From: a virus
Direction: 5' to 3' (one strand)
Length of the DNA stretch: 21,583 nucleotides
Virus genome (UHGV): UHGV-0131581
Shown here: one piece after another, positions 1 to 21,583 of the stretch
How positions within the stretch are numbered: the first letter of the stretch is position 1
Layout of the letters: every line of letters starts with the position of its first letter
Made by a program: the position numbers and the translations under genes
The notes under the pieces: generated by a model
Databases searched by the model: none
The model's input: only the letters and a program-made list of their open reading frames with translations
Told to the model about the DNA's origin: nothing

Positions 1-2
1 CG

Positions 3-131
3 CTGAAACTCTTTCTCAAGCATGGGCGGGTCAAGGTCGAGCTGGGTATTTGCCGAGGTAAGGCCCTGCACGACAAGCGAGATTCCCTGAAGAAGAAAGC
101 CATGCGCCGCGACCTTGAAAGGGGCGCCTGA
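3..131 (+). CDS. 3' end of an SmpB-like (tmRNA-binding protein) gene, 5'-truncated by the window edge
   Basis: Frame starting at nt 3 is open to TGA at 129-131 and translates ...[40 protein letters not shown]. The G-x-x-x-GK-x-x-HDKR-x-x-(L/I)K pattern and basic tail match the SmpB C-terminus as I recall it for E. coli (…[25 protein letters not shown]…). From memory only. Confidence 0.4.
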
Positions 132-144
132 TTTATGGTATAAT
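115..144 (+). promoter_or_regulatory. sigma70-type promoter with extended -10 (TTGAAA, 18-nt spacer, TGgTATAAT)
   Basis: TTGAAA at 115-120 and TGGTATAAT at 136-144, overlapping the stop of the upstream ORF; a GGAG Shine-Dalgarno lies about 12 nt before ATG 183. Confidence 0.5.
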
Positions 145-182
145 GCCGAAACATATCCAATACAGAGGAGTAAGATAAGACT

Positions 183-1193
183 ATGTCGATGATGAAAGGT
201 TTCTCGAACGCGTTTCGGATTCCGGAGCTGCGAAAGAAAATTCTGATTACGCTCGGACTCGTGTTCGTGTGCCGCCTCGTGTCGCAGATTCCGACCCCAG
301 GCGTTGACTGGCGTGCCCTTCAGCAGGTGATTGAGACGGCGCGGCAGAATTCTGCCGGTGGCGGGTTGATTGACTGGCTTAGCGTCTTTACTGGTGGTGC
401 TCTCGGGCAGTGCGCAATTGGCTTTCTGTCCATCTGGCCTTACATCTCGGCGCAGATCGTGATTCAGCTTCTTTCGTCTGTCATTCCGTCGCTTCAGAAG
501 TTGAAGAAGGATGGTGAATCTGGACGCCAGCAGCTTGCGCAGATTACACGTTATCTGACGATTGTGCTCTGCGTGGTTCAGTCGTGGGGCATTGCGACGA
601 TGCTCAGCCATCCGGGAGCTCTCGGTCAGGCCTTTGCGGGTGTGAATCTTGTCGTCAATCCTGGGCTTGGGTTCCATCTGATGACGGTCATTGGTATGAC
701 GTCTGCCGCGCTTTTTGTCATGTGGCTTGCTGATCAGATTACGACGTTTGGCGTTGGTAATGGTGCGTCTCTGATTATTATGGTTAACATCACGTCGCGC
801 CTTCCGGACGCATTGATTAGTGCCTGGGAACGTTACTTTGGTTTGGCCGGTGTTCAAGCCTCGGCTCCCATTGCTGAATTGCCCGTGCTGATTGGGTTCT
901 TCCTGCTCGTTGTAATGGGTACGGTGATGCTGACTCAGGGTGTGCGCACAATTGGATTATCGCTCCCGGATTGTTTATTGCTGAAGGCCACAAGGATAAC
1001 GTGCCTGGTAGTCGGTTTTGCTGTGAATGCGGTGCGCGTGAGTGGGACGTTCAGAAATGACCAGCATCTTATTTATCTGGGTATTGTCCGCAGGCCAGAT
1101 GCAACTAGCGGCATCAGAAACGTTTTACTCGATGGAGGCGTGCCAGTCAGCGGCACGCGCCGCGGAGAACGCACACTTCCTGTTTCAGGGTGA
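183..1193 (+). CDS. SecY-like translocon homolog; SecY homology covers about the first 255 residues (nt 183-950), C-terminal ~80 residues unrelated (truncated, fused or decayed)
   Basis: Translation carries SecY signature blocks: FTGGALGQCAIGFLSIWPYISAQIVIQLL, KKDGESGRQQLAQITRY, VMWLADQITTFGVGNGASLII (E. coli SecY: [67 protein letters not shown]). After about LTQGVR no frame shows convincing SecY similarity. ORF is 336 aa versus about 440 for SecY. Confidence 0.6.
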   Translation: MSMMKGFSNAFRIPELRKKILITLGLVFVCRLVSQIPTPGVDWRALQQVIETARQNSAGGGLIDWLSVFTGGALGQCAIGFLSIWPYISAQIVIQLLSSVIPSLQKLKKDGESGRQQLAQITRYLTIVLCVVQSWGIATMLSHPGALGQAFAGVNLVVNPGLGFHLMTVIGMTSAALFVMWLADQITTFGVGNGASLIIMVNITSRLPDALISAWERYFGLAGVQASAPIAELPVLIGFFLLVVMGTVMLTQGVRTIGLSLPDCLLLKATRITCLVVGFAVNAVRVSGTFRNDQHLIYLGIVRRPDATSGIRNVLLDGGVPVSGTRRGERTLPVSG

Positions 1194-1260
1194 CAAGCCC
1201 AACGATTCGGAGGTACGCGCTATCTGCTCACCTAAGCGACTTGGTAAACAGGAGAAGTGA
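1057..1260 (+). CDS. Small protein with N-terminal hydrophobic segment, overprinted on the 3' end of the SecY-like ORF
   Basis: ATG 1057 in the +1 frame relative to the SecY-like ORF; MTSILFIWVLSAGQMQLAAS looks like a signal or TM segment; stop TGA 1258-1260 abuts the next gene's RBS. No strong RBS; could be spurious. Confidence 0.3.
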   Translation: MTSILFIWVLSAGQMQLAASETFYSMEACQSAARAAENAHFLFQGDKPNDSEVRAICSPKRLGKQEK

Positions 1261-1262
1261 TT

Positions 1263-1442
1263 ATGGTACAGAGATACTTATTCCAGGGTGGTTTTGTAAC
1301 CCCGTGTGATGAAGGACACTGGGTCTTATATAACGATTATGTGAAACTAGAAGCCGAGTTACAGAAATACAAAGACCAGTTCCCGGATTACGTCGAGTGC
1401 GCGAACTGCGGATCAATTACACATGTGGAAGGGGTGGAGTGA
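1263..1442 (+). CDS. Small Cys-containing hypothetical protein (59 aa, possible zinc-ribbon)
   Basis: ATG 1263 preceded by AGGAGAAG (1250-1257); Cys at PCDEGH and CANCG; stop overlaps the next start (TGATG). Confidence 0.5.
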   Translation: MVQRYLFQGGFVTPCDEGHWVLYNDYVKLEAELQKYKDQFPDYVECANCGSITHVEGVE

Positions 1443-1735
1443 TGTCTCTTGCAACTGACATCCTGGAACGAAGCGGCCTTGCGCCGCTGTCACCGAGAGC
1501 TAAAACACAGATATACAAGCGTCGCCGTAATGCGCTGTACCCTGAGATTCAGGCCAGGCGCAAAGCTGTCCGCGCCTGCGGATTCCAGAACGGTAAGGCC
1601 GTGAATCTCGGTGAGTTCAAAACACAGGAACGTGCGGCTATAGCTAATCGGCTATTTAATTACTGGAAATCGCTGGGATACGATGATATTCCAACGAAAC
1701 CGCAGAGACGACAATACATCTGGCGTCATAAATAA
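1442..1735 (+). CDS. Hypothetical basic protein (98 aa)
   Basis: ATG 1442 overlaps the upstream stop by 1 nt (translational coupling); Arg/Lys-rich. The track's longer ORF from 1397 is treated as an N-terminal over-extension. Confidence 0.5.
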   Translation: MSLATDILERSGLAPLSPRAKTQIYKRRRNALYPEIQARRKAVRACGFQNGKAVNLGEFKTQERAAIANRLFNYWKSLGYDDIPTKPQRRQYIWRHK

Positions 1736-1765
1736 ACCGTTATTAAGATAATTCCTAACCGTGCT

Positions 1766-1805
1766 ATCCTCCAGTTACTGCATACTTAATACGCACCTGG
1801 AGGAT
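1766..1805 (+). promoter_or_regulatory. Stem-loop sequestering the holin Shine-Dalgarno
   Basis: Perfect 9-bp inverted repeat ATCCTCCAG (1766-1774) / CTGGAGGAT (1797-1805) with a 22-nt loop; the 3' arm contains GGAGGA, the RBS for the TTG start at 1811. Confidence 0.5.
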
Positions 1806-1810
1806 TCATC

Positions 1811-2119
1811 TTGGATAAATTTACTGAAACAGTGACAGGCTGGCTTCTCGCCGCCGCGCTAGCCGGAGGGGTTATCGGACTACGACAACATAAGTCTGTT
1901 ATTTCCGGCCCTATCGACGGATTCTGCTTTATCGCAACTGGCTTCACCTGCGCCGTATTTGGTGCACCTCTCGCAGCTCAATGGTTTGGCATCACGGGCG
2001 ACCGTGAAATCGCTGGCCTGGGCTTTATCATCGCTGTTCTCTGGATGCCTATCTATTCCCGTCTCTCCAGTATCGTTGCCGGAGAATACATCGCACGTCG
2101 AGGAGGCACAGATGAATGA
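1811..2119 (+). CDS. Holin-like membrane protein (102 aa, TTG start)
   Basis: Small protein with hydrophobic helices (WLLAAALAGGVIGL, FCFIATGFTCAVFGAPLAA, GLGFIIAVLWMPIY) and charged C-terminus, immediately upstream of the endolysin; GGAGGA RBS 7 nt before TTG. Confidence 0.55.
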   Translation: MDKFTETVTGWLLAAALAGGVIGLRQHKSVISGPIDGFCFIATGFTCAVFGAPLAAQWFGITGDREIAGLGFIIAVLWMPIYSRLSSIVAGEYIARRGGTDE

Positions 2120-2384
2120 GTTATTCTGGTTCGGCGGTATGCTGGCCATCGGGGGCACATCGCTATTTAATGTATATCACCCCAGCGTTGACGACGGGTT
2201 ATTCGGTCGTGTGCTCTATATCCTGACCGCTATCGTCTGCGCTGCCGGATGTATCCACCTGTTACAGGGCAGCATGTCATCGACGCTGCCTGAAACATTA
2301 ATCACATTAGTTGCGCTGCGTCAGATTCGTCAGGCGTGGCTGTCATACGGAGGACATAAGCGTGTCTCGAAATATTTCAGATAA
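2112..2384 (+). CDS. Second holin/antiholin-like membrane protein (90 aa, 2 predicted TM)
   Basis: ATG 2112 preceded by AGGAGG (2101-2106); hydrophobic segments FWFGGMLAIGGTSLF and VLYILTAIVCAAGCIHLL; overlaps both neighbours. The track ORF from 1959 is treated as an over-extension. Confidence 0.5.
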   Translation: MNELFWFGGMLAIGGTSLFNVYHPSVDDGLFGRVLYILTAIVCAAGCIHLLQGSMSSTLPETLITLVALRQIRQAWLSYGGHKRVSKYFR

Positions 2385-2850
2385 TGGGTTGCATTTCACC
2401 GCTGCATTTGAGGGATTCCGTGGAACTGCGTATCGTGCTACACCGAGCGAGAAGTACCTGACTATTGGGTACGGTCATTACGGGCCGGACGTGACTCCAG
2501 GCAAGACCATCACCCAAGGACAAGGCCTCCTGTTACTGAACCGTGATATGGCTAAGGCCGTAGCTGCGGTTGATGCGGCAGCACACCATTCATTGACACA
2601 GGCGCAGTTCGACGCCGTGTGCGACCTGGTCTATAACGCAGGTGCGGGTGTTATCGCGGCTACTACCGGCACCGGTAAGGCACTGCGCTCCGGTGATACC
2701 GCGACGTTACGGACCAAGCTGTCGCTGTTCATTAACCAGAACGGTAAACCATTACTTGGTCTGCGTCGCCGTACCGCTGGTCGCCTGGCACTGTTTGGCG
2801 GTAAACCGTGGCAAGAGGCGGAGGCTATTGGGCGCGCGGTGAAAGGTTGA
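2362..2850 (+). CDS. Endolysin, glycoside hydrolase family 24 (T4/P22-type lysozyme)
   Basis: GLHFTAAFEGFRGTAYRATPSEKYLTIGYGHYG and QFDAVCDLVYNAGAG ... RRRTAGRLALF are typical GH24 lysozyme blocks. Probable GTG start at 2362 with GGAGGA at 2349-2354; track start 2311 is less likely. Confidence 0.85.
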   Translation: MSRNISDNGLHFTAAFEGFRGTAYRATPSEKYLTIGYGHYGPDVTPGKTITQGQGLLLLNRDMAKAVAAVDAAAHHSLTQAQFDAVCDLVYNAGAGVIAATTGTGKALRSGDTATLRTKLSLFINQNGKPLLGLRRRTAGRLALFGGKPWQEAEAIGRAVKG

Positions 2851-2914
2851 CACCTAAGACCAATCTGACGATACTTAAATCACCTCCTGTTCCATCCCTC
2901 TACTCTCCAGTTTT

Positions 2915-2948
2915 ATCCCGGCCCTGACCCAGCCGGGATTTTTTTTAT
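2915..2948 (+). terminator. Rho-independent terminator after the endolysin gene
   Basis: ATCCCGGC (2915-2922), 9-nt loop, GCCGGGAT (2932-2939), then T8. Confidence 0.7.
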
Positions 2949-2968
2949 CTATTTTCTGTAATGACTAG

Positions 2969-2997
2969 TTGACTATTACTCTTACACCAATTATATT
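2969..2997 (+). promoter_or_regulatory. sigma70-type promoter (TTGACT, 17-nt spacer, TATATT) driving the small-ORF cluster
   Basis: TTGACT at 2969-2974 and TATATT at 2992-2997. Confidence 0.55.
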
Positions 2998-3104
2998 TAC
3001 TTCATCGATAACGAGAACGGAGTAGAGAAGATGAGTAACTTCCATAACGAACATGTGATGCAGTTCTACCGCAATAATCTGAAAACTAAAGGAGTGTTTG
3101 GAAA

Positions 3105-3254
3105 ATGAAAATCACAGATATCGAGGCATTCGAAGACGCACAACTGATGGCACGTATTGCCGTTAGTAACCTGGGTGGAAACATTCCTGCGGAGTGGTTC
3201 TGGTCCGCAGCGATGAAGGCGCTTAAAGCAGCTTATGCAGGAGAGAAGAAATGA
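3105..3254 (+). CDS. Small hypothetical protein (49 aa)
   Basis: ATG 3105 preceded by AAAGGAG; translates [49 protein letters not shown]; stop overlaps next start (ATGA). Below the ORF-track length cutoff. A 25-codon ORF (3031-3108) upstream is also coupled by ATGA. Confidence 0.45.
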
Positions 3255-3409
3255 GCGAACAAGGCCCAGCAAGCCAGCCATTACGTGTAGGCCTTAAAGT
3301 CAACCACACCCCGTTCCCGACACGCGAGGAACTAATGAAACGTAACAGTTTCCCGGGGCCGGACAAGAACAAGTATCTCAATCGCATGTGGGGAGAGCGT
3401 AAAGAATGA
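3251..3409 (+). CDS. Small hypothetical protein (52 aa)
   Basis: ATG 3251 overlapping the upstream stop; translates [52 protein letters not shown]; stop overlaps ATG 3406 (ATGA). Confidence 0.4.
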   Translation: MSEQGPASQPLRVGLKVNHTPFPTREELMKRNSFPGPDKNKYLNRMWGERKE

Positions 3410-3603
3410 CTGACCGTGAATACGAAAAGATGATGGTAGAGGCCGTTAACGGCGGCGTAGACATCGGTAACGTGATGCACGTCCTGAATACTAAAATCGC
3501 GGTAGCTGAACAAATGGTGGAGTCGCTTTACGAGACACGCCGTGAACTTATCAACCGCTTCAACCTGAACAAAGTCCCGGGCGATGGATATGAAAGCGCC
3601 TGA
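3406..3603 (+). CDS. Small hypothetical protein (65 aa)
   Basis: Track ORF; ATGA coupling with the upstream gene; same strand and spacing as the neighbouring small genes. Confidence 0.5.
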   Translation: MTDREYEKMMVEAVNGGVDIGNVMHVLNTKIAVAEQMVESLYETRRELINRFNLNKVPGDGYESA

Positions 3604-3772
3604 ACCAGTAGTTATCGATGGCGTCCTGTGGAAACCCTACTCGGTTAACCACATCGACGCCGACGGAAAGAGGTTCAGCTTCTACATTTTTGCAATTAGC
3701 CGTGAGCACGCCGCCTGTGTGGTCGACGATATACGAGAAACGGCGTGGCTTGGTGACGAGATAGTGGGGTGA
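3584..3772 (+). CDS. Small hypothetical protein (62 aa)
   Basis: Track ORF overlapping the 3' end of the previous gene; part of the coupled small-gene run. Confidence 0.45.
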   Translation: MDMKAPEPVVIDGVLWKPYSVNHIDADGKRFSFYIFAISREHAACVVDDIRETAWLGDEIVG

Positions 3773-3776
3773 GAGT

Positions 3777-4058
3777 ATGGCACGTACTGTTTCCGCGAGA
3801 TTCACTGATATTGAATCCGCTATAGAAGAAGCCGTTTATTGTAGATTTTGCAACCCCTCCGCGGTACATAACTACGGAGTTATTGTTAAATATGGCAAGT
3901 TTGAGGTTAGAAGGGTGCGCGCCGACCGTCCATACGAGTTTTTATGGACAACAGAAAGCCTCATCCCGCGGTGCCACATTTACACAAGCGGTGTACATAC
4001 TATTTTTGTAGACCTTAACAAGAAAGATATTACCGTCACTAAAGGAGAGACAAATTGA
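3777..4058 (+). CDS. Small hypothetical protein (93 aa)
   Basis: Track ORF; GAGAG just upstream of ATG 3777; stop overlaps next start. Confidence 0.5.
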   Translation: MARTVSARFTDIESAIEEAVYCRFCNPSAVHNYGVIVKYGKFEVRRVRADRPYEFLWTTESLIPRCHIYTSGVHTIFVDLNKKDITVTKGETN

Positions 4059-4291
4059 TTACCAGCATCCCTAAACTGATTGAAAAGTACGGAAATATGT
4101 CGGAGACTTGCCGACAAACCGGTATCTGCGAGATGACGATTGCGAAGTACAGCAAAGACGTTGATTGCGAGCGCCACGTAATTTATAACAACCGTCTGAT
4201 GACGCACGTTAAGACAAGCCCGGTGTTATTCACGCGCCGGGGTATCACTAAAACTGAGCAACGCATTGCTAAAGAGGAGAGCAGGGAATGA
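4055..4291 (+). CDS. Small putative DNA-binding protein (78 aa, HTH-like segment)
   Basis: SETCRQTGICEMTIAKY resembles a helix-turn-helix recognition unit; coupled to both neighbours. Confidence 0.45.
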   Translation: MITSIPKLIEKYGNMSETCRQTGICEMTIAKYSKDVDCERHVIYNNRLMTHVKTSPVLFTRRGITKTEQRIAKEESRE

Positions 4292-4470
4292 TTGAGTTTT
4301 TGAAGGCACTTGATGCCGCGGGCAACCTGGTATTTTGGCTGGCCTTTTTCGTTGTGCTGATAAAACAACCGACTTTGTTTAACAGTCTTCCTGGCCATCT
4401 GTGGTGGCCTATGTTTTTAGGCATGGGGGTAACAGGAGTGGCAGGCGTCCTGTTGTGGTTTTTCAAATGA
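4288..4470 (+). CDS. Small membrane protein (60 aa, two hydrophobic helices)
   Basis: LVFWLAFFVVLI and WWPMFLGMGVTGVAGVLLWFF; GGAGAGCAGGGA upstream of ATG 4288. Confidence 0.5.
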   Translation: MIEFLKALDAAGNLVFWLAFFVVLIKQPTLFNSLPGHLWWPMFLGMGVTGVAGVLLWFFK

Positions 4471-4582
4471 GACTACTAATCATACCAAACGCCTGGGCTA
4501 TTGCCGTAGCTAACGACCACTACGGCGGCGATGGTAAAAGAGCACCTCGACACGGCCTATATAATTGATTGGAGAGCGAGAG

Positions 4583-4798
4583 ATGAAAGATATGGAACCC
4601 TTCAAGTGGAACCGCTCCGGAATACCACAACACGGCGAATACCCGGAACCGTATAAAAAGGTCGACGTGATAACAAGAAGCAAAGGACGAGATAAAAGTA
4701 TTAACTCCGGACAAGCGTACTGGAGCGGGTATAAGTGGCAGGGGCTTGATGGCTTTAAGATAGGATATTCCCGTGTAATACGCTGGATTGAATATTGA
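4583..4798 (+). CDS. Hypothetical protein (71 aa)
   Basis: ATG 4583 preceded by GGAGAG (4571-4576); the track's TTG 4565 start is treated as an over-extension. Confidence 0.45.
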   Translation: MKDMEPFKWNRSGIPQHGEYPEPYKKVDVITRSKGRDKSINSGQAYWSGYKWQGLDGFKIGYSRVIRWIEY

Positions 4799-4801
4799 TA
4801 C

Positions 4802-4825
4802 AAGCCCTCTACGGAGGGCTTTTCT
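4802..4825 (+). terminator. Rho-independent terminator
   Basis: AAGCCCTC (4802-4809), loop TACG, GAGGGCTT (4814-4821), then TTCT. Confidence 0.65.
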
Positions 4826-4879
4826 GTACATCCCGCCCAATCCCCTTATATAATCCATTTAGACGCGTAGGGCGCGTCT
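4825..4879 (+). promoter_or_regulatory. Promoter-like element (TGTACA, 18 nt, TATAAT at 4849-4854) followed by a perfect 7-bp hairpin (4861-4879) upstream of the terminase small subunit gene
   Basis: -10 TATAAT read directly; AGACGCG-TAGGG-CGCGTCT palindrome at 4861-4879. Confidence 0.4.
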
Positions 4880-4919
4880 GGTGCGCTCTGATGGTCAGAC
4901 GCATATGCAAGGGGATTCT

Positions 4920-5465
4920 ATGAAGCTGAAACTTAAGCAGCCATCTCCAGAGGTGGTGCAAGCTGCACATGAAGAAGCTGTTAGCGCAAACCGTCGCCGT
5001 AAACGGCCACGCGGTAAACAGAGCCTTTATCAATCATCCCGTAATTCCGCTGCGTTGTGGGACCCGGACTATTGTGACGAATTGATTCGTTTCTTCGACC
5101 GCACGTCATGGGAACTTGTGCCTACGTCTAAGGGCGACGAACGCCCGCTGATTCAGGATAAGCCACCGTCACTGGCCCGCTTCGCCTTACATATCGGCGT
5201 CACTATCCCGATTATCAAGCTGTGGCTGCGCGAGATTCCCGCATTTGCAGAAGCCTATGAAACGGCGCAGGCACTGGAAGAGGCATACTTCACTGAGACA
5301 GGCGCGGTGGGCATATCCGCTACGTTTGCCGCTGCGAAGCTAGGTCTTGGCAAAGAGAAACCGGTTGAATCCACCGAAGAAACAGCACCGACTGAGATTA
5401 TTTTCAGTGTCGCAGAGCCTGTAGGTAAAATCGTAACAACGAACATGGGCGAGGTAGAGGAATGA
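4920..5465 (+). CDS. Terminase small subunit (putative)
   Basis: Immediately upstream of and ATGA-coupled to the large terminase gene; basic N-terminus and HTH-like PSLARFALHIGVTIPIIKLWLREIPAFAEAYE; AAGGGGA RBS before ATG 4920. Track GTG start 4881 is possible but less likely. Confidence 0.5.
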   Translation: MKLKLKQPSPEVVQAAHEEAVSANRRRKRPRGKQSLYQSSRNSAALWDPDYCDELIRFFDRTSWELVPTSKGDERPLIQDKPPSLARFALHIGVTIPIIKLWLREIPAFAEAYETAQALEEAYFTETGAVGISATFAAAKLGLGKEKPVESTEETAPTEIIFSVAEPVGKIVTTNMGEVEE

Positions 5466-6712
5466 GTATTCAGCTATCCGCCCCGCAGGCACTGTTCCTG
5501 AATTGCGATAACAAATACAAGGCCTATGTCGGTGGCTTCGGCAGCGGCAAGACATTTGTTGGCTGTCTGGACCTGCTTACGTTTATGCTCAAGCACCCCG
5601 GTACGCGCCTGGGCTACTTCGGCCCGACCTATCCAGCTATCCGCGACATCTTCTACCCGACATTCGAGGAGGCGGCGAACCTGCTCGGGCTCGATGTGCT
5701 GGTTAAATCCGGCGACAAAGAAGTCGTGGTTACTCGTGGTAAGACGGTGCTCGGTACGGTTATCTGCCGTTCGATGGATAACCCAGGTTCTATCGTTGGT
5801 TTCAAAATCGCGGCTGCGGTCGTGGATGAACTCGATGTATTGAGTCGTGAGAAAGCTGAGCTGGCATGGAACAAAATTGTTGCCCGTATGCGTCTTGTTA
5901 TTCCTGGCGTAACTAACCACATCTCTGTAACCACGACGCCGGAAGGGTTCAAGTTCGTCTTTGCCAAGTTCAAAGATAACCCGACACCGAGTTACTCAAT
6001 GGTGCAGGCTTCAACACACGAGAATGCGCGATTCCTGCCGCCGGATTACATTAGCTCGCTGACAGAGACTTACCCGGCGCAACTGATTAACGCGTATCTG
6101 AATGGTGAGTTCGTCAACCTGACCTCCGGCAGCGTGTATTACGCATACGACCGCCACAAACATCGCAGCAAAGAGACAATTCAACCGGGCGACACGCTGT
6201 ACATCGGCCAGGACTTCAACGTTACTAAGAACGCCAGCGCCGTATATGTGCAACGTAAAGACGGCTGGCACGCGGTGGCAGAACTGAAAGGACTGTTCGA
6301 TACGCCAGATACTGTGCGCGTAATTACCGAGAAGTGGAAGTCGCAAGGCCACCGCATCGTCGTTTATCCCGACGCCAGCGGCAAGAACCGCAAAACCAAC
6401 TCGGCATCAATCTCCGATATTGCATTACTCCAGCAGGCCGGCTTCGATGTTCGCGCTAAATCCGCCAACCCCCCGGTTAAAGACCGTGTTTTAGCCGTGA
6501 ATACCGCACTGGAAAAAGGTAAGCTGTGGGTTAACGACCACTTATGCCCTGAGATAGCTAAGACGCTGGAGCAGCAGGCATACGACGATAACGGGGAGCC
6601 ATCCAAAGATGGCATCATCGACCATATGGCGGATGCTCTCGGCTATCCTGTAGTTTACGAGATGCCAGTGGTCAAACCAGTAATCAACATCCCGGTGACT
6701 TTCGCACTTTAA
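5462..6712 (+). CDS. Terminase large subunit
   Basis: Walker A-type motif VGGFGSGKTF near the N-terminus; 416 aa; positioned directly before the portal gene. Confidence 0.85.
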   Translation: MSIQLSAPQALFLNCDNKYKAYVGGFGSGKTFVGCLDLLTFMLKHPGTRLGYFGPTYPAIRDIFYPTFEEAANLLGLDVLVKSGDKEVVVTRGKTVLGTVICRSMDNPGSIVGFKIAAAVVDELDVLSREKAELAWNKIVARMRLVIPGVTNHISVTTTPEGFKFVFAKFKDNPTPSYSMVQASTHENARFLPPDYISSLTETYPAQLINAYLNGEFVNLTSGSVYYAYDRHKHRSKETIQPGDTLYIGQDFNVTKNASAVYVQRKDGWHAVAELKGLFDTPDTVRVITEKWKSQGHRIVVYPDASGKNRKTNSASISDIALLQQAGFDVRAKSANPPVKDRVLAVNTALEKGKLWVNDHLCPEIAKTLEQQAYDDNGEPSKDGIIDHMADALGYPVVYEMPVVKPVINIPVTFAL

Positions 6713-6724
6713 GAGGATTATTCA

Positions 6725-8206
6725 ATGTTAACTATGAACGGTCAGAATCAGGGTGTTAAGACAAAACACCGGGAATGGCTGCATCACTTCAATAAATGGC
6801 AGAAGGTACGCCACGCGCTGGAAGGCGACCTTATTCGCTATCTGCGCAACGTCGGGAAGAACGAGCCGGACCAGAAATACGCAGACCAGCGCCAGGAAGA
6901 ATATGAGAACGGCGCTATCTGCTACAACTTCACGAAACGTACCCTGGCTGGGATGGTCGGCAGTGTCATGCGCAAAGACCCTGAACAGATTATTCCTACT
7001 GAAATGGAGTACCTGTTACGCAATGCCGACGGTTCTGGTGTCGGGTTGTGGCAGCACGCGCAGGATACGCTGATGGAGATTGACTCGGTAGGCCGTGGCG
7101 GGTTGCTGGTTGATGCGCCAGAGACCGCCGCGGCAACGGCAGCCGAACAGAACGCTGGATTATTAAACCCGGTCATCGCATTCTATACCGCAGAGAACAT
7201 CATCAACTGGCGACTGACACGCGTAGGTTCAGTGAACCGTGTGACTATGGTCGTGCTGCGTGAGGCATGGGAATACTCAGAACCGGGTGCGGAGTTCGAA
7301 ACCAAGTTTGGCGAGCAATACCGCGTCCTTGACCTGATTGACGGTCGTTATCGCCAGCGAATATATCGTTTCGATGCCGAAGGCGGCGCACAGGATGAAG
7401 TGATCGAAATATTCCCGGAACTCGGAGAACAGTTGCGCGGCAAAATCCCCTTCACGTTTATCGGGGCGAGCAACAACGACGCTACTATTGACGATGCGCC
7501 TTTGCTGCCGTTGGCTGAACTTAATATCGGACATTTCCGCAACAGCGCGGACAATGAGGAGTCCAGCTTCGTTGTAGGCCAACCCACTCTGTTCATCGCC
7601 CCAGGCGAGAACATGAGCATGGAACAGTGGAAAGAAGCCAACCCTCACGGCGTACGCATGGGGTCGCGCTCGGGTCACAACATCGGTTACGGCGGCAATG
7701 CGTTTCTGGTTCAGGCGGAGGAGAACAACCTCGCTAAGCAGAACATGCTGGATAAAGAGAATCAGGCAATCCAGATTGGCGCGCAGCTTATCACCCCGAC
7801 GCAGCAAATCACCGCTGAATCGGCCAGACTGCAACGCGGCGCCGACACGTCTGTTATGGCGACAATCGCTCGTAATGTAAGCATGGCGTATACAGATGCG
7901 TTGCGCTGGGTTGCTGCGATGCTTGGATTGCGTGAAGACACCGAGATTGAGTTCAAACTGAACATGGAGTTCTTCCTGCAACCGATGACCGCGCAGGACA
8001 GAGCGCAGTGGATGGCAGATATTAACGCGGGCCTGTTACCGGCCACCGCTTATTACGCGGCATTGCGCAAGGCCGGTGTAACTGACTGGACAGATGAGGA
8101 CATTCAGAATGCTATTGAGGATGTCCCTTTGCCGTTAGGTGCTGTTACTCAGGTAGCAGGAGAGATTCCGCAGGCGGCGCAGCAACAAGACGCCGCTCAG
8201 CAGTAA
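6725..8206 (+). CDS. Portal protein
   Basis: 493-aa protein directly downstream of the large terminase and upstream of the head-morphogenesis gene; AAGAGGA RBS; acidic Gln-rich C-terminus. Assigned by size and synteny, not motif. Confidence 0.7.
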   Translation: MLTMNGQNQGVKTKHREWLHHFNKWQKVRHALEGDLIRYLRNVGKNEPDQKYADQRQEEYENGAICYNFTKRTLAGMVGSVMRKDPEQIIPTEMEYLLRNADGSGVGLWQHAQDTLMEIDSVGRGGLLVDAPETAAATAAEQNAGLLNPVIAFYTAENIINWRLTRVGSVNRVTMVVLREAWEYSEPGAEFETKFGEQYRVLDLIDGRYRQRIYRFDAEGGAQDEVIEIFPELGEQLRGKIPFTFIGASNNDATIDDAPLLPLAELNIGHFRNSADNEESSFVVGQPTLFIAPGENMSMEQWKEANPHGVRMGSRSGHNIGYGGNAFLVQAEENNLAKQNMLDKENQAIQIGAQLITPTQQITAESARLQRGADTSVMATIARNVSMAYTDALRWVAAMLGLREDTEIEFKLNMEFFLQPMTAQDRAQWMADINAGLLPATAYYAALRKAGVTDWTDEDIQNAIEDVPLPLGAVTQVAGEIPQAAQQQDAAQQ

Positions 8207-8242
8207 GTATGCTTATAGCTCCGAAAGGGGCTTTCTTATAGT

Positions 8243-9319
8243 ATGCTATTAACTTTAGCGCCACAGGGTTTATCTATGAGCTTACTTACATCCCTAATCA
8301 GCCACCAGATATGGCTGCAACGCACCGCATCCGGTGAAGTGAAAGACCTTGCGCCGTTTCTTCAGGAAATGCGGGACGAAATCAAACGGCAGGTGCTGTT
8401 ATTCGGTGACGACGGGCGAAGCACCGCGCGACTAAATAAACTGTTACGCGACCTTGAAGAAGCATTAACAGGACTTACTGGTGACTGGCGGACAAAGCTG
8501 ATAGAAGACCTCAAAGAACTGGCAGCGTACGAGGCTGAGTGGAACGTAAAGACTCTGACCACTAACGTAAATGGGGAATTTGTTACGCCTACTGCCGAGC
8601 AAGTGTGGGCCGCCGCCGAGTTTCAACCTCTGGCGTTGAACGACAAGCCTGTTGACTTCACTAAGCTGATGGACGGCTGGGGTGAAACAGAAGTCGCGCG
8701 CCTTGTAACCGGCGTTAAGATGGGTTTCGTACAAGGTCAAACCACACGGCAGATTGTTAAAAGCGTAGTCGGCGCGGGCGGACTGGCCGACATCTCTGAG
8801 CGCAACGCAGCTACGGTAATACGTACTGCGCTGTCTCACGTGTCCAACGAAGCCCGTAACGAGACGTACCGCCAGAACGACGACATCATCGAGAAGTACG
8901 AGTGGGTGTCAACGCTGGACAGCCGTACCAGTACGATTTGCAGAGCCAGAGACGGAATGACATGGGAAATTGGTAAAGGGCCGATGCCTCCAGCCCATCC
9001 GAATTGTCGGTCGTGCACGGCCCCGGTAATCAGTTCAGAGTTCGACTTCCTCGATAAAGGCGCAAAACGTGCGGCTAAGGGTGCGGACGGCGGTACTCAG
9101 GTAAGCGCGGACACCACTTACTACGAGTTCCTGAAACAACAACCGGCATGGTTTATTGATGAAGCTCTCGGCCCGGTTCGCGGTAAGATTTTCCGCAACA
9201 GCGGTATATCGCCGGAAGAGTTTCGCGTAATATCTGTAGATGGTTTCGGGAATCCGCTGACACTTAAGCAGATGGCGGAACTCGATAAACGTGTTGCTGA
9301 TTATCTGAAAGGGGATTAA
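8243..9319 (+). CDS. Head morphogenesis protein (Mu F / SPP1 gp7-like minor head protein)
   Basis: ATVIRTALSHVSNEARNETYRQ ... WVSTLDSRTSTICRARDGMTW ... PPAHPNCRSCT matches the Mu-F-like domain pattern; position after portal. Start could be ATG 8243 or ATG 8276. Confidence 0.75.
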   Translation: MLLTLAPQGLSMSLLTSLISHQIWLQRTASGEVKDLAPFLQEMRDEIKRQVLLFGDDGRSTARLNKLLRDLEEALTGLTGDWRTKLIEDLKELAAYEAEWNVKTLTTNVNGEFVTPTAEQVWAAAEFQPLALNDKPVDFTKLMDGWGETEVARLVTGVKMGFVQGQTTRQIVKSVVGAGGLADISERNAATVIRTALSHVSNEARNETYRQNDDIIEKYEWVSTLDSRTSTICRARDGMTWEIGKGPMPPAHPNCRSCTAPVISSEFDFLDKGAKRAAKGADGGTQVSADTTYYEFLKQQPAWFIDEALGPVRGKIFRNSGISPEEFRVISVDGFGNPLTLKQMAELDKRVADYLKGD

Positions 9320-9780
9320 TGATGGGCTTTTTCAAAGTAACTGACGTACCGTCGCGTCGCGTAGTCCAGTACGCCCGCGTGTCTGGCTCCGGCGAGAACG
9401 TGGTGTTTATTGAAGACGAAAGTGTACTTGGCACACCGGTAGATGATATGCCGTTTGCGGATAAAACCGGTATTGCGCTACCGGCCGCGGGTATGCTTTA
9501 TGAGATTCCGTATCTGGCGGACGCTGGCGACGTGTATTTCTCTGCGCAACCGCAGGACGCTGAACTGGTAGACGGAAGCGCGGTAATCACGGTTGAAGTT
9601 AAGGCGGGTAAAGCACCGTATGCTCTGACCTGGTACAAAGACGGAAAGGAAGTGGTTAATGCGCCAGAAGAGGCTTTGTCTCTGACGGTTAATGCGGTAG
9701 GTGAATACTTCGTGAAAGTTACTGATGCCGGTGGTGTAGAGGCCGTGAGTAAAGCGGCGAATGTCACTAAGCCAGAATAA
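9319..9780 (+). CDS. Structural protein with C-terminal Ig-like domain
   Basis: YALTWYKDGKEVVN ... GEYFVKVTDAGG resembles an I-set/Big-type Ig fold; ATGA-coupled to the head morphogenesis gene. Confidence 0.5.
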   Translation: MMGFFKVTDVPSRRVVQYARVSGSGENVVFIEDESVLGTPVDDMPFADKTGIALPAAGMLYEIPYLADAGDVYFSAQPQDAELVDGSAVITVEVKAGKAPYALTWYKDGKEVVNAPEEALSLTVNAVGEYFVKVTDAGGVEAVSKAANVTKPE

Positions 9781-9784
9781 TGCG

Positions 9785-9805
9785 AAGCCCCGGAAGGGGC
9801 TTTTT
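9785..9805 (+). terminator. Rho-independent terminator
   Basis: AAGCCCC-GGAA-GGGGCTT followed by TTT. Confidence 0.75.
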
Positions 9806-9842
9806 AGTGCCTGTGATTATTCCAGTTATTCCTCTCAATTGT

Positions 9843-9900
9843 AAATGTTGGAATAAACTATTCGAATAGTTGACTTTTCACTAAAAATGTGCTAAGCTCC
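9843..9900 (+). promoter_or_regulatory. Promoter region with conserved upstream motifs (ATGTTGGAATAA and GAATAGTTGAC) and TTGACT -35-like element
   Basis: TTGACT at 9871-9876; the two motifs recur at 10611-10640 upstream of the scaffold gene. Confidence 0.45.
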
Positions 9901-10078
9901 ACCTGAGCTTGTGAAGTATGAACAAGCGACCGCGGCGCGGGCAGGTAACGGAGCGGGACGTAAGTCCTGAGTGTAGTTACGCTGACGCGTTCGGAAGGGC
10001 CATACTCTATTGCTTGTGTAAAAAGTAACTGGTTTACTGAGATTACGCCGTTTCTATGTTTAAATGATAAGGACTAGC

Positions 10079-10108
10079 GCCCCGCTTTAAGGCGGGGCTT
10101 TACTTATC
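10079..10108 (+). terminator. Terminator- or attenuator-like hairpin upstream of the spanin genes
   Basis: GCCCCGC (10079-10085), 6-nt loop, GCGGGGC (10092-10098), then TTTACTTAT. Confidence 0.4.
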
Positions 10109-10122
10109 GAGAAAGGAGAAAC

Positions 10123-10509
10123 ATGAATCTTAAAGCAACTGTCGTAGCGGGAGCATGTTTCATCATCCTGTTATATGCGCACGGCTACTATCAATACCGC
10201 ATCGGCTGGAACGAAGGCCGGGCGAATCTCGTTTCGCAGCAACAACAGAAAGCGCAGGCTGAGTTAGCAAAGAAAACACAACGGCAGCAGCAGGACGAAT
10301 CGAAGGCCGCAGCCGCTGATAACGAAGGCAAGACGAAATCAGAGGTGATTACCCGTGAAGTCGTTAAGTACATTAAAACGCCTGGTCGCAGCGTGTGCAC
10401 TTTTGACCCTGAGCGCGTGCAGCTCAAGTCCCGAGCCGTCGCGAATGCCAATTCCATCCCCGGATACGACGATGATGCAGTCGCCGTGCAAACTGGCCCC
10501 GCCAAGTAG
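10123..10509 (+). CDS. i-spanin (Rz-like inner-membrane spanin subunit)
   Basis: N-terminal TM helix (VVAGACFIILLYAHGYY), Gln/Ala/Lys-rich coiled-coil region, AAGGAG RBS, and a lipoprotein gene in its +1 frame. Confidence 0.65.
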   Translation: MNLKATVVAGACFIILLYAHGYYQYRIGWNEGRANLVSQQQQKAQAELAKKTQRQQQDESKAAAADNEGKTKSEVITREVVKYIKTPGRSVCTFDPERVQLKSRAVANANSIPGYDDDAVAVQTGPAK

Positions 10510-10618
10510 CGACGCCGATGAGGATTTGGCTATCGACGTTCAGAACGCAGAATGCGTACGGCAACTGAGGCTGAAAGTGTTCATGTTGCAGGATTACGTG
10601 AGGAATATTCTGGAATAG
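10355..10618 (+). CDS. o-spanin (Rz1-like outer-membrane lipoprotein), overlapping the i-spanin gene in the +1 frame
   Basis: MKSLSTLKRLVAACALLTLSAC: signal peptide with lipobox L-S-A-C, followed by a Pro-rich mature region (SSSPEPSRMPIPSPD); extends past the Rz stop (overlapped architecture). Confidence 0.65.
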   Translation: MKSLSTLKRLVAACALLTLSACSSSPEPSRMPIPSPDTTMMQSPCKLAPPSSDADEDLAIDVQNAECVRQLRLKVFMLQDYVRNILE

Positions 10619-10674
10619 TTGCCTTGCATGTTGGAATAATTTATTCTTGACATGTAAATCCGGGTGGCCCGGAT
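10611..10674 (+). promoter_or_regulatory. Second copy of the conserved motif pair plus TTGACA and an 8-bp hairpin, upstream of the scaffold gene
   Basis: GAATAGTTGCC (10613-10623) and ATGTTGGAATAA (10629-10640); TTGACA 10647-10652; AATCCGGG-TGG-CCCGGATT at 10656-10674. Confidence 0.45.
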
Positions 10675-10700
10675 TCCAACGTCCAGGGGACATACTGACT

Positions 10701-11402
10701 ATGAATCGTTTTTTACGTTATCCGTTCCAGGAAGAAGCTGGGGTAGAAGATAAAGCTGGTGGCGGTGACGCGCCGAAAATGTTCACCGCTGAAGAAGTTC
10801 AGGTGCTGATTGAGAAAGAAGTTGCCGGGCTTAAGGCCAATCAGGAAGCATTGCTGGCGGAGAAGAAAGAAGCCGCTCGCAAAGCAAAAGAAGCCGAAGA
10901 AGAACGGCAGCGCGCGCATCAGGAGGCGTTAAAAGCCGCTGGTAAGATGGACGAGTTCGAAAAAACGATTCGTAGCCAGTATGACCCGGTGCTAGCCGAG
11001 AAAGATGGTCGCATCTCCAGAATGGCGGAGCGCATCCTCGGCAGCGAACGTAAAGCGGTGCTAGGCTCTTTCGCGGGCGACTTTATTACCCCGGAAGCGG
11101 TGGACATTCTTGCACCGTTCGTTAGGACTGAGTTTGAAGGCGATGATGTGGTTACTAAGTTTGTTGGTGCAGACGGTAACGTAATCACGACTGACCCTGA
11201 ACAGTTCCGCAAATACCTGCGCGAACACAAAGCGTTTTCGCATTTGATTAAAGCAAATGCAGCTTCCGGCGGCGGGGCTTCCGGTGGCAAAGGCGGCGGG
11301 GCCGCACCAGCGTTTAAAGACATGAGTGAATCGGAGCGTTTGGCTCTGTATAAATCGAACCCTGCCGAATTTGAACGGCAACTTAAAGCCCTGAGGAAAT
11401 AA
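10701..11402 (+). CDS. Scaffolding protein (putative)
   Basis: Acidic, Ala/Glu/Lys-rich coiled-coil protein directly upstream of the major capsid gene; ATG 10701 preferred over the track's TTG 10647. Confidence 0.55.
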   Translation: MNRFLRYPFQEEAGVEDKAGGGDAPKMFTAEEVQVLIEKEVAGLKANQEALLAEKKEAARKAKEAEEERQRAHQEALKAAGKMDEFEKTIRSQYDPVLAEKDGRISRMAERILGSERKAVLGSFAGDFITPEAVDILAPFVRTEFEGDDVVTKFVGADGNVITTDPEQFRKYLREHKAFSHLIKANAASGGGASGGKGGGAAPAFKDMSESERLALYKSNPAEFERQLKALRK

Positions 11403-11404
11403 TA

Positions 11405-12454
11405 ATGGCAATTACCACTATCGGCGATATCGTAACTGGCAACATCCCGGTCCTTGCGTCTTATATGACAGAGGACCCGGTAGAAAAAACCGCGTTCTTC
11501 CAGTCTGGTATTCTTACCCCGACTCCATACGCTGCCGAGATTGCCCGAGGCCCGTCCAACGTCGCTAATATTCCTTTCTGGAAAGCGATTGACACCTCTA
11601 TCGAGCCTAACTACTCGAACGACGTATACCAGGACATCGCTACCCCGCGTAATGTGCAGACCGGTGAGATGATGGCGCGCGTTGCGTACCTGAACGAAGG
11701 CTTTGGCCAGGCAGACCTGACGGTTGAACTGACCAGCGAGAATCCGCTGCAATCCGTGGCTTCTCGTCTTGATAACTTCTGGCAGCGCCAGGCACAACGT
11801 CGTCTTATTGCTACCGCGCTCGGTCTGTACAACGACAACGTAGCCGCTACCGATGCTTACCACGAGCAGAACGACATGGTTATCGACGTGTCTGCTACTC
11901 TGGGCTTTGACGCAGGCGCATTCATCGACGCTACCCAGACTATGGGTGATGCGCTGATGGACAACGGCGGTGAAGTGCTGGGCGCTATTGCGATGCACAG
12001 CTTCGTTTATGCTCAGGCGCGTAAGCAGCAGCTTATCGACTTCATCAAAGACGCCGACAACGACACCCTGTTCGCCACCTACCAGGGTTACCGTGTGATT
12101 GTTGATGACAGCATGACCGTGGTCGGAACTGGCCCGAGCCGCAAGTTCATCTCTATCATCTTCGGCAACGGTGCTATCGGTTACGGTGAAGGCAATCCGT
12201 CTAACCCGCTGGAATACGAGCGTGAAGCGTCTCGTGGTAACGGTGGTGGCGTTGAAACCCTGTGGACCCGCAAGACTTGGTTGCTGCATCCTCTGGGCTA
12301 CAGCTTCACCAGCGCGGTAATCACCGGTAACGGCACCGAGACTACCCCACGCTCTGCCTCCTGGCAGGACCTGGCGAACGCCTCCAACTGGAACCGCGTG
12401 GTTGACCGTAAGCACGTACCGATTGCCTTCCTGGTAACTGGTGTAGGTGCTTAA
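11405..12454 (+). CDS. Major capsid protein
   Basis: 349-aa protein immediately after the scaffold gene and followed by a strong terminator, the usual high-expression capsid arrangement. Assigned by synteny. Confidence 0.7.
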   Translation: MAITTIGDIVTGNIPVLASYMTEDPVEKTAFFQSGILTPTPYAAEIARGPSNVANIPFWKAIDTSIEPNYSNDVYQDIATPRNVQTGEMMARVAYLNEGFGQADLTVELTSENPLQSVASRLDNFWQRQAQRRLIATALGLYNDNVAATDAYHEQNDMVIDVSATLGFDAGAFIDATQTMGDALMDNGGEVLGAIAMHSFVYAQARKQQLIDFIKDADNDTLFATYQGYRVIVDDSMTVVGTGPSRKFISIIFGNGAIGYGEGNPSNPLEYEREASRGNGGGVETLWTRKTWLLHPLGYSFTSAVITGNGTETTPRSASWQDLANASNWNRVVDRKHVPIAFLVTGVGA

Positions 12455-12470
12455 GGTTAAGTTATAATCG

Positions 12471-12494
12471 AGAGGGACTTCGGTCCCTCTTTTC
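12471..12494 (+). terminator. Rho-independent terminator after the major capsid gene
   Basis: AGAGGGAC (12471-12478), loop TTCG, GTCCCTCT (12483-12490), then TTTC. Confidence 0.75.
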
Positions 12495-12513
12495 ATTTAC
12501 TAAGAGGTAAATT

Positions 12514-12768
12514 ATGGCTAAGACCGGAAAGGGCTTACCGCGCAGCCTTGAGAACACCGATTTCAGCAGTGTTGTGCCAGAAGCAACGGCAGAAACCGCT
12601 GGGCTGGTTAAGAAAGGCGCCGCGGTAACTGACATCGGCTCGCAAACTGTTACTGGTGAAGAGGCCGCCGCAGTTGCTACGTCCGCGCAGACTGCGGTTA
12701 ACGCCGTAGGTACTAAACTAAACGCACTTCTGGCGCAACTCCGCGCCGCCGGTGTAATCGAATCATAA
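12514..12768 (+). CDS. Small Ala-rich hypothetical head-associated protein (84 aa)
   Basis: AAGAGG RBS; located between the capsid gene and an Ig-like protein gene. Confidence 0.4.
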   Translation: MAKTGKGLPRSLENTDFSSVVPEATAETAGLVKKGAAVTDIGSQTVTGEEAAAVATSAQTAVNAVGTKLNALLAQLRAAGVIES

Positions 12769-12778
12769 GGGGATTAAA

Positions 12779-13132
12779 ATGGTTGATGTAATCAAACGTC
12801 GTATTACCGGTGTTTCTGACGACTCTCCCGCCGACGGCCAGGTTGAAATCGACATGGCAAATATCGCGCCAGCATCTTTTTCTACCGCGCTTGCTGCTAC
12901 TACCGCTGTTACTGCACCTAACGCGTTAACCCTTACCGTTGTGGCGACCGGTGGGCTGGCGCCTTATTCCTATCAGTGGTTCAAGGATAACAACGCCATC
13001 TCAGGCGCTACAGCGGCTACGTACACCAAAGCCACCACTGTTGCATCTACCGATTCTGGTACGTATAAAGTGGTTGTTCACGATGTGTATGGTAATATTA
13101 TCTCCAGTAGCTCCGTAGTAACTGTATCTTAA
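12779..13132 (+). CDS. Ig-like domain protein (possible capsid decoration)
   Basis: YSYQWFKDNNAISGATAATYTKATTVASTDSGTYKVVVHDVYGN is an Ig-like (I-set/Big-type) pattern; AAGGGGA RBS. Confidence 0.5.
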   Translation: MVDVIKRRITGVSDDSPADGQVEIDMANIAPASFSTALAATTAVTAPNALTLTVVATGGLAPYSYQWFKDNNAISGATAATYTKATTVASTDSGTYKVVVHDVYGNIISSSSVVTVS

Positions 13133-13168
13133 TGCAACGGCCCTTCGGGGCCGTAATAAGGAAAGGTC

Positions 13169-13348
13169 ATGGCAGATAATTACGTAATCCGCGAAAAGTA
13201 CACCCACGTTGATGTTGTCGACGGTCAGGTGATGCCGGTTCGCGGTGTTGTAGAAGCGGGTGAACTGGTTGCGACCCAACCGGACAGCGAAGAAGCGCAC
13301 AACAACGGCGGTGGTGTTAAGCGTCGTCGCCGTAAGTCAGAGGAATAA
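13169..13348 (+). CDS. Small hypothetical protein (59 aa)
   Basis: ATG 13169 preceded by AAGGAAAGG; translates MADNYVIREKYTHVDVVDGQVMPVRGVVEAGELVATQPDSEEAHNNGGGVKRRRRKSEE; below the ORF-track cutoff. Confidence 0.4.
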   Translation: MADNYVIREKYTHVDVVDGQVMPVRGVVEAGELVATQPDSEEAHNNGGGVKRRRRKSEE

Positions 13349-13351
13349 TTT

Positions 13352-13864
13352 ATGCCGCTAATCGTGGAAGATGGGTCAATAGTACCTGGCGCTGACAGTT
13401 ACGTTAGTCTGGCTGACGCCCGCGCGTTAGCGGCTAATTATGGTCTTGAGCTGCCGGAAGACGATACCGCGGCAGGGGTGGCCTTGCGCAACGGCGCTAC
13501 TTATGTCGGGCTTGCAGAACCGCAGATGTGCGGTCGTCGTGTATCCGCAGAGCAGTCTCTTGCGTACCCGCGAACCGGCGTAACGCTAAATGGGTTCCCT
13601 GTAGCAAACAATGTCATTCCGAAGCAGATAATTCTTGCGCAGGTAATCGCCGCCGTTACATATGGCGCAGGCACCGAAGTGCGCGCCAACTCAGACGGTC
13701 GTTCCGTGCAGACGGAGCGTGTAGAGGGTGCAGTAACGGTGACATACTTCAACAACGGCAACAGTGGTGCTACGACCTCGATCACCGCTGCGGACGACGC
13801 TTTACGCCCGCTACTGTGTGGCGGACTTAACAATGGCTTCTCATTTAACGTGTACCGGGGTTAA
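13352..13864 (+). CDS. Putative head-tail connector/adaptor protein
   Basis: 170-aa protein between head and tail genes; AGAGGAA RBS. Function inferred from position only. Confidence 0.35.
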   Translation: MPLIVEDGSIVPGADSYVSLADARALAANYGLELPEDDTAAGVALRNGATYVGLAEPQMCGRRVSAEQSLAYPRTGVTLNGFPVANNVIPKQIILAQVIAAVTYGAGTEVRANSDGRSVQTERVEGAVTVTYFNNGNSGATTSITAADDALRPLLCGGLNNGFSFNVYRG

Positions 13865-13866
13865 AA

Positions 13867-14484
13867 ATGGCGAAGACTAAGACAGAGATGTTTACCCTTA
13901 TAGGTGCTAACCTTCCTGATAACACCACCGGACTTATTACCCCCGCCGCATTGCGTGAAGTAATGACACAGATGGCGGACTCGCCTATTTACGCCACTCC
14001 TGGGGTGAAAGAGGTTGAAGTTCTCCGCGCCGCGTCGACCGTGGTACAAGCGCCTACCGCAGTAGATACAGCATTGCAGTTAACTTTCGGCTCTGCTCAG
14101 GGTAGCGCATCTGACCCGGTAATGATTAATGCCGCCGGGCTGGTTACGTTCAACACCGCGGGTAACTACGCCGTTCGCATCAAGTTACAGGCTGGGCGCA
14201 CGGGTGCTAGCGGCACGTCTATCCTGTTATCGCGTATTCTTCTGAACGGCGCTCAGTACGGCTCGCCAGCAGCTACTAAACTGGTAAGTGCCGACACCAC
14301 AATCCCGATTGAGTCCCGCGTTGTTATTAACCCAACCGCGGGCCAGACGTTTGCCGTTCAGATTATGCGGGATAGTGCTGGAACTAACTTCGGCGGCGTA
14401 TACCCGCAAGCGGCTACGGTAACCGCATGGGGTACCGCCCCGTCAGCACTACTGGTTATTTCGAGACTGGAGGCCGCCGGATGA
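13867..14484 (+). CDS. Hypothetical structural protein (205 aa)
   Basis: Tightly packed in the head-tail joining block; stop overlaps the next start (ATGA). Confidence 0.4.
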   Translation: MAKTKTEMFTLIGANLPDNTTGLITPAALREVMTQMADSPIYATPGVKEVEVLRAASTVVQAPTAVDTALQLTFGSAQGSASDPVMINAAGLVTFNTAGNYAVRIKLQAGRTGASGTSILLSRILLNGAQYGSPAATKLVSADTTIPIESRVVINPTAGQTFAVQIMRDSAGTNFGGVYPQAATVTAWGTAPSALLVISRLEAAG

Positions 14485-14840
14485 GCACCACTTTCAGTAA
14501 ACGTATGCAAGGCGTTGGTACGCGCCTGCTAACCAAATTTGGTAGCACGGTATCTCTGATTCGCGCTGGCTCGAAAGTGTGGGATGAAGTTCTTGGTGAG
14601 TACGTCTGGTCTGCTAATGAAGTGTTGCCGTTGAAGGCGGTTCCGGTTCCGGTAAACGCGGGGCTGATAAACGGTACGACGATTCGGGCGGGCGACATGA
14701 TTGTTAAAGCCGATTGCAGTGTCGTTCCTAAGATGGAAGACAAGGTGCAATTCGGCGGCGAGCAATGGTCTGTCGTAGCTATTGAGAAGAAGATGGTTAA
14801 CGACGACGCCGTGACCTACTTTATTCAGGTGAGAAAATGA
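14481..14840 (+). CDS. Putative head-tail joining protein (120 aa)
   Basis: ATG 14481 with GGAGG RBS; the track's 14427 start is treated as an over-extension; ATGA coupling on both sides. Confidence 0.4.
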   Translation: MSTTFSKRMQGVGTRLLTKFGSTVSLIRAGSKVWDEVLGEYVWSANEVLPLKAVPVPVNAGLINGTTIRAGDMIVKADCSVVPKMEDKVQFGGEQWSVVAIEKKMVNDDAVTYFIQVRK

Positions 14841-15232
14841 GTTTCGCGCTTGATGTCTCTAAGTTCGTGGAAAAGGCGAAGAAGAATCCCGAGAAGGTTA
14901 TGCGCCAGGTGTCTATCAAGCTGTTTTCCGCTATCATAAAGGCGACGCCAGTTGATACTGGTCGTGCGAGAAATAACTGGTTTGCGTCAGGCAGTACCCC
15001 GTCGCAGGAAACTACGACCTACGGCGCACCGCAAGGGACGGCTACTATACAGCGTGTTACTGCGGTTATAAACACCGCTACAGACTGGGGCGAGTTCACA
15101 CTTACCAATAACCTGCCGTATATACAGCGGCTTGAGTATGGCTGGTCGCAACAGGCCCCACAAGGTATGGTAAGGACTAATATATCGCGTTTCCAGCAAC
15201 TCATTAACGAAGAAGCCAACAAGGTGAAATGA
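14837..15232 (+). CDS. Putative neck/tail-completion protein (HK97 gp10-like by position)
   Basis: 131-aa protein in the conserved slot before the tail terminator and major tail genes; ATGA coupling. Confidence 0.35.
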   Translation: MSFALDVSKFVEKAKKNPEKVMRQVSIKLFSAIIKATPVDTGRARNNWFASGSTPSQETTTYGAPQGTATIQRVTAVINTATDWGEFTLTNNLPYIQRLEYGWSQQAPQGMVRTNISRFQQLINEEANKVK

Positions 15233-15645
15233 TGGGCTACTTTGAGGACTTAACAAAAGCGTTTGATGTTCCGCTGGTAGCCTTCGGAAACACCAACGGC
15301 ATCAAGGTTGCGCTTGAAAATATCGACGCGCCGACGTCTACCGATACACCGTATCTGGCGAGTTACATGTTGCTGGCGGATACCGAGCAGGCGGATTTGT
15401 TCTTCACAGAACAACGCGCTGGTGTCTATCAGGTCGACATTAACTACGCATCGGTGAAGGGTAGCGCGCCAATCAATAAAATGGCAGACTTACTTAACAC
15501 GGCGTTTAAAGCAGGTAAGTCATTTTCACGTAACGACATCTGCGCCGAGGTTCAATCGGTTAGCCTGGGGCCGCTGATTGTAGAAAACGGATGGGCCAAA
15601 CGACCATTGTCAATTAACTTTATTGCATTCACCAAGAGGCTGTGA
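15229..15645 (+). CDS. Putative tail terminator protein
   Basis: 138-aa protein immediately upstream of and coupled to the major tail protein gene. Position-based. Confidence 0.35.
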   Translation: MMGYFEDLTKAFDVPLVAFGNTNGIKVALENIDAPTSTDTPYLASYMLLADTEQADLFFTEQRAGVYQVDINYASVKGSAPINKMADLLNTAFKAGKSFSRNDICAEVQSVSLGPLIVENGWAKRPLSINFIAFTKRL

Positions 15646-16814
15646 ATATGGCTACAACTCCTTTTAAGGGCGCGAATACCGCGCAATTCTATGTGGCGGA
15701 AGTGACCCCGGGCGTAACACCTGATAACCCGGTCTGGTCGCCGTTGCGCAACACAGGCGGTGTTCCCGCCGTTACCCGCGACACGCTGGCCTCCAACGAA
15801 CTGGACGGCAGCCGTGAAACTACATCCATCCGCACCGGTAACAGGCAGGTTAGCGGGGAATACGCAATTGAGCTTAGCTCGAAAAGCCAGGACGACTGGC
15901 TGGCTGGCGCTTTAGGCTCTACGTGGCAGTCAGGGGCTTCTCTGTCAGGGTTATCGATTACCGTTGCACCGGCGGGTAAGACGTTCACCCGTGCTGATGG
16001 TAGCTTTATTACCGACGGCGTTGAAGTGGGCGACCTGATTGCGTTTACCGACTTAACGGGCGACAACGCTAAGCCGTTTATCGTTACTGCGGTAGAGGCA
16101 CTGGCGGTAACAGGTGCAGGTATCCAGCACACTCTTACCGCGGAGACTGTCACTACCGCGGCCAAAACTGGAGATAAACTGGAAACCGGTAACCAATGTA
16201 AGACGTTCTCTATTCTCACCTGGTACAAAGGCCAGTGCGGAGGGGCCAGTGTATATACGCTGACCAAAGGCGTTGAAGTTTCGGGTTTTACCGTTGAACA
16301 GGCAGTTAATGCGATGGTAACTGGCAGCTTCCCGTTCATCGGTCGCAGTCAGGAGATTCTCACCGAGCAGCCGTCCGGTTCCGACTTCTCTTCCGTTACG
16401 TTTGGTGACGAGCCGTTCTCCTCGGTTGACGTTTCTGTGTTCGATGGGTCTACGCCGTTGCGTTGCGACAGTCTGACCATCACTAACGACAACAGCGCGT
16501 CCGCACAGTTCGAACTCGGCAACACTAACGTGGCCTTTGTGGAACGTAGCCGCGCAGCTAACACATTCTCTATCTCCGGCAAACTGTACGACATGGCTAT
16601 GATTCAGAAGTTTATCAACGAACAGCAGGTAGAGATTAACTCTATTCTGGCTGGGGTAAACGGTGCTATGTCTTTCAGTTTGAAACGCGCAGAGCTTACG
16701 GCGGTTACGCCAGAGATTGGCGGACCTGAGTCAATCACTCAGTCCATTGAAGGACAGTCCACAGGCAATCAATATCAATCATCTATCGTAATTCAACGTA
16801 TTAGTTACGCGTAA
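15642..16814 (+). CDS. Major tail protein
   Basis: 390-aa Thr/Ser/Gly-rich protein preceding the chaperone and tape-measure genes and followed by a strong terminator. Synteny-based. Confidence 0.6.
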   Translation: MNMATTPFKGANTAQFYVAEVTPGVTPDNPVWSPLRNTGGVPAVTRDTLASNELDGSRETTSIRTGNRQVSGEYAIELSSKSQDDWLAGALGSTWQSGASLSGLSITVAPAGKTFTRADGSFITDGVEVGDLIAFTDLTGDNAKPFIVTAVEALAVTGAGIQHTLTAETVTTAAKTGDKLETGNQCKTFSILTWYKGQCGGASVYTLTKGVEVSGFTVEQAVNAMVTGSFPFIGRSQEILTEQPSGSDFSSVTFGDEPFSSVDVSVFDGSTPLRCDSLTITNDNSASAQFELGNTNVAFVERSRAANTFSISGKLYDMAMIQKFINEQQVEINSILAGVNGAMSFSLKRAELTAVTPEIGGPESITQSIEGQSTGNQYQSSIVIQRISYA

Positions 16815-16816
16815 GG

Positions 16817-16840
16817 AAAAGGCCCCGAAAGGGGCCTTTT
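16817..16840. terminator. Bidirectional rho-independent terminator between convergent genes
   Basis: AAAAGGCCCC-GAAA-GGGGCCTTTT: a GC stem with GNRA-type loop flanked by A-run and T-run, so it can terminate from either direction. Confidence 0.8.
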
Positions 16841-16841
16841 C

Positions 16842-17072
16842 TTACTCATCAATATTGCTTCGGTATTCCCGCAACTTCTCCAGACTTTCAATTGCTTCTG
16901 CTAAGTCGGTTACGGTGTCCTTGTGCCCACGTAAACCCATGCACAATAGCTTCTTCAATGCGTGCTGTAACGCCGGGTCGCGGATGTCGAAGGCGCGCAG
17001 CACATCGTAAACGTCTACGGTCATAGTGCTGCCGTGAGTGTTTGTCATTGTGCGGTTGTATTTTGAAGTCAT
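16842..17072 (-). CDS. Small hypothetical protein (76 aa)
   Basis: Minus-strand ORF ATGA-coupled to the HNH gene; contains DVYDVLRAFDIRDPALQHALKKLL. I do not recognise the family with certainty. Confidence 0.5.
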   Translation of the reverse strand: MTSKYNRTMTNTHGSTMTVDVYDVLRAFDIRDPALQHALKKLLCMGLRGHKDTVTDLAEAIESLEKLREYRSNIDE

Positions 17073-17542
17073 TTTCCGTGCCTCTCAGTAAAGTCTTTCT
17101 TTTCTTTGTAAAAACATTCTGCATATCTCACGGCGTCTTCTTTTTGGTCAAAACGCTTGGCTATCCTATTCCCGTTATATTGAATTTGAACGACCCATTT
17201 ACCGTTATATGTTTTACTAACCCCGGTAACACCAGACGAGTTATCCCTGCGCTTTGCTGCATTTTTGCAGTTTATGTGCCGGTCGCACAGTCGAAGATTC
17301 TCTATACGGTTATCGCTTTTCACACCGTTTATATGGTCAATCTCCTTGCCTTCTGGTATAGCTCCGTTAAACATTTCCCATATAATTCTGTGGGCGAATG
17401 TCATTTTTGATCCTAGTTTAGTTCTTACATATCCGCGGTGGTCAACGTACCCTACTTTACGTCCTTTCGGGTACTTAGGGTTTACGCTGTCCTTAGCGTA
17501 AAGATTCCCGTTTTCGTATTCGTAAACGTTATTCCATGTCAA
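17069..17542 (-). CDS. HNH homing endonuclease with AP2-type DNA-binding domain
   Basis: YVDHRGYVR ... IDHINGVKSDNRIENLRLCDRHINCKN (HNH_3-type core) followed by SGVTGVSKTYNGKWVVQIQYNGNRIAKRFDQKEDAVRYAECFY (AP2-like). Confidence 0.85.
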   Translation of the reverse strand: MTWNNVYEYENGNLYAKDSVNPKYPKGRKVGYVDHRGYVRTKLGSKMTFAHRIIWEMFNGAIPEGKEIDHINGVKSDNRIENLRLCDRHINCKNAAKRRDNSSGVTGVSKTYNGKWVVQIQYNGNRIAKRFDQKEDAVRYAECFYKEKKDFTERHGK

Positions 17543-18678
17543 TTTATACCCCCTATCATTTCTGGTGATATTGTGAGGCGTGCCACCTCCCCATATTCTG
17601 CACTATATGTTATCACGTTAGCACTACGGCCAGACATCCAACCCCCTCGCGATGCGTAAGCATCTTTCGCCGCCAGGGTGCGGTGCTGTTCGACTACCAT
17701 ATTACGGCTCTCTACTAGTTTCTGATGATGTAGATGGCCTACATGGGCGTAACTGTATGTGCTTTCACCGAAAGCCTTACGGAATTTAGAAATCATTACT
17801 GACTCTATGGCATCGAATCTCGCACGGTGTCCGTGGTGCATGAACAGCGTAGTTTTTCCATGCTGAACCATCTTGTATACGTCGGGGGAGGTGTCCACAA
17901 ATACGCGAGGTTCGTTGTCATACAATGTGCAGAACATTTCGGCAAGCCATACGGAGCCGACAGGGTCGTGGTTACCTTGGACGATTAAAAGTTTGACTGT
18001 GTGATGTTTAACCAGAGCCATATCAACAACACGGCGTACCATACGAATCATGTAGCGGACCAGTTTCTGATAGCGCGTATCCGCGTCTAACACATGACGT
18101 GACTCAGGTGTAACGGCATCCAGACTATCGAAGTGCGCGAAATCCCCCAGCAGGTTAATAACTCCTGTTCCTGCGTCCGGCGCTTTCTGAAACGCCGCGT
18201 CGAACCATCGAGAGAACAGGTCTTCCGCGATTTTCATATCCCAGTCGTCGCCGCTCTCGTCGGCCCAGGCCAGCATACCGAGATGGAAGTCAGATACCGT
18301 GTAAAGATTGAGTAGTTTATCGTCACGTTTGGCCCGAACGGCTTTAACAGGCGCAACCGGCGTAATCTCTGACTTCATGCCCTCAATTACGGCTTTCATC
18401 AACTCAACCTGACGTTCGGCATCGGTGTCTGTCTTAACCCATTGCAACTTAGTGTTGCCGAACTCGTCTACCAGTGACGACGTCCCTTTAATCTTGTAAC
18501 CGTCTGGTACAAGGTGGCTAACGTCACGCCCGTGGCCCACACCTTTCTTTGCCAGCTTCGCTTTACGGATACGAATAACTCGGTCTGAGATGCCGTATTT
18601 ACGGGCTATATCTATATTCTTCACCCCGGCGTTCAATTCTTCCTGTAATTGTTCGTCGGTTATTTTCTTCCGGGCCAT
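17539..18678 (-). CDS. HTH domain fused to calcineurin-like metallophosphoesterase (379 aa)
   Basis: N-terminal ~45 aa HTH-like (ITDEQLQEELNAGVKNIDIARKYGISDRVIRIRKAKL). Phosphoesterase motifs in order: SDFHLG (D-x-H), LLGDFAHFD (GD..D), VQGNHDP (GNHD), FMHHGH, HVGHLHH (GHxH). GAGGAAG RBS. Confidence 0.75.
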   Translation of the reverse strand: MARKKITDEQLQEELNAGVKNIDIARKYGISDRVIRIRKAKLAKKGVGHGRDVSHLVPDGYKIKGTSSLVDEFGNTKLQWVKTDTDAERQVELMKAVIEGMKSEITPVAPVKAVRAKRDDKLLNLYTVSDFHLGMLAWADESGDDWDMKIAEDLFSRWFDAAFQKAPDAGTGVINLLGDFAHFDSLDAVTPESRHVLDADTRYQKLVRYMIRMVRRVVDMALVKHHTVKLLIVQGNHDPVGSVWLAEMFCTLYDNEPRVFVDTSPDVYKMVQHGKTTLFMHHGHRARFDAIESVMISKFRKAFGESTYSYAHVGHLHHQKLVESRNMVVEQHRTLAAKDAYASRGGWMSGRSANVITYSAEYGEVARLTISPEMIGGIN

Positions 18679-18743
18679 GCTTACTTCCTCGTGTTTAGGA
18701 TTTGTCCTATTTAACCACAGTGCATTCCTTTAAATAAAGGCGA

Positions 18744-19070
18744 CTATTTACTTTCCACGCCTATCGCCCATCCAGTCATTACCATTTGCAGACGAGTAGC
18801 TGTTAGTAGGCTGTAAAACGCGTCCCCGTTTTTCTCTACCGAACGTATTACCGAGTATGTTACGGCTTGTGCAGGTAGACCTGATTTACCAACCTCTACG
18901 GCAGCCTCACATTCACGAACTGTAGAGTCCTTAAATGCCTTTACAATAGTAGGGTCGGCTTTTTCAAGCACGCCAGAAGTCATAAGAACAGACTCACTAA
19001 ATACCTGTTCGCACGGAGACCCAAAAGCGGCAAAAGACATAAACCCCAGAGCTAATACTAATTTACGCAT
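18744..19070 (-). CDS. Secreted/periplasmic hypothetical protein (108 aa, N-terminal signal peptide)
   Basis: MRKLVLALGFMSFAAFGS: basic N-terminus plus hydrophobic core, no lipobox; GAGGAA RBS; first gene of the minus-strand operon. Confidence 0.5.
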   Translation of the reverse strand: MRKLVLALGFMSFAAFGSPCEQVFSESVLMTSGVLEKADPTIVKAFKDSTVRECEAAVEVGKSGLPAQAVTYSVIRSVEKNGDAFYSLLTATRLQMVMTGWAIGVESK

Positions 19071-19087
19071 AATTATTTCCTCAGTAA

Positions 19088-19222
19088 GTTACAGGTGAAT
19101 AGTACCCTATTATATTGGGGTGTGCAAGTAGTGTGCTAGAATAAGTTTGCGCCTAGTGTCGCACACGAAAAGCGGGTGGTTCCCGTCTGGCGCATTTCCC
19201 TTAACCTGTAACCTCTTAACCA
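19088..19222 (+). promoter_or_regulatory. Divergent promoter/operator region between the minus-strand island and the tail chaperone gene
   Basis: GTTACA (19088-19093), 17 nt, TATATT (19111-19116); GTGTGC direct repeats at 19120 and 19131 with inverted copy GCACAC at 19162-19167; TTAACC-TG-TAACC-TC-TTAACC at 19199-19222. Confidence 0.35.
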
Positions 19223-19234
19223 AAGGATTAAAGA

Positions 19235-19651
19235 ATGAAACTTTCTGATTTCTATTTTGCGGACCGCCATGCTGTAGGCACTAAAATGCCTATCCTTCTG
19301 CCGAGTGGTAAAGACTCCGGTGAATGGCTGCAGGTCATCGGCCCTGATTGTGACGCGGGTGTTCGTGCGGGCCGCGCCTACACAACGGCAATTCGACGCC
19401 TTACGGAAGAACTTGCGCCATTAGATAAAGAGTGCGAGGCGCTGAATAACTGGGCACGTTATAACGATGAGAAGGGCTGGCGGGTGATGGACCTGAACAA
19501 GCAGCTTGCCGTGGAAATCGTCACCGGTTGGTCATTCGACGAACCGTTCAGCAAAGAGGCGCTGGCTAACCTGTTTGACCAGTACAGCGGGTTGGCAGAA
19601 GCCGTAGTTAAGCACCACACCGATAGCCGCGAGAAACTCTCGGAAAAGTAA
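19235..19651 (+). CDS. Tail assembly chaperone (G-like)
   Basis: 138-aa acidic protein in the conserved slot upstream of the tape measure gene, with an overlapping -1 frame ORF downstream. Confidence 0.55.
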   Translation: MKLSDFYFADRHAVGTKMPILLPSGKDSGEWLQVIGPDCDAGVRAGRAYTTAIRRLTEELAPLDKECEALNNWARYNDEKGWRVMDLNKQLAVEIVTGWSFDEPFSKEALANLFDQYSGLAEAVVKHHTDSREKLSEK

Positions 19652-20013
19652 AAGCGCTGTATGAATTTGCGCAATGGTGTTTTGTTGACCGTCACAAACG
19701 TAAGCAATTTGACGACATCGCGGCAGGCCACCAGGCGGCTTTGATTGCAATGGGCGTGATTAAAGAACCGCAGATGAAAGAAACGACGGGGCCAGAATGC
19801 CCCGTTTCTCTTATCGACGTGTTCGAGAAATACCGTGCCATTAAATTCCTACAGCGCGAAACAGATGATACTATCGTTATAATCCCGCGCGATGCGCTCA
19901 AATGGCAAGATTTGGTAGCGTTTCGTGATGTCGCCGGTTACGGCATAAGTTTGTTCGAAGCCGAGGTTATCATGGGCTTAGACGGAATATTTGAGGGCAG
20001 AGAAGATGGCTGA
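19627..20013 (+). CDS. Probable -1 frameshift extension of the tail assembly chaperone (GT-like product)
   Basis: The -1 frame is open from 19627 to TGA 20011-20013, overlaps the zero-frame stop (19649-19651), and ends 8 nt into the tape measure gene. Candidate slip at GGAAAAG (19642-19648). Confidence 0.4.
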   Translation, partial: PRETLGKVKALYEFAQWCFVDRHKRKQFDDIAAGHQAALIAMGVIKEPQMKETTGPECPVSLIDVFEKYRAIKFLQRETDDTIVIIPRDALKWQDLVAFRDVAGYGISLFEAEVIMGLDGIFEGREDG

Positions 20014-21583
20014 TACGGCTTCCCTAATTGCCAGAGTAAAAACAGAAGGTGCTGACGTAGCTGCCAAACAGCTTGACGCTATGGCTGCATCCGCAGACCG
20101 GGCGGACACATCCGTAAATAAACTAACGCCGGATGTTAATAAAGTTAACACCGCCACATCCAAAGCGGCCTCTGACGGTTTCGCTAAGTTCCGTAACGCC
20201 GCCGGGCAGGTGGGCTTCCAGGTGCAGGACATGGTTGTCCAGTTGCAGTCCGGTACGTCCGCATTCGTAGCAATCGGACAACAAGGTTCTCAGCTTGCGG
20301 GTGCTTTCGGCCCTGGTGGTGCGGTGCTTGGGGCTGTAATTGCTCTTGCGTCAGCTATCGGCGGCGTCTTGTACAAATCGCTAACAGAGGCGGAGGGGAG
20401 TTCAAAAGACCTCGAAGCCGCGCAGAAACAGTTAAAAGACACCTTCCAGCAAACAGCATCTGGCTCTCTCGAACTGACAGACGGCCTCATCCAGCTTACC
20501 CAAATCAGCCGAGAAGCGGCGGAGACTCAGCTTGCTCTGGCTAAGGCTAACGCAGACCTTATCGCGCAGCAAACAGCTAAAGCCGTTCGAGAGGACGCAG
20601 AATCATGGGAGACATGGAAAGCATCCACGGCATCGGCTATTAGCCAGTATGATGCGCTGGTCTCTAAGGGCGCGGATGTAGGCGACACGTTAGAAAAACT
20701 AGGCGGCACTTACGAGGGCAACATCGTAGGTGTCAACATGCTGGCACAGAATATCGCGGAGCTTAGCAGTAAGTTCGGGGTTAACCGCGGCCAGGCCCTG
20801 GAGATGATAGCGGCGCAGAGCGCGTTCAATAAAGAGCCGACCGCTGAGAATGCCCGTCGCATCGCCGATGTGTTTACCGACTGGCTGGGTAACACAAAAC
20901 AATTGAACCCGGAGCTTATCCGCCTTACCGATAATGCCAACAAGAATGCCACGGCACTGGAGAACGCTGAGAAGTCGGCAAACGCCGCGGCGGAGGCCCA
21001 AAAGAATCTCGGTCGTAACGTCAACTCAACGACGCAGAGATTCCAGGAACAGAACGAAGCTATCGTTAAGAACCAGCAAATCGCCATCTTAAGCGACCGT
21101 GAGCGCATCCGGGCGCAAGCTGAACTTGATAAGCAGGCGTTTGCTAAACGTGAAGCTGTCACCAAAGAACAGATAGCCGCGTATAACGCCGCCCGTGACG
21201 CGGAAGCGCAGCAAGACATCGCCCGCATCGACAAGACCGAGAAAGAGAAGGCAGACCGCGAGGCTAAATCGAATGAGAAACGCCTGGCGGCGCAAGCCAA
21301 ACGTGAAGAAATGGCGGCTGAACGACAGAAAAAAGCGGCGGAAGATTTCCTGGCTACTGTCGACCGCACAACCGGAGACGAAATTTCACGTATTACAGCG
21401 GCAGAAGAACAGAAACTGGCGAAACTTGAGGAGTTCAACCGCGCAGGAACGATAAGCCAGCAGCAATACGAAAACGCCAAAACTCAAATTATGCTCACAG
21501 CCGAGCAGGCCAGACAGGAAGAACTGGATAAGAAAAGAAAAGAAGCCCAGGAGAAGCAGCAGAAAGGCGACGACTTCATGGCT
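20006..21583 (+). CDS. Tail tape measure protein, N-terminal part (3'-truncated by the window edge)
   Basis: ATG 20006 opens a frame that runs uninterrupted to the window end (526 codons); Ala/Lys/Glu/Gln-rich coiled-coil with an early hydrophobic segment (AFVAIGQQGSQLAGAFGPGGAVLGAVIALASAIGGVLY). Confidence 0.75.
   Translation, partial: MADTASLIARVKTEGADVAAKQLDAMAASADRADTSVNKLTPDVNKVNTATSKAASDGFAKFRNAAGQVGFQVQDMVVQLQSGTSAFVAIGQQGSQLAGAFGPGGAVLGAVIALASAIGGVLYKSLTEAEGSSKDLEAAQKQLKDTFQQTASGSLELTDGLIQLTQISREAAETQLALAKANADLIAQQTAKAVREDAESWETWKASTASAISQYDALVSKGADVGDTLEKLGGTYEGNIVGVNMLAQNIAELSSKFGVNRGQALEMIAAQSAFNKEPTAENARRIADVFTDWLGNTKQLNPELIRLTDNANKNATALENAEKSANAAAEAQKNLGRNVNSTTQRFQEQNEAIVKNQQIAILSDRERIRAQAELDKQAFAKREAVTKEQIAAYNAARDAEAQQDIARIDKTEKEKADREAKSNEKRLAAQAKREEMAAERQKKAAEDFLATVDRTTGDEISRITAAEEQKLAKLEEFNRAGTISQQQYENAKTQIMLTAEQARQEELDKKRKEAQEKQQKGDDFMA

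What the first reader, a model, noticed from the sequence alone, without database searches (positions are those of the whole stretch)
1..182. SmpB-like gene end followed by a near-consensus promoter, with no tmRNA gene
The window opens with what looks like the C-terminal tail of SmpB, then a TTGAAA / TGgTATAAT promoter. In enterobacteria smpB is followed by ssrA (tmRNA), a classic integration site for phages and islands. Here the promoter instead drives the SecY-like ORF. This could mark a host-phage junction, a phage-borne SmpB-like gene, or a rearranged ssrA-type locus.
Basis: partly seen in the sequence, partly recalled or inferred. Interest (0 to 1): 0.5.

Follow-up and report, generated by a model that had tools for sequence, protein, structure and literature searches.

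The report
Gut-bacterium gene fragment mis-joined to coliphage
The SmpB tail, the strong promoter and the SecY start are an ordinary piece of chromosome from an uncultured gut bacterium (Kiritimatiellia) that has been stuck, almost certainly by an assembly or library artefact, onto half the genome of a lytic E. coli phage.

Summary
Bases 3-131 encode the last 42 residues of SmpB. A TTGAAA-18-TGgTATAAT promoter sits at 115-144. SecY starts at 183, and the window holds no tmRNA.

None of the three biological readings holds. Bases 1-948 are 98.2% identical to a human-gut Kiritimatiellia MAG, where full-length smpB, the same promoter and full-length secY lie in the same order. The promoter is conserved upstream of secY in about 75 of 78 related species, so it is secY's own promoter. 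No tmRNA lies within 4 kb of secY in 47 native loci.

From base 938 onward the window is a Kagunavirus, a lytic E. coli siphovirus. Ten independent contigs carry this phage at 97-100% identity, most at 100%. In each, identity starts at exactly 938, phage DNA lies upstream, and no bacterial DNA is present.

The two parts share an 11-nt word (938-948). The join cuts secY at codon 255 and cuts a phage gene, out of frame. The fusion protein is a singleton among 15 billion proteins.

The window is the whole SPAdes contig. I conclude it is a chimeric contig. Its components are already known, and interest is low.

The parts
3..131 (+). 3' end of smpB (last 42 codons plus TGA stop), cut by the contig end; Kiritimatiellia origin
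   Evidence: Translation. Pfam SmpB E 3.6e-11, profile positions 100-139 of 143. Identical to the C-terminus of the 150-aa SmpB of L004, which passes the NCBIfam equivalog cut-off.
115..144 (+). sigma-70-type promoter of secY: -35 TTGAAA (115-120), 18-nt spacer, extended -10 TGgTATAAT (136-144). The -35 lies inside the last smpB codons (D-L-E-R-G).
   Evidence: 11 of 12 matches, TG present. Conserved upstream of secY: 75 of 78 loci have a TG-extended -10, 59 have exact TATAAT, and 70 score at least 9 of 12, against 14 of 400 random 100-nt control segments. The -10 ends 33-53 nt before the ATG in most loci.
165..170 (+). Shine-Dalgarno-like GAGGAG, 12 nt before the secY ATG
   Evidence: Read from the sequence. 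A GGAG motif sits at the same place in nearly all related loci.
183..947 (+). secY codons 1-255, the N-terminal 55% of a 465-aa protein
   Evidence: TIGR00967 E 7e-56, profile positions 1-230 of 414. 98.2% DNA identity to L004 over window 1-948. Of 14 nt differences in secY, 13 are synonymous and one is V to I.
938..948 (.). Join: the 11-nt word GGGTGTGCGCA, shared by the bacterial secY and the phage gene. Bacterial identity ends at 948 and phage identity starts at 938.
   Evidence: The word occurs only once in the window.
949..1193 (+). 81-codon nonsense tail of the fusion ORF 183-1193: phage DNA read out of frame
   Evidence: The real phage ORF (L084 805-1236, frame 0) crosses the join intact in L084, and the secY frame is offset from it. 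The fusion protein is a singleton.
938..21583 (+). About half of a Kagunavirus genome, from a 5'-truncated small ORF through holins, endolysin, terminase, portal, head and tail genes to the middle of the tape-measure gene
   Evidence: 89-92% identity to Kagunavirus records, collinear with phage EF2-1 over 92% of the segment. 97-100% identity over 938-2000 (100% in most) to 10 other metagenome contigs.

Best explanation
The contig is a chimera of two unrelated genomes that were both present in one gut-type metagenome.

Bases 1-948 are a fragment of the chromosome of an uncultured Kiritimatiellia bacterium. It holds the end of smpB, the native extended -10 sigma-70 promoter and Shine-Dalgarno site of secY, and the first 255 codons of secY. 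In that lineage secY is a stand-alone gene with its own strongly conserved promoter. In one large sub-lineage smpB happens to be its upstream neighbour, with the -35 hexamer embedded in the last smpB codons. ssrA lies elsewhere. The absence of a tmRNA gene after smpB is therefore normal there.

Bases 938-21583 are a lytic E. coli Kagunavirus.

The two pieces were joined at an 11-nt word they share by chance. The join was made either by the assembler, through overlap-based closing of two dead ends, or by a chimeric DNA molecule formed during library preparation. It was not made by biology.

What is shown: the identity and origin of both parts, the exact breakpoints, conservation of the promoter, the uniqueness of the join, and the existence of both parents intact elsewhere. 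What is inferred: that the join is artefactual, and which step produced it.
For: (1) Origin of the left part. Window 1-948 is 98.2% identical to L004 and 96.9% to L005, both Kiritimatiellia/Verrucomicrobiota MAGs from human gut. L004 carries full-length smpB, the same intergenic region, a full-length 465-aa secY and then yifB.

(2) Native arrangement. smpB lies 50-94 nt upstream of secY in 27 of 80 species loci. The promoter is conserved in about 75 of 78 loci, whatever gene lies upstream. No tmRNA is found within 4 kb in 47 loci, and Rfam finds none in 5 loci.

(3) Origin of the right part. From 938/947 onward the window is Kagunavirus.

(4) Same phage elsewhere. Ten distinct contigs from ENA, JGI and Logan samples are 97-100% identical to window 938-2000 (100% in most). 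Three are near-complete at 43.3-43.6 kb. In all of them identity starts at exactly 938, with 530-3,675 nt of phage DNA upstream. None matches window 1-937.

(5) Overlap at the join. The breakpoints overlap by 11 nt. By my arithmetic, a homology-independent join would show at least 11 ambiguous bases with probability about 2e-6. The join was therefore overlap-driven.

(6) Damage done by the join. It truncates essential secY at codon 255 and truncates a phage ORF, out of frame, giving an 81-aa nonsense tail.

(7) No decay. The secY fragment shows 13 synonymous changes against 1 conservative change relative to L004, and 23 against 1 relative to L005.

(8) Uniqueness. The fusion protein is on one contig in one sample. 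It is a singleton 90% cluster among 15 billion proteins. The 40-mer across the join is absent from viral contigs.

(9) Known error class. The contig is a SPAdes NODE at about 12x coverage. Chimeric contigs are a documented error, more frequent with metaSPAdes than with MEGAHIT (PMC5610896).

(10) Host range. Kagunavirus phages are small E. coli siphoviruses with narrow, glycan-dependent host range (PMC11990801). No integrase is annotated in the closest complete genome.
Against: No reads or assembly graph were available, so I could not show directly that the join lacks read support.

An 11-nt overlap is shorter than the k-mers of a de Bruijn assembler (21 or more). A plain k-mer collision therefore cannot explain the join. 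It needs either SPAdes' short-overlap gap closing or scaffold joining, or chimeric reads. My recollection that those SPAdes steps have a minimum overlap of 10 comes from its configuration files and was not verified here (searches gave nothing).

Microhomology of this length is also what real illegitimate recombination uses.
Confidence: 0.9

Rival explanations
1. The join is real. A Kagunavirus genome, or a defective or transducing variant, captured at least 0.95 kb of Kiritimatiellia chromosome by microhomology-mediated illegitimate recombination at the 11-nt word.
For: The 11-nt microhomology at the breakpoint is in the range used by illegitimate recombination. The contig has no Ns across the join. 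Headful-type phages tolerate some foreign DNA (my own knowledge).
Against: The donor is from a different phylum than the phage's enterobacterial hosts. Ten other contigs of the same strain have phage DNA upstream. The fusion is a singleton. It is out of frame and destroys both genes. The fragment shows no divergence beyond strain-level synonymous changes. The left end of the putative insert is not in the contig.
Confidence: 0.04
2. This is an artefact, but made in the tube rather than in the computer. A chimeric DNA fragment arose by PCR template switching, ligation or MDA at the 11-nt microhomology. It produced real junction reads that the assembler followed faithfully. This is a sub-variant of the best explanation.
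For: The overlap (11 nt) is shorter than the assembler's k, so junction-spanning k-mers must either exist in reads or have been created by an overlap-joining step. Low coverage (about 12x) lets a few chimeric reads bridge two dead ends.
Against: Assemblers normally prune low-coverage chimeric links. The library protocol is unknown. This cannot be separated from an in-silico join without the reads.
Confidence: 0.3
3. Prophage boundary: a temperate phage integrated beside smpB at an ssrA-type site in its host.
For: smpB/ssrA is a known integration hot spot (my own knowledge). Several phage records carry smpB at their extreme ends, for example StauST398-5 at 10-453.
Against: The join lies inside secY, not at a tRNA or tmRNA gene. 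No integrase is present. The phage belongs to a lytic E. coli genus. The flanking bacterium is not an enterobacterium. Integration would disrupt an essential gene.
Confidence: 0.005
4. Phage-encoded auxiliary SmpB and SecY genes, expressed from a strong early promoter.
For: There is a strong promoter and an intact N-terminal SecY reading frame.
Against: Bases 1-946 match no phage record. They have 98% nucleotide identity to a bacterial chromosome with the same gene order. SecY is truncated to 255 of 465 aa with a nonsense tail. The promoter is the bacterial secY promoter, conserved across the class.
Confidence: 0.005

Closest known systems
Chimeric (inter-genome) contigs in short-read metagenome assemblies
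   Same: Two parents are each attested intact elsewhere. The breakpoints coincide in a short shared word. The join is unique to one low-coverage SPAdes contig and has no biological coherence. The error class is documented (PMC5610896).
   Different: Most described chimeras join related genomes through long shared repeats. Here the parents are a bacterium and a phage of another phylum's host, and they share only 11 nt.
SmpB (SsrA-binding protein, PF01668 / TIGR00086) and the smpB-ssrA neighbourhood of enterobacteria
   Same: The fragment is a true SmpB C-terminus.
   Different: In this Kiritimatiellia lineage the downstream neighbour is secY, not ssrA. No tmRNA gene lies within 4 kb.
SecY (TIGR00967), usually the penultimate part of the spc ribosomal-protein operon (my own knowledge)
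   Same: There is clear SecY homology, and the full-length orthologue passes the equivalog cut-off.
   Different: Here secY is monocistronic-looking, with its own conserved promoter and variable upstream neighbours. In the window it is cut at codon 255.
Extended -10 sigma-70 promoters (TGnTATAAT)
   Same: There are 11 of 12 consensus matches with TG. Position, spacing and motif are conserved across 70-75 of 78 species.
   Different: Nothing unusual. The -35 overlaps the end of the upstream coding sequence.
Kagunavirus (Guernseyvirinae), e.g. Escherichia phage EF2-1, vB_EcoS_GZMU_E2010, LF7074P1
   Same: 89-92% nucleotide identity and collinear gene order over the 20.6-kb phage part.
   Different: Only about half the genome is present. 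Its first ORF is truncated by the join.

Membership tests
SmpB (PF01668 / TIGR00086) | Significant match to the family profile | tested here: met
   Pfam E 3.6e-11 (43.6 bits against a cut-off of 27), profile positions 100-139 of 143. NCBIfam E about 1e-10, below the whole-protein cut-off only because just 42 aa are present.
SmpB (PF01668 / TIGR00086) | Complete gene (about 150 aa) present | tested here: not met
   The contig starts inside the gene. The complete 150-aa orthologue, with an identical C-terminus, is in L004 and passes the equivalog cut-offs.
SecY (TIGR00967) | Profile match over the full 10-TM protein | tested here: not met
   Only profile positions 1-230 of 414 match, at 189.9 bits against a cut-off of 253.6. 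The full-length L004 orthologue scores 358.4 bits. The window copy is truncated at codon 255 by the join.
sigma-70 extended -10 promoter | -35 and -10 hexamers with 16-18 nt spacing and TG one base upstream of the -10 hexamer | tested here: met
   TTGAAA-18-TGgTATAAT, 11 of 12 matches.
sigma-70 extended -10 promoter | Conservation of the motif at a fixed distance from the gene across species | tested here: met
   75 of 78 loci have TG and 59 have exact TATAAT. 70 score at least 9 of 12, against 14 of 400 controls. The -10 lies 33-53 nt from the ATG in most loci.
sigma-70 extended -10 promoter | Mapped transcription start | not testable with these tools
   This needs 5' RACE or dRNA-seq in a Kiritimatiellia.
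Prophage or island integrated at an smpB/ssrA-type site | tRNA or tmRNA gene at the junction | tested here: not met
   ARAGORN and Rfam find none in the window or in the native loci. The junction lies inside secY.
Prophage or island integrated at an smpB/ssrA-type site | Integrase or recombinase in the element | tested here: not met
   There is no integrase domain among the called genes of bases 1-11193. None is among the 72 annotated features of the closest complete relative EF2-1. The second half of this particular phage is not in the contig.
Prophage or island integrated at an smpB/ssrA-type site | Direct att repeats at both ends | not testable with these tools
   The contig ends inside the tape-measure gene. 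The 11-mer at the join occurs only once in the window.
Prophage or island integrated at an smpB/ssrA-type site | The flanking chromosome belongs to a host of the phage | tested here: not met
   The flank is Kiritimatiellia. The phage's relatives were all isolated on Escherichia, Salmonella and other Enterobacteriaceae.
Chimeric assembly contig | Each side continues differently, and coherently, in independent assemblies | tested here: met
   The bacterial side continues as secY in L004, L005 and about 80 loci. The phage side continues upstream as phage DNA in 10 contigs.
Chimeric assembly contig | The join is not reproduced in any other data set | tested here: met
   One contig in one sample. 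Singleton cluster. No hit in viral contigs. The only metagenome-contig hit to the 24-mer is a pure phage contig.
Chimeric assembly contig | Lack of read or mate support and a coverage step at the join | not testable with these tools
   Reads and the assembly graph of ERZ1745275 are not available here.
Kagunavirus | High nucleotide identity and synteny with genus members | tested here: met
   89-92% identity over 77-92% of the 20.6-kb segment and collinear gene order. Whole-genome identity cannot be computed from half a genome.

The most novel reading that the evidence does not exclude
A lytic E. coli Kagunavirus molecule really carries about 1 kb or more of Kiritimatiellia chromosome (smpB end, promoter, 5' secY), acquired by microhomology-mediated illegitimate recombination at an 11-nt word. 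That would be a snapshot of cross-phylum DNA capture by a virulent phage in the gut.
Probability: 0.03. Interest if true: 0.55.

Novelty: already known. Interest (0 to 1): 0.07.

Why it matters
The biological importance is small. SmpB, SecY and an extended -10 promoter are textbook elements, and their order here is simply how one gut Kiritimatiellia lineage arranges them.

The practical value is as a caution. A contig like this could be mis-scored in three ways. It could be read as a phage carrying host-derived auxiliary genes (SecY, SmpB). It could be read as a prophage boundary. It could be used as host-linkage evidence that assigns a coliphage to Kiritimatiellia.

The case also shows a cheap way to expose such chimeras: look up the exact flanking proteins in other assemblies and compare where identity starts.

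Tried and rejected
Upstream extension was impossible. The window is the whole contig.

I searched for tmRNA and tRNA with ARAGORN and Rfam, both at gathering score and at E<=1. Nothing was found.

The terminator scan of bases 1-2500 found none.

My first estimate of the join was a 2-nt overlap (CA at 947-948), from comparison with phages about 91% identical. I replaced it with an 11-nt overlap once a 99.9%-identical phage contig was found.

The 24-mer searched in metagenome contigs began inside the shared word. It was therefore not diagnostic of the join and hit a pure phage contig. That hit turned out to be the useful control.

The literature search for the SPAdes minimum-overlap parameter gave nothing usable. 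That point rests on my memory only. A search for the sample accessions in papers found nothing.

I rejected a plain k-mer collision as the cause, because 11 nt is shorter than any SPAdes k.

I rejected the 525-aa antisense ORF (10919-12496) as a gene. It is explained by codon bias.

I did not use the large protein searches, structure prediction or RNA-model tools. The homology was unambiguous without them.

Full report
**1. What is in the sequence**

Frame 3 of bases 3-128 reads [42 protein letters not shown], followed by TGA at 129-131. This matches the C-terminal part of the SmpB profile: Pfam PF01668 at E 3.6e-11, positions 100-139 of 143, and NCBIfam SmpB equivalogs at E about 1e-10.

A sigma-70-type promoter is present. 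It has TTGAAA at 115-120, an 18-nt spacer, TG at 136-137 and TATAAT at 139-144, which is 11 of 12 matches with an extended -10.

GAGGAG at 165-170 precedes an ATG at 183. That ATG opens a 336-codon ORF whose first 255 residues are SecY (TIGR00967 E 7e-56, profile positions 1-230 of 414).

ARAGORN and Rfam find no tRNA, tmRNA or other RNA family in the window. A permissive Rfam search of bases 1-1500 at E<=1 also finds nothing.

**2. The window is a whole contig**

An exact look-up of the 336-aa product returns a single record: ENA assembly ERZ1745275, NODE_450_length_21583_cov_11.81. This is the window itself.

**3. Where the two parts come from**

Against 50,697 phage records, nothing matches bases 1-946, even with 11-base words. 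From 947 onward the window is 89-92% identical to Kagunavirus phages of E. coli, E. fergusonii, Raoultella and Salmonella. It is collinear with phage EF2-1 through small early ORFs, holins, endolysin, terminase, portal, head and tail genes. The contig ends inside the tape-measure gene.

A scan of one genome per bacterial species with the SecY N-terminus returned 80 loci. Most are labelled Kiritimatiellia, Lentisphaerae or Verrucomicrobia MAGs from human, ruminant, horse and chicken gut. Window 1-948 is 98.2% identical in DNA to L004, a Hadza-gut Kiritimatiellaeota MAG, and 96.9% identical to L005.

In L004 the same stretch sits in an ordinary chromosome:
- a complete 150-aa smpB (NCBIfam equivalog, 185.6 bits against a cut-off of 130);
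- a 52-nt spacer with the same promoter;
- a complete 465-aa secY (358.4 bits against a cut-off of 253.6);
- a YifB-family Mg-chelatase-like ATPase.

**4. The smpB-promoter-secY arrangement is native**

smpB lies 50-94 nt upstream of secY in 27 of the 80 species loci, with SmpB identity going down to about 72%. In the other loci the upstream neighbour is highly variable, and no ribosomal-protein operon is evident.

The promoter is there all the same. Of 78 loci with at least 100 nt upstream of secY:
- 75 have a TG-extended -10;
- 59 have an exact TATAAT;
- 70 score at least 9 of 12, against 14 of 400 random 100-nt control segments;
- the -10 ends 33-53 nt before the ATG in most.

In 23 of the 24 scored smpB-adjacent loci the -35 is TTGAAA. 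It is embedded in the last smpB codons...D-L-E-R-G.

No tmRNA gene lies within 4 kb of secY in 47 loci by ARAGORN, or in 5 loci by Rfam. In this lineage ssrA is simply not next to smpB, and nothing has been rearranged.

**5. The join**

Comparison with phages about 91% identical placed the start of phage homology at 947. A search for the junction 24-mer in metagenome contigs hit OBCN01001382 (L084). This is a pure phage contig, 99.92% identical to window 938-3514, with 1,113 nt of phage DNA upstream.

Bacterial identity therefore runs to 948 and phage identity starts at 938. The two parents share the 11-nt word GGGTGTGCGCA, and it occurs only once in the window.

By my arithmetic, a join made without regard to homology would show at least 11 ambiguous bases with probability about 2e-6. 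Shared 11-mers between a 1.4-kb gene and a 42-kb phage are expected by chance, roughly 28 of them. The join was therefore made at a fortuitous shared word by an overlap-dependent process.

**6. The join has no biological coherence**

It cuts secY, an essential gene, after codon 255 of 465. It removes the 5' part of a small phage ORF that is intact in L084 (805-1236). The two frames are offset, so the last 81 codons of the 'SecY-like ORF' are phage DNA read out of frame.

The secY fragment differs from L004 at 14 positions (13 synonymous, one V to I) and from L005 at 24 positions (23 synonymous). This is the pattern of a functioning gene in a living bacterium, not of a decaying passenger.

**7. 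Both parents exist intact elsewhere; the join does not**

The two phage proteins immediately right of the join (1263-1442 and 1442-1735) occur with exactly the same sequence on 19-23 contigs from many ENA, JGI and Logan samples.

Ten distinct contigs among those fetched are 97-100% identical to window 938-2000 (100% in most). Three are near-complete at 43.3-43.6 kb. In every one, identity begins at exactly 938, with 530-3,675 nt of phage DNA upstream, and none matches window 1-937.

The fusion protein is on one contig in one sample. It forms a singleton 90%-identity cluster among about 15 billion proteins. The 40-mer spanning the join is absent from IMG/VR.

**8. Biology of the phage**

Kagunavirus phages are small (41-44 kb) siphoviruses isolated on E. 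coli. Their host range is narrow and depends on O-antigen or capsule (PMC11990801). The closest complete relative has 72 annotated features and no integrase. None of the genes called in the first 11 kb of the window has an integrase domain.

Integration of such a phage into a Kiritimatiellia chromosome, inside secY, is not credible. SmpB does occur in 68 phage records, and the best-scoring listed examples, such as StauST398-5 at 10-453, lie at a record end. This looks like host flank carried along with prophages. None of the 68 records is named as a Kagunavirus in the organism summary.

**9. Explanation**

The most likely account, at about 0.9, has two parts. Bases 1-948 are an ordinary Kiritimatiellia chromosomal fragment. 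It was joined artefactually to a Kagunavirus genome present in the same sample.

Chimeric contigs are a documented error of metagenome assemblers. In simulated viromes they made up under 5% of contigs of 10 kb or more, and they were more frequent with metaSPAdes than with MEGAHIT (PMC5610896).

Because 11 nt is shorter than any SPAdes k-mer, the join needs one of two things. One is the assembler's short-overlap closing of two dead ends; my recollection of a 10-nt minimum was not verified. The other is a few chimeric reads made by template switching or ligation during library preparation. I cannot tell these apart without the reads.

The only reading that would be of interest is a real phage molecule that captured Kiritimatiellia DNA by microhomology-mediated recombination. 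It is not formally excluded, and I put it at about 3-4%.

**10. Verdict**

But that boundary is at 938-948, it involves a non-host bacterium, and it is almost certainly artefactual. The phage-borne SmpB and rearranged ssrA locus readings are refuted. The components are already known, and interest is low.

Noticed in passing
window 10919-12496 (-): A 525-aa ATG ORF lies antisense to the phage scaffold and coat genes. A 551-aa counterpart exists in phage EF2-1. It is explained by codon bias. The coat gene has 0 TTA, CTA or TCA codons in 350, against about 2% in other genes. In 336 of 1000 synonymous-codon shuffles the antisense stretch is as long or longer. The translation is low-complexity, so this is not a gene.
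   Followed up: yes
L004-L083 (secY loci of gut and rumen Kiritimatiellia): In this class secY looks like a stand-alone gene with its own very strongly conserved extended -10 promoter and variable upstream neighbours. It is not part of a ribosomal-protein (spc-type) operon. In L004 it is followed by a yifB-family ATPase.
   Followed up: partly
window 113-131 and 23 of the 24 scored smpB-adjacent loci: The -35 hexamer TTGAAA of the secY promoter is embedded in the conserved last codons of smpB (GAC CTT GAA AGG = D-L-E-R). One stretch therefore serves as both coding sequence and promoter element.
   Followed up: partly
window 145-182 and the same region of L004-L083: The secY 5' leader, between the -10 and the Shine-Dalgarno site, often contains an A/T-rich run with TTTCC or TTTTC about 10-20 nt after the -10. 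This could be a conserved leader element or just the start-site context. It was not analysed.
   Followed up: no
L007, L008, L010, L014, L032, L078: Contigs carrying this Kiritimatiellia-type secY (80-94% aa identity; L007, L008 and L014 also carry the smpB-secY pair) sit in genome bins labelled Barnesiella intestinihominis, Faecalibacterium sp., Gemmiger sp., Anaerovoracaceae, Muribaculaceae and Limosilactobacillus gorillae. These are probably mis-binned contigs in those 'cleanbin' MAGs.
   Followed up: no
window 938-2000; L084, L088, L091, L092, L095-L097, L102-L104: The same Kagunavirus strain, 100% identical over at least 1 kb, recurs in at least 10 contigs from unrelated ENA, JGI and Logan samples. 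Three of them are 43.3-43.6 kb near-complete genomes. This suggests a widespread gut or sewage coliphage lineage.
   Followed up: partly
window 1049-1057: Relative to phage GZMU_E2010, about 112 nt are missing here (L003 1786-1897). This shortens the small phage ORF that the join cuts. Many relatives only start matching at 1053-1057. It is a mosaic accessory-gene region.
   Followed up: no
phage records H31-H36 (e.g. KC595279.1 10-453; PV425441.1 1-444): Several deposited 'phage' records contain a full smpB at their very first bases. This is most simply host flank included with prophage sequences integrated near smpB/ssrA.
   Followed up: no

Follow-up and report, generated by a model that had tools for sequence, protein, structure and literature searches.

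In MS2 and f2, a hairpin locks the start of the lysis gene L, and ribosomes that terminate at the coat gene activate this start. In secM-secA and ermC, the Shine-Dalgarno (SD) sequence of the downstream gene lies in a hairpin, and a short upstream open reading frame (ORF) crosses the 5′ arm. For phages, holin supply sets the lysis clock and hence the latent period, burst size, and fitness. Among therapy phages against E. coli and Salmonella, the Guernseyvirinae (Kagunavirus and Jerseyvirus) rank with those isolated most frequently, and we know of no earlier study of lysis control in them.

Two further systems concern DNA phages. In T4, a hairpin in the translation initiation region (TIR) of gene e cuts lysozyme synthesis about 100-fold, preventing premature lysis (PMC3014915). 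In lambda, a stem-loop upstream of S regulates ribosome access to an SD sequence, affects lysis timing, and partitions initiation between two in-frame starts, which yield the antiholin S107 and the holin S105 (bioRxiv 10.1101/2025.05.14.654169). Here, we analyzed a hairpin that lies over the SD sequence of a putative holin gene in a 21,583-nucleotide (nt) stretch of viral DNA (UHGV virus genome UHGV-0131581), referred to as the window. The locus resembles T4 e in that read-in transcripts would carry the SD sequence or start of a lysis gene inside an intramolecular helix (PMC3014915), and it resembles lambda S in that a stem-loop just upstream of a holin gene overlaps an SD sequence (bioRxiv 10.1101/2025.05.14.654169). 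Sequestration of an SD sequence in a hairpin is a known kind of control, and no such hairpin in front of a holin gene was described for Guernseyvirinae in the literature searched.

The lysis cassette and the hairpin at its head

The window is phage DNA from position 938 on and represents a Kagunavirus-like siphophage (Guernseyvirinae); a megablast search with 1397-2900 returned 148 phage records, mainly Escherichia Kagunavirus, at 85-92% identity. Positions 1-937 are bacterial DNA, comprising the 3′ end of smpB and the 5′ half of secY, and a phage contig that is otherwise 100% identical diverges from the window exactly upstream of 938. Because this part is not phage DNA, the 336-amino-acid (aa) "SecY" ORF at 183-1193 is an artefact of the chimeric join, and the promoter-like site at 115-144 is not assignable to the phage or to a transcription unit.

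The features of the lysis cassette and its leader are listed in Table 1. The profile matched by holin-like gene 1 is annotated as "holin," and the gene has no match to any Pfam or NCBIfam family. In relatives, this ORF is likewise annotated as a holin that begins at the same TTG, the labels being either class II holin-like or antiholin/holin with three transmembrane domains; the TTG is invariant (71/71 loci), as is the holin start region in homologues. As a phrog_2359 member at the head of a holin-holin-endolysin cassette, this gene is a putative holin, and it is called the holin below. The two genes behind it have their own, accessible SD sequences, with a probability of being unpaired, P(unpaired), of 0.62 for holin-like gene 2 (GAGGAGG) and 0.40 for the endolysin. 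Weak Rfam small RNA matches at 2902-2946 represent the terminator that closes the cassette, after which a near-consensus promoter-like site is found at 2969-2997.

Table 1. Coordinates of the hairpin, its surroundings, and the lysis cassette in the window
Feature	Position	Strand	Description
Conserved upstream block	1741-1765	+	Homologous to the 3′ end of an HslV-like protease gene; stop TAA at 1749-1751
Hairpin 5′ arm, anti-SD-like	1766-1774	+	ATCCTCCAG; from inverted-repeat search and folding
Hairpin loop, A/U-rich	1775-1796	+	22 nt, with weak 3-bp pairing inside
Hairpin 3′ arm	1797-1805	+	CTGGAGGAT; contains the SD sequence GGAGGA at 1799-1804
Holin-like gene 1, first of the lysis cassette	1811-2119	+	TTG start, 102 aa, phrog_2359 at 3.4e-29
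Holin codons 2-8, conserved synonymous sites	1814-1836	+	Third-position nucleotide diversity 0.038, versus 0.362 in codons 9-102
Holin-like gene 2	2112-2384	+	ATG start, 90 aa, phrog_2508; 8-nt overlap with the end of holin-like gene 1
Endolysin	2362-2850	+	GTG start, 162 aa, PF00959 phage lysozyme; 23-nt overlap with holin-like gene 2
Intrinsic terminator ending the lysis cassette	2915-2946	+	8-bp GC-rich stem, 9-nt loop, U7

The first-pass annotation had described a stem of nine perfect base pairs closed by a loop of 22 nt, with the GGAGGA that serves the TTG start of the holin in its 3′ arm. An inverted-repeat search recovered this stem exactly to the base, with 9/9 positions of the two arms complementary and 22 nt between them, and the GGAGGA is separated from the TTG (1811-1813) by the 6-nt spacer TTCATC (1805-1810). 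The SD-anti-SD duplex of the holin amounts to -9.3 kcal/mol. Folding of the 48-nt RNA gave -14.3 kcal/mol (z = -4.15), and 0/200 shuffles were equally stable. The same helix was the minimum-free-energy pairing in 95-, 300-, and 678-nt contexts, across which the P(unpaired) of the SD sequence ranged from 0.001 to 0.013. The helix covers the whole GGAGGA, a feature of SD-sequestering repressor hairpins, and RNAalifold predicted two additional short outer helices (1761-1763/1807-1809 and 1753-1755/1813-1815) that would enclose the start codon too. According to these folding models, the hairpin is real and thermodynamically dominant, and it occludes the entire SD sequence.

Other RNA elements were sought at the same place. 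An RNA thermometer was rejected since the SD helix does not melt between 25 and 45°C, with P(unpaired) of the SD sequence staying at or below 0.02 throughout that range. Scans reported neither a sigma-70 promoter nor an intrinsic terminator at the hairpin site, and an Rfam search of 1300-3200 (E ≤ 10) gave no match on the hairpin and only terminator-like matches at 2876-2946.

Inverted repeats without a mismatch, at least 9 bp long and with loops of 3-30 nt, occur at 2 places in the window, versus 2.6 ± 2.1 in dinucleotide shuffles; the other one is a terminator at 16816-16841. Since about 2.6 such repeats are expected per window, the 9-bp repeat alone is not significant, and its nonrandomness rests on the exact position over the SD sequence of the first lysis gene, together with conservation. 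With a mean P(unpaired) of 0.001, the SD sequence of the holin is the least accessible among 29 phage genes, the next value being 0.167 and the median about 0.45. Opening the holin TIR (-15 to +5) would cost 15.4 kcal/mol, the second highest value of 30 plus-strand starts. The highest belongs to the gene at 5462, which can open via translational coupling because its upstream gene (4920-5465) overlaps it; ribosomes from upstream cannot unwind the holin stem in this way, because the upstream stop codon (1733-1735) ends 31 nt before the stem.

Conservation within Kagunavirus and in sister genera

A total of 120 loci were gathered from GenBank phages, IMG/VR, metagenomes, and Logan assemblies. Among them, the 84 nt that surround the hairpin occur in 27 distinct versions, and nucleotide diversity (pi) was calculated on the 71 nonidentical loci. 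The pi values were 0.021 for the 5′ arm, 0.035 for the loop, 0.006 for the 3′ arm, and 0.011 for 1806-1813, and those of the holin codons were 0.336 at third positions and 0.032 at second positions. Constraint on the noncoding hairpin is thus on a par with that on second codon positions. SD function restricts change in the 3′ arm regardless of pairing, and there is no other evident reason for the conservation of the 5′ arm. The block at 1765-1836 is nearly invariant and lacks any common polymorphism, loop included. The loop and holin codons 2-8 are conserved beyond what pairing alone would account for.

The changes that do occur in the 5′ arm are few. The complete list consists of T1767C (1 locus), C1772T, and A1773G, the latter two giving G·U pairs; A1773G combined with T1798C gives a G-C pair. 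Among the 27 variants, pair 1773/1798 is A-U in 22, G·U in 3, G-C in 1 (L043, a true compensatory change), and A·C in 1 (L078), and pair 1772/1799 is either C-G or U·G. Altogether, 98.8% of cells are paired within Kagunavirus, with one double change and four wobble changes. Because five of the nine pairs never vary, within-genus covariation is indistinguishable from that of shuffles, and the within-genus pairing evidence alone is consistent but weak. The SD-sequestering hairpin is nevertheless retained in 27/27 variants, at -9.6 to -21.1 kcal/mol. The PK1/LSPA1 and L026/L072 groups have longer stems owing to changes at the edge of the loop, the PK1/LSPA1 stem reaching 13 bp, and L041, whose holin is 66% identical, has an unrelated 9-nt loop and yet forms a 12-bp stem (-13.8 kcal/mol).

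We then compared the locus with those of Jerseyvirus, Cornellvirus, and the L183-L190 group, in which a divergent orthologous holin heads the cassette and the leaders are unalignable with that of Kagunavirus. The idea that the Jerseyvirus holin is an unrelated protein was rejected, since 22% identity (BLASTP 3e-08) and the assignment to phrog_2359 identify it as a divergent orthologue; the cross-genus comparison thus concerns orthologous leaders, not convergence. In each of the three lineages, an SD-like purine run (GGAG or GGGGG) lies in the 3′ arm of a 9- to 13-bp hairpin. The Jerseyvirus hairpin (AATCTCCGAAGG...CTTTCGGAGATT) has 12-13 bp and is followed by U6-7 and then GTG, the Cornellvirus hairpin (CTCCGTATGG...CTATACGGAG) has 9-10 bp and no U tract, and the L184-group hairpin (CCCCCGAAT...ATTCGGGGG) has 9 bp and is followed by U5 and ATG.

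For a cross-genus alignment, ten distinct arm pairs were laid out over nine positions anchored on the SD sequence. In these arms, which were registered by hand and are hence biased towards structure, both-sided changes were found in 5/9 pairs, and 0/500 shuffles reached the covariation score; 88.9% of cells were paired, versus 32-52% with the partner slid. Purifying selection together with the compensatory and wobble changes indicates that the pairing as such is kept, in Kagunavirus and in sister genera. Throughout Guernseyvirinae, this design recurs with different sequences. The strongest argument for selection on SD sequestration is that, at an orthologous site, the structure has been retained while the sequence turned over.

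These counterparts bear on whether the hairpin might mainly be a partial terminator or attenuator, or a protective RNA stem, its overlap with the SD sequence being secondary. The Jerseyvirus and L184-group versions do resemble intrinsic terminators (-20 to -28 kcal/mol), since U7 or U5 tracts follow them, and the hairpin is located at a gene-module boundary. However, the loop is 22 nt long in the hairpin of the window, the closing pairs are A-U, and just 4/8 residues of the tail (UCAUCUUG) are U, for which reasons this hairpin was rejected as an intrinsic terminator, in line with the silent scan, and the Cornellvirus version also lacks a U tract. The sole feature shared by all four lineages is the SD sequence within the 3′ arm. 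We consider this explanation very unlikely.

Another explanation is that the hairpin has no regulatory role, the 5′ arm being a chance complement of the SD sequence and the ~90-bp junction a recently shared recombination block. It would agree with the number of perfect 9-bp repeats expected per window (about 2.6) and with a near-invariance of 1765-1836 that includes the loop and so goes beyond pairing needs; moreover, the block is common to phages with three different upstream genes, and a relic of it is present in VT223. On the other hand, L041 and L043 keep or compensate the arms while the loop and flanks change, and the same architecture recurs in three other lineages with unrelated leaders. 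Diversity is also tenfold higher immediately outside the block in the same genomes, which fits selection better than a 70-nt recombination sweep. Chance pairing in a shared block is therefore improbable in our judgment, if slightly less so than a terminator or protective stem.

The distribution of the lock has a clear boundary. More distant homologues of the holin (30-44% identity, L122-L161, from other phage groups) show, after a terminator, a weak SD sequence that is free, and the SD-lock hairpin is absent from them. No relative of the holin, prophage or bacterial, was found in 185,579 reference genomes. Since distant homologues lack the lock and this set holds no bacterial copy, the design is specific to Guernseyvirinae.

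Proposed function and relief of the lock

We propose that the hairpin acts in cis to throttle translation of the first lysis gene and thereby contributes to lysis timing, a reading to which we assign a probability of about 0.6. The hairpin (1766-1805) would be part of the polycistronic mRNA of the lysis cassette, with its 5′ arm acting as an anti-SD mimic (AUCCUCC) that pairs with the strong GGAGGA sequence 22 nt downstream, so that 30S subunits would bind the rare open form only. The lock, together with a weak, inefficient TTG start, would then result in very low translation of the first lysis protein from mRNA already present well before lysis, and this low holin translation would help to set the time of lysis. 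In a Kagunavirus transcriptome sequencing study with gene-level classes, the lysozyme gene falls into the "middle" class alongside structural genes, which fits a need for posttranscriptional restraint of the lysis genes (PMC12645636).

The first-pass annotation had suggested that the stem must open for translation and so controls lysis timing. Of this proposal, the structure, the full occlusion of the SD sequence, and the conserved pairing have stood, and the control itself we infer: an effect on holin translation and lysis timing would follow by analogy from established knowledge of TIR structure, such as that of T4 gene e. Judged from the predicted structure and its conserved pairing, translational down-tuning of the holin is the best-supported function of the hairpin.

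Part of the mechanism is missing from this account, because at equilibrium a lock of -14 kcal/mol predicts almost no translation, yet the gene is conserved. The modeled P(open), near 1e-3, suggests that something helps to open the lock, and we looked at the upstream sequence in this light. An HslV-like protease gene precedes the holin in many relatives, and homology resumes at ~1741 irrespective of whether the upstream gene is the phrog_9632 gene of the window, the HslV-like protease gene, or another. A possible upstream ORF of 24 codons runs from GTG 1761 to TGA 1835 across the 5′ arm and loop, ends 22 nt after the holin start, and nearly coincides in extent with the invariant block. Its start is kept in 27/27 variants, being ATG in L041, the most divergent relative, and where a relative has the protease gene, GTG 1761 follows the stop codon of that gene at a distance of 9 nt. 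VT223 naturally has GCG in place of this GTG. In Jerseyviruses, a 6-codon mini-ORF (MLISEG/W) sits exactly over their 5′ arm.

The lock could thus be actively opened by ribosomes on the upstream ORF, so that holin synthesis would be a translational relay coupled to upstream expression. The occasional ribosome that initiates there, or reinitiates once the upstream gene has been translated, would unwind the hairpin, and the freed SD sequence or TTG would be passed to a new initiation. The upstream ORF has no SD sequence, though; it is anywhere between 11 and 40 codons long, encodes a peptide that is not conserved, and does not occur in Cornellvirus. An upstream ORF of this sort is likely to occur by chance, and we regard the relay as unlikely, though the least so of the alternatives weighed here. 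If it were true, Guernseyvirinae would time lysis by a leader-ORF-gated SD lock, and we know of none described for holins.

A second way of relief would be a two-transcript switch of the T4 gene e type, in which read-through RNA is silent and an RNA starting at about 1777 lacks the 5′ arm and is translated. It relies on a weak promoter whose extended -10-like motif (TGcTATCCT, 1762-1770) overlaps the 5′ arm. The motif (TGnTATCCT) is conserved even in L041, an RNA from 1777 has no stable SD structure (-8.4 kcal/mol, z = -0.09), and other -10-like hexamers lie just upstream of the hairpin in L184 (TATACT), Cornellvirus (GATAAT), and Jerseyvirus (TATAAA). The arrangement itself is documented for the T4 genes e, soc, 49, and I-TevI (PMC3014915). 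However, the -10 hexamer matches at only 4/6 positions and the -35 at best at 4/6 with a 16-nt spacer, the promoter scan is silent at this site, and the spacing to the -35-like TTAAGA becomes 15 in L041; the evident promoters of this phage, by contrast, are near consensus (TTGACT-17-TATATT and TTGACA-17-GATACT). Moreover, complementarity to the SD sequence forces TATCCT, so the -10 resemblance may be a by-product, and A/T-rich leaders commonly contain -10-like hexamers. Such a switch strikes us as highly improbable. A third candidate for opening, cleavage in the A/U-rich loop, is pure conjecture.

Two other elements were considered in the leader and set aside. The 7-bp inverted repeat between 1741-1747 (TATTAAG) and the loop at 1785-1791 (CTTAATA) could form a pseudoknot, which was taken as chance because it shows no double-sided changes, is broken in L026/L072 and L041, and is A/U-rich. 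The palindrome AATAGnnnnCTATT, published for Kagunaviruses as a PHIRE "phage promoter" (PMC9825357, PMC7203180 supplements), has its sole nearby match at 1731-1744 with 2 mismatches, which is at chance level.

The throttle proposed here would have consequences beyond this locus. The same architecture in four lineages with unalignable leaders points to translational restraint of the holin as a property under selection. A conserved SD lock would also be a mutable handle, since a few point mutations in a noncoding 9-nt arm could tune lysis timing or serve to probe it, and it raises a testable question, namely how the lock is relieved.

Comparison with described SD locks

The first-pass annotation had likened the locus to the RNA structure upstream of lambda S. 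The comparison holds for an upstream stem-loop over an SD sequence and fails for the dual start and the intragenic stem-loop. The lambda stem-loop (nt -21 to -7) masks the SD sequence of Met1 only and sets the S107:S105 ratio, whereas here a far more stable stem (9 bp, -14 kcal/mol) covers the only SD sequence completely. A lambda-type dual start was not found: the N terminus reads M-D-K-F-T-E-T-V, and the only other in-frame start-like codon, GTG 8, has no SD sequence. The gene starts at one TTG only, and a separate gene encodes the putative partner protein. A lambda-like intragenic hairpin was predicted at 1821-1835 with 6 bp and was rejected, as the variants at 1825, 1831, and 1833 all break pairs.

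Like the short upstream ORFs of secM-secA and ermC, the ORF from GTG 1761 to TGA 1835 crosses the 5′ arm, and it does so in every Kagunavirus variant. Unlike them, it is an upstream ORF with neither an SD sequence nor a fixed length or conserved peptide, and Cornellvirus lacks it.

With no dual start, the likeness to lambda S is loose; in the full masking of the SD sequence of a lysis gene, T4 gene e and MS2 L are closer. The T4 gene encodes the endolysin, and the locked gene here is a predicted holin in an unrelated siphovirus. For T4 e, soc, 49, and I-TevI, late promoters within the DNA of the 5′ strand yield transcripts without the inhibitory arm, whereas the present locus has a weak -10-like motif only. 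MS2, an RNA phage, relies on overlapping frames and termination-reinitiation, while here the upstream stop codon lies 31 nt before the stem, and an MS2-like relay would need the putative upstream ORF (1761-1835). What MS2 L shares with the throttle proposed here is that an RNA structure would keep translation of a lysis gene very low, with expression depending on rare opening events.

Bacterial start of the window

Judged from its sequence, the stretch from 1 to 937 is bacterial and non-phage, with parts of smpB and secY (see the table). The phage contig L003 is 100% identical to the window from position 938 on and differs upstream of it. Since the match begins at 938 and the preceding stretch is bacterial, the window is a chimeric join or a misassembly, and the open reading frame at 183–1193, which spans the 937/938 junction, is thus an artefactual fusion.

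Features in the window and in related phages
Feature	Position	Details
smpB 3′ end	3–131	frame 3
Strong promoter-like site	115–144	TTGAAA-18-TATAAT; within bacterial stretch 1–937
secY 5′ half	from 183	TIGR00967, 3.3e-54, profile positions 1–219 of 414
Overlap, lysis genes 1 and 2	2112–2119	ATGAATGA, 8 nt
Overlap, lysis genes 2 and 3	2362–2384	23 nt
Strong intrinsic terminator closing lysis cassette	2915–2946	8-bp stem, 9-nt loop, U7
Near-consensus promoter-like site	within 2964–2997	TTGACT-17-TATATT; immediately after lysis-cassette terminator
Palindromic motif copies	19098–19111, 8237–8250, 2964–2977	AATAGnnnnCTATT
Perfect inverted repeat	16815–16842	11 bp; GGAAAAGGCCCC GAAA GGGGCCTTTTCC-like
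SD hairpin, Salmonella phage VT223 (L033)	1723–1764	
SD hairpin, L164/L165	~320–366	
SD hairpin, L162/L163	~305–349	
SD hairpin, L183–L190	~262–300	

Lysis cassette, terminators, and palindromes

The overlaps among the three lysis genes suggest that translation may be coupled downstream of the locked first gene, but lysis genes 2 and 3 each carry a strong and accessible Shine-Dalgarno sequence (SD) of their own. Weak Rfam small-RNA matches at 2902–2946 correspond to the terminator that closes the cassette. The promoter-like site following it overlaps a PHIRE-type palindrome, ACTAGTTGACTATT. Copies of AATAGnnnnCTATT are given as PHIRE "phage promoters" in Kagunavirus genome papers (PMC9825357, PMC7203180); to us, an operator lying across −10 elements seems the better reading of the palindrome. 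With two mismatches allowed, the number of its copies in the window was not above chance. The 11-bp inverted repeat lies where the plus-strand genes, ending at 16814, meet the minus-strand genes, and it is probably a bidirectional terminator.

Upstream reading frame and start of the first holin gene

A possible upstream open reading frame (uORF) of 24 codons, GTG to TGA at 1761–1835, crosses the 5′ arm and loop of the hairpin and extends past the start of the holin gene in a different frame, and its span approximately coincides with the invariant block at 1765–1836. Its start codon is retained in all 27 distinct Kagunavirus variants and is ATG in the relative L041, but the frame has no SD and is variable in length. 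In holin codons 2 to 8 (1814–1834), synonymous-site diversity was about 10-fold lower than in codons 9 to 102 (0.038 versus 0.362). A small hairpin predicted at 1821–1835 was rejected as the cause of this conservation because variants disrupt it.

SD hairpins in sister groups and a relic in VT223

We found the SD of the orthologous first holin gene within a hairpin 3′ arm also in Jerseyvirus, in Cornellvirus, and in one further Guernseyvirinae group (L183–L190). The first holins of these groups are orthologues at 22% identity and likewise belong to phrog_2359, and their hairpin sequences are unlike that of the window. An arrangement resembling an intrinsic terminator, hairpin plus U tract, lies between SD and start codon in both Jerseyvirus and the L184 group. 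The Jerseyvirus VT223 additionally retains, at 1501–1717, the Kagunavirus hairpin element at 92.5% identity, in which the stem has lost its basal pair and the uORF GTG has become GCG. This relic forms a 48-amino-acid reading frame, comprising the Kagunavirus element and the first ~21 holin codons, directly 5′ of the phage's own Jersey-type hairpin and holin; read from its sequence, it is a fossil of module exchange.

Follow-up and report, generated by a model that had tools for sequence, protein, structure and literature searches.

Experiments have shown that the phage T4 peptide Stp (ca. 26 residues; PF08133 "Anticodon nuclease activator", phrog_6763) inhibits restriction enzymes of type IC (PMC3014915). 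Its N-terminal 18 residues are the probable EcoprrI-interaction region and are almost absolutely conserved among T4 relatives, and most of its loss-of-function mutations are situated in residues 4–14 (PMC3014915). As to how Stp came to both counteract restriction and activate the anticodon nuclease, the T4 review defers to the primary literature (PMC3014915). Stp also served as a known control in a screen of phage "accessory regions" (Silas et al., bioRxiv 10.1101/2023.04.06.535777). In these regions, which carry counter-defence genes, clusters of small genes vary and turn over fast while their position in the genome stays fixed, and a counter-defence function is known for some of them. Very small, tightly packed and partly overlapping genes are found in the lambdoid nin region as well and encode, among others, a Fis-like member of the NinH family and a DUF2737 protein, and lambda NinH is a Fis-like dimer that binds and bends DNA (PMC7166090).

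Here, we describe a run of tiny genes in a 21,583-nucleotide stretch of viral DNA (UHGV virus genome UHGV-0131581; this whole stretch is referred to as the window), which constitutes a known kind of phage accessory operon with an overlooked and mostly unannotated Stp homologue. The peptide closely resembles T4 Stp, but its setting does not. The phage that carries it is a 41–45 kb siphophage instead of a T-even myophage, its gene is the first behind a sigma-70-type promoter whereas T4 stp is located between ndd and ac, and the Pnk and Rnl1 tRNA-repair genes of T4 are absent. With the lambdoid nin region the array shares its dense packing and its NinH-family and DUF2737 members. However, the nin region of lambda lies between the replication gene P and the antiterminator gene Q of a temperate phage, while the present array is flanked by lysis and terminase genes in a virulent siphophage and has a promoter and terminator of its own. 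As in phage accessory regions, variable small genes turn over at a fixed position, although a counter-defence function is known for only one member and conserved core genes make up about half of the array. Finally, the early class I genes of T7 include those for Ocr and Gp2, and expression of the present array would likewise be promoter-proximal and dependent on the host polymerase, judging from its promoter; a link between its ORF5 and Gp2, in contrast, is not supported.

Results

Genomic setting and layout of the operon

The window DNA, which is 86–94% identical to Kagunavirus genomes and has an identical counterpart among IMG/VR contigs, can be assigned to a Kagunavirus (Guernseyvirinae) siphophage of E. 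coli. A prophage origin was rejected, with 0 matches in 5,426 complete E. coli genomes for both a megablast of the region and a blastn of window positions 1–1200, and the window is a virulent-phage genome and not a prophage. Between its lysis cassette and its packaging genes, the tiny genes form a genuine and self-contained accessory-gene operon, with the following features:

2915..2946, + strand: intrinsic terminator ending the holin/endolysin cassette (hairpin 2915–2939, T-run (T8) 2939–2946)
2969..2997, + strand: sigma-70-type promoter, TTGACT-N17-TATATT (10/12 consensus matches; conservation)
3019..3030, + strand: shared leader Shine-Dalgarno sequence, GGAGTAGAGAAG (alignment of relatives)
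3031..3108, + strand: ORF1, stp by homology, 25 aa (PF08133, phrog_6763)
3105..3254, + strand: ORF2, 49 aa, core gene (phrog_2180; pN/pS = 0.16)
3251..3409, + strand: ORF3, 52 aa, DUF2737, core gene (PF10930, phrog_4684)
3406..3603, + strand: ORF4, 65 aa, core gene (phrog_1402; pN/pS = 0.06)
3584..3772, + strand: ORF5, 60–62 aa, likely start at 3590 as in homologues (phrog_10509)
3777..4058, + strand: ORF6, 93 aa, sporadic accessory gene (phrog_5407)
4055..4291, + strand: ORF7, 78 aa, NinH-like (Fis-like helix-turn-helix), core gene, TTG start (PF06322, phrog_268)
4288..4470, + strand: ORF8, 60 aa, two hydrophobic helices, sporadic accessory gene (phrog_10956; pN/pS = 0.37)
4584..4798, + strand: ORF9, 71 aa, own Shine-Dalgarno sequence, rare cassette, open frame from a TTG at 4565 (phrog_29435)
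4803..4824, + strand: hairpin terminator AGCCCTC-TACG-GAGGGCT followed by TTTTCT, closing the small-gene unit
4825..4854, + strand: promoter-like site TGTACA-18-TATAAT preceding the gene for the small terminase, kept in ca. 30 loci and marking the unit boundary

Behind the first terminator, the unit runs from the promoter via the eight plus-strand ORFs (3031–4470) and ORF9 to the second terminator. The eight ORFs are joined by four ATGA junctions, one TTGA junction, one overlap of 14–20 nt and one 4-nt gap, and most of them are preceded by a Shine-Dalgarno sequence. The initial annotation of this DNA had reported a chain of eight ORFs of 25–93 codons connected by ATGA or short overlaps, which holds with the addition of the TTGA junction and the gap. 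Moreover, these eight ORFs are real genes, but the unit they were taken to make up extends further, to ORF9 and a terminator of its own.

Promoter, leader and terminators

The hairpin and T8 tract of the first terminator fold with –13.8 kcal/mol (z = –3.1). This terminator is kept in all Kagunavirus-type loci, and in the divergent relatives L035, L041 and L043 the stem changes are compensatory (CCCGGC/GCCGGG to CCCGGTAA/TTACCGGG). A promoter scan yielded 5 sites vs. 3.6 ± 1.7 in shuffled sequences, which is not significant by itself. Nevertheless, both hexamers and their 17-nt spacing are exact in 36/36 Kagunavirus-type loci examined, and many positions of the spacer vary. It is because the hexamers and spacing are conserved while the spacer drifts, and not because of the scan, that the promoter is taken to be real. 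The promoter that had been proposed between a terminator and the packaging genes is therefore confirmed by its conservation in these 36 loci. From the promoter type, i.e., its match to the consensus, and its conservation, we infer that it is used by the host polymerase and early in infection.

Depending on the phage, the same leader is situated upstream of stp, ORF2 or other genes, and by this alignment the leader Shine-Dalgarno sequence serves whatever gene fills the first slot. An anti-Shine-Dalgarno element, in which a C/U-rich stretch upstream of the first terminator would pair with the leader Shine-Dalgarno sequence and start codon, was considered and rejected. The corresponding duplexes have energies of –18 to –24 kcal/mol, with z-scores of +0.2 to –3.2 (typically about –1.5) against dinucleotide shuffles of the C/U-rich segment, so that these energies are not separable from a composition effect. 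Rfam searches returned sub-threshold matches only.

At the other end of the unit, the second terminator (–15.6 kcal/mol) is kept in ca. 30 loci regardless of the gene upstream of it. Since its T-tract is short (TTTTCT), read-through into the packaging genes is possible.

Coding status of the small ORFs

ORFs of 25–60 codons are common by chance and many occur on both strands, and the promoter scan was not enriched over shuffles, as would be the case if the small ORFs were chance frames or annotation noise in a non-coding spacer. That explanation is already refuted and retains next to no probability. Each of the eight ORFs matches a PHROG family (8/8 at E ≤ 1e–19), three of them match Pfam families above cut-off, their pN/pS values vs. 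relatives range from 0.02 to 0.37 in the proposed frames, and the gene order is common to dozens of phages. On account of the PHROG matches and pN/pS values, the eight ORFs are considered translated genes. The earlier statement that none of them belonged to a known family was wrong, as ORF1 falls in PF08133 (Stp), ORF3 in PF10930 (DUF2737) and ORF7 in PF06322 (NinH). An NCBIfam search gave no match for any ORF, and no ORF matched a packaging, replication or recombination family in the Pfam, PHROG and NCBIfam profile searches.

ORF1 is a homologue of T4 Stp

Against PF08133, ORF1 scores 70 bits (cut-off 25), with its residues 1–25 aligned on profile positions 1–25 of 26, and it matches phrog_6763 with E = 5.3e–20. 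Its identity to T4 Stp amounts to 96% over the full 25-aa query, and 24/24 aligned residues (residues 1–24, including the N-terminal 18) are identical, leaving a difference at the C-terminus (K25 vs. R25-Q26 in T4 Stp). At the DNA level, 63/72 nt are identical to T4 stp, and the codon differences comprise nine synonymous and no non-synonymous changes. Across six relatives, pN/pS of ORF1 is 0.02. By these comparisons, ORF1 is a homologue of T4 Stp that is under purifying selection at the peptide level, i.e., it is translated and not merely conserved DNA.

In comparison with stp-less relatives, stp forms a 74-nt insertion placed exactly at the ATG with which the first gene of the operon starts. 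Roughly a fifth of the relatives carry it; among Kagunaviruses, hz69, Ro145clw and RP180 are examples with stp, and ULINTec2 is one without. Most Kagunavirus records leave the gene unannotated, and the literature searched contained no paper that links Stp or PrrC to the genus Kagunavirus or to the Guernseyvirinae. Neither the ndd-stp-ac neighbourhood of the T-even phages nor their pseT and rnlA genes recur here: stp comes first behind the promoter, after the endolysin gene, and searches of the window and of the complete genome of Ro145clw, which carries stp, revealed no pseT or rnlA homologues (tblastn E ≥ 1.3; Ro145clw annotation). The assignment to PF08133 nevertheless stands, since Pfam defines the family without reference to gene neighbourhood. 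Like its T4 counterpart, ORF1 is expected to be an inhibitor of type IC restriction that also activates PrrC in prr+ cells.

The conserved core genes

ORF2, ORF3, ORF4 and ORF7 belong to the conserved core of the subfamily and are near-universal among the loci compared, including distant Jerseyvirus-like loci. In stp-less relatives, ORF2 is the first gene of the operon. ORF3 scores 39.4 bits against PF10930 (cut-off 25) and, like ORF7, is found in nearly all loci. ORF7 starts with TTG, where one relative has ATG at the same position, and its match to PF06322 exceeds the cut-off by a small margin (31.5 vs. 29.8 bits; residues 5–52 on profile positions 8–56 of 60), which sets it somewhat apart from the NinH proteins of lambdoid nin regions. 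It corresponds to the ORF that had been noted for a helix-turn-helix-like segment. By its Fis-like family match, ORF7 is classified as a NinH/Fis-like DNA-binding protein and not as a defence inhibitor, and it most likely binds and bends DNA like lambda NinH. The N-terminal 41 residues of ORF4 match the N-terminal part of phrog_268, of which the C-terminal part matches ORF7; since phrog_268 fuses both parts, ORF4 and the NinH-like ORF7 may act together. PDB sequence searches with ORF2, ORF4 and ORF7 returned nothing significant.

The persistence of these four genes even in distant loci is housekeeping behaviour and not that of an arms race, which would fit an array that acts as a nin-like regulatory or DNA-handling module for the phage's own DNA transactions or for a packaging switch, and not as a set for host takeover or anti-defence, with stp as a mere passenger. 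NinH and DUF2737 being the only other recognisable families, the position directly upstream of the terminase genes, and the composition of phrog_268 (an ORF4-like N-terminus with a NinH-like C-terminus) point the same way. Such a module would, however, consist of genes without a single match to packaging, replication or recombination families, be set apart from the packaging genes by its own promoter and terminator, have several variable slots, and house a peptide with a defined anti-restriction role. We therefore regard it as unlikely, and favour an accessory operon that combines core genes with exchangeable ones.

ORF5 and T7 Gp2

ORF5 is present in nearly all Kagunavirus loci and is labelled "RNA polymerase inhibitor" in two GenBank records. 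If this label were correct, ORF5 might be a host RNA polymerase inhibitor of the T7 Gp2 type and the operon a module for shut-off of host transcription. The AlphaFold2 model of ORF5 (pLDDT 82) shows a beta-sheet followed by a helix, and hhalign of ORF5 against a Gp2-homologue alignment gave a probability of 0.8% with a shallow profile and of 28% with a deep profile (31 columns, beta-beta-alpha core). With regard to the Gp2 family PF16857, however, a Pfam search with ORF5 gave no match up to E = 1, its enlarged family of 48 members (ORF5 and 47 homologues) gave none up to E = 0.1, and neither phmmer nor a family-profile hmmsearch of ORF5 against the PDB found Gp2. The structure-based search that the initial annotation had suggested was carried out for ORF5 with Foldseek, and yielded no PDB match at E ≤ 0.001, with Gp2 absent among the 50 matches listed.

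Moreover, all sequences of the Gp2 alignment share a C-terminal R56-V57-R58-P59 motif, the arginines of which contact the beta-prime jaw. ORF5 and its family lack an equivalent of this motif and end in W-L-G-D-E-I-V-G. Finally, the whole-genome annotation of Ro145clw contains no phage RNA polymerase. Because these phages thus appear reliant on the host polymerase, shutting it off in the manner of Gp2 would work against the phage itself unless the timing were tight. Taken together, the GenBank label is not supported, and a Gp2-type function of ORF5 is judged improbable.

Sporadic genes and cassette turnover

Among close relatives, stp, ORF6, ORF8 and ORF9 are sporadic and other genes fill the same slots, and the array behaves as an accessory-gene hot spot. 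The presence/absence comparison across related phages that had been proposed earlier hence separates these four genes from the near-universal ORF2, ORF3, ORF4 and ORF7. ORF6 belongs to a narrow family, in which each of the 22 clusters shows an identity of at least 66%, and fEg-Eco06 carries a shorter variant at the same position (phrog_5407, 56 aa; 27% identical by BLASTP). The AlphaFold2 model of ORF6, with a pLDDT of 44, was unusable. ORF8 has hydropathy peaks at residues 10–25 and 41–58, in agreement with the two-helix membrane protein that had been predicted in this region. ORF9 is flanked by ATTGAT repeats with readable insertion junctions, and among the loci compared it occurs only in L004 and L005, both of them representing the window phage itself. 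Directly behind the promoter, alternative first-slot genes of 62–65 aa are found in L006 and in L003/L024. A Pfam and PHROGs scan of the alternative slot occupants in relatives revealed no family of assigned function.

Discussion

As a whole, the locus is probably best explained as a Kagunavirus accessory operon of core genes and swappable cassettes, with Stp contributing anti-restriction by homology. In such an operon, host RNA polymerase with sigma-70 would start at the conserved promoter (2969–2997), after which the one strong leader Shine-Dalgarno sequence would load ribosomes on the first gene. The ATGA, TTGA and short-overlap junctions, a layout read from the sequence, would then hand these ribosomes along the nine small genes by putative translational coupling. 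Transcription would end, at least partly, at the 4803–4824 hairpin, before the packaging promoter. The chain itself would be composed of core genes (ORF2, the DUF2737 gene ORF3, ORF4 and ORF7, with ORF5 being core within the genus) interspersed with the cassettes stp, ORF6, ORF8 and ORF9.

By homology to T4, Stp would bind type IC restriction-modification complexes (those of the EcoprrI/EcoR124I class) and keep them from restricting the phage DNA, and in hosts with prrC the same binding would unleash the tRNA-Lys anticodon nuclease. Since these phages are without polynucleotide kinase and RNA ligase 1, PrrC activation would abort the infection. The glucosyl-hydroxymethylcytosine modification of T4 DNA is presumably absent from this phage as well. 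With presumably no DNA modification and no repair genes, anti-restriction would matter here and nothing would make good the damage that PrrC inflicts. As for the other genes, their products are candidates for proteins that modify the host.

The suggestion of the initial annotation that this is an array for host takeover and anti-defence is supported for one gene, the T4 Stp homologue ORF1, and agrees with the hot-spot behaviour of the locus, but does not extend to all of its genes, as ORF7 is NinH-like, and ORF2, ORF3, ORF4 and ORF7 are core and not variable cargo. More tentatively, the slot directly behind the promoter could be a plug-in site for counter-defence cassettes, of which Stp is the only readable occupant. 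The others would then be candidate inhibitors of host defence or host machinery, possibly including ORF2, the DUF2737 protein, ORF4 and ORF5. We see this as a possibility that deserves consideration, although the odds do not favour it. If true, Stp would in these siphophages with unmodified DNA do its originally proposed job, i.e., protection against type IC enzymes, and the stp-bearing Kagunaviruses would be natural PrrC triggers that are unable to repair the ensuing damage.

T4 has hypermodified DNA that largely escapes type I restriction, because of which the benefit of an anti-restriction Stp is not obvious in T4 itself. For Kagunaviruses, on the other hand, a high sensitivity to restriction-modification systems has been reported (bioRxiv 10.1101/2024.09.12.612763), because of which they would profit from an anti-restriction gene. 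Sister phages with and without stp, between which the 74-nt cassette is the difference, offer a natural system for two questions, namely whether Stp shields unmodified phage DNA from type IC enzymes, and whether PrrC excludes phages that have the trigger but no repair kit. Kagunaviruses are in development for therapy of urinary-tract infections by E. coli, where determinants of host range matter.

Layout and boundaries of the small-ORF array

The 2-kb region holding the small ORFs, together with its flanks, was found to share 86–94% DNA identity with dozens of genomes of Kagunavirus (Guernseyvirinae) siphophages, and the region yielded no match in complete E. coli genomes. The window's endolysin gene, nine small ORFs and two terminase genes recur on an IMG/VR contig (L005, 43.6 kb) at 99–100% protein identity. 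In the window, the gene order runs from the holins via the endolysin (PF00959), the small-ORF array, the small terminase and the large terminase (PF03237/PF17289) to the portal. At the start of the window, an ORF at 183–1193 (+) matches PF00344 over its residues 82–259 (E = 1.3e-41), covering the N-terminal half of SecY. Bases 1–947 were unmatched in any Kagunavirus or E. coli genome searched, and this SecY-bearing stretch of ca. 950 bases is located close to where the IMG/VR contig ends. It probably reflects either chimeric assembly at the end or the capture of a foreign fragment.

The following elements delimit the array:

2915–2939 (+): terminator after the endolysin gene, a hairpin followed by eight T's (–13.8 kcal/mol, z = –3.1 vs. 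shuffles)
2969–2997 (+): promoter TTGACT-N17-TATATT (promoter scan and conservation)
3031–4470 (+): ORF1–ORF8
4584–4798 (+): ORF9, downstream of ORF8, with its own Shine-Dalgarno sequence
4803–4824 (+): second hairpin, AGCCCTC-TACG-GAGGGCT followed by TTTTCT (–15.6 kcal/mol), directly 3′ of the ORF9 stop codon
4825–4854 (+): second promoter-like site, TGTACA-18-TATAAT, ahead of the small terminase gene

Both the terminator and the promoter that the initial annotation had placed before the array were thus recovered, the former with compensatory changes in its stem among divergent loci. The promoter scan was uninformative by itself (five sites vs. 3.6 ± 1.7 in shuffles), and the promoter is credited as real because its exact hexamers and 17-nt spacing were conserved in 36 of 36 Kagunavirus-type loci (i.e., all those in which the promoter region could be located), while the spacer sequence varied at many positions. 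At the other end, the eight ORFs stood as described, but the boundary did not, since a ninth ORF and a terminator of its own extend the unit. The hairpin at 4803–4824 and the adjacent promoter-like site are kept in ca. 30 loci, irrespective of the upstream gene. With a promoter, nine ORFs and a terminator, the array therefore looks like a separate transcription unit. The scan also reported two terminator-like hairpins, both weak, within the 3′-terminal part of ORF8 (4393–4456, +); the hairpin at 4803–4824 is stronger than these and conserved, yet was absent from the scan output.

Upstream of the first terminator, a further sigma-70-like site (TTGACA-17-GATACT, 2847–2875) overlaps the endolysin stop codon within 2847–2946 (+). 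Between it and the terminator is a C/U-rich segment of ca. 45 nt, and the predicted RNA would be ca. 65 nt long. The C/U-rich segment includes AUCACCUCCU, identical to the 16S rRNA 3′ end. Kagunavirus loci, including those with a different spacer or upstream gene, share the hexamers, the CAUCCCUCU core and the terminator. Rfam searches returned only sub-threshold matches to C/U-rich anti-SD sRNAs (RF02278, 24.7 bits vs. a cut-off of 50; RF02837), and predicted pairing with the Shine-Dalgarno sequence of the operon leader was no better than for shuffled C/U-rich sequences. The product may be a small RNA, or simply the 3′UTR belonging to the lysis genes.

Reality and family membership of the ORFs

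The positions of the eight coupled ORFs agreed with those proposed initially, and among their junctions four are ATGA overlaps and one is a TTGA overlap, with a single overlap of 14–20 nt and a single 4-nt gap. All eight matched PHROG profiles (E ≤ 1e-19), and pN/pS in the proposed frames was 0.02–0.37 (vs. up to 32 distinct relatives), i.e., under purifying selection. Judged from their sequences, ORF1–ORF8 are translated genes. The earlier claim of no match to any recognised family proved wrong, as ORF1 is Stp, ORF3 belongs to the DUF2737 family (39 bits vs. a cut-off of 25) and ORF7 is NinH-like (31.5 bits vs. a cut-off of 29.8). ORF7 is also the ORF in which an HTH-like segment had been noticed, and the presumed two-helix membrane protein is ORF8, which has two hydrophobic segments. 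NinH of phage lambda binds and bends DNA as a Fis-like homodimer, and its overexpression is toxic (PMC7166090). The PHROGs matched by ORF2, ORF4, ORF5, ORF6 and ORF9 are function-unknown families.

PHROG 268 (119 positions) matches ORF4 (3406–3603) with its N-terminal 41 positions and ORF7 (4055–4291) with positions 44–117. Other phages thus seem to encode a fusion of the ORF4 N-terminal part with a NinH-like protein, a hint that the ORF4 and ORF7 proteins may act jointly. Some ORF4 homologues, in Ro145clw (L002:3570–3815) and relatives, have a cysteine-rich C-terminal extension (CEHEFDYNPKDMCGQCIKCG), probably the reason for the "zinc finger protein" label in some Kagunavirus records.

In two GenBank records, an ORF5 homologue (95–98% identical) bears the label of an RNA polymerase inhibitor "similar to 2LMC_A" (T7 Gp2). 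ORF5 itself matched neither PF16857 in Pfam nor Gp2 among PDB sequences. After the family had been enlarged to 71 representatives by exhaustive HMMER searching, PF16857 was found in 0 of 48 aligned members, and the family profile did not find Gp2 in the PDB. The T7 Gp2 sequence used for comparison is identical to 2WNM_A. Aligned via hhalign to an 18-member Gp2 alignment, ORF5 scored a probability of 0.8% with a shallow and 28% with a deep profile, the deep alignment covering 31 columns of a beta-beta-alpha core. Its AlphaFold2 model (pLDDT 82) has strands at 7–9, 12–22 and 28–35 and a helix at 38–51; Foldseek found nothing in the PDB at E ≤ 0.001, and only uncharacterised viral proteins above noise in BFVD. 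Weak structural matches include several small inhibitor proteins of phages (Gp2, Dmd, AcrIF9 and p56). The invariant R-V-R-P C-terminus of the Gp2 family is absent from ORF5. We conclude from the model that ORF5 is a predicted small beta-sheet-plus-helix protein with a shape resembling a type found in small phage-encoded protein inhibitors. The Gp2 assignment is regarded as a lead and not a finding.

ORF1 is a Stp homologue

The 25-residue ORF1 protein matched Pfam PF08133 ("Anticodon nuclease activator"; 70 bits vs. a cut-off of 25) and PHROG 6763 ("activator of host PrrC lysyl-tRNA endonuclease"). Using tblastn, 614 phage records were matched; among the matches listed, the majority were T-even-like genomes of 160–190 kb, the annotated T4 stp product was 96% identical, and weaker Stp-like matches came from phages of ca. 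50 kb. The window and T4 stp genes agree in 63 of 72 nucleotides and in 24 of 24 residues, all nine differing codons being synonymous, and have unrelated flanks.

Stp alone is sufficient, and needed, for activating the latent tRNA-Lys anticodon nuclease PrrC, acting via EcoprrI, the type IC restriction enzyme with which PrrC is associated. EcoR124I is inhibited as well, whereas type IA enzymes are not, and the N-terminal 18 residues of Stp are the probable interaction region (PMC3014915). All of these 18 residues are conserved between T4 Stp and ORF1. In contrast to T4, which has tRNA-repair genes, neither the window nor the complete stp-bearing genome of Ro145clw contains a pseT or rnlA homologue.

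Within the stretch of stp at 3085–3108, codon 21 is GGC in T4 and GGA or GGG in the Kagunavirus copies. In the window, the resulting AAGGAG precedes the ORF2 start by 11 nt, so that this synonymous change supplies a predicted Shine-Dalgarno sequence to ORF2. At another related locus (L033:5817–5940), the first slot is taken by another gene and the stp start ATG is replaced by TCA; the stp frame is uninterrupted back to a GTG further upstream, from which a 31-aa Stp variant with an N-terminal extension (MKEYPSSNFHNEH...) would be made.

Conserved genes and slots for cassettes

ORF2, ORF3, ORF4 and ORF7 occur in nearly every Guernseyvirinae locus, and the same set recurs in distant Jerseyvirus-like loci at 33–70% identity. 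ORF5 is present in nearly all Kagunavirus-type loci and stp in ca. 6 of ca. 33 distinct ones; ORF6 and ORF8 are sporadic, and ORF9 was confined to the window's own phage among the loci compared. Promoter-proximal alignment revealed that in stp-less phages a conserved leader (GGAGTAGAGAAG) directly joins the ORF2 ATG, whereas stp-bearing phages have a 74-nt insert at this ATG with the tetranucleotide ATGA on either side. As a result, stp gains the leader Shine-Dalgarno sequence and ORF2 overlaps the stp stop codon. In other phages, the first slot holds unrelated genes of 62–65 aa without Pfam or PHROG match. ORF9 is likewise inserted, with ATTGAT repeats on both flanks. The unit is therefore built as a conserved scaffold into which cassettes are slotted.

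Proposed functioning and significance

Host sigma-70 polymerase would transcribe the unit, and ribosomes would load at the leader and be passed along the chain by the overlaps. Stp would then block type IC restriction of phage DNA, and in prr+ hosts may trigger PrrC, inflicting damage that a phage devoid of T4-type repair genes could not repair. Kagunaviruses have been reported to be highly sensitive to restriction-modification systems, although the part of that report covered does not mention the type IC class (bioRxiv 10.1101/2024.09.12.612763). Given this sensitivity, an anti-restriction gene is plausibly useful.

The operon is already present in many published genomes, annotated almost wholly as hypothetical proteins, and the families of Stp, NinH and DUF2737 were already known. 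The carriage of stp by Kagunaviruses appears to have been overlooked: the ORF lacks an annotation in K1ind3 and RP180, as well as in the annotation table of Ro145clw. In the literature library searched, PrrC was not mentioned together with Kagunavirus, Guernseyvirinae, Jerseyvirus or K1-ind; "Kagunavirus" and "Stp" co-occurred in a single paper, once each. The stp-bearing Kagunaviruses offer a clean natural system for the anti-restriction role of Stp on unmodified DNA, and for PrrC exclusion of phages without repair.

Follow-up and report, generated by a model that had tools for sequence, protein, structure and literature searches.

What is the nature of two short motifs that recur, in opposite order, in front of the lysis and head genes of a virulent phage? 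The window studied here (the whole stretch of DNA analysed, 21.6 kb) holds one half of the genome of a virulent E. coli phage of the genus Kagunavirus (Guernseyvirinae). Whole-genome counts were taken from JSSK01 (44.5 kb) and Jerseyvirus sidste (42.1 kb), conservation was assessed in a set of 45 distinct relatives, and further comparison was made with Jerseyvirus, Cornellvirus, SE1 and a Klebsiella phage. Several hundred records of the phage collection searched belong to Guernseyvirinae (Kagunavirus, Jerseyvirus), which many of the retrieved papers treat as therapy or biocontrol candidates; an operator common to the spanin-leader and scaffold/capsid promoters would offer a cheaply testable entry to late-gene control and lysis timing. 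Our literature search found no mapped transcription starts, regulators, operators or GGAATA motif for Kagunavirus, Jerseyvirus or MB78. The K1B4 expression time course resolves genes only, not start sites, and the MB78 record X87092 has a promoter annotated at neither site.

The original prediction described two motifs, ATGTTGGAATAA (motif 1) and GAATAGTTG(A/C)C (motif 2), each occurring once upstream of the spanin genes (site 1) and once upstream of the scaffold and capsid genes (site 2), and took them for a binding site of a late-gene regulator. An exact-match search bears out the repeats: motif 1 is present twice in the 21.6 kb, one copy per promoter region, at 9845–9856 and at 10628–10639, the latter one base to the left of the position first given (10629–10640); motif 2 lies where it had been placed, and the order of the motifs is indeed swapped between the sites. 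An identity of 12 nt was also rightly called unlikely by chance, two copies of motif 1 being reached in 0/100 shuffles (mean 0.07 copies). Motif 2 alone is only weakly significant: it has three matches where shuffles average 0.64, and 1/100 shuffles reached three; a one-mismatch copy, GACTAGTTGAC, is found at 2963–2973. The repeat at motif 1 extends to a 19-mer, ATGTTGGAATAAnnTATTC, with 17 of the 19 positions identical between the sites, and that at motif 2 to 13 nt (GAATAGTTGmCTT).

As originally delimited, however, neither motif is the unit. The ATGT part of the 12-mer is specific to Kagunavirus, and what is conserved across genera is the inverted repeat GGAATA-N3-TATTC(C) of 14–15 bp, of which the 12-mer covers the left arm together with a flank peculiar to the lineage; motif 2, which had been set apart as a second motif, consists at each promoter of a half-site and the -35 hexamer fused to it. 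Each site holds five GAATA/TATTC pentamers within about 55–60 bp, while the largest cluster in 500 whole-window shuffles was of three, and five were reached in 0/5000 local shuffles at either site. Counts of GAATA-N3-TATTC are exactly two in each of the JSSK01 and Jerseyvirus sidste genomes and two in the window, and it follows that two sites are marked rather than a genome-wide set of late promoters. A search for further genome copies gave no motif 1 beyond the two in the window, even with one mismatch, and the candidacy of the motif as a genome-wide late-promoter signal fails on the lack of copies at further late operons in JSSK01, sidste and the window. The idea of a late-regulator site thus retains the conserved protein-site anatomy at two promoters and loses, with only two sites per genome, that of a general late signal. 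Matches to the 19-mer in IMG/VR outside Guernseyvirinae apparently represent conserved coding sequence in AT-rich contigs, without the half-site array. The features of the locus are collected in Table 1.

Table 1. Features of the two sites, the genes between and around them, and two more distant elements (window coordinates).
Feature	Position	Strand	Remarks
Third promoter: motif-2 form GACTAG-TTGACT, 17 nt, TATATT	2963–2997	+	no GGAATA array
NinH-like Fis mimic gene	4055–4291		
Intrinsic terminator AAGCCCC-GGAA-GGGGCTT + TTT, 3' of Hoc-like decoration gene	9785–9805	+	sequence read
Direct pair of TATTCC half-sites, 9 bp apart	9818–9823, 9827–9832	-	~75 and ~85 bp 5' of predicted start
Motif 1 copy 1, ATGTTGGAATAA	9845–9856	+	exact match
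Inverted repeat GGAATA-AAC-TATTC, core of shared element	9850–9863	.	centre ~48 bp 5' of predicted start
Perfect 16-bp palindrome AACTATTCGAATAGTT	9856–9871	.	overlaps start of -35; Kagunavirus only
Motif 2 copy 1, GAATAGTTGAC	9864–9874	+	GAATA half-site, G, -35 hexamer
Promoter 1 (putative): TTGACT 9870–9875, 17-nt spacer, extended -10 TG-c-TAAGCT 9890–9898	9870–9898	+	
Structured leader RNA, ~200 nt	9905–10108	+	covariation; start predicted
Spanin genes together	10123–10618	+	
i-spanin	10123–10509	+	
o-spanin, lipobox LSAC	10355–10618	+	overlaps i-spanin
GGAATATTC, two overlapping half-sites	10602–10610	.	within o-spanin 3' end
Motif 2 copy 2, GAATAGTTGCC	10613–10623	+	GGAATA half-site, G, -35-like TTGCCT 10619–10624
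Promoter 2 candidate a: TTGCCT 10619–10624, 17 nt, TATTCT 10642–10647	10619–10647	+	predicted start near 10654–10656
Motif 1 copy 2, ATGTTGGAATAA	10628–10639	+	exact match; ATGT part variable in other genera
Promoter 2 candidate b: extended -10 TG-g-AATAAT	10632–10640	+	predicted start near 10647–10649
Inverted repeat GGAATA-ATT-TATTC	10633–10646	.	over promoter 2 spacer and -10
TTGACA	10647–10652	+	between promoter 2 -10 and predicted start
Hairpin AAUCCGGG-UGG-CCCGGAUU	10657–10675	+	predicted 5' end of scaffold/capsid mRNA
Scaffold gene, first in scaffold + major-capsid operon	10701–11402	+	

At site 1 the terminator isolates promoter 1 from transcription upstream; in many relatives its place is taken by a pair of genes on the reverse strand and a further promoter element. 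Promoter 1 is the sole plus-strand sigma-70 candidate within 9800–9915, it shows the hexamers and spacing expected of this class (spacer of 16–18 nt, -10 with A at position 2 and T at position 6), and its layout recurs in three genera (TTGACT/TAGACT/TGGATT, 17 nt, TGnTA(A/C)(G/C)CT); transcription is predicted to start near G9905/A9906. Every position of the upstream TATTCC pair is at least 90% conserved in the 45 distinct relatives, and the pair is present in Kagunavirus, Jerseyvirus and Cornellvirus. The inverted repeat reads GGAATActtTATTC(C) in Jerseyvirus and is a perfect GGAATAaatTATTCC in Cornellvirus, and a few Kagunaviruses have left-arm substitutions (e.g., TAGAATAA and TGTAATAA). 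At the position of the Kagunavirus palindrome Jerseyvirus has TTTATTCAAAAAGTAG. When the 316-nt intergenic sequence was used as a query, BLAST aligned solely 9816–9878, that is site 1, with Jerseyvirus; SE1 possesses site 2 and lacks site 1.

The conservation of site 2 (mean identity 0.949, 41 of 53 columns invariant) exceeds that of the flanking genes (0.85–0.87) and is concentrated in two invariant blocks flanking a freely varying stretch of 6–7 nt; TGGAATAATTTATTCTTG shows no change in the 45 distinct relatives, nor in SE1 or Cornellvirus. The two overlapping promoter 2 candidates are the best two within 10570–10700, and all their elements are invariant. In SE1 and Cornellvirus a terminator and a reverse gene lie between o-spanin and site 2, which is kept beside the scaffold gene, a layout that requires an independent promoter at site 2. 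As had been proposed, both places are regulatory regions; both are conserved and each needs its own promoter. Because motif 2 copy 2 remains linked to the scaffold gene even where o-spanin is split off, its conservation does not come from coding, while GGAATATTC, invariant in Kagunavirus and Jerseyvirus and absent in SE1 and Cornellvirus, is present only where o-spanin adjoins site 2. The TTGAC(T/A) elements that had been noted beside the motifs are both there, but TTGACA is not a usable -35, since no -10 follows at 16–18 nt and CGGATT, 17 bases on, lies inside a covarying hairpin; Jerseyvirus has TTGTTA at this position. This hairpin has 100% of its cells paired over 13 distinct sequences, one pair occurring as five pair types, and it is retained in the Klebsiella phage, which has no GGAATA motif.

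We hold with moderate confidence that both motifs are parts of one cis-regulatory element, a shared operator, at two adjacent sigma-70-type promoters. The element would be an array of GGAATA/TATTCC half-sites around the inverted-repeat core, motif 2 supplying a further GAATA half-site one base 5' of each -35 (TTGACT; TTGCCT). As motif 2 is tied to the -35, the swapped order means that the inverted repeat lies 5' of the -35 at promoter 1 and 3' of it at promoter 2, and its centre would fall at about -48 in the former and over the spacer and -10 in the latter. We infer binding of a sequence-specific protein, probably a dimer, to both arrays, by which the two promoters would be coupled; at promoter 2 the bound protein should impede RNA polymerase, and at promoter 1, together with the upstream TATTCC pair (about -75 and -85), it could help or hinder. 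The anatomy is that of an operator, with dyad symmetry and repeats at promoters, conserved beyond neutral expectation. The 3-bp gap of the inverted repeat is fixed in length and variable in sequence (AAC, CTT, AAT, ATT) at both sites and in three genera, and invariance extends to bases for which sigma-70 has no need, namely both upstream TATTCC repeats and, within the spacer, TGGAATAAT. Against a shared operator speak the different placement of the element relative to promoter 1 and to promoter 2, the lack of site 1 in SE1 and the left-arm substitutions of a few Kagunaviruses, and part of the invariance of site 2 could be due to promoter function alone, because TGGAATAAT is a good extended -10.

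In a somewhat unlikely alternative, the conserved bases are contacts of the host RNA polymerase (TGGAATAAT, the -35s and UP-like AT-rich DNA) without any regulator, and the likeness of both regions stems from promoter duplication or homogenisation by gene conversion. It would be in line with the first rank of TGGAAT, 18 nt, TG-g-AATAAT among the sigma-70 candidates of site 2, with the score of 10/12 of the minus strand at site 1 (TTTACA, 18 nt, TG-g-AATAAT) and with the inclusion in motif 2 of the -35 hexamer at promoters 1 and 2 and at a third one at 2969, and the extra ATGTT flank, limited to Kagunavirus, fits a recent homogenisation. Nevertheless, the inverted repeat of site 1 is used by no plus-strand promoter and yet is conserved in three genera, as are the two upstream TATTCC repeats, while precisely the relatives with reverse genes to be transcribed have a disrupted minus-strand -10 (TGGAATACG); a minus-strand promoter at site 1, for all its high score in the window, is unconserved where such genes exist. 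Moreover, fixed-gap dyad symmetry is no feature of sigma-70 elements.

It appears quite unlikely that a host nucleoid protein (Fis, IHF or Lrp), bound to the AT-rich dyads, tunes both promoters to the growth state without a phage factor. The motif is kept in phages that infect Escherichia, Salmonella and Raoultella, all expected to have Fis, IHF and Lrp in common. The strict invariance of the sites is nevertheless unusual for the degenerate sites of nucleoid proteins, and in the Klebsiella relative, which likewise infects an enterobacterium, an unrelated repeat has taken the place of the array. The perfect form of the element, GGAATA-N3-TATTCC, resembles the sites of Fis and NinH in being a 15-bp dyad with the G-N13-C outline and an AT-rich centre, but it has A-T, a purine–pyrimidine step, at -4/-3 and +3/+4, opposite to the pyrimidine–purine preference of Fis and NinH (PMC7166090). 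Most copies of the element also carry G or C at one end of the 15-mer only: G at -7 and C at +7 are both present at site 1 of Cornellvirus and sidste (GGAATAnnnTATTCC), and half of this in the window.

The proteins that may bind the operator include, as candidates, the NinH-like Fis mimic, an HTH_17 protein and host Fis itself. Members of the NinH family act as dimers on palindromic G-N13-C sites; for lambda NinH, in a further difference from our element, the preferred base at position -1 is G or C (PMC7166090). A NinH-like gene lies in the window, and none was found in the Klebsiella phage devoid of the motif; this co-occurrence says little, however, because NinH-like genes are near-universal in the clade. 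Phylogenetic profiling for the regulator yielded only a weak shortlist.

That the sites are junctions of the leader and spanin cassette, kept for recombinational exchange, or scars of insertion is highly improbable: a cassette of about 780 bp does lie between them, in the recombinants L035 and L036 site 1 and the leader are of Kagunavirus type and the spanins and site 2 of Jerseyvirus type, and foreign genes have been inserted directly beside both sites, but blocks so short (14–19 bp) and of permuted order are poor recombination substrates, direct repeats would favour the loss of spanins, which are kept in every genome examined, and the dyad symmetry and extra half-sites are left unexplained.

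The proposed shared operator may be compared with known systems. The lambda OR and OL regions consist of dyad sites, several per control region, which lie over promoter hexamers and repress one promoter while helping another. In this textbook comparison our element is like lambdoid operators in being short, dyad-symmetric and repeated, in abutting or overlapping the -35 and -10 and in being more conserved than its surroundings; it is unlike them in belonging to the late head/lysis region of a virulent phage, in occupying two loci per genome, in mixing inverted and direct half-sites within its arrays and in having a protein known only as candidates. The ARG box is GAAT-N4-ATTC, as opposed to N5 in the GGAATA element, and the ARG, RcsAB, NanR (GGTATA repeats), lambda CII (TTGC-N6-TTGC) and TyrR sites were all set aside for a misfit in spacing or sequence. 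A Kagunavirus 'phage promoter' consensus, tgAATAGTa-ccTATTat-T, has been found with PHIRE in a study that does not report the GGAATA-N3-TATTC element (PMC9825357). This consensus is dyad-symmetric and promoter-associated and has the heptamer GAATAGT in common with motif 2, but its geometry differs, AATAG-N4-CTATT being placed between the -35 and -10. In JSSK01, 9–10 of the 11 GAATAGT copies are at promoter elements; the PHIRE element has ~7 copies in this genome and one in the window (19096–19116), and it was not detected among the four GAATAGT copies of a Jerseyvirus genome.

Promoter 1 is predicted to drive a previously undescribed structured leader RNA, composed of a 5'-terminal hairpin (9907–9927), a three-helix core (9929–9998) and a long 3' hairpin (10066–10108) immediately 5' of the spanin ribosome-binding site. 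The same fold is found in 15 sequence variants, and over 22 pairs 91.6% of the cells are paired and 41 cells are changed on both sides, a number reached in 0/500 shuffles, with slid controls 27–41% paired; a covariance-model alignment was used, MAFFT with RNAalifold having misaligned two leader helices across genera. The leader is present in one copy per genome and in Guernseyvirinae contigs only. It had no match in Rfam at the gathering score, permissive thresholds giving chance-level hits only (E of at least 2), and a covarying leader of this kind could represent a new phage RNA, either cis-regulatory or processed. ARAGORN found no tRNA or tmRNA in it; the idea of a tmRNA, raised by the SmpB fragment at the window start, met no tmRNA signal, and the 'tRNA-Ser' of the phage wast annotation, also predicted in L043, was treated as spurious, being on the opposite strand over the end of the decoration gene and the terminator. 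A 36-codon ORF within the leader (9918–10028) was likewise rejected, its ATG lying in a segment absent from Jerseyvirus and its changes being those of compensatory pairing. The terminator scan lists a hairpin at 10079–10098, the tail of which, UUUACUUAUC, pairs with the upstream GAUAAG; on our reading of the alignment its lower stem shows covariation, the Jerseyvirus form being UAUACG/CGUAUA and having a U tract of just UU.

Stem-loops of the ompA type at the 5' terminus stabilise bacterial mRNAs. Both predicted transcripts would similarly begin with a hairpin about 1–3 nt from the start (9907–9927 and 10657–10675), the second of which covaries, the starts in this comparison being predicted only.

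A bolder extension of the shared operator, which we consider distinctly doubtful, is a late switch in which a phage DNA-binding protein, e.g., the NinH-like one, acts on both arrays and the leader represents a new RNA family. Promoter 2 (scaffold, capsid) would then be turned down while the protein acts on promoter 1, and the leader would gate spanin expression or act in trans. Such a switch, if real, would time head production against the last lysis step, which is undescribed in Guernseyvirinae.

A further point for the shared operator is that in the distant Klebsiella relative, where GGAATA is absent, a different repeat, TTGCGAG, occurs with 12 of its 14 copies in two clusters, one of which lies upstream of the spanin gene.

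Escherichia Kagunavirus phages (Guernseyvirinae), JSSK01 and K1ind1 among them, share 93-95% identity with the window over 9300-11500; for several hundred records of Salmonella phages, mostly Jerseyvirus, the figure is 80-90%. K1ind1 carries, in this order, genes for head morphogenesis, Hoc-like decoration, two overlapping Rz-like spanins, scaffold and major head protein. Since the window contains the same ORFs and its o-spanin reading frame includes a lipobox, the names spanin operon and scaffold/capsid operon, given in the original prediction to the genes downstream of the two sites (site 1 and site 2, respectively), are correct. Ribosomal frameshifting (p26/p28) is annotated in the scaffold-gene homologue of phage MB78 (record X87092, our locus L120) at 2252-2258, which would correspond to a position near 11310 within the scaffold gene of the window.

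The first proposed motif, ATGTTGGAATAA, does occur twice, at 9845-9856 and at 10628-10639, the latter copy having been placed one base too far to the right; it is found nowhere else in the window even at one mismatch, and two copies were reached in 0 of 100 shuffles. Both copies of the second motif, GAATAGTTGAC (9864-9874) and GAATAGTTGCC (10613-10623), lie where they were reported; taken alone, this motif is only marginally significant, and a one-mismatch copy at 2963 coincides with the -35 of a further promoter-like site, TTGACT-17-TATATT. The conserved unit is not the 12-mer, as its ATGT part is not kept in Jerseyvirus, where AGTAAGTGGAATAA stands in its place. The block common to both sites is the 19-mer ATGTTGGAATAAnnTATTC, whose core is the inverted repeat GAATA-N3-TATTC, and each site contains five GAATA/TATTC pentamers. 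No shuffle reproduced five pentamers within 60 bp, neither any of 500 dinucleotide shuffles of the whole window, where the maximum was 3, nor any of 5000 local shuffles of either AT-rich site.

Coordinates of the features discussed in the text
Feature	Position	Remarks
SmpB-like ORF, 3' end only	3-131	Pfam E = 3.6e-11
Near-consensus promoter	115-144	within non-phage-like window start
Truncated SecY ORF, 336 codons	within 1-1193	residues 82-259 match only first half of SecY profile, E = 1.3e-41
NinH-family (Fis-like) DNA-binding protein gene, 78 codons	4055-4291	Pfam E = 1.7e-7; among small genes upstream of terminase
TATTCC direct repeats, site 1	9818-9823, 9827-9832	
Inverted repeat, site 1	9850-9863	
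GAATAG, site 1	starts 9864	
Structured leader RNA	9905-10108	about 200 nt, between promoter 1 and i-spanin start
Hairpin after promoter 1	9907-9927	z = -3.5; predicted start of promoter 1 transcript
GGAATATTC, site 2	10602-10610	
GGAATAG, site 2	10612-10618	
Inverted repeat, site 2	10633-10646	
Hairpin after promoter 2	10657-10675	paired throughout (100%) in 13 distinct sequences; one position with five pair types
Published dyad, copy TGAATAGTACCCTATTATATT	19096-19116	between GTTACA and TATATT

We gathered 48 related IMG/VR loci and aligned the distinct sequences among them. In 45 distinct sequences site 2 (10597-10649) has a mean identity of 0.949, with 41 of 53 columns invariant, against 0.85-0.87 for the flanking genes; between its two invariant blocks, GGAATATTCTGGAATAGTTGCCTT and TGGAATAATTTATTCTTG, 6-7 bases vary freely. 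Conservation of at least 90% at site 1 extends to the TATTCC repeats, TGTAAAT and each arm of the inverted repeat, and in Jerseyvirus records BLAST aligns only 9816-9878, that is site 1, of a 316-nt intergenic query. The Cornellvirus phage FSL SP-038 possesses both sites, site 1 with a perfect GGAATAaatTATTCC, phage SE1 has site 2 only, and the distantly related Klebsiella phage VLCpiS11a lacks both. JSSK01 (44.5 kb) and the Jerseyvirus sidste (42.1 kb), both complete genomes, have the inverted repeat and the pentamer clusters nowhere but at the two orthologous sites; the element is not a genome-wide signal. Homology of module boundaries would be a very improbable account of the two arrays.

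The sole plus-strand sigma-70 candidate at site 1 is TTGACT (9870-9875), 17 nt, TG-c-TAAGCT (9890-9898), a layout kept in three genera. Its predicted start is near 9905; measured from there, the inverted repeat lies around -48 and the two upstream TATTCC repeats fall near -75 and -85. The TTGACA element noted at site 2 is not a usable -35, having no -10 at 16-18 nt and being replaced by TTGTTA in Jerseyvirus; the best candidates there are TTGCCT (10619-10624), 17 nt, TATTCT (10642-10647), and an extended -10, TG-g-AATAAT (10632-10640). Although SE1 and Cornellvirus have a terminator plus a reverse-strand gene between the o-spanin and the scaffold gene, the block GGAATAGTTGCCTT...TGGAATAATTTATTCTTGACA still lies immediately 5' of the latter; a promoter is therefore needed at site 2, as judged from gene arrangement, and the conservation of the second motif 2 copy does not come merely from overlap with the o-spanin stop codon. 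The hairpin after promoter 2 and TGTAAAT are kept in the Klebsiella phage despite different upstream DNA; the hairpin is therefore transcribed, probably at the 5' end of the scaffold/capsid mRNA. On the minus strand, TTTACA, 18 nt, TG-g-AATAAT (9816-9845), one of several 10/12 sigma-70-like matches in a scan of 1-20000, faces left and runs antisense to the decoration gene; it is not conserved in relatives having reverse genes there.

In both promoters motif 2 consists of a GAATA half-site joined through a single G to the -35 hexamer. An explanation by promoter sequence only is conceivable although unlikely. The swapped order of the motifs is real, and it reads as an inverted repeat lying 5' of the -35 at promoter 1 and 3' of it at promoter 2. 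We consider occupancy of both arrays by a single dimeric DNA-binding protein the most likely explanation and give it about an even chance. At promoter 2, where the array overlaps the spacer and the -10, such a protein would be expected to repress; at promoter 1 the array position together with the upstream repeats would predict activation or cooperative occlusion. Protein binding, the start sites and the regulatory direction are all inferred. The element belongs to a known class of sites, resembling an operator, and was previously undescribed for Guernseyvirinae.

A candidate for the protein is the NinH-like gene product, annotated as 'transcriptional regulator' in some relatives. Lambda NinH is a dimeric Fis mimic preferring palindromic G-N13-C sites (PMC7166090); the perfect form of our repeat has this outline but lacks the pyrimidine-purine steps. 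Kagunavirus and Jerseyvirus both possess NinH-like and HTH_17 genes, and none was detected in the Klebsiella phage that lacks the motif, a weak piece of evidence because these genes are near-universal in the clade. Occupation by a host nucleoid protein instead appears quite improbable. In VLCpiS11a (L142) the repeat TTGCGAG is present in 14 copies versus 4.9 expected, 12 of them grouped into two clusters (5036-5280 and 35684-35899), which lie in the early control region and ahead of the spanin gene; the latter is an analogous array in the same position as the GGAATA array.

A 'phage promoter' consensus, tgAATAGTa-ccTATTat-T, has been reported in a Kagunavirus (PMC9825357). This dyad has one copy in the window and about 7 in JSSK01, within the -35/-10 spacers of sigma-70-like promoters. 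It has GAATAGT in common with motif 2 but differs in geometry; 9-10 of the 11 GAATAGT copies in JSSK01 are at promoter elements. Many relatives carry a dyad copy directly upstream of site 1, with two reverse-strand genes absent from this phage.

The leader RNA is a more unusual item than the operator-like element. Reaching from promoter 1 towards the start codon of the spanin gene, it holds no conserved ORF, has no match in Rfam or ARAGORN, and is 95-99% identical in 164 records, including Salmonella phages such as FSL SP-101 and LSPA1, being far more conserved than the adjacent genes. Its core (9929-9998), found in a single copy per genome and confined to Guernseyvirinae-sized contigs, adopts the same three-helix hairpin fold in 15 variants. 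Over 14 distinct sequences, pairing stands at 91.6% for 22 pairs, and changes on both sides affect 9 pairs and 41 cells, a level reached in 0 of 500 shuffles (slid controls, 27-41% paired); the underlying covariance-model alignment is fitted to the model, and unconstrained single-sequence folds agree with it. The 3' hairpin is probably not a plain terminator, since its lower stem GAUAAG/CUUAUC sequesters the would-be U tract and, as we read the alignment, covaries with UAUACG/CGUAUA in Jerseyvirus. Two loci of the FSL SP-101 and LSPA1 types (L035 and L036) are mosaic: site 1 and leader are Kagunavirus-type (about 96% identical to the window) whereas site 2 and spanins are Jerseyvirus-type (i-spanins 74-76% identical), which places a recombination joint between leader and spanin genes.

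Bases 1-1053 of the window are not phage-like and do not match Kagunavirus genomes; they represent either a chimeric assembly or captured bacterial DNA.

Follow-up and report, generated by a model that had tools for sequence, protein, structure and literature searches.

The intergenic region preceding the spanin genes of a Kagunavirus-like siphophage (Guernseyvirinae) is a single conserved non-coding unit (positions 9816-10122), in which an operator-flanked promoter is followed by a structured leader that runs into the spanin genes and onward in the direction of the scaffold and capsid genes. It was analysed within a window of 21,583 nucleotides (the whole stretch of DNA studied here, from virus genome UHGV-0131581), which shares an identical stretch (3921-18385) with IMG/VR contig 3300045988_007060. 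The unit is placed between a Hoc-like/Ig-like gene and the i-/o-spanin pair, and the leader measures 217 nt up to the spanin start (Table 1). We are highly confident that this leader is a real, selected, non-coding structured RNA, and as judged by homology searches it is an undescribed, modular leader-RNA family confined to Guernseyvirinae. The most likely reading of its role, to which we give roughly one chance in three, is that it acts in cis and modifies transcription elongation in the manner of put/nut-like antitermination.

Table 1. Positions of the leader RNA, its parts and the neighbouring features in the window
Feature	Positions	Strand	Basis or remarks
Internal terminator	8217-8232		
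Hoc-like/Ig-like head decoration gene	9319-9780		Upstream neighbour of the RNA unit
Intrinsic terminator ending the head-gene block upstream of the unit	9785-9805	+	AAGCCCC-GGAA-GGGGCUU, then UUU; read from the sequence
Operator-like DNA 5' of the promoter	9816-9869		TTATTCC twice (9817-9823, 9826-9832), TGTAAAT (9840), GGAATAA (9850), TATTC
Extended -10 sigma-70-type promoter	9870-9898	+	TTGACT (9870-9875), 17-nt spacer, TG (9890-9891), TAAGCT (9893-9898)
Non-coding leader, ~204 nt, joined to the spanin mRNA	9905-10108	+	Conservation; no Rfam family, no tRNA
P1, 5'-terminal hairpin	9907-9927	+	GCUUGU/ACAAGC, 9-nt loop
36-codon Arg-rich ORF, not a gene	9918-10028	+	Frameshifts; no third-position bias
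P2, long irregular hairpin (65 nt)	9930-9994	+	Covariance model R1, RNAalifold
Conserved tail	9995-10015	+	AAGGG-N8-UAUUGCUU (AAGGG-N8-UAUUG); invariant alignment columns
AU-rich linker with 1-2 weak hairpins, e.g. AGUAA/UUACU	10016-10065	+	RNAalifold, 27 K-type sequences
3' rod hairpin, 43 nt	10066-10108	+	Fold z = -4.11; covarying stems
i-spanin	10123-10509	+	ATG at 10123
o-spanin, embedded in i-spanin	10355-10618	+	
Second operator-motif cluster	10602-10675		GGAATA three times, TTTATTC, TTGACA, TGTAAAT; hairpin 10657-10675; just 5' of the scaffold gene
Scaffold gene	10701-11402		3' of the spanins
Major capsid gene	11405-12454		3' of the scaffold gene
Strong terminator 3' of the capsid gene	12470-12491		

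The 342-nt intergenic region is at least 95% identical in 179 database phages (Kaguna type, K), and a diverged, alignable Jersey-type version (J) exists in ~266 further phages. Some 460 phages encode a capsid protein with at least 60% identity to that of the window (89-99% in nearly all cases), and the K and J carriers together (~450) make up almost this entire set. When the window was compared with Salmonella phage SP-101, the RNA was 97-98% identical, as against 85% for the Hoc-like gene, 78% for the spanin gene and 81% for the scaffold gene. According to a sliding comparison, SP-101 is a recombinant of Jersey background into which a K-type module has been set (the Hoc-like gene, the RNA unit and the initial ~100 nt of the spanin gene), and the RNA is the slowest-evolving part even within this module. 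The first-pass annotation had envisaged, as evidence against its own proposal, a poorly conserved region between conserved flanks; the reverse was observed (97-98% for the RNA vs 78-85% for the flanks), and by this comparison purifying selection is stronger on the RNA than on the neighbouring genes.

No model of Rfam 15 (4,227 models) matched anywhere in the window at the gathering score, and in E-value mode the best matches for the unit and the Jersey locus reached 13-22 bits against thresholds of 35-72 (E ~0.9-9.4). ARAGORN found no tRNA or tmRNA genes in the window and 10 homologous loci, and a "tRNA-Ser" annotated in phage horsemountain is spurious, as it lies on the opposite strand over the terminator upstream of the unit. 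Copies recognised by our covariance model (R1) were restricted to Guernseyvirinae-like contigs from IMG/VR and metagenomes and to two stray contigs filed under bacterial genomes (6-kb and 0.7-kb), which are taken to be phage-derived; none was present in 5,426 complete E. coli genomes. A single "plasmid" match turned out to be a mislabelled Kagunavirus, and a host or prophage origin was rejected. Matches to ACCGCGG-N-TTCGGAAGGG outside Guernseyvirinae (in IMG/VR, metagenomes and genomes) were considered to be chance, being rejected by the covariance model, and the 14-mer ACCGCGCGGAAGGG was too short for informative matching. A search of the literature gave no description of this leader RNA, and a bulk catalogue of viral structured RNAs may hold an anonymous entry. 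In that work, comparative genomics applied to intergenic regions from IMG/VR predicted 10,006 viral csRNAs, motifs at most 25 nt upstream of genes among them (PMC10690425); its text, as distinct from the supplements in which anonymous entries sit, names no spanin-associated, Salmonella or Guernseyvirinae motif.

The promoter-like element previously noticed at 9871-9900 is present, with coordinates that were off by at most 1 nt, and is retained in every homologue. In the window, its core reads TTGACT, 17 nt, TGcTAAGCT. All homologues share the -35 element, the spacing, TGn and TA[AC]GCT, and the Jersey type reads TTGACT/TAGACT, 17 nt, TGtTACGCT. The -10 element TAAGCT agrees with TATAAT at three of six positions, and a generic promoter scan gives no call at 9870-9898; no other consensus-type promoters were called by scan on the plus strand between 4825 and 19088, and counts of promoter-like and terminator-like elements in the region showed no excess over shuffled sequence. 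Judging from the promoter spacing, transcription would start near G9905/A9906. The spanin genes are probably transcribed from this same promoter, because there is no space for another one between the rod hairpin and the Shine-Dalgarno sequence. Upstream, the terminator that closes the head-gene block has a counterpart annotated as a terminator in the record of phage Sciku. The operator-like DNA between this terminator and the promoter forms the left border of the conserved unit, and BLAST aligns Kaguna- with Jersey-type phages over this stretch only. Its motifs are kept in the K, J and SP-031/phiEap-2 (S) types, and in phages carrying an upstream insertion identity is retained from position 9818 on. 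A motif scan located clusters of these operator motifs only at 9816-9869 and 10602-10659; the shared motif suggests one DNA-binding regulator at two promoters, and the cluster before the scaffold gene is probably a second promoter under the same regulator.

The leader begins with a 5' domain of ~110 nt, composed of P1, P2 and the AAGGG...UAUUG tail, which is followed by the linker and the rod. In the Jersey type P1 is replaced by ACGCU-UUC-AGCGU, and in a second copy of the domain (copy 2, see below) it reads GCUUGU...GCAAGC with a different loop. From base to tip, P2 consists of a CCG/CGG base, bulged C9933, GGCGCG/CGCGUU, an internal loop GG/A, CAG/CUG, bulged G9981, GUAAC/GUUAC, a conserved asymmetric loop GGAG/AGUGUA and the apical hairpin CGGGAC-GUAA-GUCCUG. 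Across types, the lower stem is maintained as GGNGCG/CGCN'UU and the apical hairpin is variable. The base of P2 is invariant (ACCGCGG...UUCGGAAGGG), and the invariant core of the family is formed by ACCGCGG and the conserved tail. The hairpins of the AU-rich linker show single wobble-compatible changes only and are weakly supported.

The P2 model was derived by reading variants and was then encoded as covariance model R1. In the R1-fitted alignment of 45 distinct sequences, 95.8% of the cells were paired, compared with 28-40% when the partners were slid, 11 pairs had changes on both sides (104 cells) and the observed score was reached by none of 500 shuffles, values that have to be read with regard to the derivation of the model from the same sequences, the model-fitted nature of this alignment and the close relatedness of the sequences. 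An alignment made by MAFFT only gave 93.2% paired cells vs 31-41% slid, and RNAalifold recovered P2 with nine compensated pairs. One P2 base pair is C-G in 25, U-A in 17 and A-U in 3 of the distinct sequences, and C9936-G9989 is a covarying position of P2. Covariation across related phages, which the first-pass annotation had proposed as a check, was thus found as compensatory base changes in P2, in its apical hairpin and in the rod. P2 alone of the window variant folds to the model structure (z = -2.55), and single-sequence folds of copy 2 and two J variants gave the same architecture; for the full 5' domain of the window variant, the minimum free energy fold prefers a helix between the 5' end and the tail over P1. 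The folding z-score of the whole unit is only -1.77. Considering that pattern counts and folding energy do not rise above chance, the case rests on conservation and covariation, and the invariant G-U pairs indicate that the structure is specific to the plus-strand RNA. A pseudoknot between the P1 loop (AGUAUG) and the tail (CAUACU) was discarded as it exists in the commonest K variant only and not in K1G, copy 2 or the Jersey type. By eye, readings of the conserved loops as boxA, K-turn, sarcin-ricin or T-loop motifs gave no consistent match.

The only plus-strand ORF of at least 30 aa inside the unit is the 36-codon Arg-rich ORF. It is annotated as a CDS (hypothetical protein) in the Sciku record and others, and its Arg-rich N-terminus is superficially like arginine-rich RNA-binding peptides, so that a functional small protein might be imagined. 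However, of the 27 distinct K sequences six carry single-base indels that leave only 9 or 17 aa of the ORF, its ATG and the 10 following nt are deleted in the Jersey type (~266 genomes), its variable sites number 5/3/1 on codon positions 1/2/3, and it lacks a Shine-Dalgarno sequence. The chance that this peptide is the functional product is very small, and we regard the idea as refuted for practical purposes, in agreement with the earlier impression that the unit contains no convincing ORF. A mini-ORF starting from the conserved UUG of UAUUG was also rejected, as it is broken in K1G (UAUCG) and L109 (UAUUA). Many genome records carry a spurious 36-aa or 63-aa "hypothetical protein" over the RNA, which needs correction.

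The rod at the 3' end of the leader is built from an outer stem GAUAAG/CUUAUC, a 3-nt bulge GAC, UAG/UUA, a C-U mismatch, an inner GC stem and the loop UUAA. Its inner stem (10079-10098), GCCCCGC(U)/(G)GCGGGGC, has eight pairs, seven of which are G-C, and is the top-listed terminator-like site within 8000-12000. The inner stem covaries (C-G, U-A, A-U and G-C), the outer stem of the Jersey type differs compensatorily (UAUACG/CGUAUA), the sequence of the 3-nt bulge is free to vary, and one rod variant is a perfect 18-bp helix. Four nt separate the end of the rod from the Shine-Dalgarno sequence AAGGAG (10113-10118). The first-pass annotation had described here a GC-rich hairpin with a T-rich tract before the spanin ribosome-binding site. 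The hairpin holds up; the T-rich terminator does so only in part, as TTTACTTATC is the 3' strand of the rod, its T's being paired with upstream bases, and its Jersey-type counterpart, TTAGCGTATA, is not T-rich. The K-type hairpin passes the terminator scan with five T in eight, and its only contiguous run is UUU. The GC stem of J copies is followed by UUAGCGUA, so the family as a whole does not conserve a canonical intrinsic terminator. The original proposal of a small RNA or a structured leader/attenuator is retained as to the structured non-coding RNA; its terminator/attenuator part is not general, as there is no U-tract in Jersey-type leaders or after the last hairpin of Cornellvirus-type leaders. 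The inner stem of the K rod, CCCCGC/GCGGGG, is the same as that of the type I-E repeat of E. coli. CRISPR-repeat mimicry was rejected, as the stem covaries freely and the flanks differ, and the only Rfam CRISPR match was CRISPR-DR52 (20.7 bits vs a threshold of 50) on the opposite strand.

These properties of the rod bear on the possibility of a riboswitch-like or protein-dependent attenuator of the spanin genes, in which the 5' domain would sense a ligand or factor and decide on termination at 10079-10098. The order of promoter, conserved structured domain, GC hairpin, Shine-Dalgarno sequence and gene is the classical one for such a device, and the core nucleotides are conserved as expected from it. 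But K has a weak U-tract (UUUA), J (UUAG) and the S- and C-type leaders have none, and the U's are paired into the rod. We looked for a conserved, mutually exclusive pairing between the conserved domain and the hairpin and found none, nor did we find sequestration of the spanin Shine-Dalgarno sequence. Considering further that the hairpins of the domain follow one another in a line, without any multi-helix junction, and that the same domain also stands before unrelated early genes, attenuation seems very unlikely.

In every Guernseyvirinae lineage examined, structured leaders with several hairpins stand before the spanin genes. The spanin leaders of Cornellvirus-like relatives are rearranged and retain this core. 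In SP-031 and phiEap-2 the operator and the promoter are kept, the core is contiguous (GAGACCGCGCGGAAGGGYC) and the P2-like hairpin has moved upstream. St162, SE1 and Pantoea AH01 contain ACCG-GUC-AAACA-GAC-AU-CGG-GG among several covarying hairpins; this core, which includes a short hairpin, is followed by AUAGUCUAUU in St162 and SE1, and Pantoea AH01 diverges there. Seen across these lineages, the K/J domain is one version within a modular set of RNAs that lead into the spanin genes. As ACCGCG and CGGAAGGG are contiguous in SP-031 and phiEap-2, the conserved bases of the core must be more than the base of a helix, and the P2-base helix cannot be essential in every type. It is possible that the core is a sequence-specific protein site.

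The presence of such leaders in all lineages could also be understood if they served the processing or stability of the mRNA. P1 and the structured domain would then protect the late spanin-scaffold-capsid mRNA from 5'-end-dependent decay, and the rod (~18 bp) would be an RNase III-type site whose cleavage parts the coding mRNA from a leader fragment that is stable; T7 early and late mRNAs and the lambda N leader are precedents. Consistent with this explanation, P1 is found at the inferred 5' end in every type, and the architecture of the rod is conserved, with outer and inner stems that covary, a bulge whose sequence is free to vary and, in the Jersey type, no U-tract. However, simple stabilisers need neither the invariant nucleotides of single strands and junctions (ACCGCGG, CGGAAGGG and UAUUG) nor 98% identity, and the copying of the promoter and 5' domain to an early operon without the rod would go unexplained. 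We think a role in processing or stability somewhat unlikely.

This second copy of the promoter and 5' domain was detected by a pattern scan in a subset of Kagunaviruses, including the window's own genome. In a related Kagunavirus contig (L022), it is situated ~11.6 kb upstream, i.e., ~1.7 kb before the start of the window. BLAST returned 254 places in 211 records, and the surplus of 43 implies that up to ~43 database phages carry copy 2; K1G and Jersey have the spanin copy only, and the early operon of K1G has a different 5' leader. Copy 2 shares the sequence from the -35 element through UAUUG and then continues into a different 3' part without the rod; it also lacks the operator motifs TTATTCC, TGTAAAT and GGAATAA. 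It adjoins a divergent HTH-type gene and heads the rightward early operon, and it is followed by a long-stem terminator-like structure with UUUU, and possibly by a further promoter, before the first ORF. Since the promoter and domain also head an early operon in some Kagunaviruses, the conserved 5' domain is not specific to the spanin genes.

Paralogous copies within one genome, with a conserved scaffold and variable 3' parts, might also be expected of a trans-acting RNA, whose conserved 5' domain would bind or titrate a host or phage protein or carry a base-pairing region. Termination or processing at the rod would set this RNA free, and copy 2 would be a second gene of the family. In the K type, a promoter belonging to the unit is combined with a terminal hairpin that carries UUU; UUUU follows the long stem at the end of copy 2, and selection is very strong; the long-stem structure and the possible further promoter after copy 2 would also fit a stand-alone RNA gene. 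Nevertheless, the leader has no Hfq-type U-tail (no run of four or more U), transcription of the Jersey copies, which are devoid of any U-tract, has to continue into the spanin genes, and the conserved part shows tight structure and does not resemble a seed. A search for trans targets within the phage yielded one 12-mer complement (10039-10050 vs 18358-18369) where ~0.5 is expected, which is not above chance. We consider an action in trans as unlikely as a role in processing or stability.

We consider that an effect on transcription elongation agrees best with these observations. The inferred transcription start marks the beginning of the conserved part, and promoter and conserved part were duplicated as one, as would suit an element that is coupled to its promoter and works co-transcriptionally. 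Each of the two copies stands at the head of a long plus-strand operon with internal terminators (8217-8232, 9785-9805 and 12470-12491) and no other called promoter between 4825 and 19088, which favours modification of elongation; and the occurrence of two paralogous copies in one genome 3' of promoters favours a put-like mode. According to this reading, the 5' domain would act in cis, during transcription, upon the very RNA polymerase that synthesised it, with or without the help of a bound factor from host or phage, and the polymerase would become resistant to pausing and termination. Transcription might then continue beyond the rod hairpin and the terminator at 12470-12491 as far as the distal head and tail genes, and the same effect at copy 2 would carry it through the long early-right operon. 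Against antitermination, copy 2 is optional and the domain is dispensable at the early operon of K1G, there is no likeness to put in sequence or structure, the core of SP-031-type leaders is contiguous, and terminators after capsid genes are usually leaky. A more specific version, in which the 5' domain would be an independent second phage RNA class that binds host RNA polymerase directly and confers protein-free resistance to termination in the way of HK022 put, is in our opinion quite unlikely. If true, it would be the first put-like element in virulent siphophages, and promoter and domain would form a module movable before other operons, as copy 2 illustrates.

Guernseyvirinae (Kagunavirus, Jerseyvirus and Cornellvirus) are among the most often isolated candidates for therapy against E. 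coli and Salmonella. A covariation-supported family that evolves several-fold more slowly than the surrounding genes provides a testable handle on late-gene regulation, and BASEL Kagunavirus isolates, K1G and CM001 are tractable carriers. Should the leader be an antiterminator or a protein-binding element, it would represent a new RNA class as well as a portable promoter-leader module for phage engineering.

Among known systems, putL/putR of phage HK022 are similar in that a structured non-coding RNA lies just 3' of a sigma-70 promoter and heads a long operon, that two paralogous copies exist per genome, and that the stem-loops contain bulges. However, the cis-acting put RNA is ~70 nt long with two stems and a triplex, whereas the domain described here has ~110 nt with a short P1 and the 65-nt P2; HK022 is lambdoid, whereas the carriers here are virulent siphophages in which copy 2 is optional. 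Searching the HK022 immunity region with R1 without filters gave at best 5.3 bits (E = 1.9), in a comparison made in one direction. Antitermination by put is factor-independent and operates via the beta' zinc-binding domain of RNA polymerase.

The lambda leader composed of PL, nutL, the RNase III hairpin and N offers a second parallel, with a promoter, a conserved RNA site near the 5' end, a long hairpin abutting the ribosome-binding site and then the first gene. The PL and PR'-6S RNA-tR' leaders of lambda are 223 and 194 nt long, respectively (vs 217 nt here), and the late leader PR'-6S RNA-tR' directly precedes the lysis genes and then the head genes; the spanins here are the equivalents of Rz/Rz1. 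Unlike the lambda 6S leader, the RNA described here is itself under strong structural selection. No N- or Q-like gene was identified. The boxA consensus of lambda nut sites is GCUCUUUA, and boxB is a hairpin with a conserved GNRA-like loop. A lambda-type nut site was rejected here: in the best boxA-like stretch, CUCUAUUG, one position varies freely (C/G/U/A), and the apical loops, which read GUAA, GUUAA, AUUA, CUCG or UCACAA, are too diverse for a conserved boxB-like loop. Finally, the 5'-terminal hairpin and the bulged ~18-bp rod just before the coding region resemble the ompA 5' UTR and the RNase III sites of T7. Those elements tolerate sequence change, whereas the junction and single-stranded nucleotides of the present leader are invariant across diverged types.

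Phage SP-101, classed as a Jerseyvirus, bears a Kaguna-type module that comprises the Hoc-like gene, the RNA unit (the leader RNA and its promoter) and the i-spanin gene as far as codon ~35. When positions 9334-10230 of the window were compared with the corresponding loci of SP-101 and Jersey, the breakpoints of this module were found to be sharp, lying near 9330 and near 10230. The Hoc-like allele and the N-terminus of the spanin travel with the RNA type. On its left, the conserved unit has its border defined by an insertion found in many Kagunaviruses: two small reverse-strand genes that lie after the Hoc-like gene's terminator and before the operator at 9818 (phage fBC-Eco01 is an example). 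Positions 1-37 of the 342-nt intergenic region used as BLAST query are absent from many matches. The insertion marks this site as a hot spot where small accessory genes insert.

The RNA-spanin cassette is bracketed by two clusters of the same DNA motifs (see the table), and TGTAAAT occurs in the window only at 9840 and 10653, once in each cluster. Cluster 1 is kept in the Kaguna-type, Jersey-type and rearranged SP-031/phiEap-2 versions of the leader. Cluster 2 lies upstream of the scaffold gene, with a hairpin (10657-10675) after it. Both clusters are putative operators, probably for one regulator acting at two promoters. Further downstream, a strong terminator-like hairpin lies within the head-tail operon, 16 nt past the major capsid gene, and genes beyond it must depend on read-through.

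Features located in the window and in compared phage loci
Feature	Location	Strand	Remarks
Promoter-like site ahead of SecY-like ORF	window 115-144
SecY-like ORF, 336 aa	window 183-1193	+	Pfam SecY, E = 1.3e-41
Motif cluster 1	window 9816-9869		TTATTCC/GGAATAA three times, plus TGTAAAT
Motif cluster 2	window 10602-10675		TTATTCC/GGAATAA three times, plus TGTAAAT
Strong terminator-like hairpin	window 12470-12491	+	9 pairs, UUCG loop, T-rich tail
Two-gene insertion	fBC-Eco01 (L006) 688-1130	both genes reverse
Annotated 'tRNA-Ser'	horsemountain (L115, NC_073171) 572-649	minus	overlaps Hoc-like gene 3' end and terminator
Early-operon leader	Kagunavirus contig (L022) 11580-11960	minus
Early-operon leader	K1G (L112) 36680-37100
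Early-operon leader	Jersey (L113) 38860-39240

At the left end of the window, the SecY-like ORF is a truncated SecY homologue, its Pfam match covering profile positions 5-156 of 306. No database phage exceeds 43% identity over the SecY part, and Guernseyvirinae hypothetical proteins match only the last ~45-95 aa (the best match, the last ~45). The ORF looks like a rare insertion joined to a resident small ORF; alternatively, it is possibly an assembly chimera.

The 'tRNA-Ser' annotated in horsemountain looks spurious, since ARAGORN calls none in 10 homologous loci other than that of horsemountain itself. The PLSDB entry CP088689.1 (44,086 bp), filed as a non-mobilisable E. coli plasmid, is a Kagunavirus genome and has the two copies of the RNA, at 99% identity. 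The element is present as well on two genome contigs (L192 and L202), one from a 'Bacillota MAG' and the other a Taishania scaffold of 738 nt; both look like phage contamination or mis-binning.

The rightward early operon in the Kagunavirus contig L022, K1G and Jersey opens with a non-coding leader of ~350-450 nt. In the Kagunavirus loci, this leader includes a long-stem terminator-like structure and, ahead of the first ORF, a conserved stretch of ~90 nt with a possible second promoter. The K1G leader lacks the 5' domain (P1, P2 and the tail of the RNA) and has a GCCCCGC...GCGGGGC hairpin. The leaders of all three are built from exchangeable modules.

Follow-up and report, generated by a model that had tools for sequence, protein, structure and literature searches.

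A Jerseyvirus-type HNH endonuclease gene and a chimeric metallophosphoesterase gene in the antisense block of a Kagunavirus-type phage

Comparable systems and the phage under study

When homing endonuclease genes of the free-standing type move between phages, flanking DNA moves with them (PMC2790892, PMC2988022). Nuclease genes have also been described at the limits of the regions that phages exchange (PMC10448857). The closest described counterparts of the locus presented here are free-standing HNH homing endonuclease genes (HEGs) such as I-HmuI of SPO1 and the mobE and Seg/Mob genes of T4. They share with it the HNH_3 core, an intergenic site between conserved genes, a sporadic presence, and a HEG that is more conserved across lineages than its flanks; a further likeness, described for mobE and for the Seg/Mob genes in general, is a co-conversion tract that extends asymmetrically into the adjacent gene (PMC2790892, PMC2988022). 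What differs is that the putative enzyme has a DNA-binding part which is AP2-like at a sub-threshold level only, and that the apparent transfer crossed host genera, the phages having been isolated on Salmonella and on Escherichia. SegG is likewise comparable in its asymmetric co-conversion tract. A second parallel are the 'HEG islands' (Barth, Dunham and Seed 2023, PMC10448857), in which a HEG also borders a tract where otherwise diverged phages are anomalously similar; those islands, however, exceed 10 kb and are bracketed by two HEGs, whereas the tract described below measures about 1 kb and has a single one.

The window, i.e. the whole stretch of 21,583 nt that was analysed, stems from a Kagunavirus-type siphophage of E. 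coli (Guernseyvirinae). Its region 15600-20100 matches 394 phage records at no more than 90% identity; most of these are phages of Escherichia or Salmonella or are listed as Kagunavirus. The antisense block in its tail module agrees with that of other Guernseyvirinae (K1H, Bas70-76, horsemountain) in position, orientation, the core of a metallophosphoesterase (MPE) gene and orfD, and a variable first slot (orfA or Imm); its terminator and promoter architecture resembles the annotation of Serratia phage Eta. Unlike these relatives, the window joins a Kagunavirus backbone with a type-1 HNH gene of Jerseyviruses and a chimeric MPE gene. The best overall explanation, which we hold to be very probable, is a vertically inherited antisense operon whose MPE-orfD junction was invaded by an HNH gene of Jerseyvirus origin.

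Layout of the antisense block and its conservation

Four minus-strand genes (orfA, HTH-MPE, HNH and orfD) separate the tail tube gene from that of the tail assembly chaperone (Table 1), and the genes and the two elements bounding them stand where the initial annotation had placed them. Its description of the only substantial minus-strand coding block also holds: the other long open reading frames on this strand, 10919-12496 and 20710-21480, run opposite to head and tape-measure genes, and neither matches a family. Of the ATGA overlaps that had been proposed along with ribosome-binding sites, only that of HNH/orfD proved accurate; the MPE/HNH overlap is TTGA (a TTG start over a TGA stop), and orfA and the MPE gene are separated by 65 nt containing a GAGGAAG Shine-Dalgarno sequence.

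Table 1. Features of the tail-module region in the window.
Feature	Position	Strand	Description
Tail tube (major tail) protein gene	15642-16814	+	Phage_tube_2 1.4e-38, phrog_290 1.7e-77; upstream boundary
Bidirectional intrinsic-terminator-like hairpin	16817-16840	both	AAAAGGCCCC-TTTC-GGGGCCTTTT
orfD	16842-17072	-	76 aa; small widespread phage domain
HNH endonuclease gene	17069-17542	-	157 aa, TTG start; free-standing
Jerseyvirus-derived tract	17073 to ~18088	-	~1.0 kb: HNH gene and ~540-bp co-conversion tract, MPE 3' half
Chimeric HTH-metallophosphoesterase gene	17539-18678	-	379 aa; phrog_704 E=5.8e-162
orfA	18744-19070	-	108 aa, helical; signal peptide, two invariant Cys; first slot
Divergent intergenic region	19071-19234	.	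164 bp, between orfA and chaperone gene
Tail assembly chaperone gene	19235-19651	+	Phage_TAC_4 1e-8, phrog_15027 2.6e-65; downstream boundary
Chaperone frameshift extension	19741-20013		ORF matches positions 170-259 of phrog_15027

The hairpin lies within the 27 nt that separate the tube gene from orfD, which converge on it. Folding gave a minimum free energy (MFE) of -25.8 kcal/mol for the minus strand and -24.7 for the plus strand (z = -6.0 and -5.85), and none of 200 shuffles was as stable, which supports the view that the block has its own bidirectional terminator; a consensus terminator scan, which showed no enrichment, did not call it. At the equivalent position of Serratia phage Eta, rho-independent terminators are annotated on both strands. 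The intergenic region at the other end is presumably the site of back-to-back promoters and of the chaperone gene leader. The divergent promoters that had been proposed for it rest on consensus matches no more frequent than in shuffles (2 found versus 4.1 expected); inspection by eye does show, however, an exact TATAAT on the minus strand at 19114-19109, and divergent promoters are annotated in the equivalent region of Eta. On the plus strand, GTTACA-17-TATATT occurs at 19088-19116. Among Kagunaviruses the region is 93-97% conserved, and its part 19150-19234 is also kept in Jerseyvirus. A structured RNA in the conserved chaperone leader was considered and rejected: the MFE is no better than that of shuffles (z = -0.29). 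The repeat motif annotated in phage Eta, AAACAAATAAGTTGCAA, is absent from the window, and a literature search for Jerseyvirus transcriptomes returned nothing relevant. As for traits of the moron type, there are a strong terminator hairpin and a gene content that varies at two slots; the promoters are at consensus level only, and the MPE gene is not variable.

The same antisense block lies between the tube and chaperone genes in Bas73, SCS92, K1H, Bas74, PST-H1, S4lw, fPSFA, horsemountain and 536P11. The MPE gene, the slot of the secreted protein, and orfD or an alternative are kept at this position in every Kagunavirus and Jerseyvirus locus opened; hence the block is lineage-fixed. Outside this group, the slot of Serratia phage Eta holds only a gene of the orfA family (phrog_14165, 8.8e-6), and in Vibrio phage 1.115.B, a distant relative, the tube and chaperone genes adjoin each other with no antisense genes in between, in line with the view of the initial annotation that this junction is normally contiguous. 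Divergence follows the backbone: identity to Kagunaviruses is 86-97% for orfA, the 600 bp at the 5' end of the MPE gene, orfD, and the two flanking genes (tube and chaperone), versus 68-75% to Jerseyviruses where alignable. The tube gene itself shows 86-87% nucleotide identity to the former and 68% to the latter, and orfD is of Kagunavirus type (93.5-94% nucleotide identity to Bas73 and SCS92). For annotators and phage engineers, the block can thus be regarded as fixed in Kagunavirus and Jerseyvirus genomes and the HNH gene as dispensable.

Encoded proteins and their possible functions

At its N terminus the MPE carries a three-helix HTH; the remainder is made up of a beta-hairpin/helix linker and the binuclear core. 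The five MPE motifs (DxH, GD, GNH(D/E), H, GHxH) are intact, and residues D130, H132, G178, D179, N236, H237, H282, G314 and H317 are invariant in 90 homologs with 31-50% identity. Pfam scores stay below gathering (22.3 versus 27 bits for Metallophos_2, 18.4 versus 21.5 for Metallophos); the protein belongs to a divergent subfamily of calcineurin-like metallophosphoesterases represented by phrog_704. It has the alpha/beta sandwich fold, closest to the nucleases PolD-DP1, SbcD and Mre11 at a sequence identity of 12-16%; the top Foldseek match is a cyclic-nucleotide phosphodiesterase. It departs from the Mre11/SbcD and PolD-DP1 branch not only in this low identity and the sub-gathering Pfam scores but also in the added N-terminal HTH and beta-hairpin module. 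Single-sequence and profile searches against the PDB gave insignificant matches only (profile E=0.07-0.2 to SbcD/Mre11), and neither the block nor the window contains a Rad50/SbcC partner gene. Because of the missing partner and the weak profile scores, we classify the protein as nuclease-like and not as Mre11/SbcD. It is most likely an Mn2+-dependent DNA exo- or endonuclease guided by its HTH, which would act in phage DNA metabolism or in an attack on host DNA. Homology to the host-DNA-degradation protein A1 of T5 is not claimed; the match covers 20 columns around GNHD at 20% probability. An NCBIfam search yielded nothing useful, PADLOC gave no match for MPE, orfA or orfD, and a literature search for studies of Kagunavirus or Drexlerviridae phosphoesterases found nothing relevant.

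Homologs of the MPE occur in 2013 phage records from many families; the HTH-MPE family comprises 4514 clusters at 50% identity. In Tls (Drexlerviridae) and Dhillonvirus, the gene adjoins lysis genes, outside the tail module. Alleles within the subfamily are deeply diverged, with amino acid identities of 54.6-98%. Nothing in our data marks this widespread HTH-MPE family as unusual.

Most likely, orfA encodes a periplasmic accessory protein, possibly one for superinfection exclusion. It has no match in Pfam or in a fold search. In Bas74, the same slot holds a different gene, Imm_superinfect (PF14373; 9.3e-13); the equivalence of the two is positional only, and by sequence orfA falls outside PF14373. 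The initial annotation had regarded the block as accessory: this is true of the variable first slot, in which orfA alternates with Imm_superinfect, but not of the MPE, whose distribution does not single it out as special cargo. At the other end, orfD matches phrog_2452 (2.1e-36), but only positions 150-220 of the 235-position profile, as well as the C-terminal end of phrog_17613 'ATPase'. The domain occurs in 774 phage records, in most of them on its own, and searches for a PDB or Pfam assignment gave none. We rejected the idea that insertion of the HNH gene had truncated an ATPase gene and left orfD behind, since a stand-alone gene of 76 aa is conserved in hundreds of phages; there is also no similarity to the ATP-binding protein of K1H.

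The operon could be read as a locus of counter-defence or host takeover: the HTH-MPE would degrade host DNA or immune signalling nucleotides, or would repair nucleic-acid ends together with a kinase and phosphatase of the K1H type, and orfA would exclude superinfecting phages from the periplasm. A precedent by analogy is Gp48 of mycobacteriophage A10ZJ24, a phage-encoded MPE with the five motifs that is expressed early, damages host DNA and is needed against host defences (PMC12287305). It differs in genome context and domain architecture, with no HTH reported, and serves as an analogy only. Consistent with such a role are also the K1H-type variant, in which a HAD_PNKP phosphatase and a P-loop kinase accompany the MPE, the Foldseek match to a phosphodiesterase, and the alternation of orfA with Imm_superinfect. 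Nevertheless, we consider this reading unlikely: the proteins have no detectable sequence relationship to characterised anti-defence proteins, PADLOC included; the A1 alignment is confined to the columns given above; orfA lacks a fold match; and the MPE, near-universal in several phage families, looks more like a component of core DNA metabolism. Rather improbable, in our view, is the further proposal that the slot between tube and chaperone is a dedicated host-interaction locus, with the MPE as an early takeover or counter-defence enzyme, orfA and Imm as exclusion factors, and several HNH lineages that would be directed at the 3' end of the MPE gene and sweep its alleles between Salmonella and E. 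coli phages.

Origin of the HNH gene and of the mosaic tract

The HNH protein matches HNH_3 in Pfam (E=2.5e-21; 75.5 bits against a gathering score of 24.8; residues 49-91) and phrog_99 (1.1e-48). Its best solved relative is I-HmuI (1U3E, E=2.8e-4), and both the reading frame and the catalytic (beta-beta-alpha-metal) motif are intact; PADLOC returned only weak homing-endonuclease matches. The initial annotation had named it an HNH-AP2 homing endonuclease. The HNH part is thereby supported, but for AP2 (PF00847) the protein has no Pfam match even at E<=10; the HNH protein of SCS92 has one below threshold (E=9.7e-4, 19.8 bits versus a gathering score of 33.3, residues 105-149), and this region aligns with residues 105-149 of the window protein. 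The DNA-binding part is therefore AP2-like by transitive, sub-threshold evidence only.

The insertion point is exactly the overlap of the MPE stop and the orfD start. In Bas73, which has no HNH gene, 484 bp are replaced by 5 bp; Bas74 and K1H lack the gene too, and most relatives have no HNH gene at this site at all. At the HNH junction, overlapping stop and start codons are kept and a GGGGG Shine-Dalgarno sequence is present. The gene is 99.1% identical at the nucleotide level to that of the Salmonella Jerseyvirus PST-H1, as opposed to 68% for the tube gene. Alleles with more than 90% amino acid identity were found in only 8 out of 50,697 phage records; in all three of these that were opened (PST-H1, S4lw and fPSFA), the HNH gene lies directly downstream of the MPE gene. 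As far as can be judged from such comparisons, the HNH gene alone is the mobile part of the block, a recent selfish insertion that entered the operon late and was not its vehicle; this view rests on its sporadic presence, its Jerseyvirus-level identity despite diverged neighbours, and the breakpoint at the HNH/orfD junction.

The same junction is occupied differently in other phages. SCS92 carries a second HNH type there (37% amino acid identity) and horsemountain a third, K1H has a HAD phosphatase and a dNMP-kinase-like protein, and 536P11 a 66-aa reading frame, with a fourth HNH gene just after orfD. Colonised by three or more HNH lineages and by two inserts of another kind, and with the fourth lineage close by, the MPE/orfD junction would offer a convenient system for the study of HEG competition and target-site evolution.

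Only about 1.0 kb of the block is foreign, i.e. the HNH gene and the adjoining 3' tract of the MPE gene, which covers codons ~197 to the end. Upstream of the breakpoint, 82 of 85 informative sites are of Kagunavirus type, versus 1 of 43 downstream, where the other 42 are of Jerseyvirus type. The left breakpoint falls between 18097 and 18079 (maximum chi-square 111, reached by 0 of 2000 permutations) and the right one within the first 17 nt of orfD. Positions 17557-18020 are 95.5% identical to S4lw and 74.1% to Bas73. No single sampled donor explains both parts, because the HNH gene is closest to PST-H1 (100% over 400 nt) and the MPE tract to S4lw (95.5% versus 92.0%). Compared with Bas73, the co-converted half is 90.9% identical in protein but 74% in DNA; the differences are mostly synonymous, which indicates that the MPE gene is under purifying selection. 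As such, the structure is an ordinary and well-understood kind of phage mosaicism.

We infer the following course of events. In Guernseyvirinae, a small antisense operon, presumably transcribed on its own, interrupts the late tail operon behind the tube gene. It runs from the divergent promoter region through the variable first slot, the HTH-MPE gene, the variable junction and usually orfD to the bidirectional terminator, and it passes vertically along with the backbone. In a cell infected by both phages, the HNH enzyme may have made a cut or nick in the MPE-orfD region of a Kagunavirus that had no HNH gene. With an HNH-carrying Salmonella Jerseyvirus as template, repair would then have copied the HNH gene into the MPE-stop/orfD-start overlap, with coupling kept on both sides, and would have co-converted some 540 bp, the 3' half of the MPE gene. 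The product is an intact chimeric MPE, with residues 1 to ~196 of Kagunavirus type and ~197-379 of Jerseyvirus type. If so, the locus provides a clean and quantifiable natural example of HEG-associated gene conversion between phages of different host genera, with a defined insertion point, an asymmetric tract and an intact enzyme as its outcome.

Plain homologous recombination between a Kagunavirus-like and a Jerseyvirus-like phage could also have moved the tract, with the HNH gene as a passive or decayed passenger. Lacking the type-1 HNH gene, 536P11 still has a 330-bp patch of Jerseyvirus type, the left breakpoint of which almost coincides with the one described above; this fits the alternative, as do the diverged MPE alleles, which indicate frequent exchange, and the different Jerseyviruses that best match the HNH gene and the MPE tract. 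It is nonetheless quite improbable in our estimation, given that one breakpoint lies so close to the end of the HNH gene, that exactly this junction is used by at least two other HNH types, the kinase/phosphatase pair and the 66-aa reading frame, that the SCS92 HNH gene is likewise flanked by a diverged last ~250 bp of the MPE gene of its own, and that reading frame and motif are intact with a score far above gathering.

The interpretation of the initial annotation, i.e. that all four genes form a mobile accessory cassette moved by the HNH gene, with the MPE and the secreted protein as its cargo, is suggested by the antisense orientation, the block's own terminator and intergenic region, the interrupted junction, and the HEG islands mobilised by flanking nucleases that were proposed in other phages (PMC10448857), but it is extremely improbable and already largely refuted, as in all opened loci mostly the same genes occupy this fixed place, orfA, the MPE 5' part and orfD match backbone divergence, most relatives have no HNH gene, and a single HEG is present instead of a flanking pair. 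Returning to the HNH invasion of an inherited operon, no Kagunavirus record with both the type-1 HNH gene and the chimeric MPE gene was found among the 50,697 phage genomes; at least 10 independent metagenome contigs do show the chimeric arrangement.

The antisense block between the tail tube and chaperone genes

The minus-strand island of four genes at 16817-19234 described in the initial annotation is confirmed: orfA (a secreted protein), MPE (an HTH-metallophosphoesterase), an HNH endonuclease gene and orfD lie consecutively between the tail tube and tail assembly chaperone genes. It is indeed the only substantial minus-strand coding block, as the two other long minus-strand ORFs run opposite head and tape-measure genes and match no family. 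The remaining window shows a standard siphovirus layout of lysis genes, terminase, portal, head, connector and tail.

Features of the window and of one related locus
Feature	Position	Strand	Description
Rz-like spanin gene	10123-10509	+	phrog_2536, 5e-57
525-aa ORF	10919-12496	-	antisense to scaffold gene (10647-11402) and major head protein gene (11405-12454)
Tail tube gene, block flank	15642-16814	+	Phage_tube_2, 1.4e-38
Hairpin AAAAGGCCCC-TTTC-GGGGCCTTTT	16817-16840	both	27-nt gap between convergent tube and orfD genes
orfD	16842-17072	-	76 aa; phrog_2452 (unknown function)
HNH endonuclease	17069-17542	-	157 aa, TTG start; phrog_99 (HNH endonuclease), 1.1e-48
MPE	17539-18678	-	379 aa; phrog_704 'DNA repair exonuclease', 5.8e-162
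orfA	18744-19070	-	108 aa; phrog_14165 (unknown function)
Tail assembly chaperone gene, block flank	19235-19651	+	Phage_TAC_4, 1e-8; phrog_15027 positions 1-138
Second chaperone ORF	19741-20013	+	phrog_15027 positions 170-259
536P11 locus (Kagunavirus, OZ035764)	2501-4580		MPE patch corresponds to window about 18097-17764

The hairpin reaches -25.8 and -24.7 kcal/mol on the two strands (z about -6 against shuffled sequence), which fits the bidirectional terminator assigned to it. Coupling of the genes by ATGA overlaps holds for HNH/orfD, but MPE and HNH overlap by TTGA, with a GGGGG Shine-Dalgarno upstream, and orfA is spaced 65 nt from MPE. The presumed divergent promoter region (19071-19234, 164 bp) does contain a TATAAT without mismatch on the minus strand (19114-19109, read by eye) as well as a promoter match of 9/12 on the plus strand, yet promoter-like matches in a consensus scan of this region are not enriched over shuffles.

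The block region is up to 90% identical in nucleotides to Kagunavirus genomes of E. coli and matches 394 phage records, mainly from Escherichia and Salmonella phages and Kagunavirus records. An antisense block occupies the exact tube-chaperone position in every opened locus of the Guernseyvirinae, the subfamily including Kagunavirus (the lineage of the window) and Jerseyvirus.

Gene order of the block in related phages, in the direction of block transcription
Phage	Block
Bas73	orfA - MPE - orfD
Bas74	Imm-type gene - MPE - orfD
K1H	orfA - MPE - HAD phosphatase - P-loop kinase
SCS92	orfA - MPE - different HNH - orfD
PST-H1 (Jerseyvirus)	59-aa ORF in slot 1 - MPE - type-1 HNH (the allele of the window) - orfD - Rha/ANT gene
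S4lw (Jerseyvirus), fPSFA (unclassified in record)	orfA-like - MPE - type-1 HNH - orfD
horsemountain (Jerseyvirus)	Imm-type gene - MPE - third HNH type - orfD - DNA-binding gene
536P11, downstream of slot 1	MPE - 66-aa ORF - orfD - fourth HNH

In Serratia phage Eta, whose tube protein is 67% identical in amino acids, the equivalent slot has annotated bidirectional terminators and divergent promoters and holds a single gene, a distant orfA homologue (phrog_14165, 8.8e-6). In the distant Vibrio phage 1.115.B (tube 33% identical in amino acids), the tube gene is directly followed by plus-strand chaperone-like and tape-measure genes. The expected adjacency of tube and chaperone genes is thus found in this Vibrio phage but interrupted in all opened Guernseyvirinae loci. 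Because of this presence in all opened loci and the state of the two outgroups, we conclude that the block is an old interruption of an ancestrally contiguous junction, fixed in the Guernseyvirinae. It is a lineage-fixed antisense operon, already contained in many annotated genomes, though undiscussed.

A foreign tract in the HNH and metallophosphoesterase genes

Compared with Bas73, the window carries 484 bp (17073-17556) in place of 5 bp, and this inserted segment is the HNH gene. Its nucleotide identity is 99.1% to the Salmonella Jerseyvirus PST-H1 and 94% to S4lw and fPSFA; no nucleotide match exists in the four Kagunavirus loci compared (Bas73, SCS92, K1H and Bas74), and none of the eight phage records covering the HNH tract is a Kagunavirus. 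The tube gene, in contrast, is 86-87% identical to Kagunaviruses versus 68% to PST-H1, S4lw and fPSFA.

The tract extends into the MPE gene. As informative sites we used those at which three HNH-less Kagunaviruses agree, the three HNH-bearing Jerseyvirus-type phages (PST-H1, S4lw, fPSFA) agree, and the two groups differ. Down to 18097 the gene is of Kagunavirus type, and its remainder, from 18079 on, is of Jerseyvirus type; the first classification gave 82/85 sites of Kagunavirus type before the breakpoint versus 1/43 after it (maximum chi-square 111, reached by 0/2000 permutations). Accordingly, the window is 93.2% identical to Bas73 and 75.1% to S4lw over 18021-18678, but 95.5% identical to S4lw and 74.1% to Bas73 over 17557-18020. 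On the other side, the sequence returns to Kagunavirus type within the first 17 nt of orfD. Together, the two switches delimit a strongly asymmetric foreign tract of about 1.0 kb, composed of the HNH gene and some 540 bp of MPE.

The converted half of MPE is 90.9% identical to the Kagunavirus version in amino acids and 74% in nucleotides, and the chimeric protein retains all catalytic residues. At least 10 metagenome contigs, drawn from several sources, carry exactly this chimera beside the same genes; the arrangement thus is a lineage in circulation rather than an artefact of assembly. The whole block had been interpreted as a mobile accessory cassette, with the HNH gene supplying mobility. 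This interpretation is supported in part. What survives of it is the mobility of the HNH gene: the mobile element is this gene alone, together with its co-conversion tract, while the block is lineage-fixed.

Homing and passive recombination

On the sequence pattern, we would attribute the tract to homing rather than to chance recombination, and cleavage by the HNH protein itself is what we infer. That passive recombination produced the tract is improbable in view of several observations. One of the two breakpoints falls at the HNH gene's end, and translational coupling was kept at both new junctions after the insertion. The same junction, where MPE stops and orfD starts, is occupied in relatives by two other HNH types (that of SCS92, the one compared, shares 37% amino acid identity with the HNH of the window), by a kinase/phosphatase pair, and by a 66-aa ORF. 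Furthermore, the last ~250 bp of MPE in SCS92, next to its HNH, are diverged and private to this phage; Bas73 and K1H, both without an HNH, agree over this stretch.

The Kagunavirus 536P11 is compatible with homing, too. A Jerseyvirus-type patch of ~330 bp in its MPE gene has almost the same left breakpoint, the 3' end of the gene is of Kagunavirus type, and a type-1 HNH is absent; a later cross that removed the HNH would leave this arrangement. The 66-aa ORF following MPE in this phage has no family match, and an additional HNH (phrog_99) lies just 3' of orfD.

Homing also agrees with published patterns. Free-standing homing endonucleases mobilise flanking DNA, and their cleavage site can be distant from the insertion (PMC2790892, PMC2988022), a pattern matched by the HNH gene and its converted flank. 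Nuclease genes are positioned at boundaries of exchange (PMC10448857), which fits the position of the HNH gene. The case is a tidy example of a known phenomenon, namely co-conversion flanking a free-standing homing endonuclease of a phage; it is not surprising and offers no route to a long-standing question.

Putative gene roles and further features

MPE belongs to a large family (4514 clusters at 50% identity; 2013 phage records) that ranges over Guernseyvirinae, Dhillonvirus, Drexlerviridae and phages of Klebsiella, Vibrio, Rhodobacter and Campylobacter. Outside Guernseyvirinae it lies away from the tail module, adjoining lysis genes in Tls and Dhillonvirus. A DNA nuclease is its most likely role, to which we give about an even chance; other phosphodiesters may also be substrates. 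The mycobacteriophage metallophosphoesterase Gp48 damages host DNA and is required for defence evasion (PMC12287305), but it serves as a functional precedent only. In Tls (Drexlerviridae, 3326-5116), the HNH endonuclease gene endY immediately precedes the MPE homologue; hence HNH genes may be associated with this family outside Guernseyvirinae, too. HNH and orfD are replaced in K1H-type phages (K1H, 1744-2783) by a phosphatase (HAD_PNKP, 6.7e-20) and a dNMP-kinase-like P-loop protein (phrog_139, 2.6e-46), which together with MPE resemble a nucleic-acid end-processing set. An MPE with 94.9% amino acid identity is encoded on PLSDB entry CP088689.1, filed as a non-mobilizable plasmid of an E. coli blood isolate; at 44,086 bp it has the length of a Kagunavirus genome and probably represents a phage genome deposited as a plasmid.

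orfA combines a signal peptide with two invariant cysteines, and all 99 phage records containing it are named as Salmonella, Escherichia, Kagunavirus or Shigella phages. Its structure model is a small helical bundle, for which a search of structural neighbours returned none that were informative. Because some relatives have a T4-Imm-type superinfection immunity gene in its slot, a role in exclusion is a reasonable guess. orfD is a widespread 76-aa phage domain. The C-terminus of HNH appears AP2-like through sub-threshold, transitive matches only.

The two chaperone ORFs (19235-19651 and 19741-20013) match the same phrog_15027, which points to a G/GT-type chaperone with a programmed frameshift; in the K1H record, the equivalent chaperone is annotated as a joined CDS. 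The chaperone leader (19150-19234) is conserved between Kagunavirus and Jerseyvirus far above the surrounding genes and contains GAAAAGCGGGTGGTTCCCGyCTGG and three AACC repeats upstream of the Shine-Dalgarno, with a predicted RNA fold no better than that of shuffles. In minus-strand orientation, the leader resembles a small hairpin ahead of a TTTTCG, an arrangement that could block antisense read-through into the island.

The long 525-aa antisense ORF in the head module, without a match in a PHROG search, is almost certainly spurious. The Rz-like spanin gene also lies within this module, some 7 kb away from the genes for holin and endolysin (1959-2850), as do two separate plus-strand genes for Hoc-like Ig-domain decoration proteins (9319-9780 and 12779-13132; matches to phrog_3945 at 1.2e-84 and phrog_4069 at 1.1e-57).

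Follow-up and report, generated by a model that had tools for sequence, protein, structure and literature searches.

The window, the whole stretch of 21,583 nt that was analysed, is from about position 950 onward a Kagunavirus-like siphophage of the Guernseyvirinae, judged by its sequence, and its best full-length matches are E. coli phages with approximately 88–90% identity. Positions 1–948 are 98.2% identical to a Kiritimatiellota MAG (the 3' end of smpB and part of secY), and this identity ends abruptly inside secY at 948; hence, the contig has been joined chimerically in at least one place. An apparent phage-encoded SecY (183..1193) was rejected, as it is a read-through across the chimeric junction with bacterial DNA. 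The region around the endonuclease gene contains the following features:

15642..16814, convergent with the leftward module: tail tube gene (Pfam Phage_tube_2)
16816..16841, no strand: hairpin with a perfect 11-bp stem and a 4-nt loop, found by inverted-repeat search and resembling a bidirectional terminator
16842..17072, minus strand: 76-aa ORF downstream of the endonuclease gene (phrog_2452, function unknown), Kagunavirus-type
17069..17542, minus strand: putative free-standing HNH-AP2 homing endonuclease gene, 157 aa, TTG start (HNH_3, phrog_99, GC content, pN/pS)
17539..18678, minus strand: metallophosphoesterase-like gene, 379 aa (phrog_704, 'DNA repair exonuclease', 5.8e-162)
18744..19070, minus strand: 108-aa ORF, the first of the leftward module (phrog_14165)
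19235..19651: tail assembly chaperone gene (Pfam Phage_TAC_4)

The leftward module thus contains four genes in the order 108-aa ORF, phosphoesterase, HNH gene, and 76-aa ORF, and is flanked by the genes for the tail tube and the tail assembly chaperone, in agreement with the placement of the endonuclease within the structural gene block by an earlier sequence-only reading. The hairpin at 16816–16841 separates the module from the convergent tail tube gene and closes the former. A promoter and terminator scan around the module yields nothing above chance, including a promoter-like site at 19099–19072 upstream of the 108-aa ORF. The phosphoesterase matches Metallophos_2 and Metallophos below the Pfam cut-off. 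The module, including the phosphoesterase, is kept in approximately 394 Kagunavirus and Jerseyvirus records, so the module itself is not a recent acquisition. The phosphoesterase is a resident host gene and the probable target of homing.

The endonuclease ORF lies exactly at 17069..17542 on the minus strand, where the sequence-only reading had placed it. Upstream, its TTG start codon shares bases with the TGA that terminates the phosphoesterase gene (TTGA), and a GGGGG Shine–Dalgarno sequence is located 6 nt 5' of the TTG; downstream, the ATG of the 76-aa ORF overlaps the TGA stop codon of the endonuclease gene (ATGA). The endonuclease gene is an ORF in its own right, equipped with a start codon and a ribosome-binding site, outside any intron or intein. 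The 157-aa protein matches the PHROG family phrog_99, 'HNH endonuclease', at 1e-48, and 269 homologues at E ≤ 1e-5 are found in a large protein collection. Each of the 12 alleles compared, drawn from isolates and metagenomes, is intact over its full length and likewise begins with TTG, and the pN/pS among alleles is 0.13–0.19. The purifying pN/pS, the full-length alleles, and the homologues together indicate a real selected gene rather than a chance ORF. The GC content of the gene is 42%, compared with approximately 50–55% in the surrounding sequence. A sequence look-up returned no record identical to the exact 157-aa protein; a cluster representative 97% identical to it (P0001) was used for the metagenomic look-ups.

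The protein is composed of two recognizable parts:

17270..17398, minus strand: HNH_3 (beta-beta-alpha-metal) nuclease core, residues 49–91, with the catalytic residues D69, H70, N82, and N91
17102..17236, minus strand: AP2-like DNA-binding domain, residues ~103–147, three strands and a helix (predicted fold, Foldseek, and profile)

Pfam HNH_3 (PF13392) matches residues 49–91 with E = 2.5e-21 and 75.5 bits, against a cut-off of 24.8. In the phmmer and family-profile alignments, D69, H70, N82, and N91 pair with D74, H75, N87, and N96 of I-HmuI, which in I-HmuI act as metal ligand (Asp), general base (His), structural residue (Asn), and metal ligand (Asn), respectively. Across a 49-sequence family alignment, H51, D69, H70, N82, R84, and N94 are invariant, while N78 and N91 are conserved in at least 90% of the sequences. 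Loss or disruption of the HNH residues had been named as evidence against the sequence-only reading; the catalytic residues are intact, and in the family they are invariant or nearly so.

In the case of the C-terminal part, Pfam AP2 shows no match to the 157-aa protein, even at E ≤ 10, and with direct detection failing, family-level and structural tests were used. PF00847 is matched by 20 of the 49 aligned relatives in the same columns, with a best value of 9.9e-9, and the profile built from the 49 sequences matches the AP2/ERF chains WRI1 (E = 0.0024) and TEM1 (E = 0.009) at profile positions ~101–146. The AlphaFold2 model of the endonuclease (mean pLDDT 89.7) ends in three strands (residues 108–110, 116–122, and 125–131), followed by a helix (residues 134–147). 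The top Foldseek match of the model is I-HmuI (1u3e, E = 4e-4), followed by the AP2 domain of TEM1 with a probability of 0.99–1.00 and an rmsd of 1.4–1.7 Å over 34–41 residues; apicomplexan AP2 (ApiAP2) domains and the N-terminal domain of lambda Int are also listed. The label HNH-AP2 given by the sequence-only reading is therefore direct for the HNH part (HNH_3, E = 2.5e-21) but indirect for the AP2 part, where Pfam finds nothing and the relatives, the profile, and the predicted fold are positive; at the level of fold and family, we accept it.

At a threshold of at least 94% nucleotide identity, the endonuclease gene occurs in 8 of 50,697 phage records, namely, the CTH7 group (six records), S4lw, and fPSFA, all of which belong to the genus Jerseyvirus wherever a genus is assigned. 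Among the same 50,697 records, no deposited Kagunavirus carries the gene. The locus itself is present in the ~394 related records, and the eight carriers hold the gene always in the same slot, so that the universal conservation which would have spoken against mobility is clearly absent (~8 of ~394). Nine independent metagenomic contigs also carry the endonuclease (97% amino acid identity) in the order phosphoesterase–HNH–ORF76, and in the two of them tested at diagnostic sites, L011 and L012, the 5' part of the phosphoesterase gene is Kagunavirus-type. The comparison with endonuclease-free relatives that the sequence-only reading had proposed reveals a precise empty site in the close relatives XY2, Bas73, pink, and AG11, with the empty and filled junctions aligned to the base. 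Furthermore, the slot 3' of the phosphoesterase gene exists in at least four states: empty (XY2 and Bas73), filled with this HNH gene, filled with another HNH gene (37% identical, in NTEC3), or filled with a polynucleotide kinase (pnk) and an ATP-binding gene (K1H). PHROG matches to the C-terminal parts of longer families had suggested that the 76-aa ORF is a remnant of the K1H 'ATP-binding protein'; this was rejected, as direct comparison shows no similarity to K1H or AMO proteins, and K1H therefore holds a different gene set in the slot.

The position among morphogenesis genes raises the thought of a packaging cofactor, an HNH protein like HK97 gp74 that aids the terminase. This is scarcely credible. 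The large terminase gene lies at 5462..6712, more than 10 kb away, the protein is HNH_3/I-HmuI-like with an AP2 domain, and approximately 98% of the relatives package their DNA without the endonuclease gene.

The following elements lie at the upstream edge of the gene:

17543..17553, minus strand: cassette-derived junction, comprising the GGGGG ribosome-binding site (17549–17553) and three extra phosphoesterase codons (G-I-N)
17539..18079, minus strand: co-converted 3' part of the phosphoesterase gene, termed the 'H allele' (sliding identity and informative sites)

In the endonuclease-free alleles of both genera, the sequence reads ...CCGGAGATGCTGGG followed directly by ATGAC..., and the phosphoesterase ends in ...PEMLG, with its stop codon overlapping the ATG of the 76-aa ORF. 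In the carrier alleles, the sequence reads ...CCAGAAATGATAGG-GGGTATAAATTG, then the HNH gene, then ...AAAATGAC..., and the phosphoesterase ends in ...PEMIGGIN. The difference between the two termini indicates that the cassette supplies three extra codons, which contain its own ribosome-binding site. The junction alignment and a repeat search reveal neither a target duplication nor terminal inverted repeats at the endonuclease insertion, and a transposon or IS-like insertion is excluded for this reason.

Sliding identity reveals a sharply mosaic region. The tail genes of the window are 90–100% identical to their Kagunavirus relatives and 50–75% identical to those of Jerseyviruses, whereas the HNH gene is 98–100% identical to that of the Jerseyvirus CTH7, with 4 differences in 474 nt (up to 99.2%). 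The 3' part of the phosphoesterase gene (~540 nt) shows the same pattern as the HNH gene, being 65–80% identical to the endonuclease-free Kagunaviruses and 90–99% identical to the Jerseyvirus carriers; this H allele is common to all carriers in the two genera. Diagnostic sites were those at which three endonuclease-free Kagunaviruses share one fixed state and two Jerseyvirus carriers share another. In nt 1–582 of the phosphoesterase gene (to window position 18097), 91 of the 97 sites are Kagunavirus-type, with 3 carrier-type and 3 other, while from nt 600 (window position 18079) to the stop codon 52 of the 54 are carrier-type, with 1 Kagunavirus-type and 1 other. The switch in site type lies between 18079 and 18097 (Fisher p = 6.5e-35, for a breakpoint chosen post hoc). 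At the other edge, the 76-aa ORF is Kagunavirus-type from shortly after its ATG, so the imported block in this Kagunavirus-like genome spans approximately 17069–18079, i.e., ~1.0 kb. Both of its edges fall in stretches conserved across the genera, namely, phosphoesterase nt ~540–660, within which a run of at least 20 nt is the same in all nine (9/9) sequences used for the comparison, and the opening ~36 nt of the 76-aa ORF.

These identities bear on the proposal of the sequence-only reading that the gene and the phosphoesterase beside it form a recently acquired mobile cassette. The endonuclease fits such an acquisition well, with an identity peak of 99–100% against 50–75% in the surroundings and a tract of ~0.54 kb; the phosphoesterase and the rest of the module do not, as they are conserved residents of the Guernseyvirinae. 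Likewise, the mobilisation of neighbouring genes holds for the 3' half of the phosphoesterase gene, which has travelled with the endonuclease, and does not extend to its 5' half or the rest of the module. On the evidence of the sequence comparison, the endonuclease gene and half of the phosphoesterase gene appear to have been copied recently into this E. coli-type genome, probably from Salmonella-type (Jerseyvirus) phages.

Since the contig is already chimeric at position 948, the switch between allele types in this window may, taken alone, be a second assembly chimera, joined through conserved k-mers at the two conserved breakpoints. Against this, the metagenomic contigs L011 and L012 repeat the breakpoint pattern of the window, and the cultured Jerseyvirus isolates S4lw and CTH7 switch from the allele type of pink and AG11, their own endonuclease-free relatives, to the shared H allele at the same position, between gene nt 558 and nt 575.

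The pairing with the phosphoesterase extends beyond the Guernseyvirinae. Wherever the neighbourhood of relatives with at least 53% identity was examined, the endonuclease gene lies directly 3' of an orthologous phosphoesterase gene, whose product is 42–50% identical in amino acids to that of the window. These relatives include BEK1-1 (Drexlerviridae, Braunvirinae), Sf12 (Drexlerviridae, Rogunavirinae), and the Klebsiella phage BUCT_49532 (Jedunavirus), together with three T1-like metagenomic contigs and the IMG/VR loci L031 and L032. In those other phages, the linked pair adjoins lysis or early genes, not tail genes; the neighbours thus differ, and only the phosphoesterase–HNH pairing is conserved. 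Among the IMG/VR relatives with at most 49% identity, 1 of 78 is located directly downstream of such a phosphoesterase and 2 of 78 have one elsewhere within 3 kb; one relative at 40% identity (P0040) adjoins replication genes. In the Sf12 group, the endonuclease is sporadic too, and the Sf12 phosphoesterase region has no megablast match in most relatives. The genomic contexts suggest that the endonuclease lineage with at least 53% identity is specialised on one target gene, the phosphoesterase. A literature search found nothing on an association between the endonuclease and the phosphoesterase.

The persistence of the phosphoesterase-then-HNH order in several phage families, together with the overlapping stop and start codons in the window that suggest translational coupling, could also point to a functional partnership, in which the HNH-AP2 protein and its Mre11/SbcD-like neighbour would jointly process DNA ends, degrade host DNA, or act in counter-defence, for example, and selection for co-expression would keep the two genes side by side. 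We consider such a partnership improbable, as approximately 98% of the Guernseyvirinae records keep the phosphoesterase without this endonuclease, and the three Drexlerviridae-like contigs examined, L022, L024, and L025, contain a spacer of 69–76 nt with a hairpin that uncouples the two genes. The co-conversion signature and the low GC content are, moreover, typical of a selfish insert. There is equally little likelihood that the pair in Guernseyvirinae, Drexlerviridae, and Jedunavirus is a selected two-gene module, in which the sequence-specific HNH-AP2 protein nicks or breaks DNA and the phosphoesterase processes it to serve, for example, recombination-dependent replication, the breakdown of host DNA, or counter-defence; a homing lineage that follows the phosphoesterase gene across families is the simpler reading and the one favoured by the evidence.

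A different account treats the endonuclease gene as passive cargo, an accessory gene in a hypervariable slot that is moved along with the surrounding DNA when co-infecting Guernseyvirinae undergo ordinary homologous recombination, with no role for the nuclease. Phage genomes are mosaic, the slot is a hot spot of mosaicism in which four or more kinds of occupancy occur, and the 76-aa ORF of CTH7 is itself chimeric; the breakpoints coincide with conserved stretches in which any recombination would resolve, and AMO_3701M lacks the endonuclease gene yet holds part of the H allele, so the allele can exist independently. However, purifying selection acts on the entire ORF, catalytic residues included, the endonuclease gene forms the centre of the identity peak, and the same lineage is tied to the same target gene across unrelated families with differing synteny. 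In addition, the second, unrelated HNH lineage in NTEC3 has its own divergent allele of the phosphoesterase 3' part, as nuclease-driven exchange would predict. Passive transfer is therefore an unlikely explanation, if somewhat less so than a partnership with the phosphoesterase.

Homing with co-conversion, carried out by a free-standing HNH-AP2 endonuclease in the slot 3' of the conserved phosphoesterase gene, is the likely explanation of the locus, with cleavage and its site predicted from the pattern of alleles. In such an event, a carrier phage and an endonuclease-free relative would co-infect one cell, and the enzyme would bind DNA through its AP2-like domain, while its I-HmuI-like HNH site would nick or cut the endonuclease-free allele somewhere from phosphoesterase nt ~600 to the point where the 76-aa ORF begins. 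The break would then be resected, with the carrier genome serving as the repair template, and repair would copy in the endonuclease gene and ~0.54 kb of the donor phosphoesterase 3' end. The exchange would resolve in the nearest conserved stretches, located at phosphoesterase nt ~540–660 and in the opening ~36 nt of the 76-aa ORF. I-HmuI, the closest solved relative, is a strand-specific nickase, and a nick-initiated pathway is thus possible.

The predicted cleavage interval would accordingly narrow from the 'major tail / chaperone junction' of the sequence-only reading to the segment from phosphoesterase nt ~600 to the start of the 76-aa ORF, and the one-sided tract suggests that the enzyme may cut within the neighbouring gene and not where the cassette is inserted. 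The endonuclease-free alleles, in Kagunavirus and Jerseyvirus alike, all share three 20-nt windows at which every carrier allele differs by 4–6 fixed changes, most of them synonymous. They are candidate target or immunity sites:

Candidate target/immunity window 1, at the junction: TTTCACCGGAGATGCTGGGATGAC
Candidate target/immunity window 2, phosphoesterase gene nt 947–970, encoding the LHHQK motif region: TGCACCACCAGAAGATTGTAGAAAGCCG
Candidate target/immunity window 3, phosphoesterase gene nt 889–910: GCCAAGTTCCGCAAAGCGTTCGG

The locus provides an unusually clean natural record of putative homing between phage genera, with a ~1-kb shared block in surroundings of 50–75% identity and breakpoints resolved to ~20 nt. 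Such a record implies that selfish nucleases are able to carry alleles of the morphogenesis region from one genus to another, with a bearing on phage taxonomy, mosaicism, and the stability of therapeutic phage genomes. Meanwhile, the sublineage always follows one and the same metallophosphoesterase gene, in four or more phage groups, and this offers a defined and testable substrate for studying the DNA specificity of phage AP2 domains. The locus opens no new class of biology. What is modestly new, as far as the sequences indicate, is the apparent transfer between Jerseyvirus and Kagunavirus-like phages and the probable specialisation of a sublineage on one metallophosphoesterase gene; the kind of mobile element is already known, and papers on the Guernseyvirinae mention homing endonucleases only in passing.

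Among characterized enzymes, I-HmuI of the Bacillus phage SPO1 (PDB 1U3E) is the best match in both sequence and fold (phmmer 2.8e-4, profile 3.5e-9, and Foldseek 4e-4). The two proteins share an N-terminal beta-hairpin region, the HNH_3 core, and the D-H...N...N active-site residues. However, I-HmuI is intron-encoded whereas the window gene is free-standing, and the match covers only residues ~1–100 of the window protein, since the C-terminal DNA-binding part is helical in I-HmuI and AP2-like here. With the genes of the Seg enzymes (Kadyrov et al. 1997, as cited in PMC10448857), the window gene shares a free-standing, intergenic position and inheritance together with markers in the gene next to it. 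Seg enzymes belong to the GIY-YIG nucleases and the window enzyme to the HNH nucleases; Seg homing has been shown genetically and biochemically, whereas the case for homing of the window gene comes from comparative genomics.

The class of HNH-AP2 homing endonucleases is well established (Magnani, Sjolander & Hake 2004, as cited in PMC10448857). It includes the 'IPA-HNH' genes of the vibriophage ICP1; nuclease genes that border recombination blocks are on record from ICP1 and from other phages (Barth et al. 2023, PMC10448857). Like the window gene, they are phage-borne and free-standing, combine an N-terminal HNH with a C-terminal AP2 domain, and are situated at a recombination-block boundary (PMC10448857). 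The detectability of the two domains is reversed, as the HNH of the ICP1 IPA-HNH is too divergent for Pfam HNH_3 (PMC10448857), whereas the window protein matches HNH_3 strongly and its AP2 domain escapes Pfam. The host phages here are Guernseyvirinae and Drexlerviridae, and the target gene, a conserved phosphoesterase, differs too.

Around the slot that follows the phosphoesterase gene, the window's endonuclease is not the only nuclease to be found. NTEC3 carries another HNH-AP2-type gene in the same position (locus nt 1788-2258), which is only 37% identical to that of the window, and this same-slot second gene is present in some Kagunaviruses, with SCS92, 590B and AV104 as further cases. In NTEC3, the second gene is paired with its own divergent 3' allele of the phosphoesterase, which shows 64-80% identity to the endonuclease-free XY2 across gene nt 700-1143. 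Such a pairing suggests that mutually independent nuclease lineages compete for the slot after the phosphoesterase. Furthermore, a T1-like metagenomic contig bears a 64%-identical relative of the window's endonuclease together with an additional gene, so that a single genome of such phages can hold several endonuclease genes:

4766-5296 of the T1-like contig, minus strand: second HNH_3 gene, 176 aa, approximately 1.8 kb downstream of the 64%-identical relative and adjoining a DUF3987 gene

The Kagunavirus AMO_3701M (locus nt 2992-4125) possesses the pnk/ATP-binding arrangement without an HNH gene. Despite this absence, nt 600-900 of its phosphoesterase, which is annotated as two CDSs, correspond to the carrier-type allele common to endonuclease-bearing phages, with 90-96% identity to the window, and near the 3' end the gene changes to the XY2-type allele. 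The carrier-type stretch may be the footprint of endonuclease loss, or else it may represent the source of the allele.

At the other end of the window's phosphoesterase (17539..18678, minus strand), the N-terminal segment of approximately 50 residues (residues 1-50, MARKKITDEQLQEELNAGVKNIDIARKYGISDRVIRIRKAKLAKKG) is helix-turn-helix-like in appearance and is kept in the Drexlerviridae and Jedunavirus orthologues. The metallophosphatase Pfam matches of the protein lie under the curated cut-offs.

The left end of the window (1-948) is bacterial DNA rather than phage DNA, sharing 98.2% identity with a Kiritimatiellota MAG (CAKTUI010000009.1) and 96.9% with a Verrucomicrobiota MAG. The match to bacterial DNA breaks off sharply within secY. 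Most probably, the contig is chimeric as a result of its assembly. This end comprises:

1-130: 3' end of smpB
within 1-948, after the smpB 3' end: 5' part of secY
183..1193: 336-aa 'SecY' ORF, running from the bacterial part on into phage DNA

On the far side of the slot, the 76-aa ORF (16842..17072, minus strand) matches several longer PHROG families solely over their C-terminal ~70 residues, including positions 150-220 of 235 in phrog_2452 and 172-237 of 246 in the 'ATPase' phrog_17613. It may have been left over from a larger protein or may be a stand-alone form of one, and it shows no similarity to the ATP-binding protein of K1H. In the Jerseyvirus CTH7 (locus nt 1989-3004), the corresponding ORF is chimeric, with a Jerseyvirus-type 5' third and Kagunavirus-type 3' two-thirds, and an additional Roi-like DNA-binding gene is situated between this ORF and the tail tube gene, both constituting further mosaicism at the same locus.

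Follow-up and report, generated by a model that had tools for sequence, protein, structure and literature searches.

The window, i.e. the whole stretch of 21,583 nucleotides of the viral genome UHGV-0131581 that was analysed, contains a small reverse-strand cassette inside the tail operon, apart from the replication genes. Such a placement is typical of accessory genes. One of the cassette genes encodes a helix-turn-helix (HTH) fused to a metallophosphoesterase (MPE), hereafter named HTH-MPE, to which the residue numbers below refer. The features of the locus are the following.

18744..19070, reverse strand: first gene of the cassette, coding for a 108-aa protein with a signal-peptide-like N-terminus (PHROG 14165; ORF list)
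18684..18690, reverse strand: Shine-Dalgarno-like GAGGAAG, 5 nt upstream of the ATG of the MPE gene, read directly in the sequence
17539..18678, reverse strand: HTH-MPE coding sequence, 379 aa, complete from ATG to stop, with the stop codon at 17539-17541 (ORF list)
18541..18678, reverse strand: predicted N-terminal helix-turn-helix, residues 1-46, pI 10.3, with the basic third helix RVIRIRKAKLAKKG
18325..18540, reverse strand: family-specific connector, residues 47-118, a conserved β-hairpin, then a long helix, then a variable linker
17542..18324, reverse strand: binuclear metallophosphoesterase core with motifs I-V, residues 119-379 (~260 residues)
17069..17542, reverse strand: HNH homing endonuclease gene, 157 aa (PF13392 at 2.5e-21; PHROG 99)
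16842..17072, reverse strand: last gene of the cassette, coding for a 76-aa protein (ORF list)
16817..16840, no strand: GC-rich hairpin AAAAGGCCCC-GAAA-GGGGCCTTTT separating the cassette from the convergent tail tube gene, found as a self-complementary BLAST match

Cassette organisation and genomic context

The HNH gene lies exactly where the stop of the MPE gene would overlap the start of the following gene. It is absent from the related phage Bas71, and comparison of the two places the insertion boundaries at ~17073-17556; its GC content is 0.415 versus 0.517 for the window. The HNH gene is thus an insertion and lies outside the ancestral cassette. As a result of this insertion, the C-terminus of HTH-MPE is 3 residues longer in the window. 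In relatives devoid of the HNH gene, the gene for the 76-aa protein is translationally coupled to the MPE gene via an ATGA overlap, and the Bas71 orthologue of the 108-aa gene holds the same position as in the window. Matches of the 76-aa protein to PHROGs 2452, 17613 and others are confined to the last ~70 residues of these PHROGs. It was also compared with T7 gp1.7-like kinases, of which it might have been a fragment, and with the dNMP-kinase-like protein of phage ACG-M12, and showed similarity to neither. The hairpin downstream of the last gene probably serves as an intrinsic terminator in both directions, at which the cassette transcript would stop; we infer this role, as the consensus terminator scanner did not call the hairpin at 16817..16840. 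A promoter scan of the cassette gave nothing above the shuffled expectation.

The position of the HTH-MPE gene varies among phages. In the Guernseyvirinae it belongs to a reverse cassette in the tail module, whereas in T1-like phages it is found beside lysis or early genes. Elsewhere, its neighbours include genes of DNA or nucleotide metabolism, namely those for SSB, PolA, DnaB/primase/ligase, PhoH, NinB/RecA-dependent nuclease and a Dmp-type HAD phosphatase, a context that favours the nuclease proposed below. In the T1-like phage ACG-M12, a Dmp-family gene (PHROG 415) is two genes away from HTH-MPE. Synteny of the two genes was rejected as a general rule and is at best a weak hint, since in T1 the Dmp-like ST64 lies ~12 kb from ST16, the T1 HTH-MPE.

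Domain architecture and family

The PHROG 704 profile ('DNA repair exonuclease') covers residues 4-375 of HTH-MPE with its positions 2-389 of 390 at an E-value of 5.8e-162, a full-length match that puts the assignment far beyond chance. Proteins from Kagunavirus are 93-98% identical to that of the window, and hundreds of deposited phage genomes contain near-identical copies. The T1 protein ST16 shares 44% identity over all 377 residues, HTH included. In total, homologues occur in ~2,000 phage genomes (~4% of those deposited) and form ~4,500 clusters at 50% identity. The original prediction did not recognise this architecture, which is in fact standard for PHROG 704: the architecture was the same in 42 of 42 diverse members, and it is found in T1 ST16 and in ~2,000 deposited genomes. 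HTH-MPE is therefore not a new architecture but an ordinary member of a very large, long-catalogued phage family.

ST16, RTP rtp61 and the PHROG 704 members (labelled 'DNA repair exonuclease' or 'putative phosphoesterase') are full-length orthologues from which HTH-MPE differs in nothing essential, and their names derive from homology alone. The database names of the homologues conflict, ranging from exonuclease, phosphatase and kinase-phosphatase to oxidoreductase and even Mur ligase; one record calls a close homologue 'Nuclease MPE'. Full-text literature searches found no experimental work on the PHROG 704 family. SECphi18 carries a 73% homologue, and the main text of the phage escaper-gene paper does not mention a phosphatase or metallo-enzyme for this phage. 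A search of NCBIfam with HTH-MPE gave no meaningful match, PADLOC had no match at E 0.1 or better for HTH-MPE or its two cassette neighbours, and the Calcineurin-CE defence/conflict-effector models did not match HTH-MPE. A fold search in BFVD returned only uncharacterised phage MPEs, some of which are labelled 'DNA polymerase II small subunit'.

The description of the ORF at 17539-18678 as an HTH joined to a calcineurin-like MPE was borne out, as the 379-aa product contains both the five MPE motifs and a three-helix HTH. The AlphaFold2 model (pLDDT 84.5, pTM 0.72) comprises HTH, hairpin, helix and MPE core. Its HTH helices span residues 8-16, 21-28 and 32-44, in agreement with the ~45 N-terminal residues to which the HTH had been attributed. 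The best HTH match of the window protein itself is GerE at E 0.055, which is sub-threshold, and the assignment is carried by the family, whose members match Sigma70_r4_2 (1.5e-9), GerE (2.4e-8) and HTH_8 (2.6e-7), as well as HTH_23. Similarly, the best PDB sequence matches of the family profile are the HTHs of GerE, DesR and NarL, with alignment to residues 10-60 of GerE. Residues 1-46 are accordingly assigned, by modelling and family profiles, to the LuxR/GerE or sigma-70 region 4 type of HTH and are predicted to bind DNA. In members with a long N-terminus, the same core is preceded by an HTH of another type or by two HTHs, and this exchange of HTH types on one MPE core points to nucleic acid as the target. 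In the connector, the model places strands at residues 61-70 and 76-85 and a helix at 87-103; the hairpin has the consensus PDG..VKG.S.L...G...QWVK in the homologue alignment, with W80 invariant.

The catalytic core is shorter than the ~300 residues originally estimated. Its motifs occur in the order D130-x-H132, G178-D179, G235-N-H-D238, H281-H282 and G314-H-x-H317. The presence and order of the predicted motif set were thus correct, except that motif II, given as GD..D, reads GDFAHFD, i.e. GDxxHxD. All metal-ligand residues (D130/H132, D179, N236/H237, H282 and H315/H317) are present. Among 42 homologues with 30-50% identity, D130, H132, G178, D179, N236, H237, H282, G314 and H317 are invariant, and H182, three residues after D179, is 98-100% conserved in the homologue alignments. 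A loop of the core (residues 186-200, VTPxSxHxLDAD) is conserved, yet modelled with low confidence, and next to it lies a basic helix (residues 201-224). The five ordered motifs, together with the MPE β-sandwich fold of the model, make HTH-MPE a member of the calcineurin-like binuclear metallophosphoesterase superfamily. It misses the Pfam gathering scores, with 22.3 bits where Metallophos requires 27 and 18.4 where Metallophos_2 requires 21.5, although a few homologues do reach the gathering score, e.g. one (P0128) at 25.1 bits. These sub-threshold scores indicate, at the level of sequence profiles, a divergent clade of the superfamily. Two outcomes had been named as arguing against the original prediction, an N-terminus without a DNA-binding fold and a match to a well-characterised phage phosphatase family; neither was encountered.

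Proposed function and alternative explanations

We propose, with a probability of about 0.5, that HTH-MPE acts on its own as a DNA nuclease, with the HTH as its tether. It would be a catalytically competent two-metal phosphodiesterase, probably using Mn2+, and the small basic N-terminal HTH would bring it to DNA. DNA is the presumed substrate in view of a fold nearest to SbcD, Mre11 and DP1, of two nuclease-type histidines and of the fused HTH. In a search of the PDB with the family profile the nuclease matches were marginal (E ~0.24), and Foldseek with the HTH-MPE model ranked DP1 and Mre11 among its top matches and the class III cyclic-nucleotide phosphodiesterase Rv0805 second. Early in infection, the enzyme might then be turned against the DNA of the host or of competitors, in the service of host shut-off, counter-defence or the scavenging of nucleotides. 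Its nearest functional analogues, T5 A1 and mycobacteriophage Gp48, both degrade host DNA and make this attack appear the most likely role, but it is the weakest step of the proposal and we put it forward tentatively. The location of the gene in the tail module of the window, and not among replication genes, speaks against the proposal.

A nuclease might instead act on the DNA of the phage itself, processing ends or intermediates in replication, recombination or repair. It would then resemble a minimal Mre11/SbcD, or the MPE of cluster A mycobacteriophages, which is reportedly needed for phage DNA replication. Besides the fold, the PHROG label 'DNA repair exonuclease' and the neighbouring SSB, DNA polymerase, helicase, primase and ligase genes in several phages would fit such a role, and in M. 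tuberculosis, DNA replication of A10ZJ24 no longer proceeds normally once gp48 is deleted (PMC12287305). We consider it unlikely for HTH-MPE, since no SbcC/Rad50 ATPase was found in the related Bas71 or near any homologue examined, since there is no room for a capping domain, and since the replication operon of the Guernseyvirinae already has an exonuclease, a Gp2.5-like annealing protein and a resolvase, while HTH-MPE is set apart in an accessory-type cassette. A phosphodiesterase or nucleotidase of small molecules, which would eliminate immune signals made of cyclic (oligo)nucleotides or alter the nucleotide pools, is less probable still. Some homologues do adjoin Dmp-like HAD, dNMP-kinase-like, deoxyribosyltransferase-like or dGTP-diphosphohydrolase-like genes; but the HTH, universally retained and exchanged between types, has no obvious role in a soluble enzyme, the nuclease-type histidines are invariant, and the PADLOC and Calcineurin-CE searches mentioned above were negative. 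No phosphodiesterase that counters CBASS, Pycsar or type III systems is known to be an MPE, which also counts against this explanation. For the nucleotide-signal-degrading anti-defence enzyme originally suggested, no positive evidence was obtained, although Rv0805 ranked second in Foldseek.

The protein could also be mainly a transcription factor, with an HTH regulating late or lysis genes or the cassette, and the MPE as an accessory or sensor module. Its N-terminus weakly matches PHROG 836, 'late transcriptional activator' (E 0.006), in addition to the sigma-70 region 4 and LuxR-type HTHs; its gene adjoins lysis genes in T1, ACG-M12, two metagenomic phages and a Vibrio phage, and in locus L005, where a nin-like region lies on one side and the terminase genes on the other, its position is Q-like; and RNA polymerase is an interaction partner of T5 A1, too. 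Gene position carries little weight. The MPE gene is not near lysis genes in the window phage, and the invariance of all catalytic residues across more than 4,000 clusters indicates selection on enzymatic activity. We therefore regard a mainly regulatory function as very unlikely. Of all explanations, a Ser/Thr/Tyr protein phosphatase of the lambda-PPase/NinI (PPP) type is the least credible, even though it belongs to the same superfamily and some records call homologues 'phosphatase' or 'kinase-phosphatase'. HTH-MPE has SDFHLG, GDFAHFD and GNHD in place of the PPP motifs GDxHG, GDxVDRG and GNHE, in contrast to the NinI-like protein of L005, and hhalign against a NinI-like phosphatase gave a probability of 1%. 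As L005 carries both a NinI-like phosphatase and HTH-MPE, the two are not interchangeable. The protein phosphatase function listed in the original prediction is thus unlikely.

The HTH-MPE gene of the window is itself routine, and it is the family that matters. It is among the more widespread phage enzyme families without an experimental function and is carried by the classic T1 as well as by many Salmonella, E. coli and Klebsiella phages of therapeutic use. If its members are nucleases that degrade host DNA or target DNA, this would explain how these phages shut off their host and would bear on the transduction risk of therapeutic phages, and T5 A1 and mycobacteriophage Gp48 would join them in a wider class.

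Comparison with known nucleases

SbcD, Mre11 and DP1 are the closest in the fold ranking, but at 12-17% identity and with a negligible margin over non-nuclease MPEs. HTH-MPE ends with its core, leaving no room for the C-terminal capping domain of SbcD/Mre11, and no SbcC/Rad50 partner is annotated in the complete related genome of Bas71, in T1, or beside the homologues in loci L002-L005 and L019-L021. The SbcD/Mre11-like nuclease was the best supported of the three functions first proposed, given the fold ranking and the conserved histidines, but for lack of a partner and of a capping domain HTH-MPE does not belong to SbcD/Mre11. The polymerase-subunit context of DP1 was not seen either, and conversely the N-terminal HTH and the hairpin are absent from the SbcD, Mre11 and DP1 families.

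The solitary MPE of P. putida (PDB 6NVO) is an Mn-dependent ssDNA endonuclease. It cannot cleave ssDNA without H81 (three residues after the bridging Asp78) and H113 (of N112-H113), whereas neither residue is required to hydrolyse bis-pNPP (PMC7826289). Its metal ligands are arranged identically to those of HTH-MPE, and the counterparts of H81 and H113, i.e. H182 and H237, are conserved. HTH-MPE does not fit in the P. putida clade, which consists of single-domain proteins of ~200 aa encoded with an Lhr helicase. Moreover, a His three residues past the motif II Asp is not universal in nucleases, which counts against the nuclease reading: T5 A1 and Bxb1 gp47 lack it, and in E. coli SbcD the residue is an Asp.

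T5 A1 is necessary and sufficient for degradation of the host chromosome (bioRxiv 10.64898/2026.04.02.716235). It belongs to PHROG 1745 ('DNA transfer protein', predicted metallophosphatase) and is, like HTH-MPE, a solitary phage MPE without an SbcC partner. Both have the NHD-x4-WL extension of motif III, and their C-terminal tails are alike. In hhalign, the motif III region (NHD..S..WL) aligns between the families with an E-value of 2e-4, the match having 45% probability over 31 columns and being confined to motif III; under permissive alignment motifs III-V are collinear, without added statistical weight. With single sequences and with profiles, hhalign reached only 20-45% probability around motif III, too little to establish homology, so that A1 is treated as an analogue; HTH-MPE does not match PHROG 1745, nor T5 A1 PHROG 704. 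T5 A1 is also ~180 residues longer, with an extra middle domain, and its motif II is HDVHD instead of GDFAHFD. T5 pairs A1 with the separate DNA-binding protein A2 and a Dmp HAD phosphatase, a trait it shares with ACG-M12, whose Dmp-family gene is close to its HTH-MPE gene. A2 was considered as a homologue of the HTH of HTH-MPE and showed no similarity to it. Similarity to this HTH (BLASTP E 2e-4) was seen in a single member of the A1 family, the A1-like protein of Caulobacter phage CcrPW, whose own N-terminal HTH is of that type.

The cluster A mycobacteriophage MPEs (A10ZJ24 Gp48, Bxb1 gp47) are likewise stand-alone phage proteins. Gp48 is expressed early, its expression fragments host DNA, and the purified protein degrades linear, plasmid and genomic DNA (PMC12287305). 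In hhalign, the cluster A MPE aligns with HTH-MPE through motifs III-V (E 2e-3 over 88 columns, with a probability of only 13%), and its GNHD-x4-YL extension resembles NHD-x4-WL. It differs in its size of ~255 aa, in the lack of an HTH and of the hairpin/helix connector, and in motifs I (D-x-Q) and II (GDVLD). According to its database record, Bxb1 gp47 also acts as integrase directionality factor; nothing suggests that role for HTH-MPE. As the homology is only weak, we do not claim that T5 A1 or Gp48 belong with PHROG 704 in one nuclease family. A more speculative possibility, which we hold to be doubtful, is that PHROG 704 may be the single-polypeptide counterpart of T5 A2 plus A1, a partner-free, DNA-guided MPE DNase that would destroy or selectively cut the DNA of the host or of rival elements in T1-like, Jersey/K1G-like, Webervirus and many marine siphoviruses. 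Its fast-evolving, swappable HTH would set the target, and PHROG 704, A1 and the MPEs of cluster A mycobacteriophages would make up a single phage-specific clade of 'host-attack' MPE nucleases, marked by NHD-x4-[WY]L.

Domain architecture and family of HTH-MPE

The HTH-MPE gene starts with ATG, comprises 379 codons and is preceded, 5 nt upstream, by a ribosome-binding site (GAGGAAG) read from the sequence. Its translation contains, in their canonical order, all five motifs of a metallophosphoesterase (MPE), which confirms the original prediction of a helix-turn-helix (HTH) joined to an MPE motif set, except that motif II reads GDxxHxD and that the catalytic part spans ~260 rather than ~300 residues. 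Pfam detected Metallophos_2 only below threshold (22.3 bits vs a cut-off of 27) and a GerE-type HTH at the N-terminus with E 0.055. An AlphaFold2 model built from 114 sequences (pLDDT 84.5, pTM 0.72) gave the following layout.

Predicted segments and motifs of HTH-MPE (residues)
8-16, 21-28, 32-44: three helices
61-85: β-hairpin
87-103: long helix
between long helix and core: variable linker
119-375: MPE core
S-D130-F-H132-L-G: first motif
G178-D179-F-A-H182-F-D184: motif II
G235-N-H-D238: motif III
H281-H282-G-H284: fourth motif
G314-H-L-H317: fifth motif

Across 42 aligned homologues (30-50% identical), W80, D130, H132, G134, G178, D179, T190, N236, H237, H282, G314 and H317 were invariant and H182 was 98% conserved; the catalytic machinery is intact and under strong purifying selection. 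The loop 186-200 (VTPxSxHxLDAD) is strictly conserved and is the sole stretch with pLDDT <50, which would fit a fold induced by substrate or partner. Every aligned member has 43-100 N-terminal residues before a conserved "PDG..VKG.STLY..DG...QWVK" block, poorly conserved in sequence but retaining the HTH pattern. Single members match Sigma70_r4_2 (1.5e-9), GerE (2.4e-8), HTH_8 (2.6e-7), HTH_23, HTH_28, HTH_1 and more, and longer N-termini carry different HTH types or two HTHs. The top PDB sequence matches of the family profile are the GerE, DesR and NarL HTHs, and the HTH segment of HTH-MPE is strongly basic (pI 10.3).

The architecture had at first not been recognised, but it is invariant throughout a very large family, as the following matches indicate. 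PHROG 704 ("DNA repair exonuclease") matches residues 4-375 with E 5.8e-162, and ST16 of phage T1 is a full-length orthologue, HTH included (44% identity, E 3e-110). Homologues were found by tblastn in 2,013 of 50,697 phage records, 1,957 of them over at least 80% of the length, from Kagunavirus, Jerseyvirus, T1-like Drexlerviridae, Klebsiella Webervirus, Vibrio, Ruegeria/Rhodobacter and other phages. An exhaustive HMMER search of 1.84 billion cluster representatives returned 4,514 clusters at 50% identity (1,139 with E <=1e-30), nearly all with members of 370-420 aa. The gene is thus a further member of a known family, catalogued for ~20 years and never studied: no functional work turned up in full-text searches of the literature, and depositors have named its members DNA repair exonuclease, phosphatase, phosphoesterase, kinase-phosphatase, oxidoreductase or hypothetical.

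Gene cassette and HNH insertion

E. coli Kagunavirus genomes (K1G-like Guernseyvirinae), Bas71 among them, share 86-89% identity with the DNA around the gene. A short cassette on the reverse strand, with tail genes on both sides, contains the gene.

Features of the cassette region (coordinates, strand, feature)
15642-16814, plus: tail tube gene
16842-17072, minus: 76-aa protein gene, stop at 16842
17069-17542, minus: HNH homing endonuclease gene (PF13392), insertion ~17073-17556 (~484 bp)
17539-18678, minus: HTH-MPE
18744-19070, minus: 108-aa ORF heading the cassette, PHROG 14165 (function unknown)
from 19235, plus: tail-chaperone genes

The N-terminus of the 108-aa protein (MRKLVLALGFMSFAAFG) resembles a signal peptide, and the gene may be a moron whose product is secreted or periplasmic, for example a factor that excludes superinfecting phages. 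For the 76-aa protein, several PHROGs of 180-250 aa (2452, 17613 'ATPase', 13223 and others) gave matches, all confined to their last ~70 residues; it looks like a free-standing form of a domain fused to other parts elsewhere in phages, and neither T7 gp1.7 nor the dNMP-kinase-like protein of the T1-like phage ACG-M12 resembled it. Between the stop of the 76-aa gene and that of the convergent tail tube gene lies a perfect GC-rich hairpin (16817-16840, AAAAGGCCCC-GAAA-GGGGCCTTTT) with A and T tracts on its flanks. It is probably an intrinsic terminator that works in both directions; a consensus terminator scanner made no call there. Two further observations concern other genes in the window. 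The tail assembly chaperone pair (19235-20013, plus) consists of an ORF at 19235-19651 and a -1 frame onward to 20013, which match positions 1-138 and 170-259 of the PHROG 15027 profile; judging by its end, ...CGGAAAAGTAA, the first frame may undergo programmed -1 frameshifting at GAAAAG. A 525-aa ORF (10919-12496, minus) spans, in antisense, the 349-aa ORF 11405-12454 (plus), which, from synteny with Bas71, would be the gene for the major head protein; the 525-aa frame most likely arises from codon composition without coding for a protein.

The HNH gene (GC 0.415 vs 0.517 for the window) is missing from Bas71 and most Kagunaviruses. In Bas71 an ATGA stop/start overlap couples the MPE and 76-aa genes; the HNH gene sits precisely in this overlap, recreates both translational overlaps and lengthens the MPE C-terminus by three residues. 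An HNH gene also lies directly downstream of the HTH-MPE gene in ACG-M12 (L003:7209-7703) and a Vibrio phage (L002:7241-7750), and in phage T1 the HNH gene ST15 directly follows ST16 by position; the remaining locus of this set is L018:42028-42510. The HNH genes of the window phage, ACG-M12 and the Vibrio phage are mutually homologous (35-39% identity, E 1e-15 to 1e-30), and the HTH-MPE genes beside them are just 30-44% identical. Either a single lineage of homing endonucleases accompanies this gene family, or the two genes are functionally linked.

Type of phosphoesterase and proposed activity

Foldseek searches of the PDB retrieved the PolD DP1 exonuclease, Rv0805, purple acid phosphatase and Mre11, all at E ~1e-7.

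Fold comparison of HTH-MPE (structure: value)
S. aureus SbcD: 14.2
MJ0936 phosphodiesterase: 14.0
Mre11: 14.0
DP1: 13.9
Pol δ B-subunit: 13.5
E. coli SbcD: 13.0
Rv0805: 11.6
P. putida MPE: 9.3
PP5 (PPP phosphatase): 9.0

Because of these values, HTH-MPE is best placed, on its modelled fold, in a distinct clade, nearest to the nuclease branch by a thin margin and far from protein phosphatases. In the best-supported reading, the basic HTH would tether a Mn2+-type binuclear phosphodiesterase to DNA, whose backbone it would cleave without an ATPase partner. The protein has both the MPE fold and the HTH, and it lacks such a partner: no SbcC/Rad50-like gene was found in the related complete genome, in T1 or beside any homologue examined. 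We infer that the substrate is DNA, and likewise the biological target, host or competing DNA vs the phage's own intermediates. That the protein is a DNase which its HTH guides and which acts on host or foreign DNA is given a probability of roughly one half.

It is less likely that the protein serves the DNA metabolism of the phage itself. In other phages the gene neighbours SSB and a deoxyribosyltransferase-like gene in the Vibrio phage, a Dmp-family HAD phosphatase and a dNMP-kinase-like gene in ACG-M12, PhoH, DnaB, primase and ligase in one further phage locus (L004), SSB and PolA in another (L019), and a nin-like region in a third (L005); lysis genes adjoin homologues quite often. The gene called 'polynucleotide kinase' in T1-like phages (L003:7780-8253) has no kinase domain; its name is probably wrong, because it encodes a HAD phosphatase (PF25109) that falls in PHROG 415 with T5 Dmp (L007:124-858), a dNMP 5'-phosphatase. 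A small-molecule phosphodiesterase, the reading that covers degradation of a nucleotide signal (one of three functions originally proposed), is less probable again. In P. putida MPE, DNA cleavage requires His81, which lies three residues beyond the bridging Asp78, and His113 of the Asn112-His113 pair, and bis-pNPP hydrolysis proceeds without either (PMC7826289). Their counterparts in HTH-MPE, H182 (D179+3) and H237, show little or no variation, which is consistent with a nucleic-acid substrate without proving it. A mainly regulatory protein is more doubtful still; an HTH is present, and so is a complete active site. Of the other two proposed functions the nuclease is favoured, and the protein phosphatase is very improbable: MPE folds are common to both, but the PPP signature motifs GDxHG, GDxVDRG and GNHE are absent from the sequence and the fold is distant. 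A NinI-type phosphatase aligned at 1% probability, and the phage that carries it encodes HTH-MPE too. A very abundant family, present in T1 and many therapeutic phages and without experimental function, now has a concrete functional hypothesis that is cheap to test.

Comparison with characterised phage enzymes

T5 A1, a predicted metallophosphatase, is reportedly necessary and sufficient for host chromosome degradation and works alongside the separate DNA-binding protein A2 and the dNMP phosphatase Dmp (bioRxiv 10.64898/2026.04.02.716235). An A1-family alignment from eight diverse phages reached no more than 45% probability (E 2e-4) against the HTH-MPE profile, and the match centred on an extended motif III (NHD-x4-WL); when the settings were permissive, collinearity extended over motifs III-V and a C-terminal tail that is similar in the two families. 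A2 shows no similarity to the HTH of HTH-MPE. The A1-like protein of Caulobacter phage CcrPW (L010:1285-3069, beginning ...LAELVNKIGGQRAFSRKYGVPRSTLQLRLAKAAEGG) has an N-terminal HTH matching that of HTH-MPE (BLASTP E 2e-4; hhalign E 4e-4), and the A1-family protein of Vibrio phage 249E41-1 (L008:1288-2922) is annotated 'homeodomain-like'. Some A1-family members thus bear an N-terminal HTH, and fusion of an HTH to a phage MPE recurs in a second family.

The MPE of cluster A mycobacteriophages, represented by A10ZJ24 Gp48 and Bxb1 gp47, is made early; it degrades DNA in vitro and, in vivo, breaks host DNA into pieces (PMC12287305). It aligns weakly with HTH-MPE over motifs III-V (E 2e-3) and shares the motif III extension, as GNHD-x4-YL. 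Because of their DNA-degrading roles and this weak likeness over motifs III-V, T5 A1 and the cluster A enzyme are the best functional analogues of HTH-MPE and possibly its distant kin. All three have the extended motif III NHD-x4-[WY]-L (HTH-MPE residues 235-246, T5 A1 395-405 in L007, Bxb1 gp47 91-101 in L015) and a similar C-terminal tail, D..Y..GG/A..W...T-hydrophobic, which together may mark a phage-specific MPE clade.

What the first reader, a model, noticed from the sequence alone, without database searches (positions are those of the whole stretch)
18744..19070. Secreted 108-aa protein as first gene of the island
A signal-peptide protein with no lipobox, encoded by a phage and divergently transcribed from the tail genes, is a typical signature of periplasmic superinfection-exclusion or receptor-masking factors. 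Sequence alone cannot establish function.
Basis: inference. Interest (0 to 1): 0.45.

Follow-up and report, generated by a model that had tools for sequence, protein, structure and literature searches.

The report
Exported small protein in phage immunity slot
A virulent E. coli phage (Kagunavirus) encodes a small, strongly conserved protein that is probably exported to the periplasm, and its gene sits exactly where sister phages carry a T4-type superinfection-immunity gene, so it is a good untested candidate for a new protein that blocks secondary phage infection.

Summary
Window 18744..19070 (minus strand) is a real 108-aa gene of a Kagunavirus (Guernseyvirinae). It has a good ribosome-binding site and is under strong purifying selection (dN/dS about 0.05). 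It has a Sec-type signal peptide whose -3/-1 cleavage motif is kept in all 13 family members compared. There is no lipobox. Two cysteines are invariant, and the mature part is confidently modelled as all-helical.

The protein has no Pfam, NCBIfam, PADLOC or PDB relative. The family is tiny: 9 genuine clusters among 1.84 billion proteins, all from phages of this tail type. It always lies in the same slot, on the opposite strand between the tail-tube and tail-chaperone genes.

The key new result is a cassette swap. In about two-thirds of Kagunavirus genomes, and in most Jerseyvirus genomes, the same slot holds a 59-63-aa Imm_superinfect (PF14373, T4 Imm family) membrane protein instead. DNA homology breaks exactly around the ORF and its 5' UTR. 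The promoter region upstream is 97% identical in both types.

This gives independent comparative support for a superinfection-exclusion role. That role most likely acts at DNA entry, not at receptor masking. Function is still untested. I score it as a new member of a known kind, of moderate interest.

The parts
18744..19070 (-). CDS of the 108-aa precursor. Codons 1-17 (19070..19020) are the predicted Sec signal peptide, with the cleavage site AFG|SP. The mature 91-aa protein is encoded at 19019..18747 and the stop codon is at 18746..18744. Cys20 and Cys54 are invariant. The most conserved segment is the C-terminal helix, residues 84-106, which contains G100-W-A-I-G104.
   Evidence: AF2 models (pLDDT 83, helices 19-25, 28-31, 40-63, 68-76, 84-106)
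19078..19082 (-). Shine-Dalgarno sequence GAGGA, 7 nt upstream of the ATG
   Evidence: read from the sequence
19099..19127 (-). Conserved sigma-70-like promoter: -35 TTGCAC (19127..19122), 17-nt spacer, -10 TACTAT (19104..19099). The TTGCA and TAyTAT positions are invariant between Kagunavirus and Jerseyvirus, and between 108-aa-type and Imm-type phages. The match to consensus is only moderate (3/6 and 4/6), and the tool's own scan did not call it.
   Evidence: not called; its function as a promoter is inferred
18711..19094 (-). Exchangeable cassette: 5' UTR + ORF + 33 nt of 3' flank. It is the only stretch between the phosphoesterase gene and the shared promoter that has no DNA homology to Imm-type Kagunaviruses, which carry a 236-nt Imm_superinfect cassette there instead.
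   Evidence: equivalent boundaries in Jerseyvirus
19095..19234 (.). Shared divergent intergenic region. It is 97% identical to Imm-type Golestan. It includes an invariant block at 19158..19189 (minus strand CAGACGGGAACCACCCGCTTTTCGTGTGCGAC) of unknown role.
17539..18678 (-). Second island gene: a 379-aa protein with an N-terminal HTH-like region plus a calcineurin-like metallophosphoesterase domain (phrog_704, 'DNA repair exonuclease'). It is not always linked to the 108-aa gene in distant relatives.
17069..17542 (-). HNH_3 homing endonuclease. It is an insertion that is absent from Bas75 and Jersey.
16842..17072 (-). Last island gene, 76 aa (phrog_2452; annotated DUF3310 in one record)
19235..19651 (+). 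Tail assembly chaperone (Phage_TAC_4), the divergent neighbour. The tape-measure gene follows it.
15642..16814 (+). Tail-tube (major tail) gene that bounds the island on the other side

Best explanation
The gene encodes a Sec-exported protein that signal peptidase I cleaves. The mature product is about 91 aa (9.7 kDa, acidic) and all-helical, probably stapled by a Cys20-Cys54 disulfide, and it resides in the periplasm of the infected cell.

It is transcribed by host RNA polymerase from a conserved sigma-70-like promoter in the divergent region next to the tail-chaperone gene. This transcription unit is separate from the surrounding tail genes.

Its most likely job is superinfection exclusion: it would stop DNA delivery by later-arriving phages of the same kind after they adsorb. 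It could do this by binding either an ejected tail component (tape measure or tip proteins) or a conserved host envelope component needed for DNA passage. That would make it a functional analogue of the T4 Imm-family membrane protein that occupies the identical slot in sister phages, and of T4's periplasmic Spackle.

Shown: the gene is real and constrained, it has signal-peptide features, invariant cysteines and a helical model, and the cassette swap with Imm_superinfect lies behind a shared promoter. Inferred: export and cleavage, the disulfide, promoter activity and timing, the exclusion function, and the step that is blocked.
For: 1. Signal-peptide architecture is kept in 13/13 homologues although the sequence diverges. 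The two Cys are invariant down to 31% identity, as expected for an oxidised periplasmic protein.

2. Two AF2 runs with different alignments give the same compact helical model (pLDDT 83, pTM 0.73-0.74).

3. Purifying selection is strong (dN/dS about 0.05).

4. The slot is conserved. In five distant metagenomic relatives (31-39% identity) the gene lies opposite-strand and next to the chaperone gene. In four it is the gene adjacent to the chaperone gene; in L018 a 65-aa membrane-protein gene lies between. The tail-tube gene is visible on the other side in four of the five. The rest of the island varies from none to about ten further genes.

5. Cassette swap. Golestan, fTaEco01, S111 and SETP3 carry a 59-63-aa protein in the slot that hits PF14373 Imm_superinfect at 49-57 bits (cut-off 27.9). 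Homology to the window is lost only over 18711..19094 and resumes at 97% identity in the promoter region. The same boundaries hold for Jersey versus S111 and SETP3.

6. The two cassettes look mutually exclusive. About 120 Kagunavirus-like records split into about 35 with the 108-aa gene and at least 72 with the Imm cassette. The complete Bas75 genome has the 108-aa gene and no Imm homologue.

7. Other occupants of the slot are also envelope proteins: an 84-aa single-TM YebO-like protein in VLCpiS11a, and a 65-aa 2-TM protein in L018.

8. Precedent: T4 uses Imm plus Spackle. Spackle is a 97-aa precursor and a 75-aa mature helical-bundle periplasmic protein with one disulfide (PMC7677548).
Against: There is no functional data for this protein or for the Guernseyvirinae Imm homologues. 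'Imm' there is a family assignment only.

Replacement at the same position could simply mark a promoter-proximal hot spot that tolerates any small envelope gene.

There is no sequence or structural similarity to Spackle, RI, Llp or any solved structure.

No peptidoglycan-hydrolase domain was found in the tail proteins, so a Spackle-type target is missing.

Very low dN/dS is not what one expects of a protein in an arms race, although it fits a conserved target.

The only transcriptome of a relative (the Imm-type phage K1B4) classes the slot gene as peaking late. Classical exclusion genes are early, although that classification is coarse (PMC12645636).

SignalP was not run. The C-terminal helix is moderately hydrophobic (Eisenberg mean 0.38), so membrane association cannot be excluded.
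Confidence: 0.45

Rival explanations
1. The slot is a promoter-proximal hot spot for any small envelope gene. On this view the 108-aa protein does something else in the envelope unrelated to secondary infection. Examples would be neutralising a host periplasmic enzyme or an envelope-associated defence, or conditioning the envelope for phage production.
For: The slot holds at least four unrelated small envelope proteins in different phages. The family has no homology to any known exclusion protein. Strong purifying selection fits a conserved host target.
Against: The dominant alternative occupant in both genera belongs to a family whose founding member (T4 Imm) is an exclusion protein (Imm's function is taken from PMC7677548). 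The swap is cassette-precise behind one promoter, which is most simply read as like-for-like replacement. No PADLOC or anti-defence signature was found.
Confidence: 0.2
2. The protein is a periplasmic regulator of lysis timing or of envelope integrity. It would be an antiholin-like sensor in the manner of T4 RI, or a protector against lysis-from-without, and would not block DNA entry.
For: T4 Spackle mutants show lysis-inhibition collapse, so exclusion and lysis control overlap in T4 (PMC7677548). The slot gene of the Imm-type relative K1B4 peaks late (PMC12645636). The protein is small, exported and helical, like RI (own knowledge of RI).
Against: Bas75 has a complete lysis set elsewhere: two holins, a soluble T4-type lysozyme and Rz/Rz1. 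The 108-aa gene is not linked to that set. No similarity to RI structures was found in the PDB searches. Lysis inhibition has not been reported for these phages in the papers read.
Confidence: 0.12
3. The protein is a receptor-masking factor. It would act at adsorption, preventing binding to infected cells and to debris, as T5 Llp and Rtp45 do.
For: Exported phage proteins of small siphophages do this in T5 and Rtp (PMC12685063, PMC9586334).
Against: Those factors are outer-membrane-anchored lipoproteins, and this protein has no lipobox (Pro at -1, read from the sequence). Kagunaviruses depend on O-antigen or capsule, with no protein receptor identified for them in that paper (PMC11990801). 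A 10-kDa non-enzymatic helical periplasmic protein has no obvious way to mask a surface glycan. The family is shared by phages that target different glycans (K1 capsule, O16, Salmonella O-antigens).
Confidence: 0.08
4. The N-terminal segment is an uncleaved signal anchor, or the C-terminal helix inserts in the membrane. The protein would then be an inner-membrane protein with a periplasmic helical domain, topologically closer to Imm, and not soluble.
For: The C-terminal helix (residues 84-106) is the most conserved part and is uniformly moderately hydrophobic. It has an invariant GxxxG-like G100-x3-G104 motif. The protein it replaces is a 2-TM protein.
Against: The h-region is only 13 residues, too short for a stable span. 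-3/-1 cleavage motifs are kept in 13/13 homologues. The 19-residue Kyte-Doolittle maximum in the C-terminal helix is about 1.0, below the usual threshold of about 1.6. AF2 packs that helix into the bundle at pLDDT 93-95.
Confidence: 0.1

Closest known systems
T4 Imm (Pfam PF14373, Imm_superinfect)
   Same: Imm-family genes occupy exactly the same slot, behind the same promoter, in sister Kagunavirus and Jerseyvirus genomes. Both are small envelope-targeted proteins of virulent phages.
   Different: There is no sequence relationship: the 108-aa protein has no Pfam hit. Imm is a 2-TM membrane protein of about 60-83 aa, whereas this is a cleavable-signal, soluble-looking helical protein with two Cys.
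T4 Spackle (gp61.3)
   Same: Both are small precursors (97 against 108 aa) with an N-terminal export signal. Both mature proteins are compact alpha-helical bundles with one Cys pair, the first Cys lying near the mature N-terminus. Both are periplasmic and come from virulent phages. Spackle partners Imm in exclusion (PMC7677548).
T5 Llp and Rtp45 (and Cor-type) exclusion lipoproteins of small siphophages
   Same: These are exported small proteins of virulent siphophages that protect infected cells and debris from further adsorption (PMC12685063, PMC9586334).
   Different: They are lipid-anchored, beta-containing, and bind the periplasmic face of a protein receptor (FhuA, LptDE). Here there is no lipobox, the model is all-helical, and these phages depend on glycans, with no protein receptor identified (PMC11990801).
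Ltp of Streptococcus phage TP-J34 (own knowledge, not checked here)
   Same: It is an extracytoplasmic helical protein that blocks DNA injection, reportedly through the tape measure protein of the incoming phage. That is a mechanistic model for a periplasmic protein acting after adsorption.
   Different: Ltp is a lipoprotein of a temperate Gram-positive phage. No similarity was found in the PDB searches.
phrog_14165
   Same: The protein is a full-length member (E 2.6e-55).
   Different: That family has no assigned function, so membership adds nothing mechanistic.

Membership tests
Sec/SPase-I signal-peptide (exported) proteins | Positively charged n-region followed by a hydrophobic h-region of 7-15 residues | tested here: met
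   The n-region is M-R-K and the h-region is L4-F16, with a Kyte-Doolittle 11-residue peak of 2.3. The feature is kept in all 13 homologues.
Sec/SPase-I signal-peptide (exported) proteins | Small uncharged residues at -3 and -1, and no Pro at +1 | tested here: met
   A15-F16-G17|S18 in the window. The equivalent sites are AFG, AIG, TFG, SFA, SLA, ALA, AKA, AIA, AGA, VAA and ASA in the 13 homologues.
Sec/SPase-I signal-peptide (exported) proteins | A positive call by a trained predictor (SignalP, DeepTMHMM), or experimental export | not testable with these tools
   No such predictor was available, and no experiment was possible.
Bacterial lipoproteins (SPase II) | Lipobox [LVI][ASTVI][GAS]C at the end of the h-region | tested here: not met
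   The residues before Cys20 are G-S-P (H-P in Jerseyvirus), and Pro at -1 is excluded. One distant homologue, P0028, does have a lipobox-like VLAVLG|C.
T4 Imm family (PF14373) | A match to the Imm_superinfect profile and a two-TM architecture | tested here: not met
   The 108-aa protein has no Pfam hit at E<=1. The positional substitutes in Golestan, fTaEco01, S111 and SETP3 do match at 49-57 bits.
T4 Spackle family | Sequence or fold homology to Spackle | tested here: not met
T4 Spackle family | A cognate tail-associated lysozyme as the target | tested here: inconclusive
   No peptidoglycan-hydrolase domain was found in the Bas75 tape measure or tip proteins by Pfam or PHROGs. A cryptic domain cannot be excluded.
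Superinfection-exclusion proteins (a functional class) | Expression reduces productive infection by homologous phage after or at adsorption | not testable with these tools
   This needs plating, adsorption and DNA-entry assays. Here there is only positional equivalence with Imm-family genes.
Llp/Rtp45-type receptor-masking lipoproteins | A lipid anchor and an outer-membrane protein receptor used by the phage | tested here: not met
   There is no lipobox (read from the sequence). Kagunavirus host recognition is reported as glycan-dependent (PMC11990801).

The most novel reading that the evidence does not exclude
The protein founds a new, structurally unassigned family of periplasmic superinfection-exclusion factors. 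On this reading it is functionally interchangeable with T4-type Imm in glycan-dependent virulent siphophages. It would block DNA delivery by binding a conserved element of the ejection pathway, either the tape measure or tip proteins or a host inner-membrane or periplasmic factor. Finding its partner would then expose the so far unknown periplasmic step of DNA entry in Guernseyvirinae.
Probability: 0.4. Interest if true: 0.6.

Novelty: new member of a known kind. Interest (0 to 1): 0.45.

Why it matters
Superinfection exclusion by virulent phages is understood mechanistically for only a few proteins: T4 Imm and Spackle, T5 Llp, and Rtp45. Here a natural, cassette-precise swap places an uncharacterised exported protein and an Imm-family protein behind the same promoter in otherwise near-identical phages.

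Several of these phages are in the BASEL collection and grow on engineered E. coli K-12. Bas70-73, 75 and 76 carry the 108-aa gene, and Bas74 carries Imm. K1H and K1G form a second such pair. That makes the question directly testable.

If confirmed, it would add a new exclusion family. It would also give a handle on how these glycan-dependent siphophages get their DNA across the periplasm. In addition it bears on phage-cocktail design, because cocktail members of the same exclusion type may interfere with each other.

Tried and rejected
- The Foldseek search against AFDB50 was unavailable.
- Pfam, NCBIfam, PADLOC, the PDB-sequence HMM search and Rfam all returned nothing for the gene or its region.
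- The full HMMER scan of 1.84 billion representatives found only 9 genuine relatives. It also returned one spurious repeat protein, P0029, which I rejected as compositional or repeat noise.
With the closer alignment there was no relative in 185,579 species genomes, so there is no evidence for a prophage or bacterial origin. The metagenome scan found only five near-identical contigs.
- I tested whether the gene is functionally tied to the neighbouring chaperone and tape-measure allele, because within Kagunavirus the two co-vary perfectly. I rejected this: SETP3 (Imm-type) shares 90% identical chaperone and tape-measure DNA with Jersey (108-aa type).
- I tested whether it is tied to the metallophosphoesterase. 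I rejected this: in L017, L019 and L021 the island lacks that gene.
- I looked for a Spackle-type target (a tail lysozyme) and found none.
- Remote homology to phiEB49 gp19 is suggestive by motif but not significant (hhalign probability 12%).
- The 30-44-aa ORFs annotated in the intergenic region of some records (for example Bas75_0025 and fTaEco01_020) overlap the conserved promoter region. I treated them as probable over-annotation and did not test them further.

Full report
**What is there.** The window is a Kagunavirus (Guernseyvirinae), a virulent E. coli siphophage. A 1-kb stretch around the finding is 92-95% identical to K1H, NTEC3 and the BASEL phages Bas70-73, 75 and 76.

A GAGGA Shine-Dalgarno sequence lies 7 nt before the ATG.

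It is the promoter-proximal gene of a four-gene minus-strand island (16842..19070). This island interrupts the plus-strand tail module between the tail-tube gene (15642..16814) and the tail assembly chaperone gene (19235..19651). The other three island genes are:
- a 379-aa HTH plus calcineurin-like phosphoesterase,
- an HNH homing endonuclease,
- a 76-aa protein.

The gene is real. It occurs in 99 phage records. Seven Kagunavirus alleles give mean dN 0.019 against mean dS 0.34, so dN/dS is about 0.05.

**The protein.** The N-terminus has the three regions of a Sec signal peptide: M-R-K, a 13-residue hydrophobic core, then A-F-G|S-P. No trained predictor was available, so I used comparison instead.

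A profile search of 1.84 billion representative proteins found only nine genuine relatives. Aligned with closer ones, all 13 sequences, down to 31% identity, keep three features:
- a charged start,
- a hydrophobic run,
- small residues at -3/-1, lying 2-7 residues before an invariant cysteine.

The sequence of this segment is otherwise poorly conserved, which is how signal peptides behave. Pro at -1 relative to Cys20 rules out a lipobox.

Cys20 and Cys54 are invariant, which suggests a periplasmic disulfide. Two AlphaFold2 runs with different alignments agree on a compact all-helical mature domain (helices 19-25, 28-31, 40-63, 68-76, 84-106; pLDDT 83).

The C-terminal helix is the most conserved part and carries an invariant G100-x3-G104 plus W101. 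It is only moderately hydrophobic and is modelled inside the bundle. I therefore favour a soluble periplasmic protein but cannot exclude membrane association.

**No known relatives.** Pfam, NCBIfam, PADLOC and a profile search of all PDB sequences returned nothing. The only family hit is phrog_14165, which has no assigned function.

In particular there is no detectable link to T4 Spackle, T4 RI, T5 Llp or Rtp45. A pattern scan of 185,579 species-representative bacterial and archaeal genomes found no relative. On this evidence the family appears confined to phages of this tail type.

**The slot.** Five distant metagenomic relatives (31-39% identity) all carry the gene in the same kind of position: on the opposite strand, next to the chaperone gene.
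- In four of them it is the gene adjacent to and divergent from the chaperone gene. In L018 a 65-aa membrane-protein gene lies between.
- The tail-tube gene is visible on the other side in four of the five. The L018 contig ends before it.
- The remainder of the island ranges from no further genes (L017, L021) to about ten (L020).

So the exported-protein gene, not the phosphoesterase, is the constant feature of the slot.

**The cassette swap (main new result).** Only about a third of Kagunavirus records have this gene. In the others the flanks match, but the slot holds a 63-aa protein annotated as a superinfection immunity protein. I confirmed this protein as Pfam PF14373 Imm_superinfect (49-51 bits against a cut-off of 27.9).

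The same alternation exists in the sister genus. Jersey and AG11 have the 109-aa homologue. S111 and SETP3 have a 59-aa Imm_superinfect protein (56.7 bits).

Pairwise blastn shows that the swap is cassette-precise:
- Against Golestan and fTaEco01, homology is lost only over window 18711..19094, which is the 5' UTR, the ORF and a short 3' flank. It resumes at 97% (Golestan) or 88% (fTaEco01) identity in the intergenic region.
- Jersey against S111 and SETP3 breaks at the equivalent points, and the promoter region is 97% identical.

An alignment of that region across both genera and both cassette types shows an invariant sigma-70-like promoter geometry: TTGCAx, a 17-nt spacer, then TAyTAT, at window 19127..19099.

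The counts fit mutual exclusivity. About 120 Kagunavirus-like records split into about 35 with the 108-aa gene and at least 72 with the Imm cassette. The complete Bas75 genome has the 108-aa gene and no Imm homologue anywhere.

Other occupants of the slot are also small envelope proteins. Baig et al. had already listed 'superinfection immunity protein' and 'tail assembly chaperone' among the genes that differ between phage P and phages G and L. They did not comment on what G and L carry instead (PMC5582158).

**Interpretation.** The simplest reading is like-for-like replacement. Two unrelated envelope proteins serve the same purpose from the same promoter, and the better-known one belongs to the family of T4 Imm, an exclusion protein that acts with the periplasmic Spackle (PMC7677548).

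Spackle is a close architectural analogue of the protein studied here. It has a short export signal, a mature helical bundle of about 75 aa, and one disulfide whose first Cys lies near the N-terminus. There is no homology between the two, however.

I therefore favour superinfection exclusion acting after adsorption, at DNA delivery (confidence 0.45).

Receptor masking is less likely, for three reasons:
- The characterised masking factors of small siphophages are lipoproteins bound to protein receptors (PMC12685063).
- This protein has no lipid anchor.
- Kagunaviruses depend on O-antigen or capsule, with no protein receptor identified for them in that paper (PMC11990801).

A Spackle-type mechanism lacks an evident target, because no muralytic domain was found in the tail proteins. 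A canonical lysis role is unlikely, because Bas75 has two holins, a soluble lysozyme and Rz/Rz1 elsewhere. A lysis-timing role remains possible.

Two caveats are important:
- The Imm homologues of these phages are themselves untested.
- The only relevant transcriptome (the Imm-type phage K1B4) classes the slot gene as peaking late, with the DNA polymerase and methylase genes and not with the tail genes. That separates the slot gene's timing from that of the neighbouring tail genes, which fits a separate transcription unit. It does not show early expression, and the time classes are coarse (PMC12645636).

**Ideas tested and dropped.** Within Kagunavirus the gene co-varies perfectly with a divergent chaperone and tape-measure allele. 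That hinted at a tape-measure target. But SETP3 (Imm-type) shares 90% identical chaperone and tape-measure DNA with Jersey (108-aa type), so the two modules assort independently. Coupling to the phosphoesterase is likewise excluded by L017, L019 and L021, where the island lacks it.

**Verdict.**
Exclusion gains real comparative support and receptor masking does not. Function remains inferred.
- The protein is a new, uncharacterised family and a likely new member of a known kind, the exported exclusion factors of virulent phages.
- Interest is moderate (0.45). It rests mainly on the clean natural swap and on tractable test pairs: Bas74 against Bas75, and K1G against K1H.

Noticed in passing
window 19158..19189 (intergenic, between the slot promoter and the chaperone gene): A 32-nt block (minus strand CAGACGGGAACCACCCGCTTTTCGTGTGCGAC) contains a small CGGG/CCCG hairpin followed by a T-run. 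It is almost invariant between Kagunavirus and Jerseyvirus, although the surrounding genomes are only about 70% identical. It could be a regulator-binding site, a late-promoter element for the chaperone and tape-measure operon, or a terminator. There is no Rfam match.
   Followed up: partly
window 17069..17542 (-): An HNH_3 homing endonuclease gene is inserted between the phosphoesterase gene and the 76-aa gene, and overlaps the phosphoesterase stop codon. It is absent at this point in Bas75 and Jersey, but a homing endonuclease is present in Salmonella phage S111. This fits a mobile element.
   Followed up: partly
window about 19330..21400 (chaperone gene body and tape-measure gene): This is a second, adjacent mosaic segment. 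It has no detectable DNA homology in the Imm-type Kagunaviruses Golestan and fTaEco01 (chaperone only 47-51% aa identical), while the flanks are 82-97% identical. Within Kagunavirus it co-varies with the slot cassette. In Jerseyvirus it does not (SETP3 against Jersey).
   Followed up: yes
L031 95-418 (-), Escherichia phage phiEB49 gp19 (Drexlerviridae): This 107-aa protein has a signal peptide (VNA|D), two cysteines 35 residues apart, and a CETAIE motif that resembles RECEAAVE of the window protein. It is a weak Foldseek hit (E 0.44), and hhalign gives a probability of only 12%. It may be a remote analogue in T1-like phages, but this is not established.
   Followed up: partly
P0028 (locus L019 2617-2982), a distant homologue: This homologue has a lipobox-like VLAVLG|C within its signal sequence, ahead of a second AGA|S site. 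Some family members may therefore be lipid-anchored.
   Followed up: no
window 17539..18678 (-): The 379-aa 'DNA repair exonuclease' (phrog_704) combines an N-terminal HTH-like segment (weak GerE/LuxR-type hit at residues 14-45) with a calcineurin-like phosphoesterase domain that scores below the Pfam cut-offs. It is conserved across Guernseyvirinae, and its role is unknown.
   Followed up: no
window 10123..10509 (+): An Rz-like spanin gene sits inside the head-morphogenesis module, far from the holin and endolysin genes. It is near-identical to the protein encoded by Bas75_0008, and Rz1 is embedded or overlapping as in Bas75_0009.
   Followed up: partly
window 19110..19270 (-), and Bas75_0025 and fTaEco01_020 in related records: Short ORFs of 30-44 aa are annotated in some records inside the conserved divergent promoter region. 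They are probably over-annotation and not genes.
   Followed up: no
L023 4171-4425 (-), Klebsiella phage VLCpiS11a gp44; L018 4876-5073: In these relatives the slot holds other small membrane proteins: an 84-aa single-TM YebO-like protein, and a 65-aa two-TM protein that precedes the 117-aa homologue. So the slot collects envelope proteins in general.
   Followed up: partly
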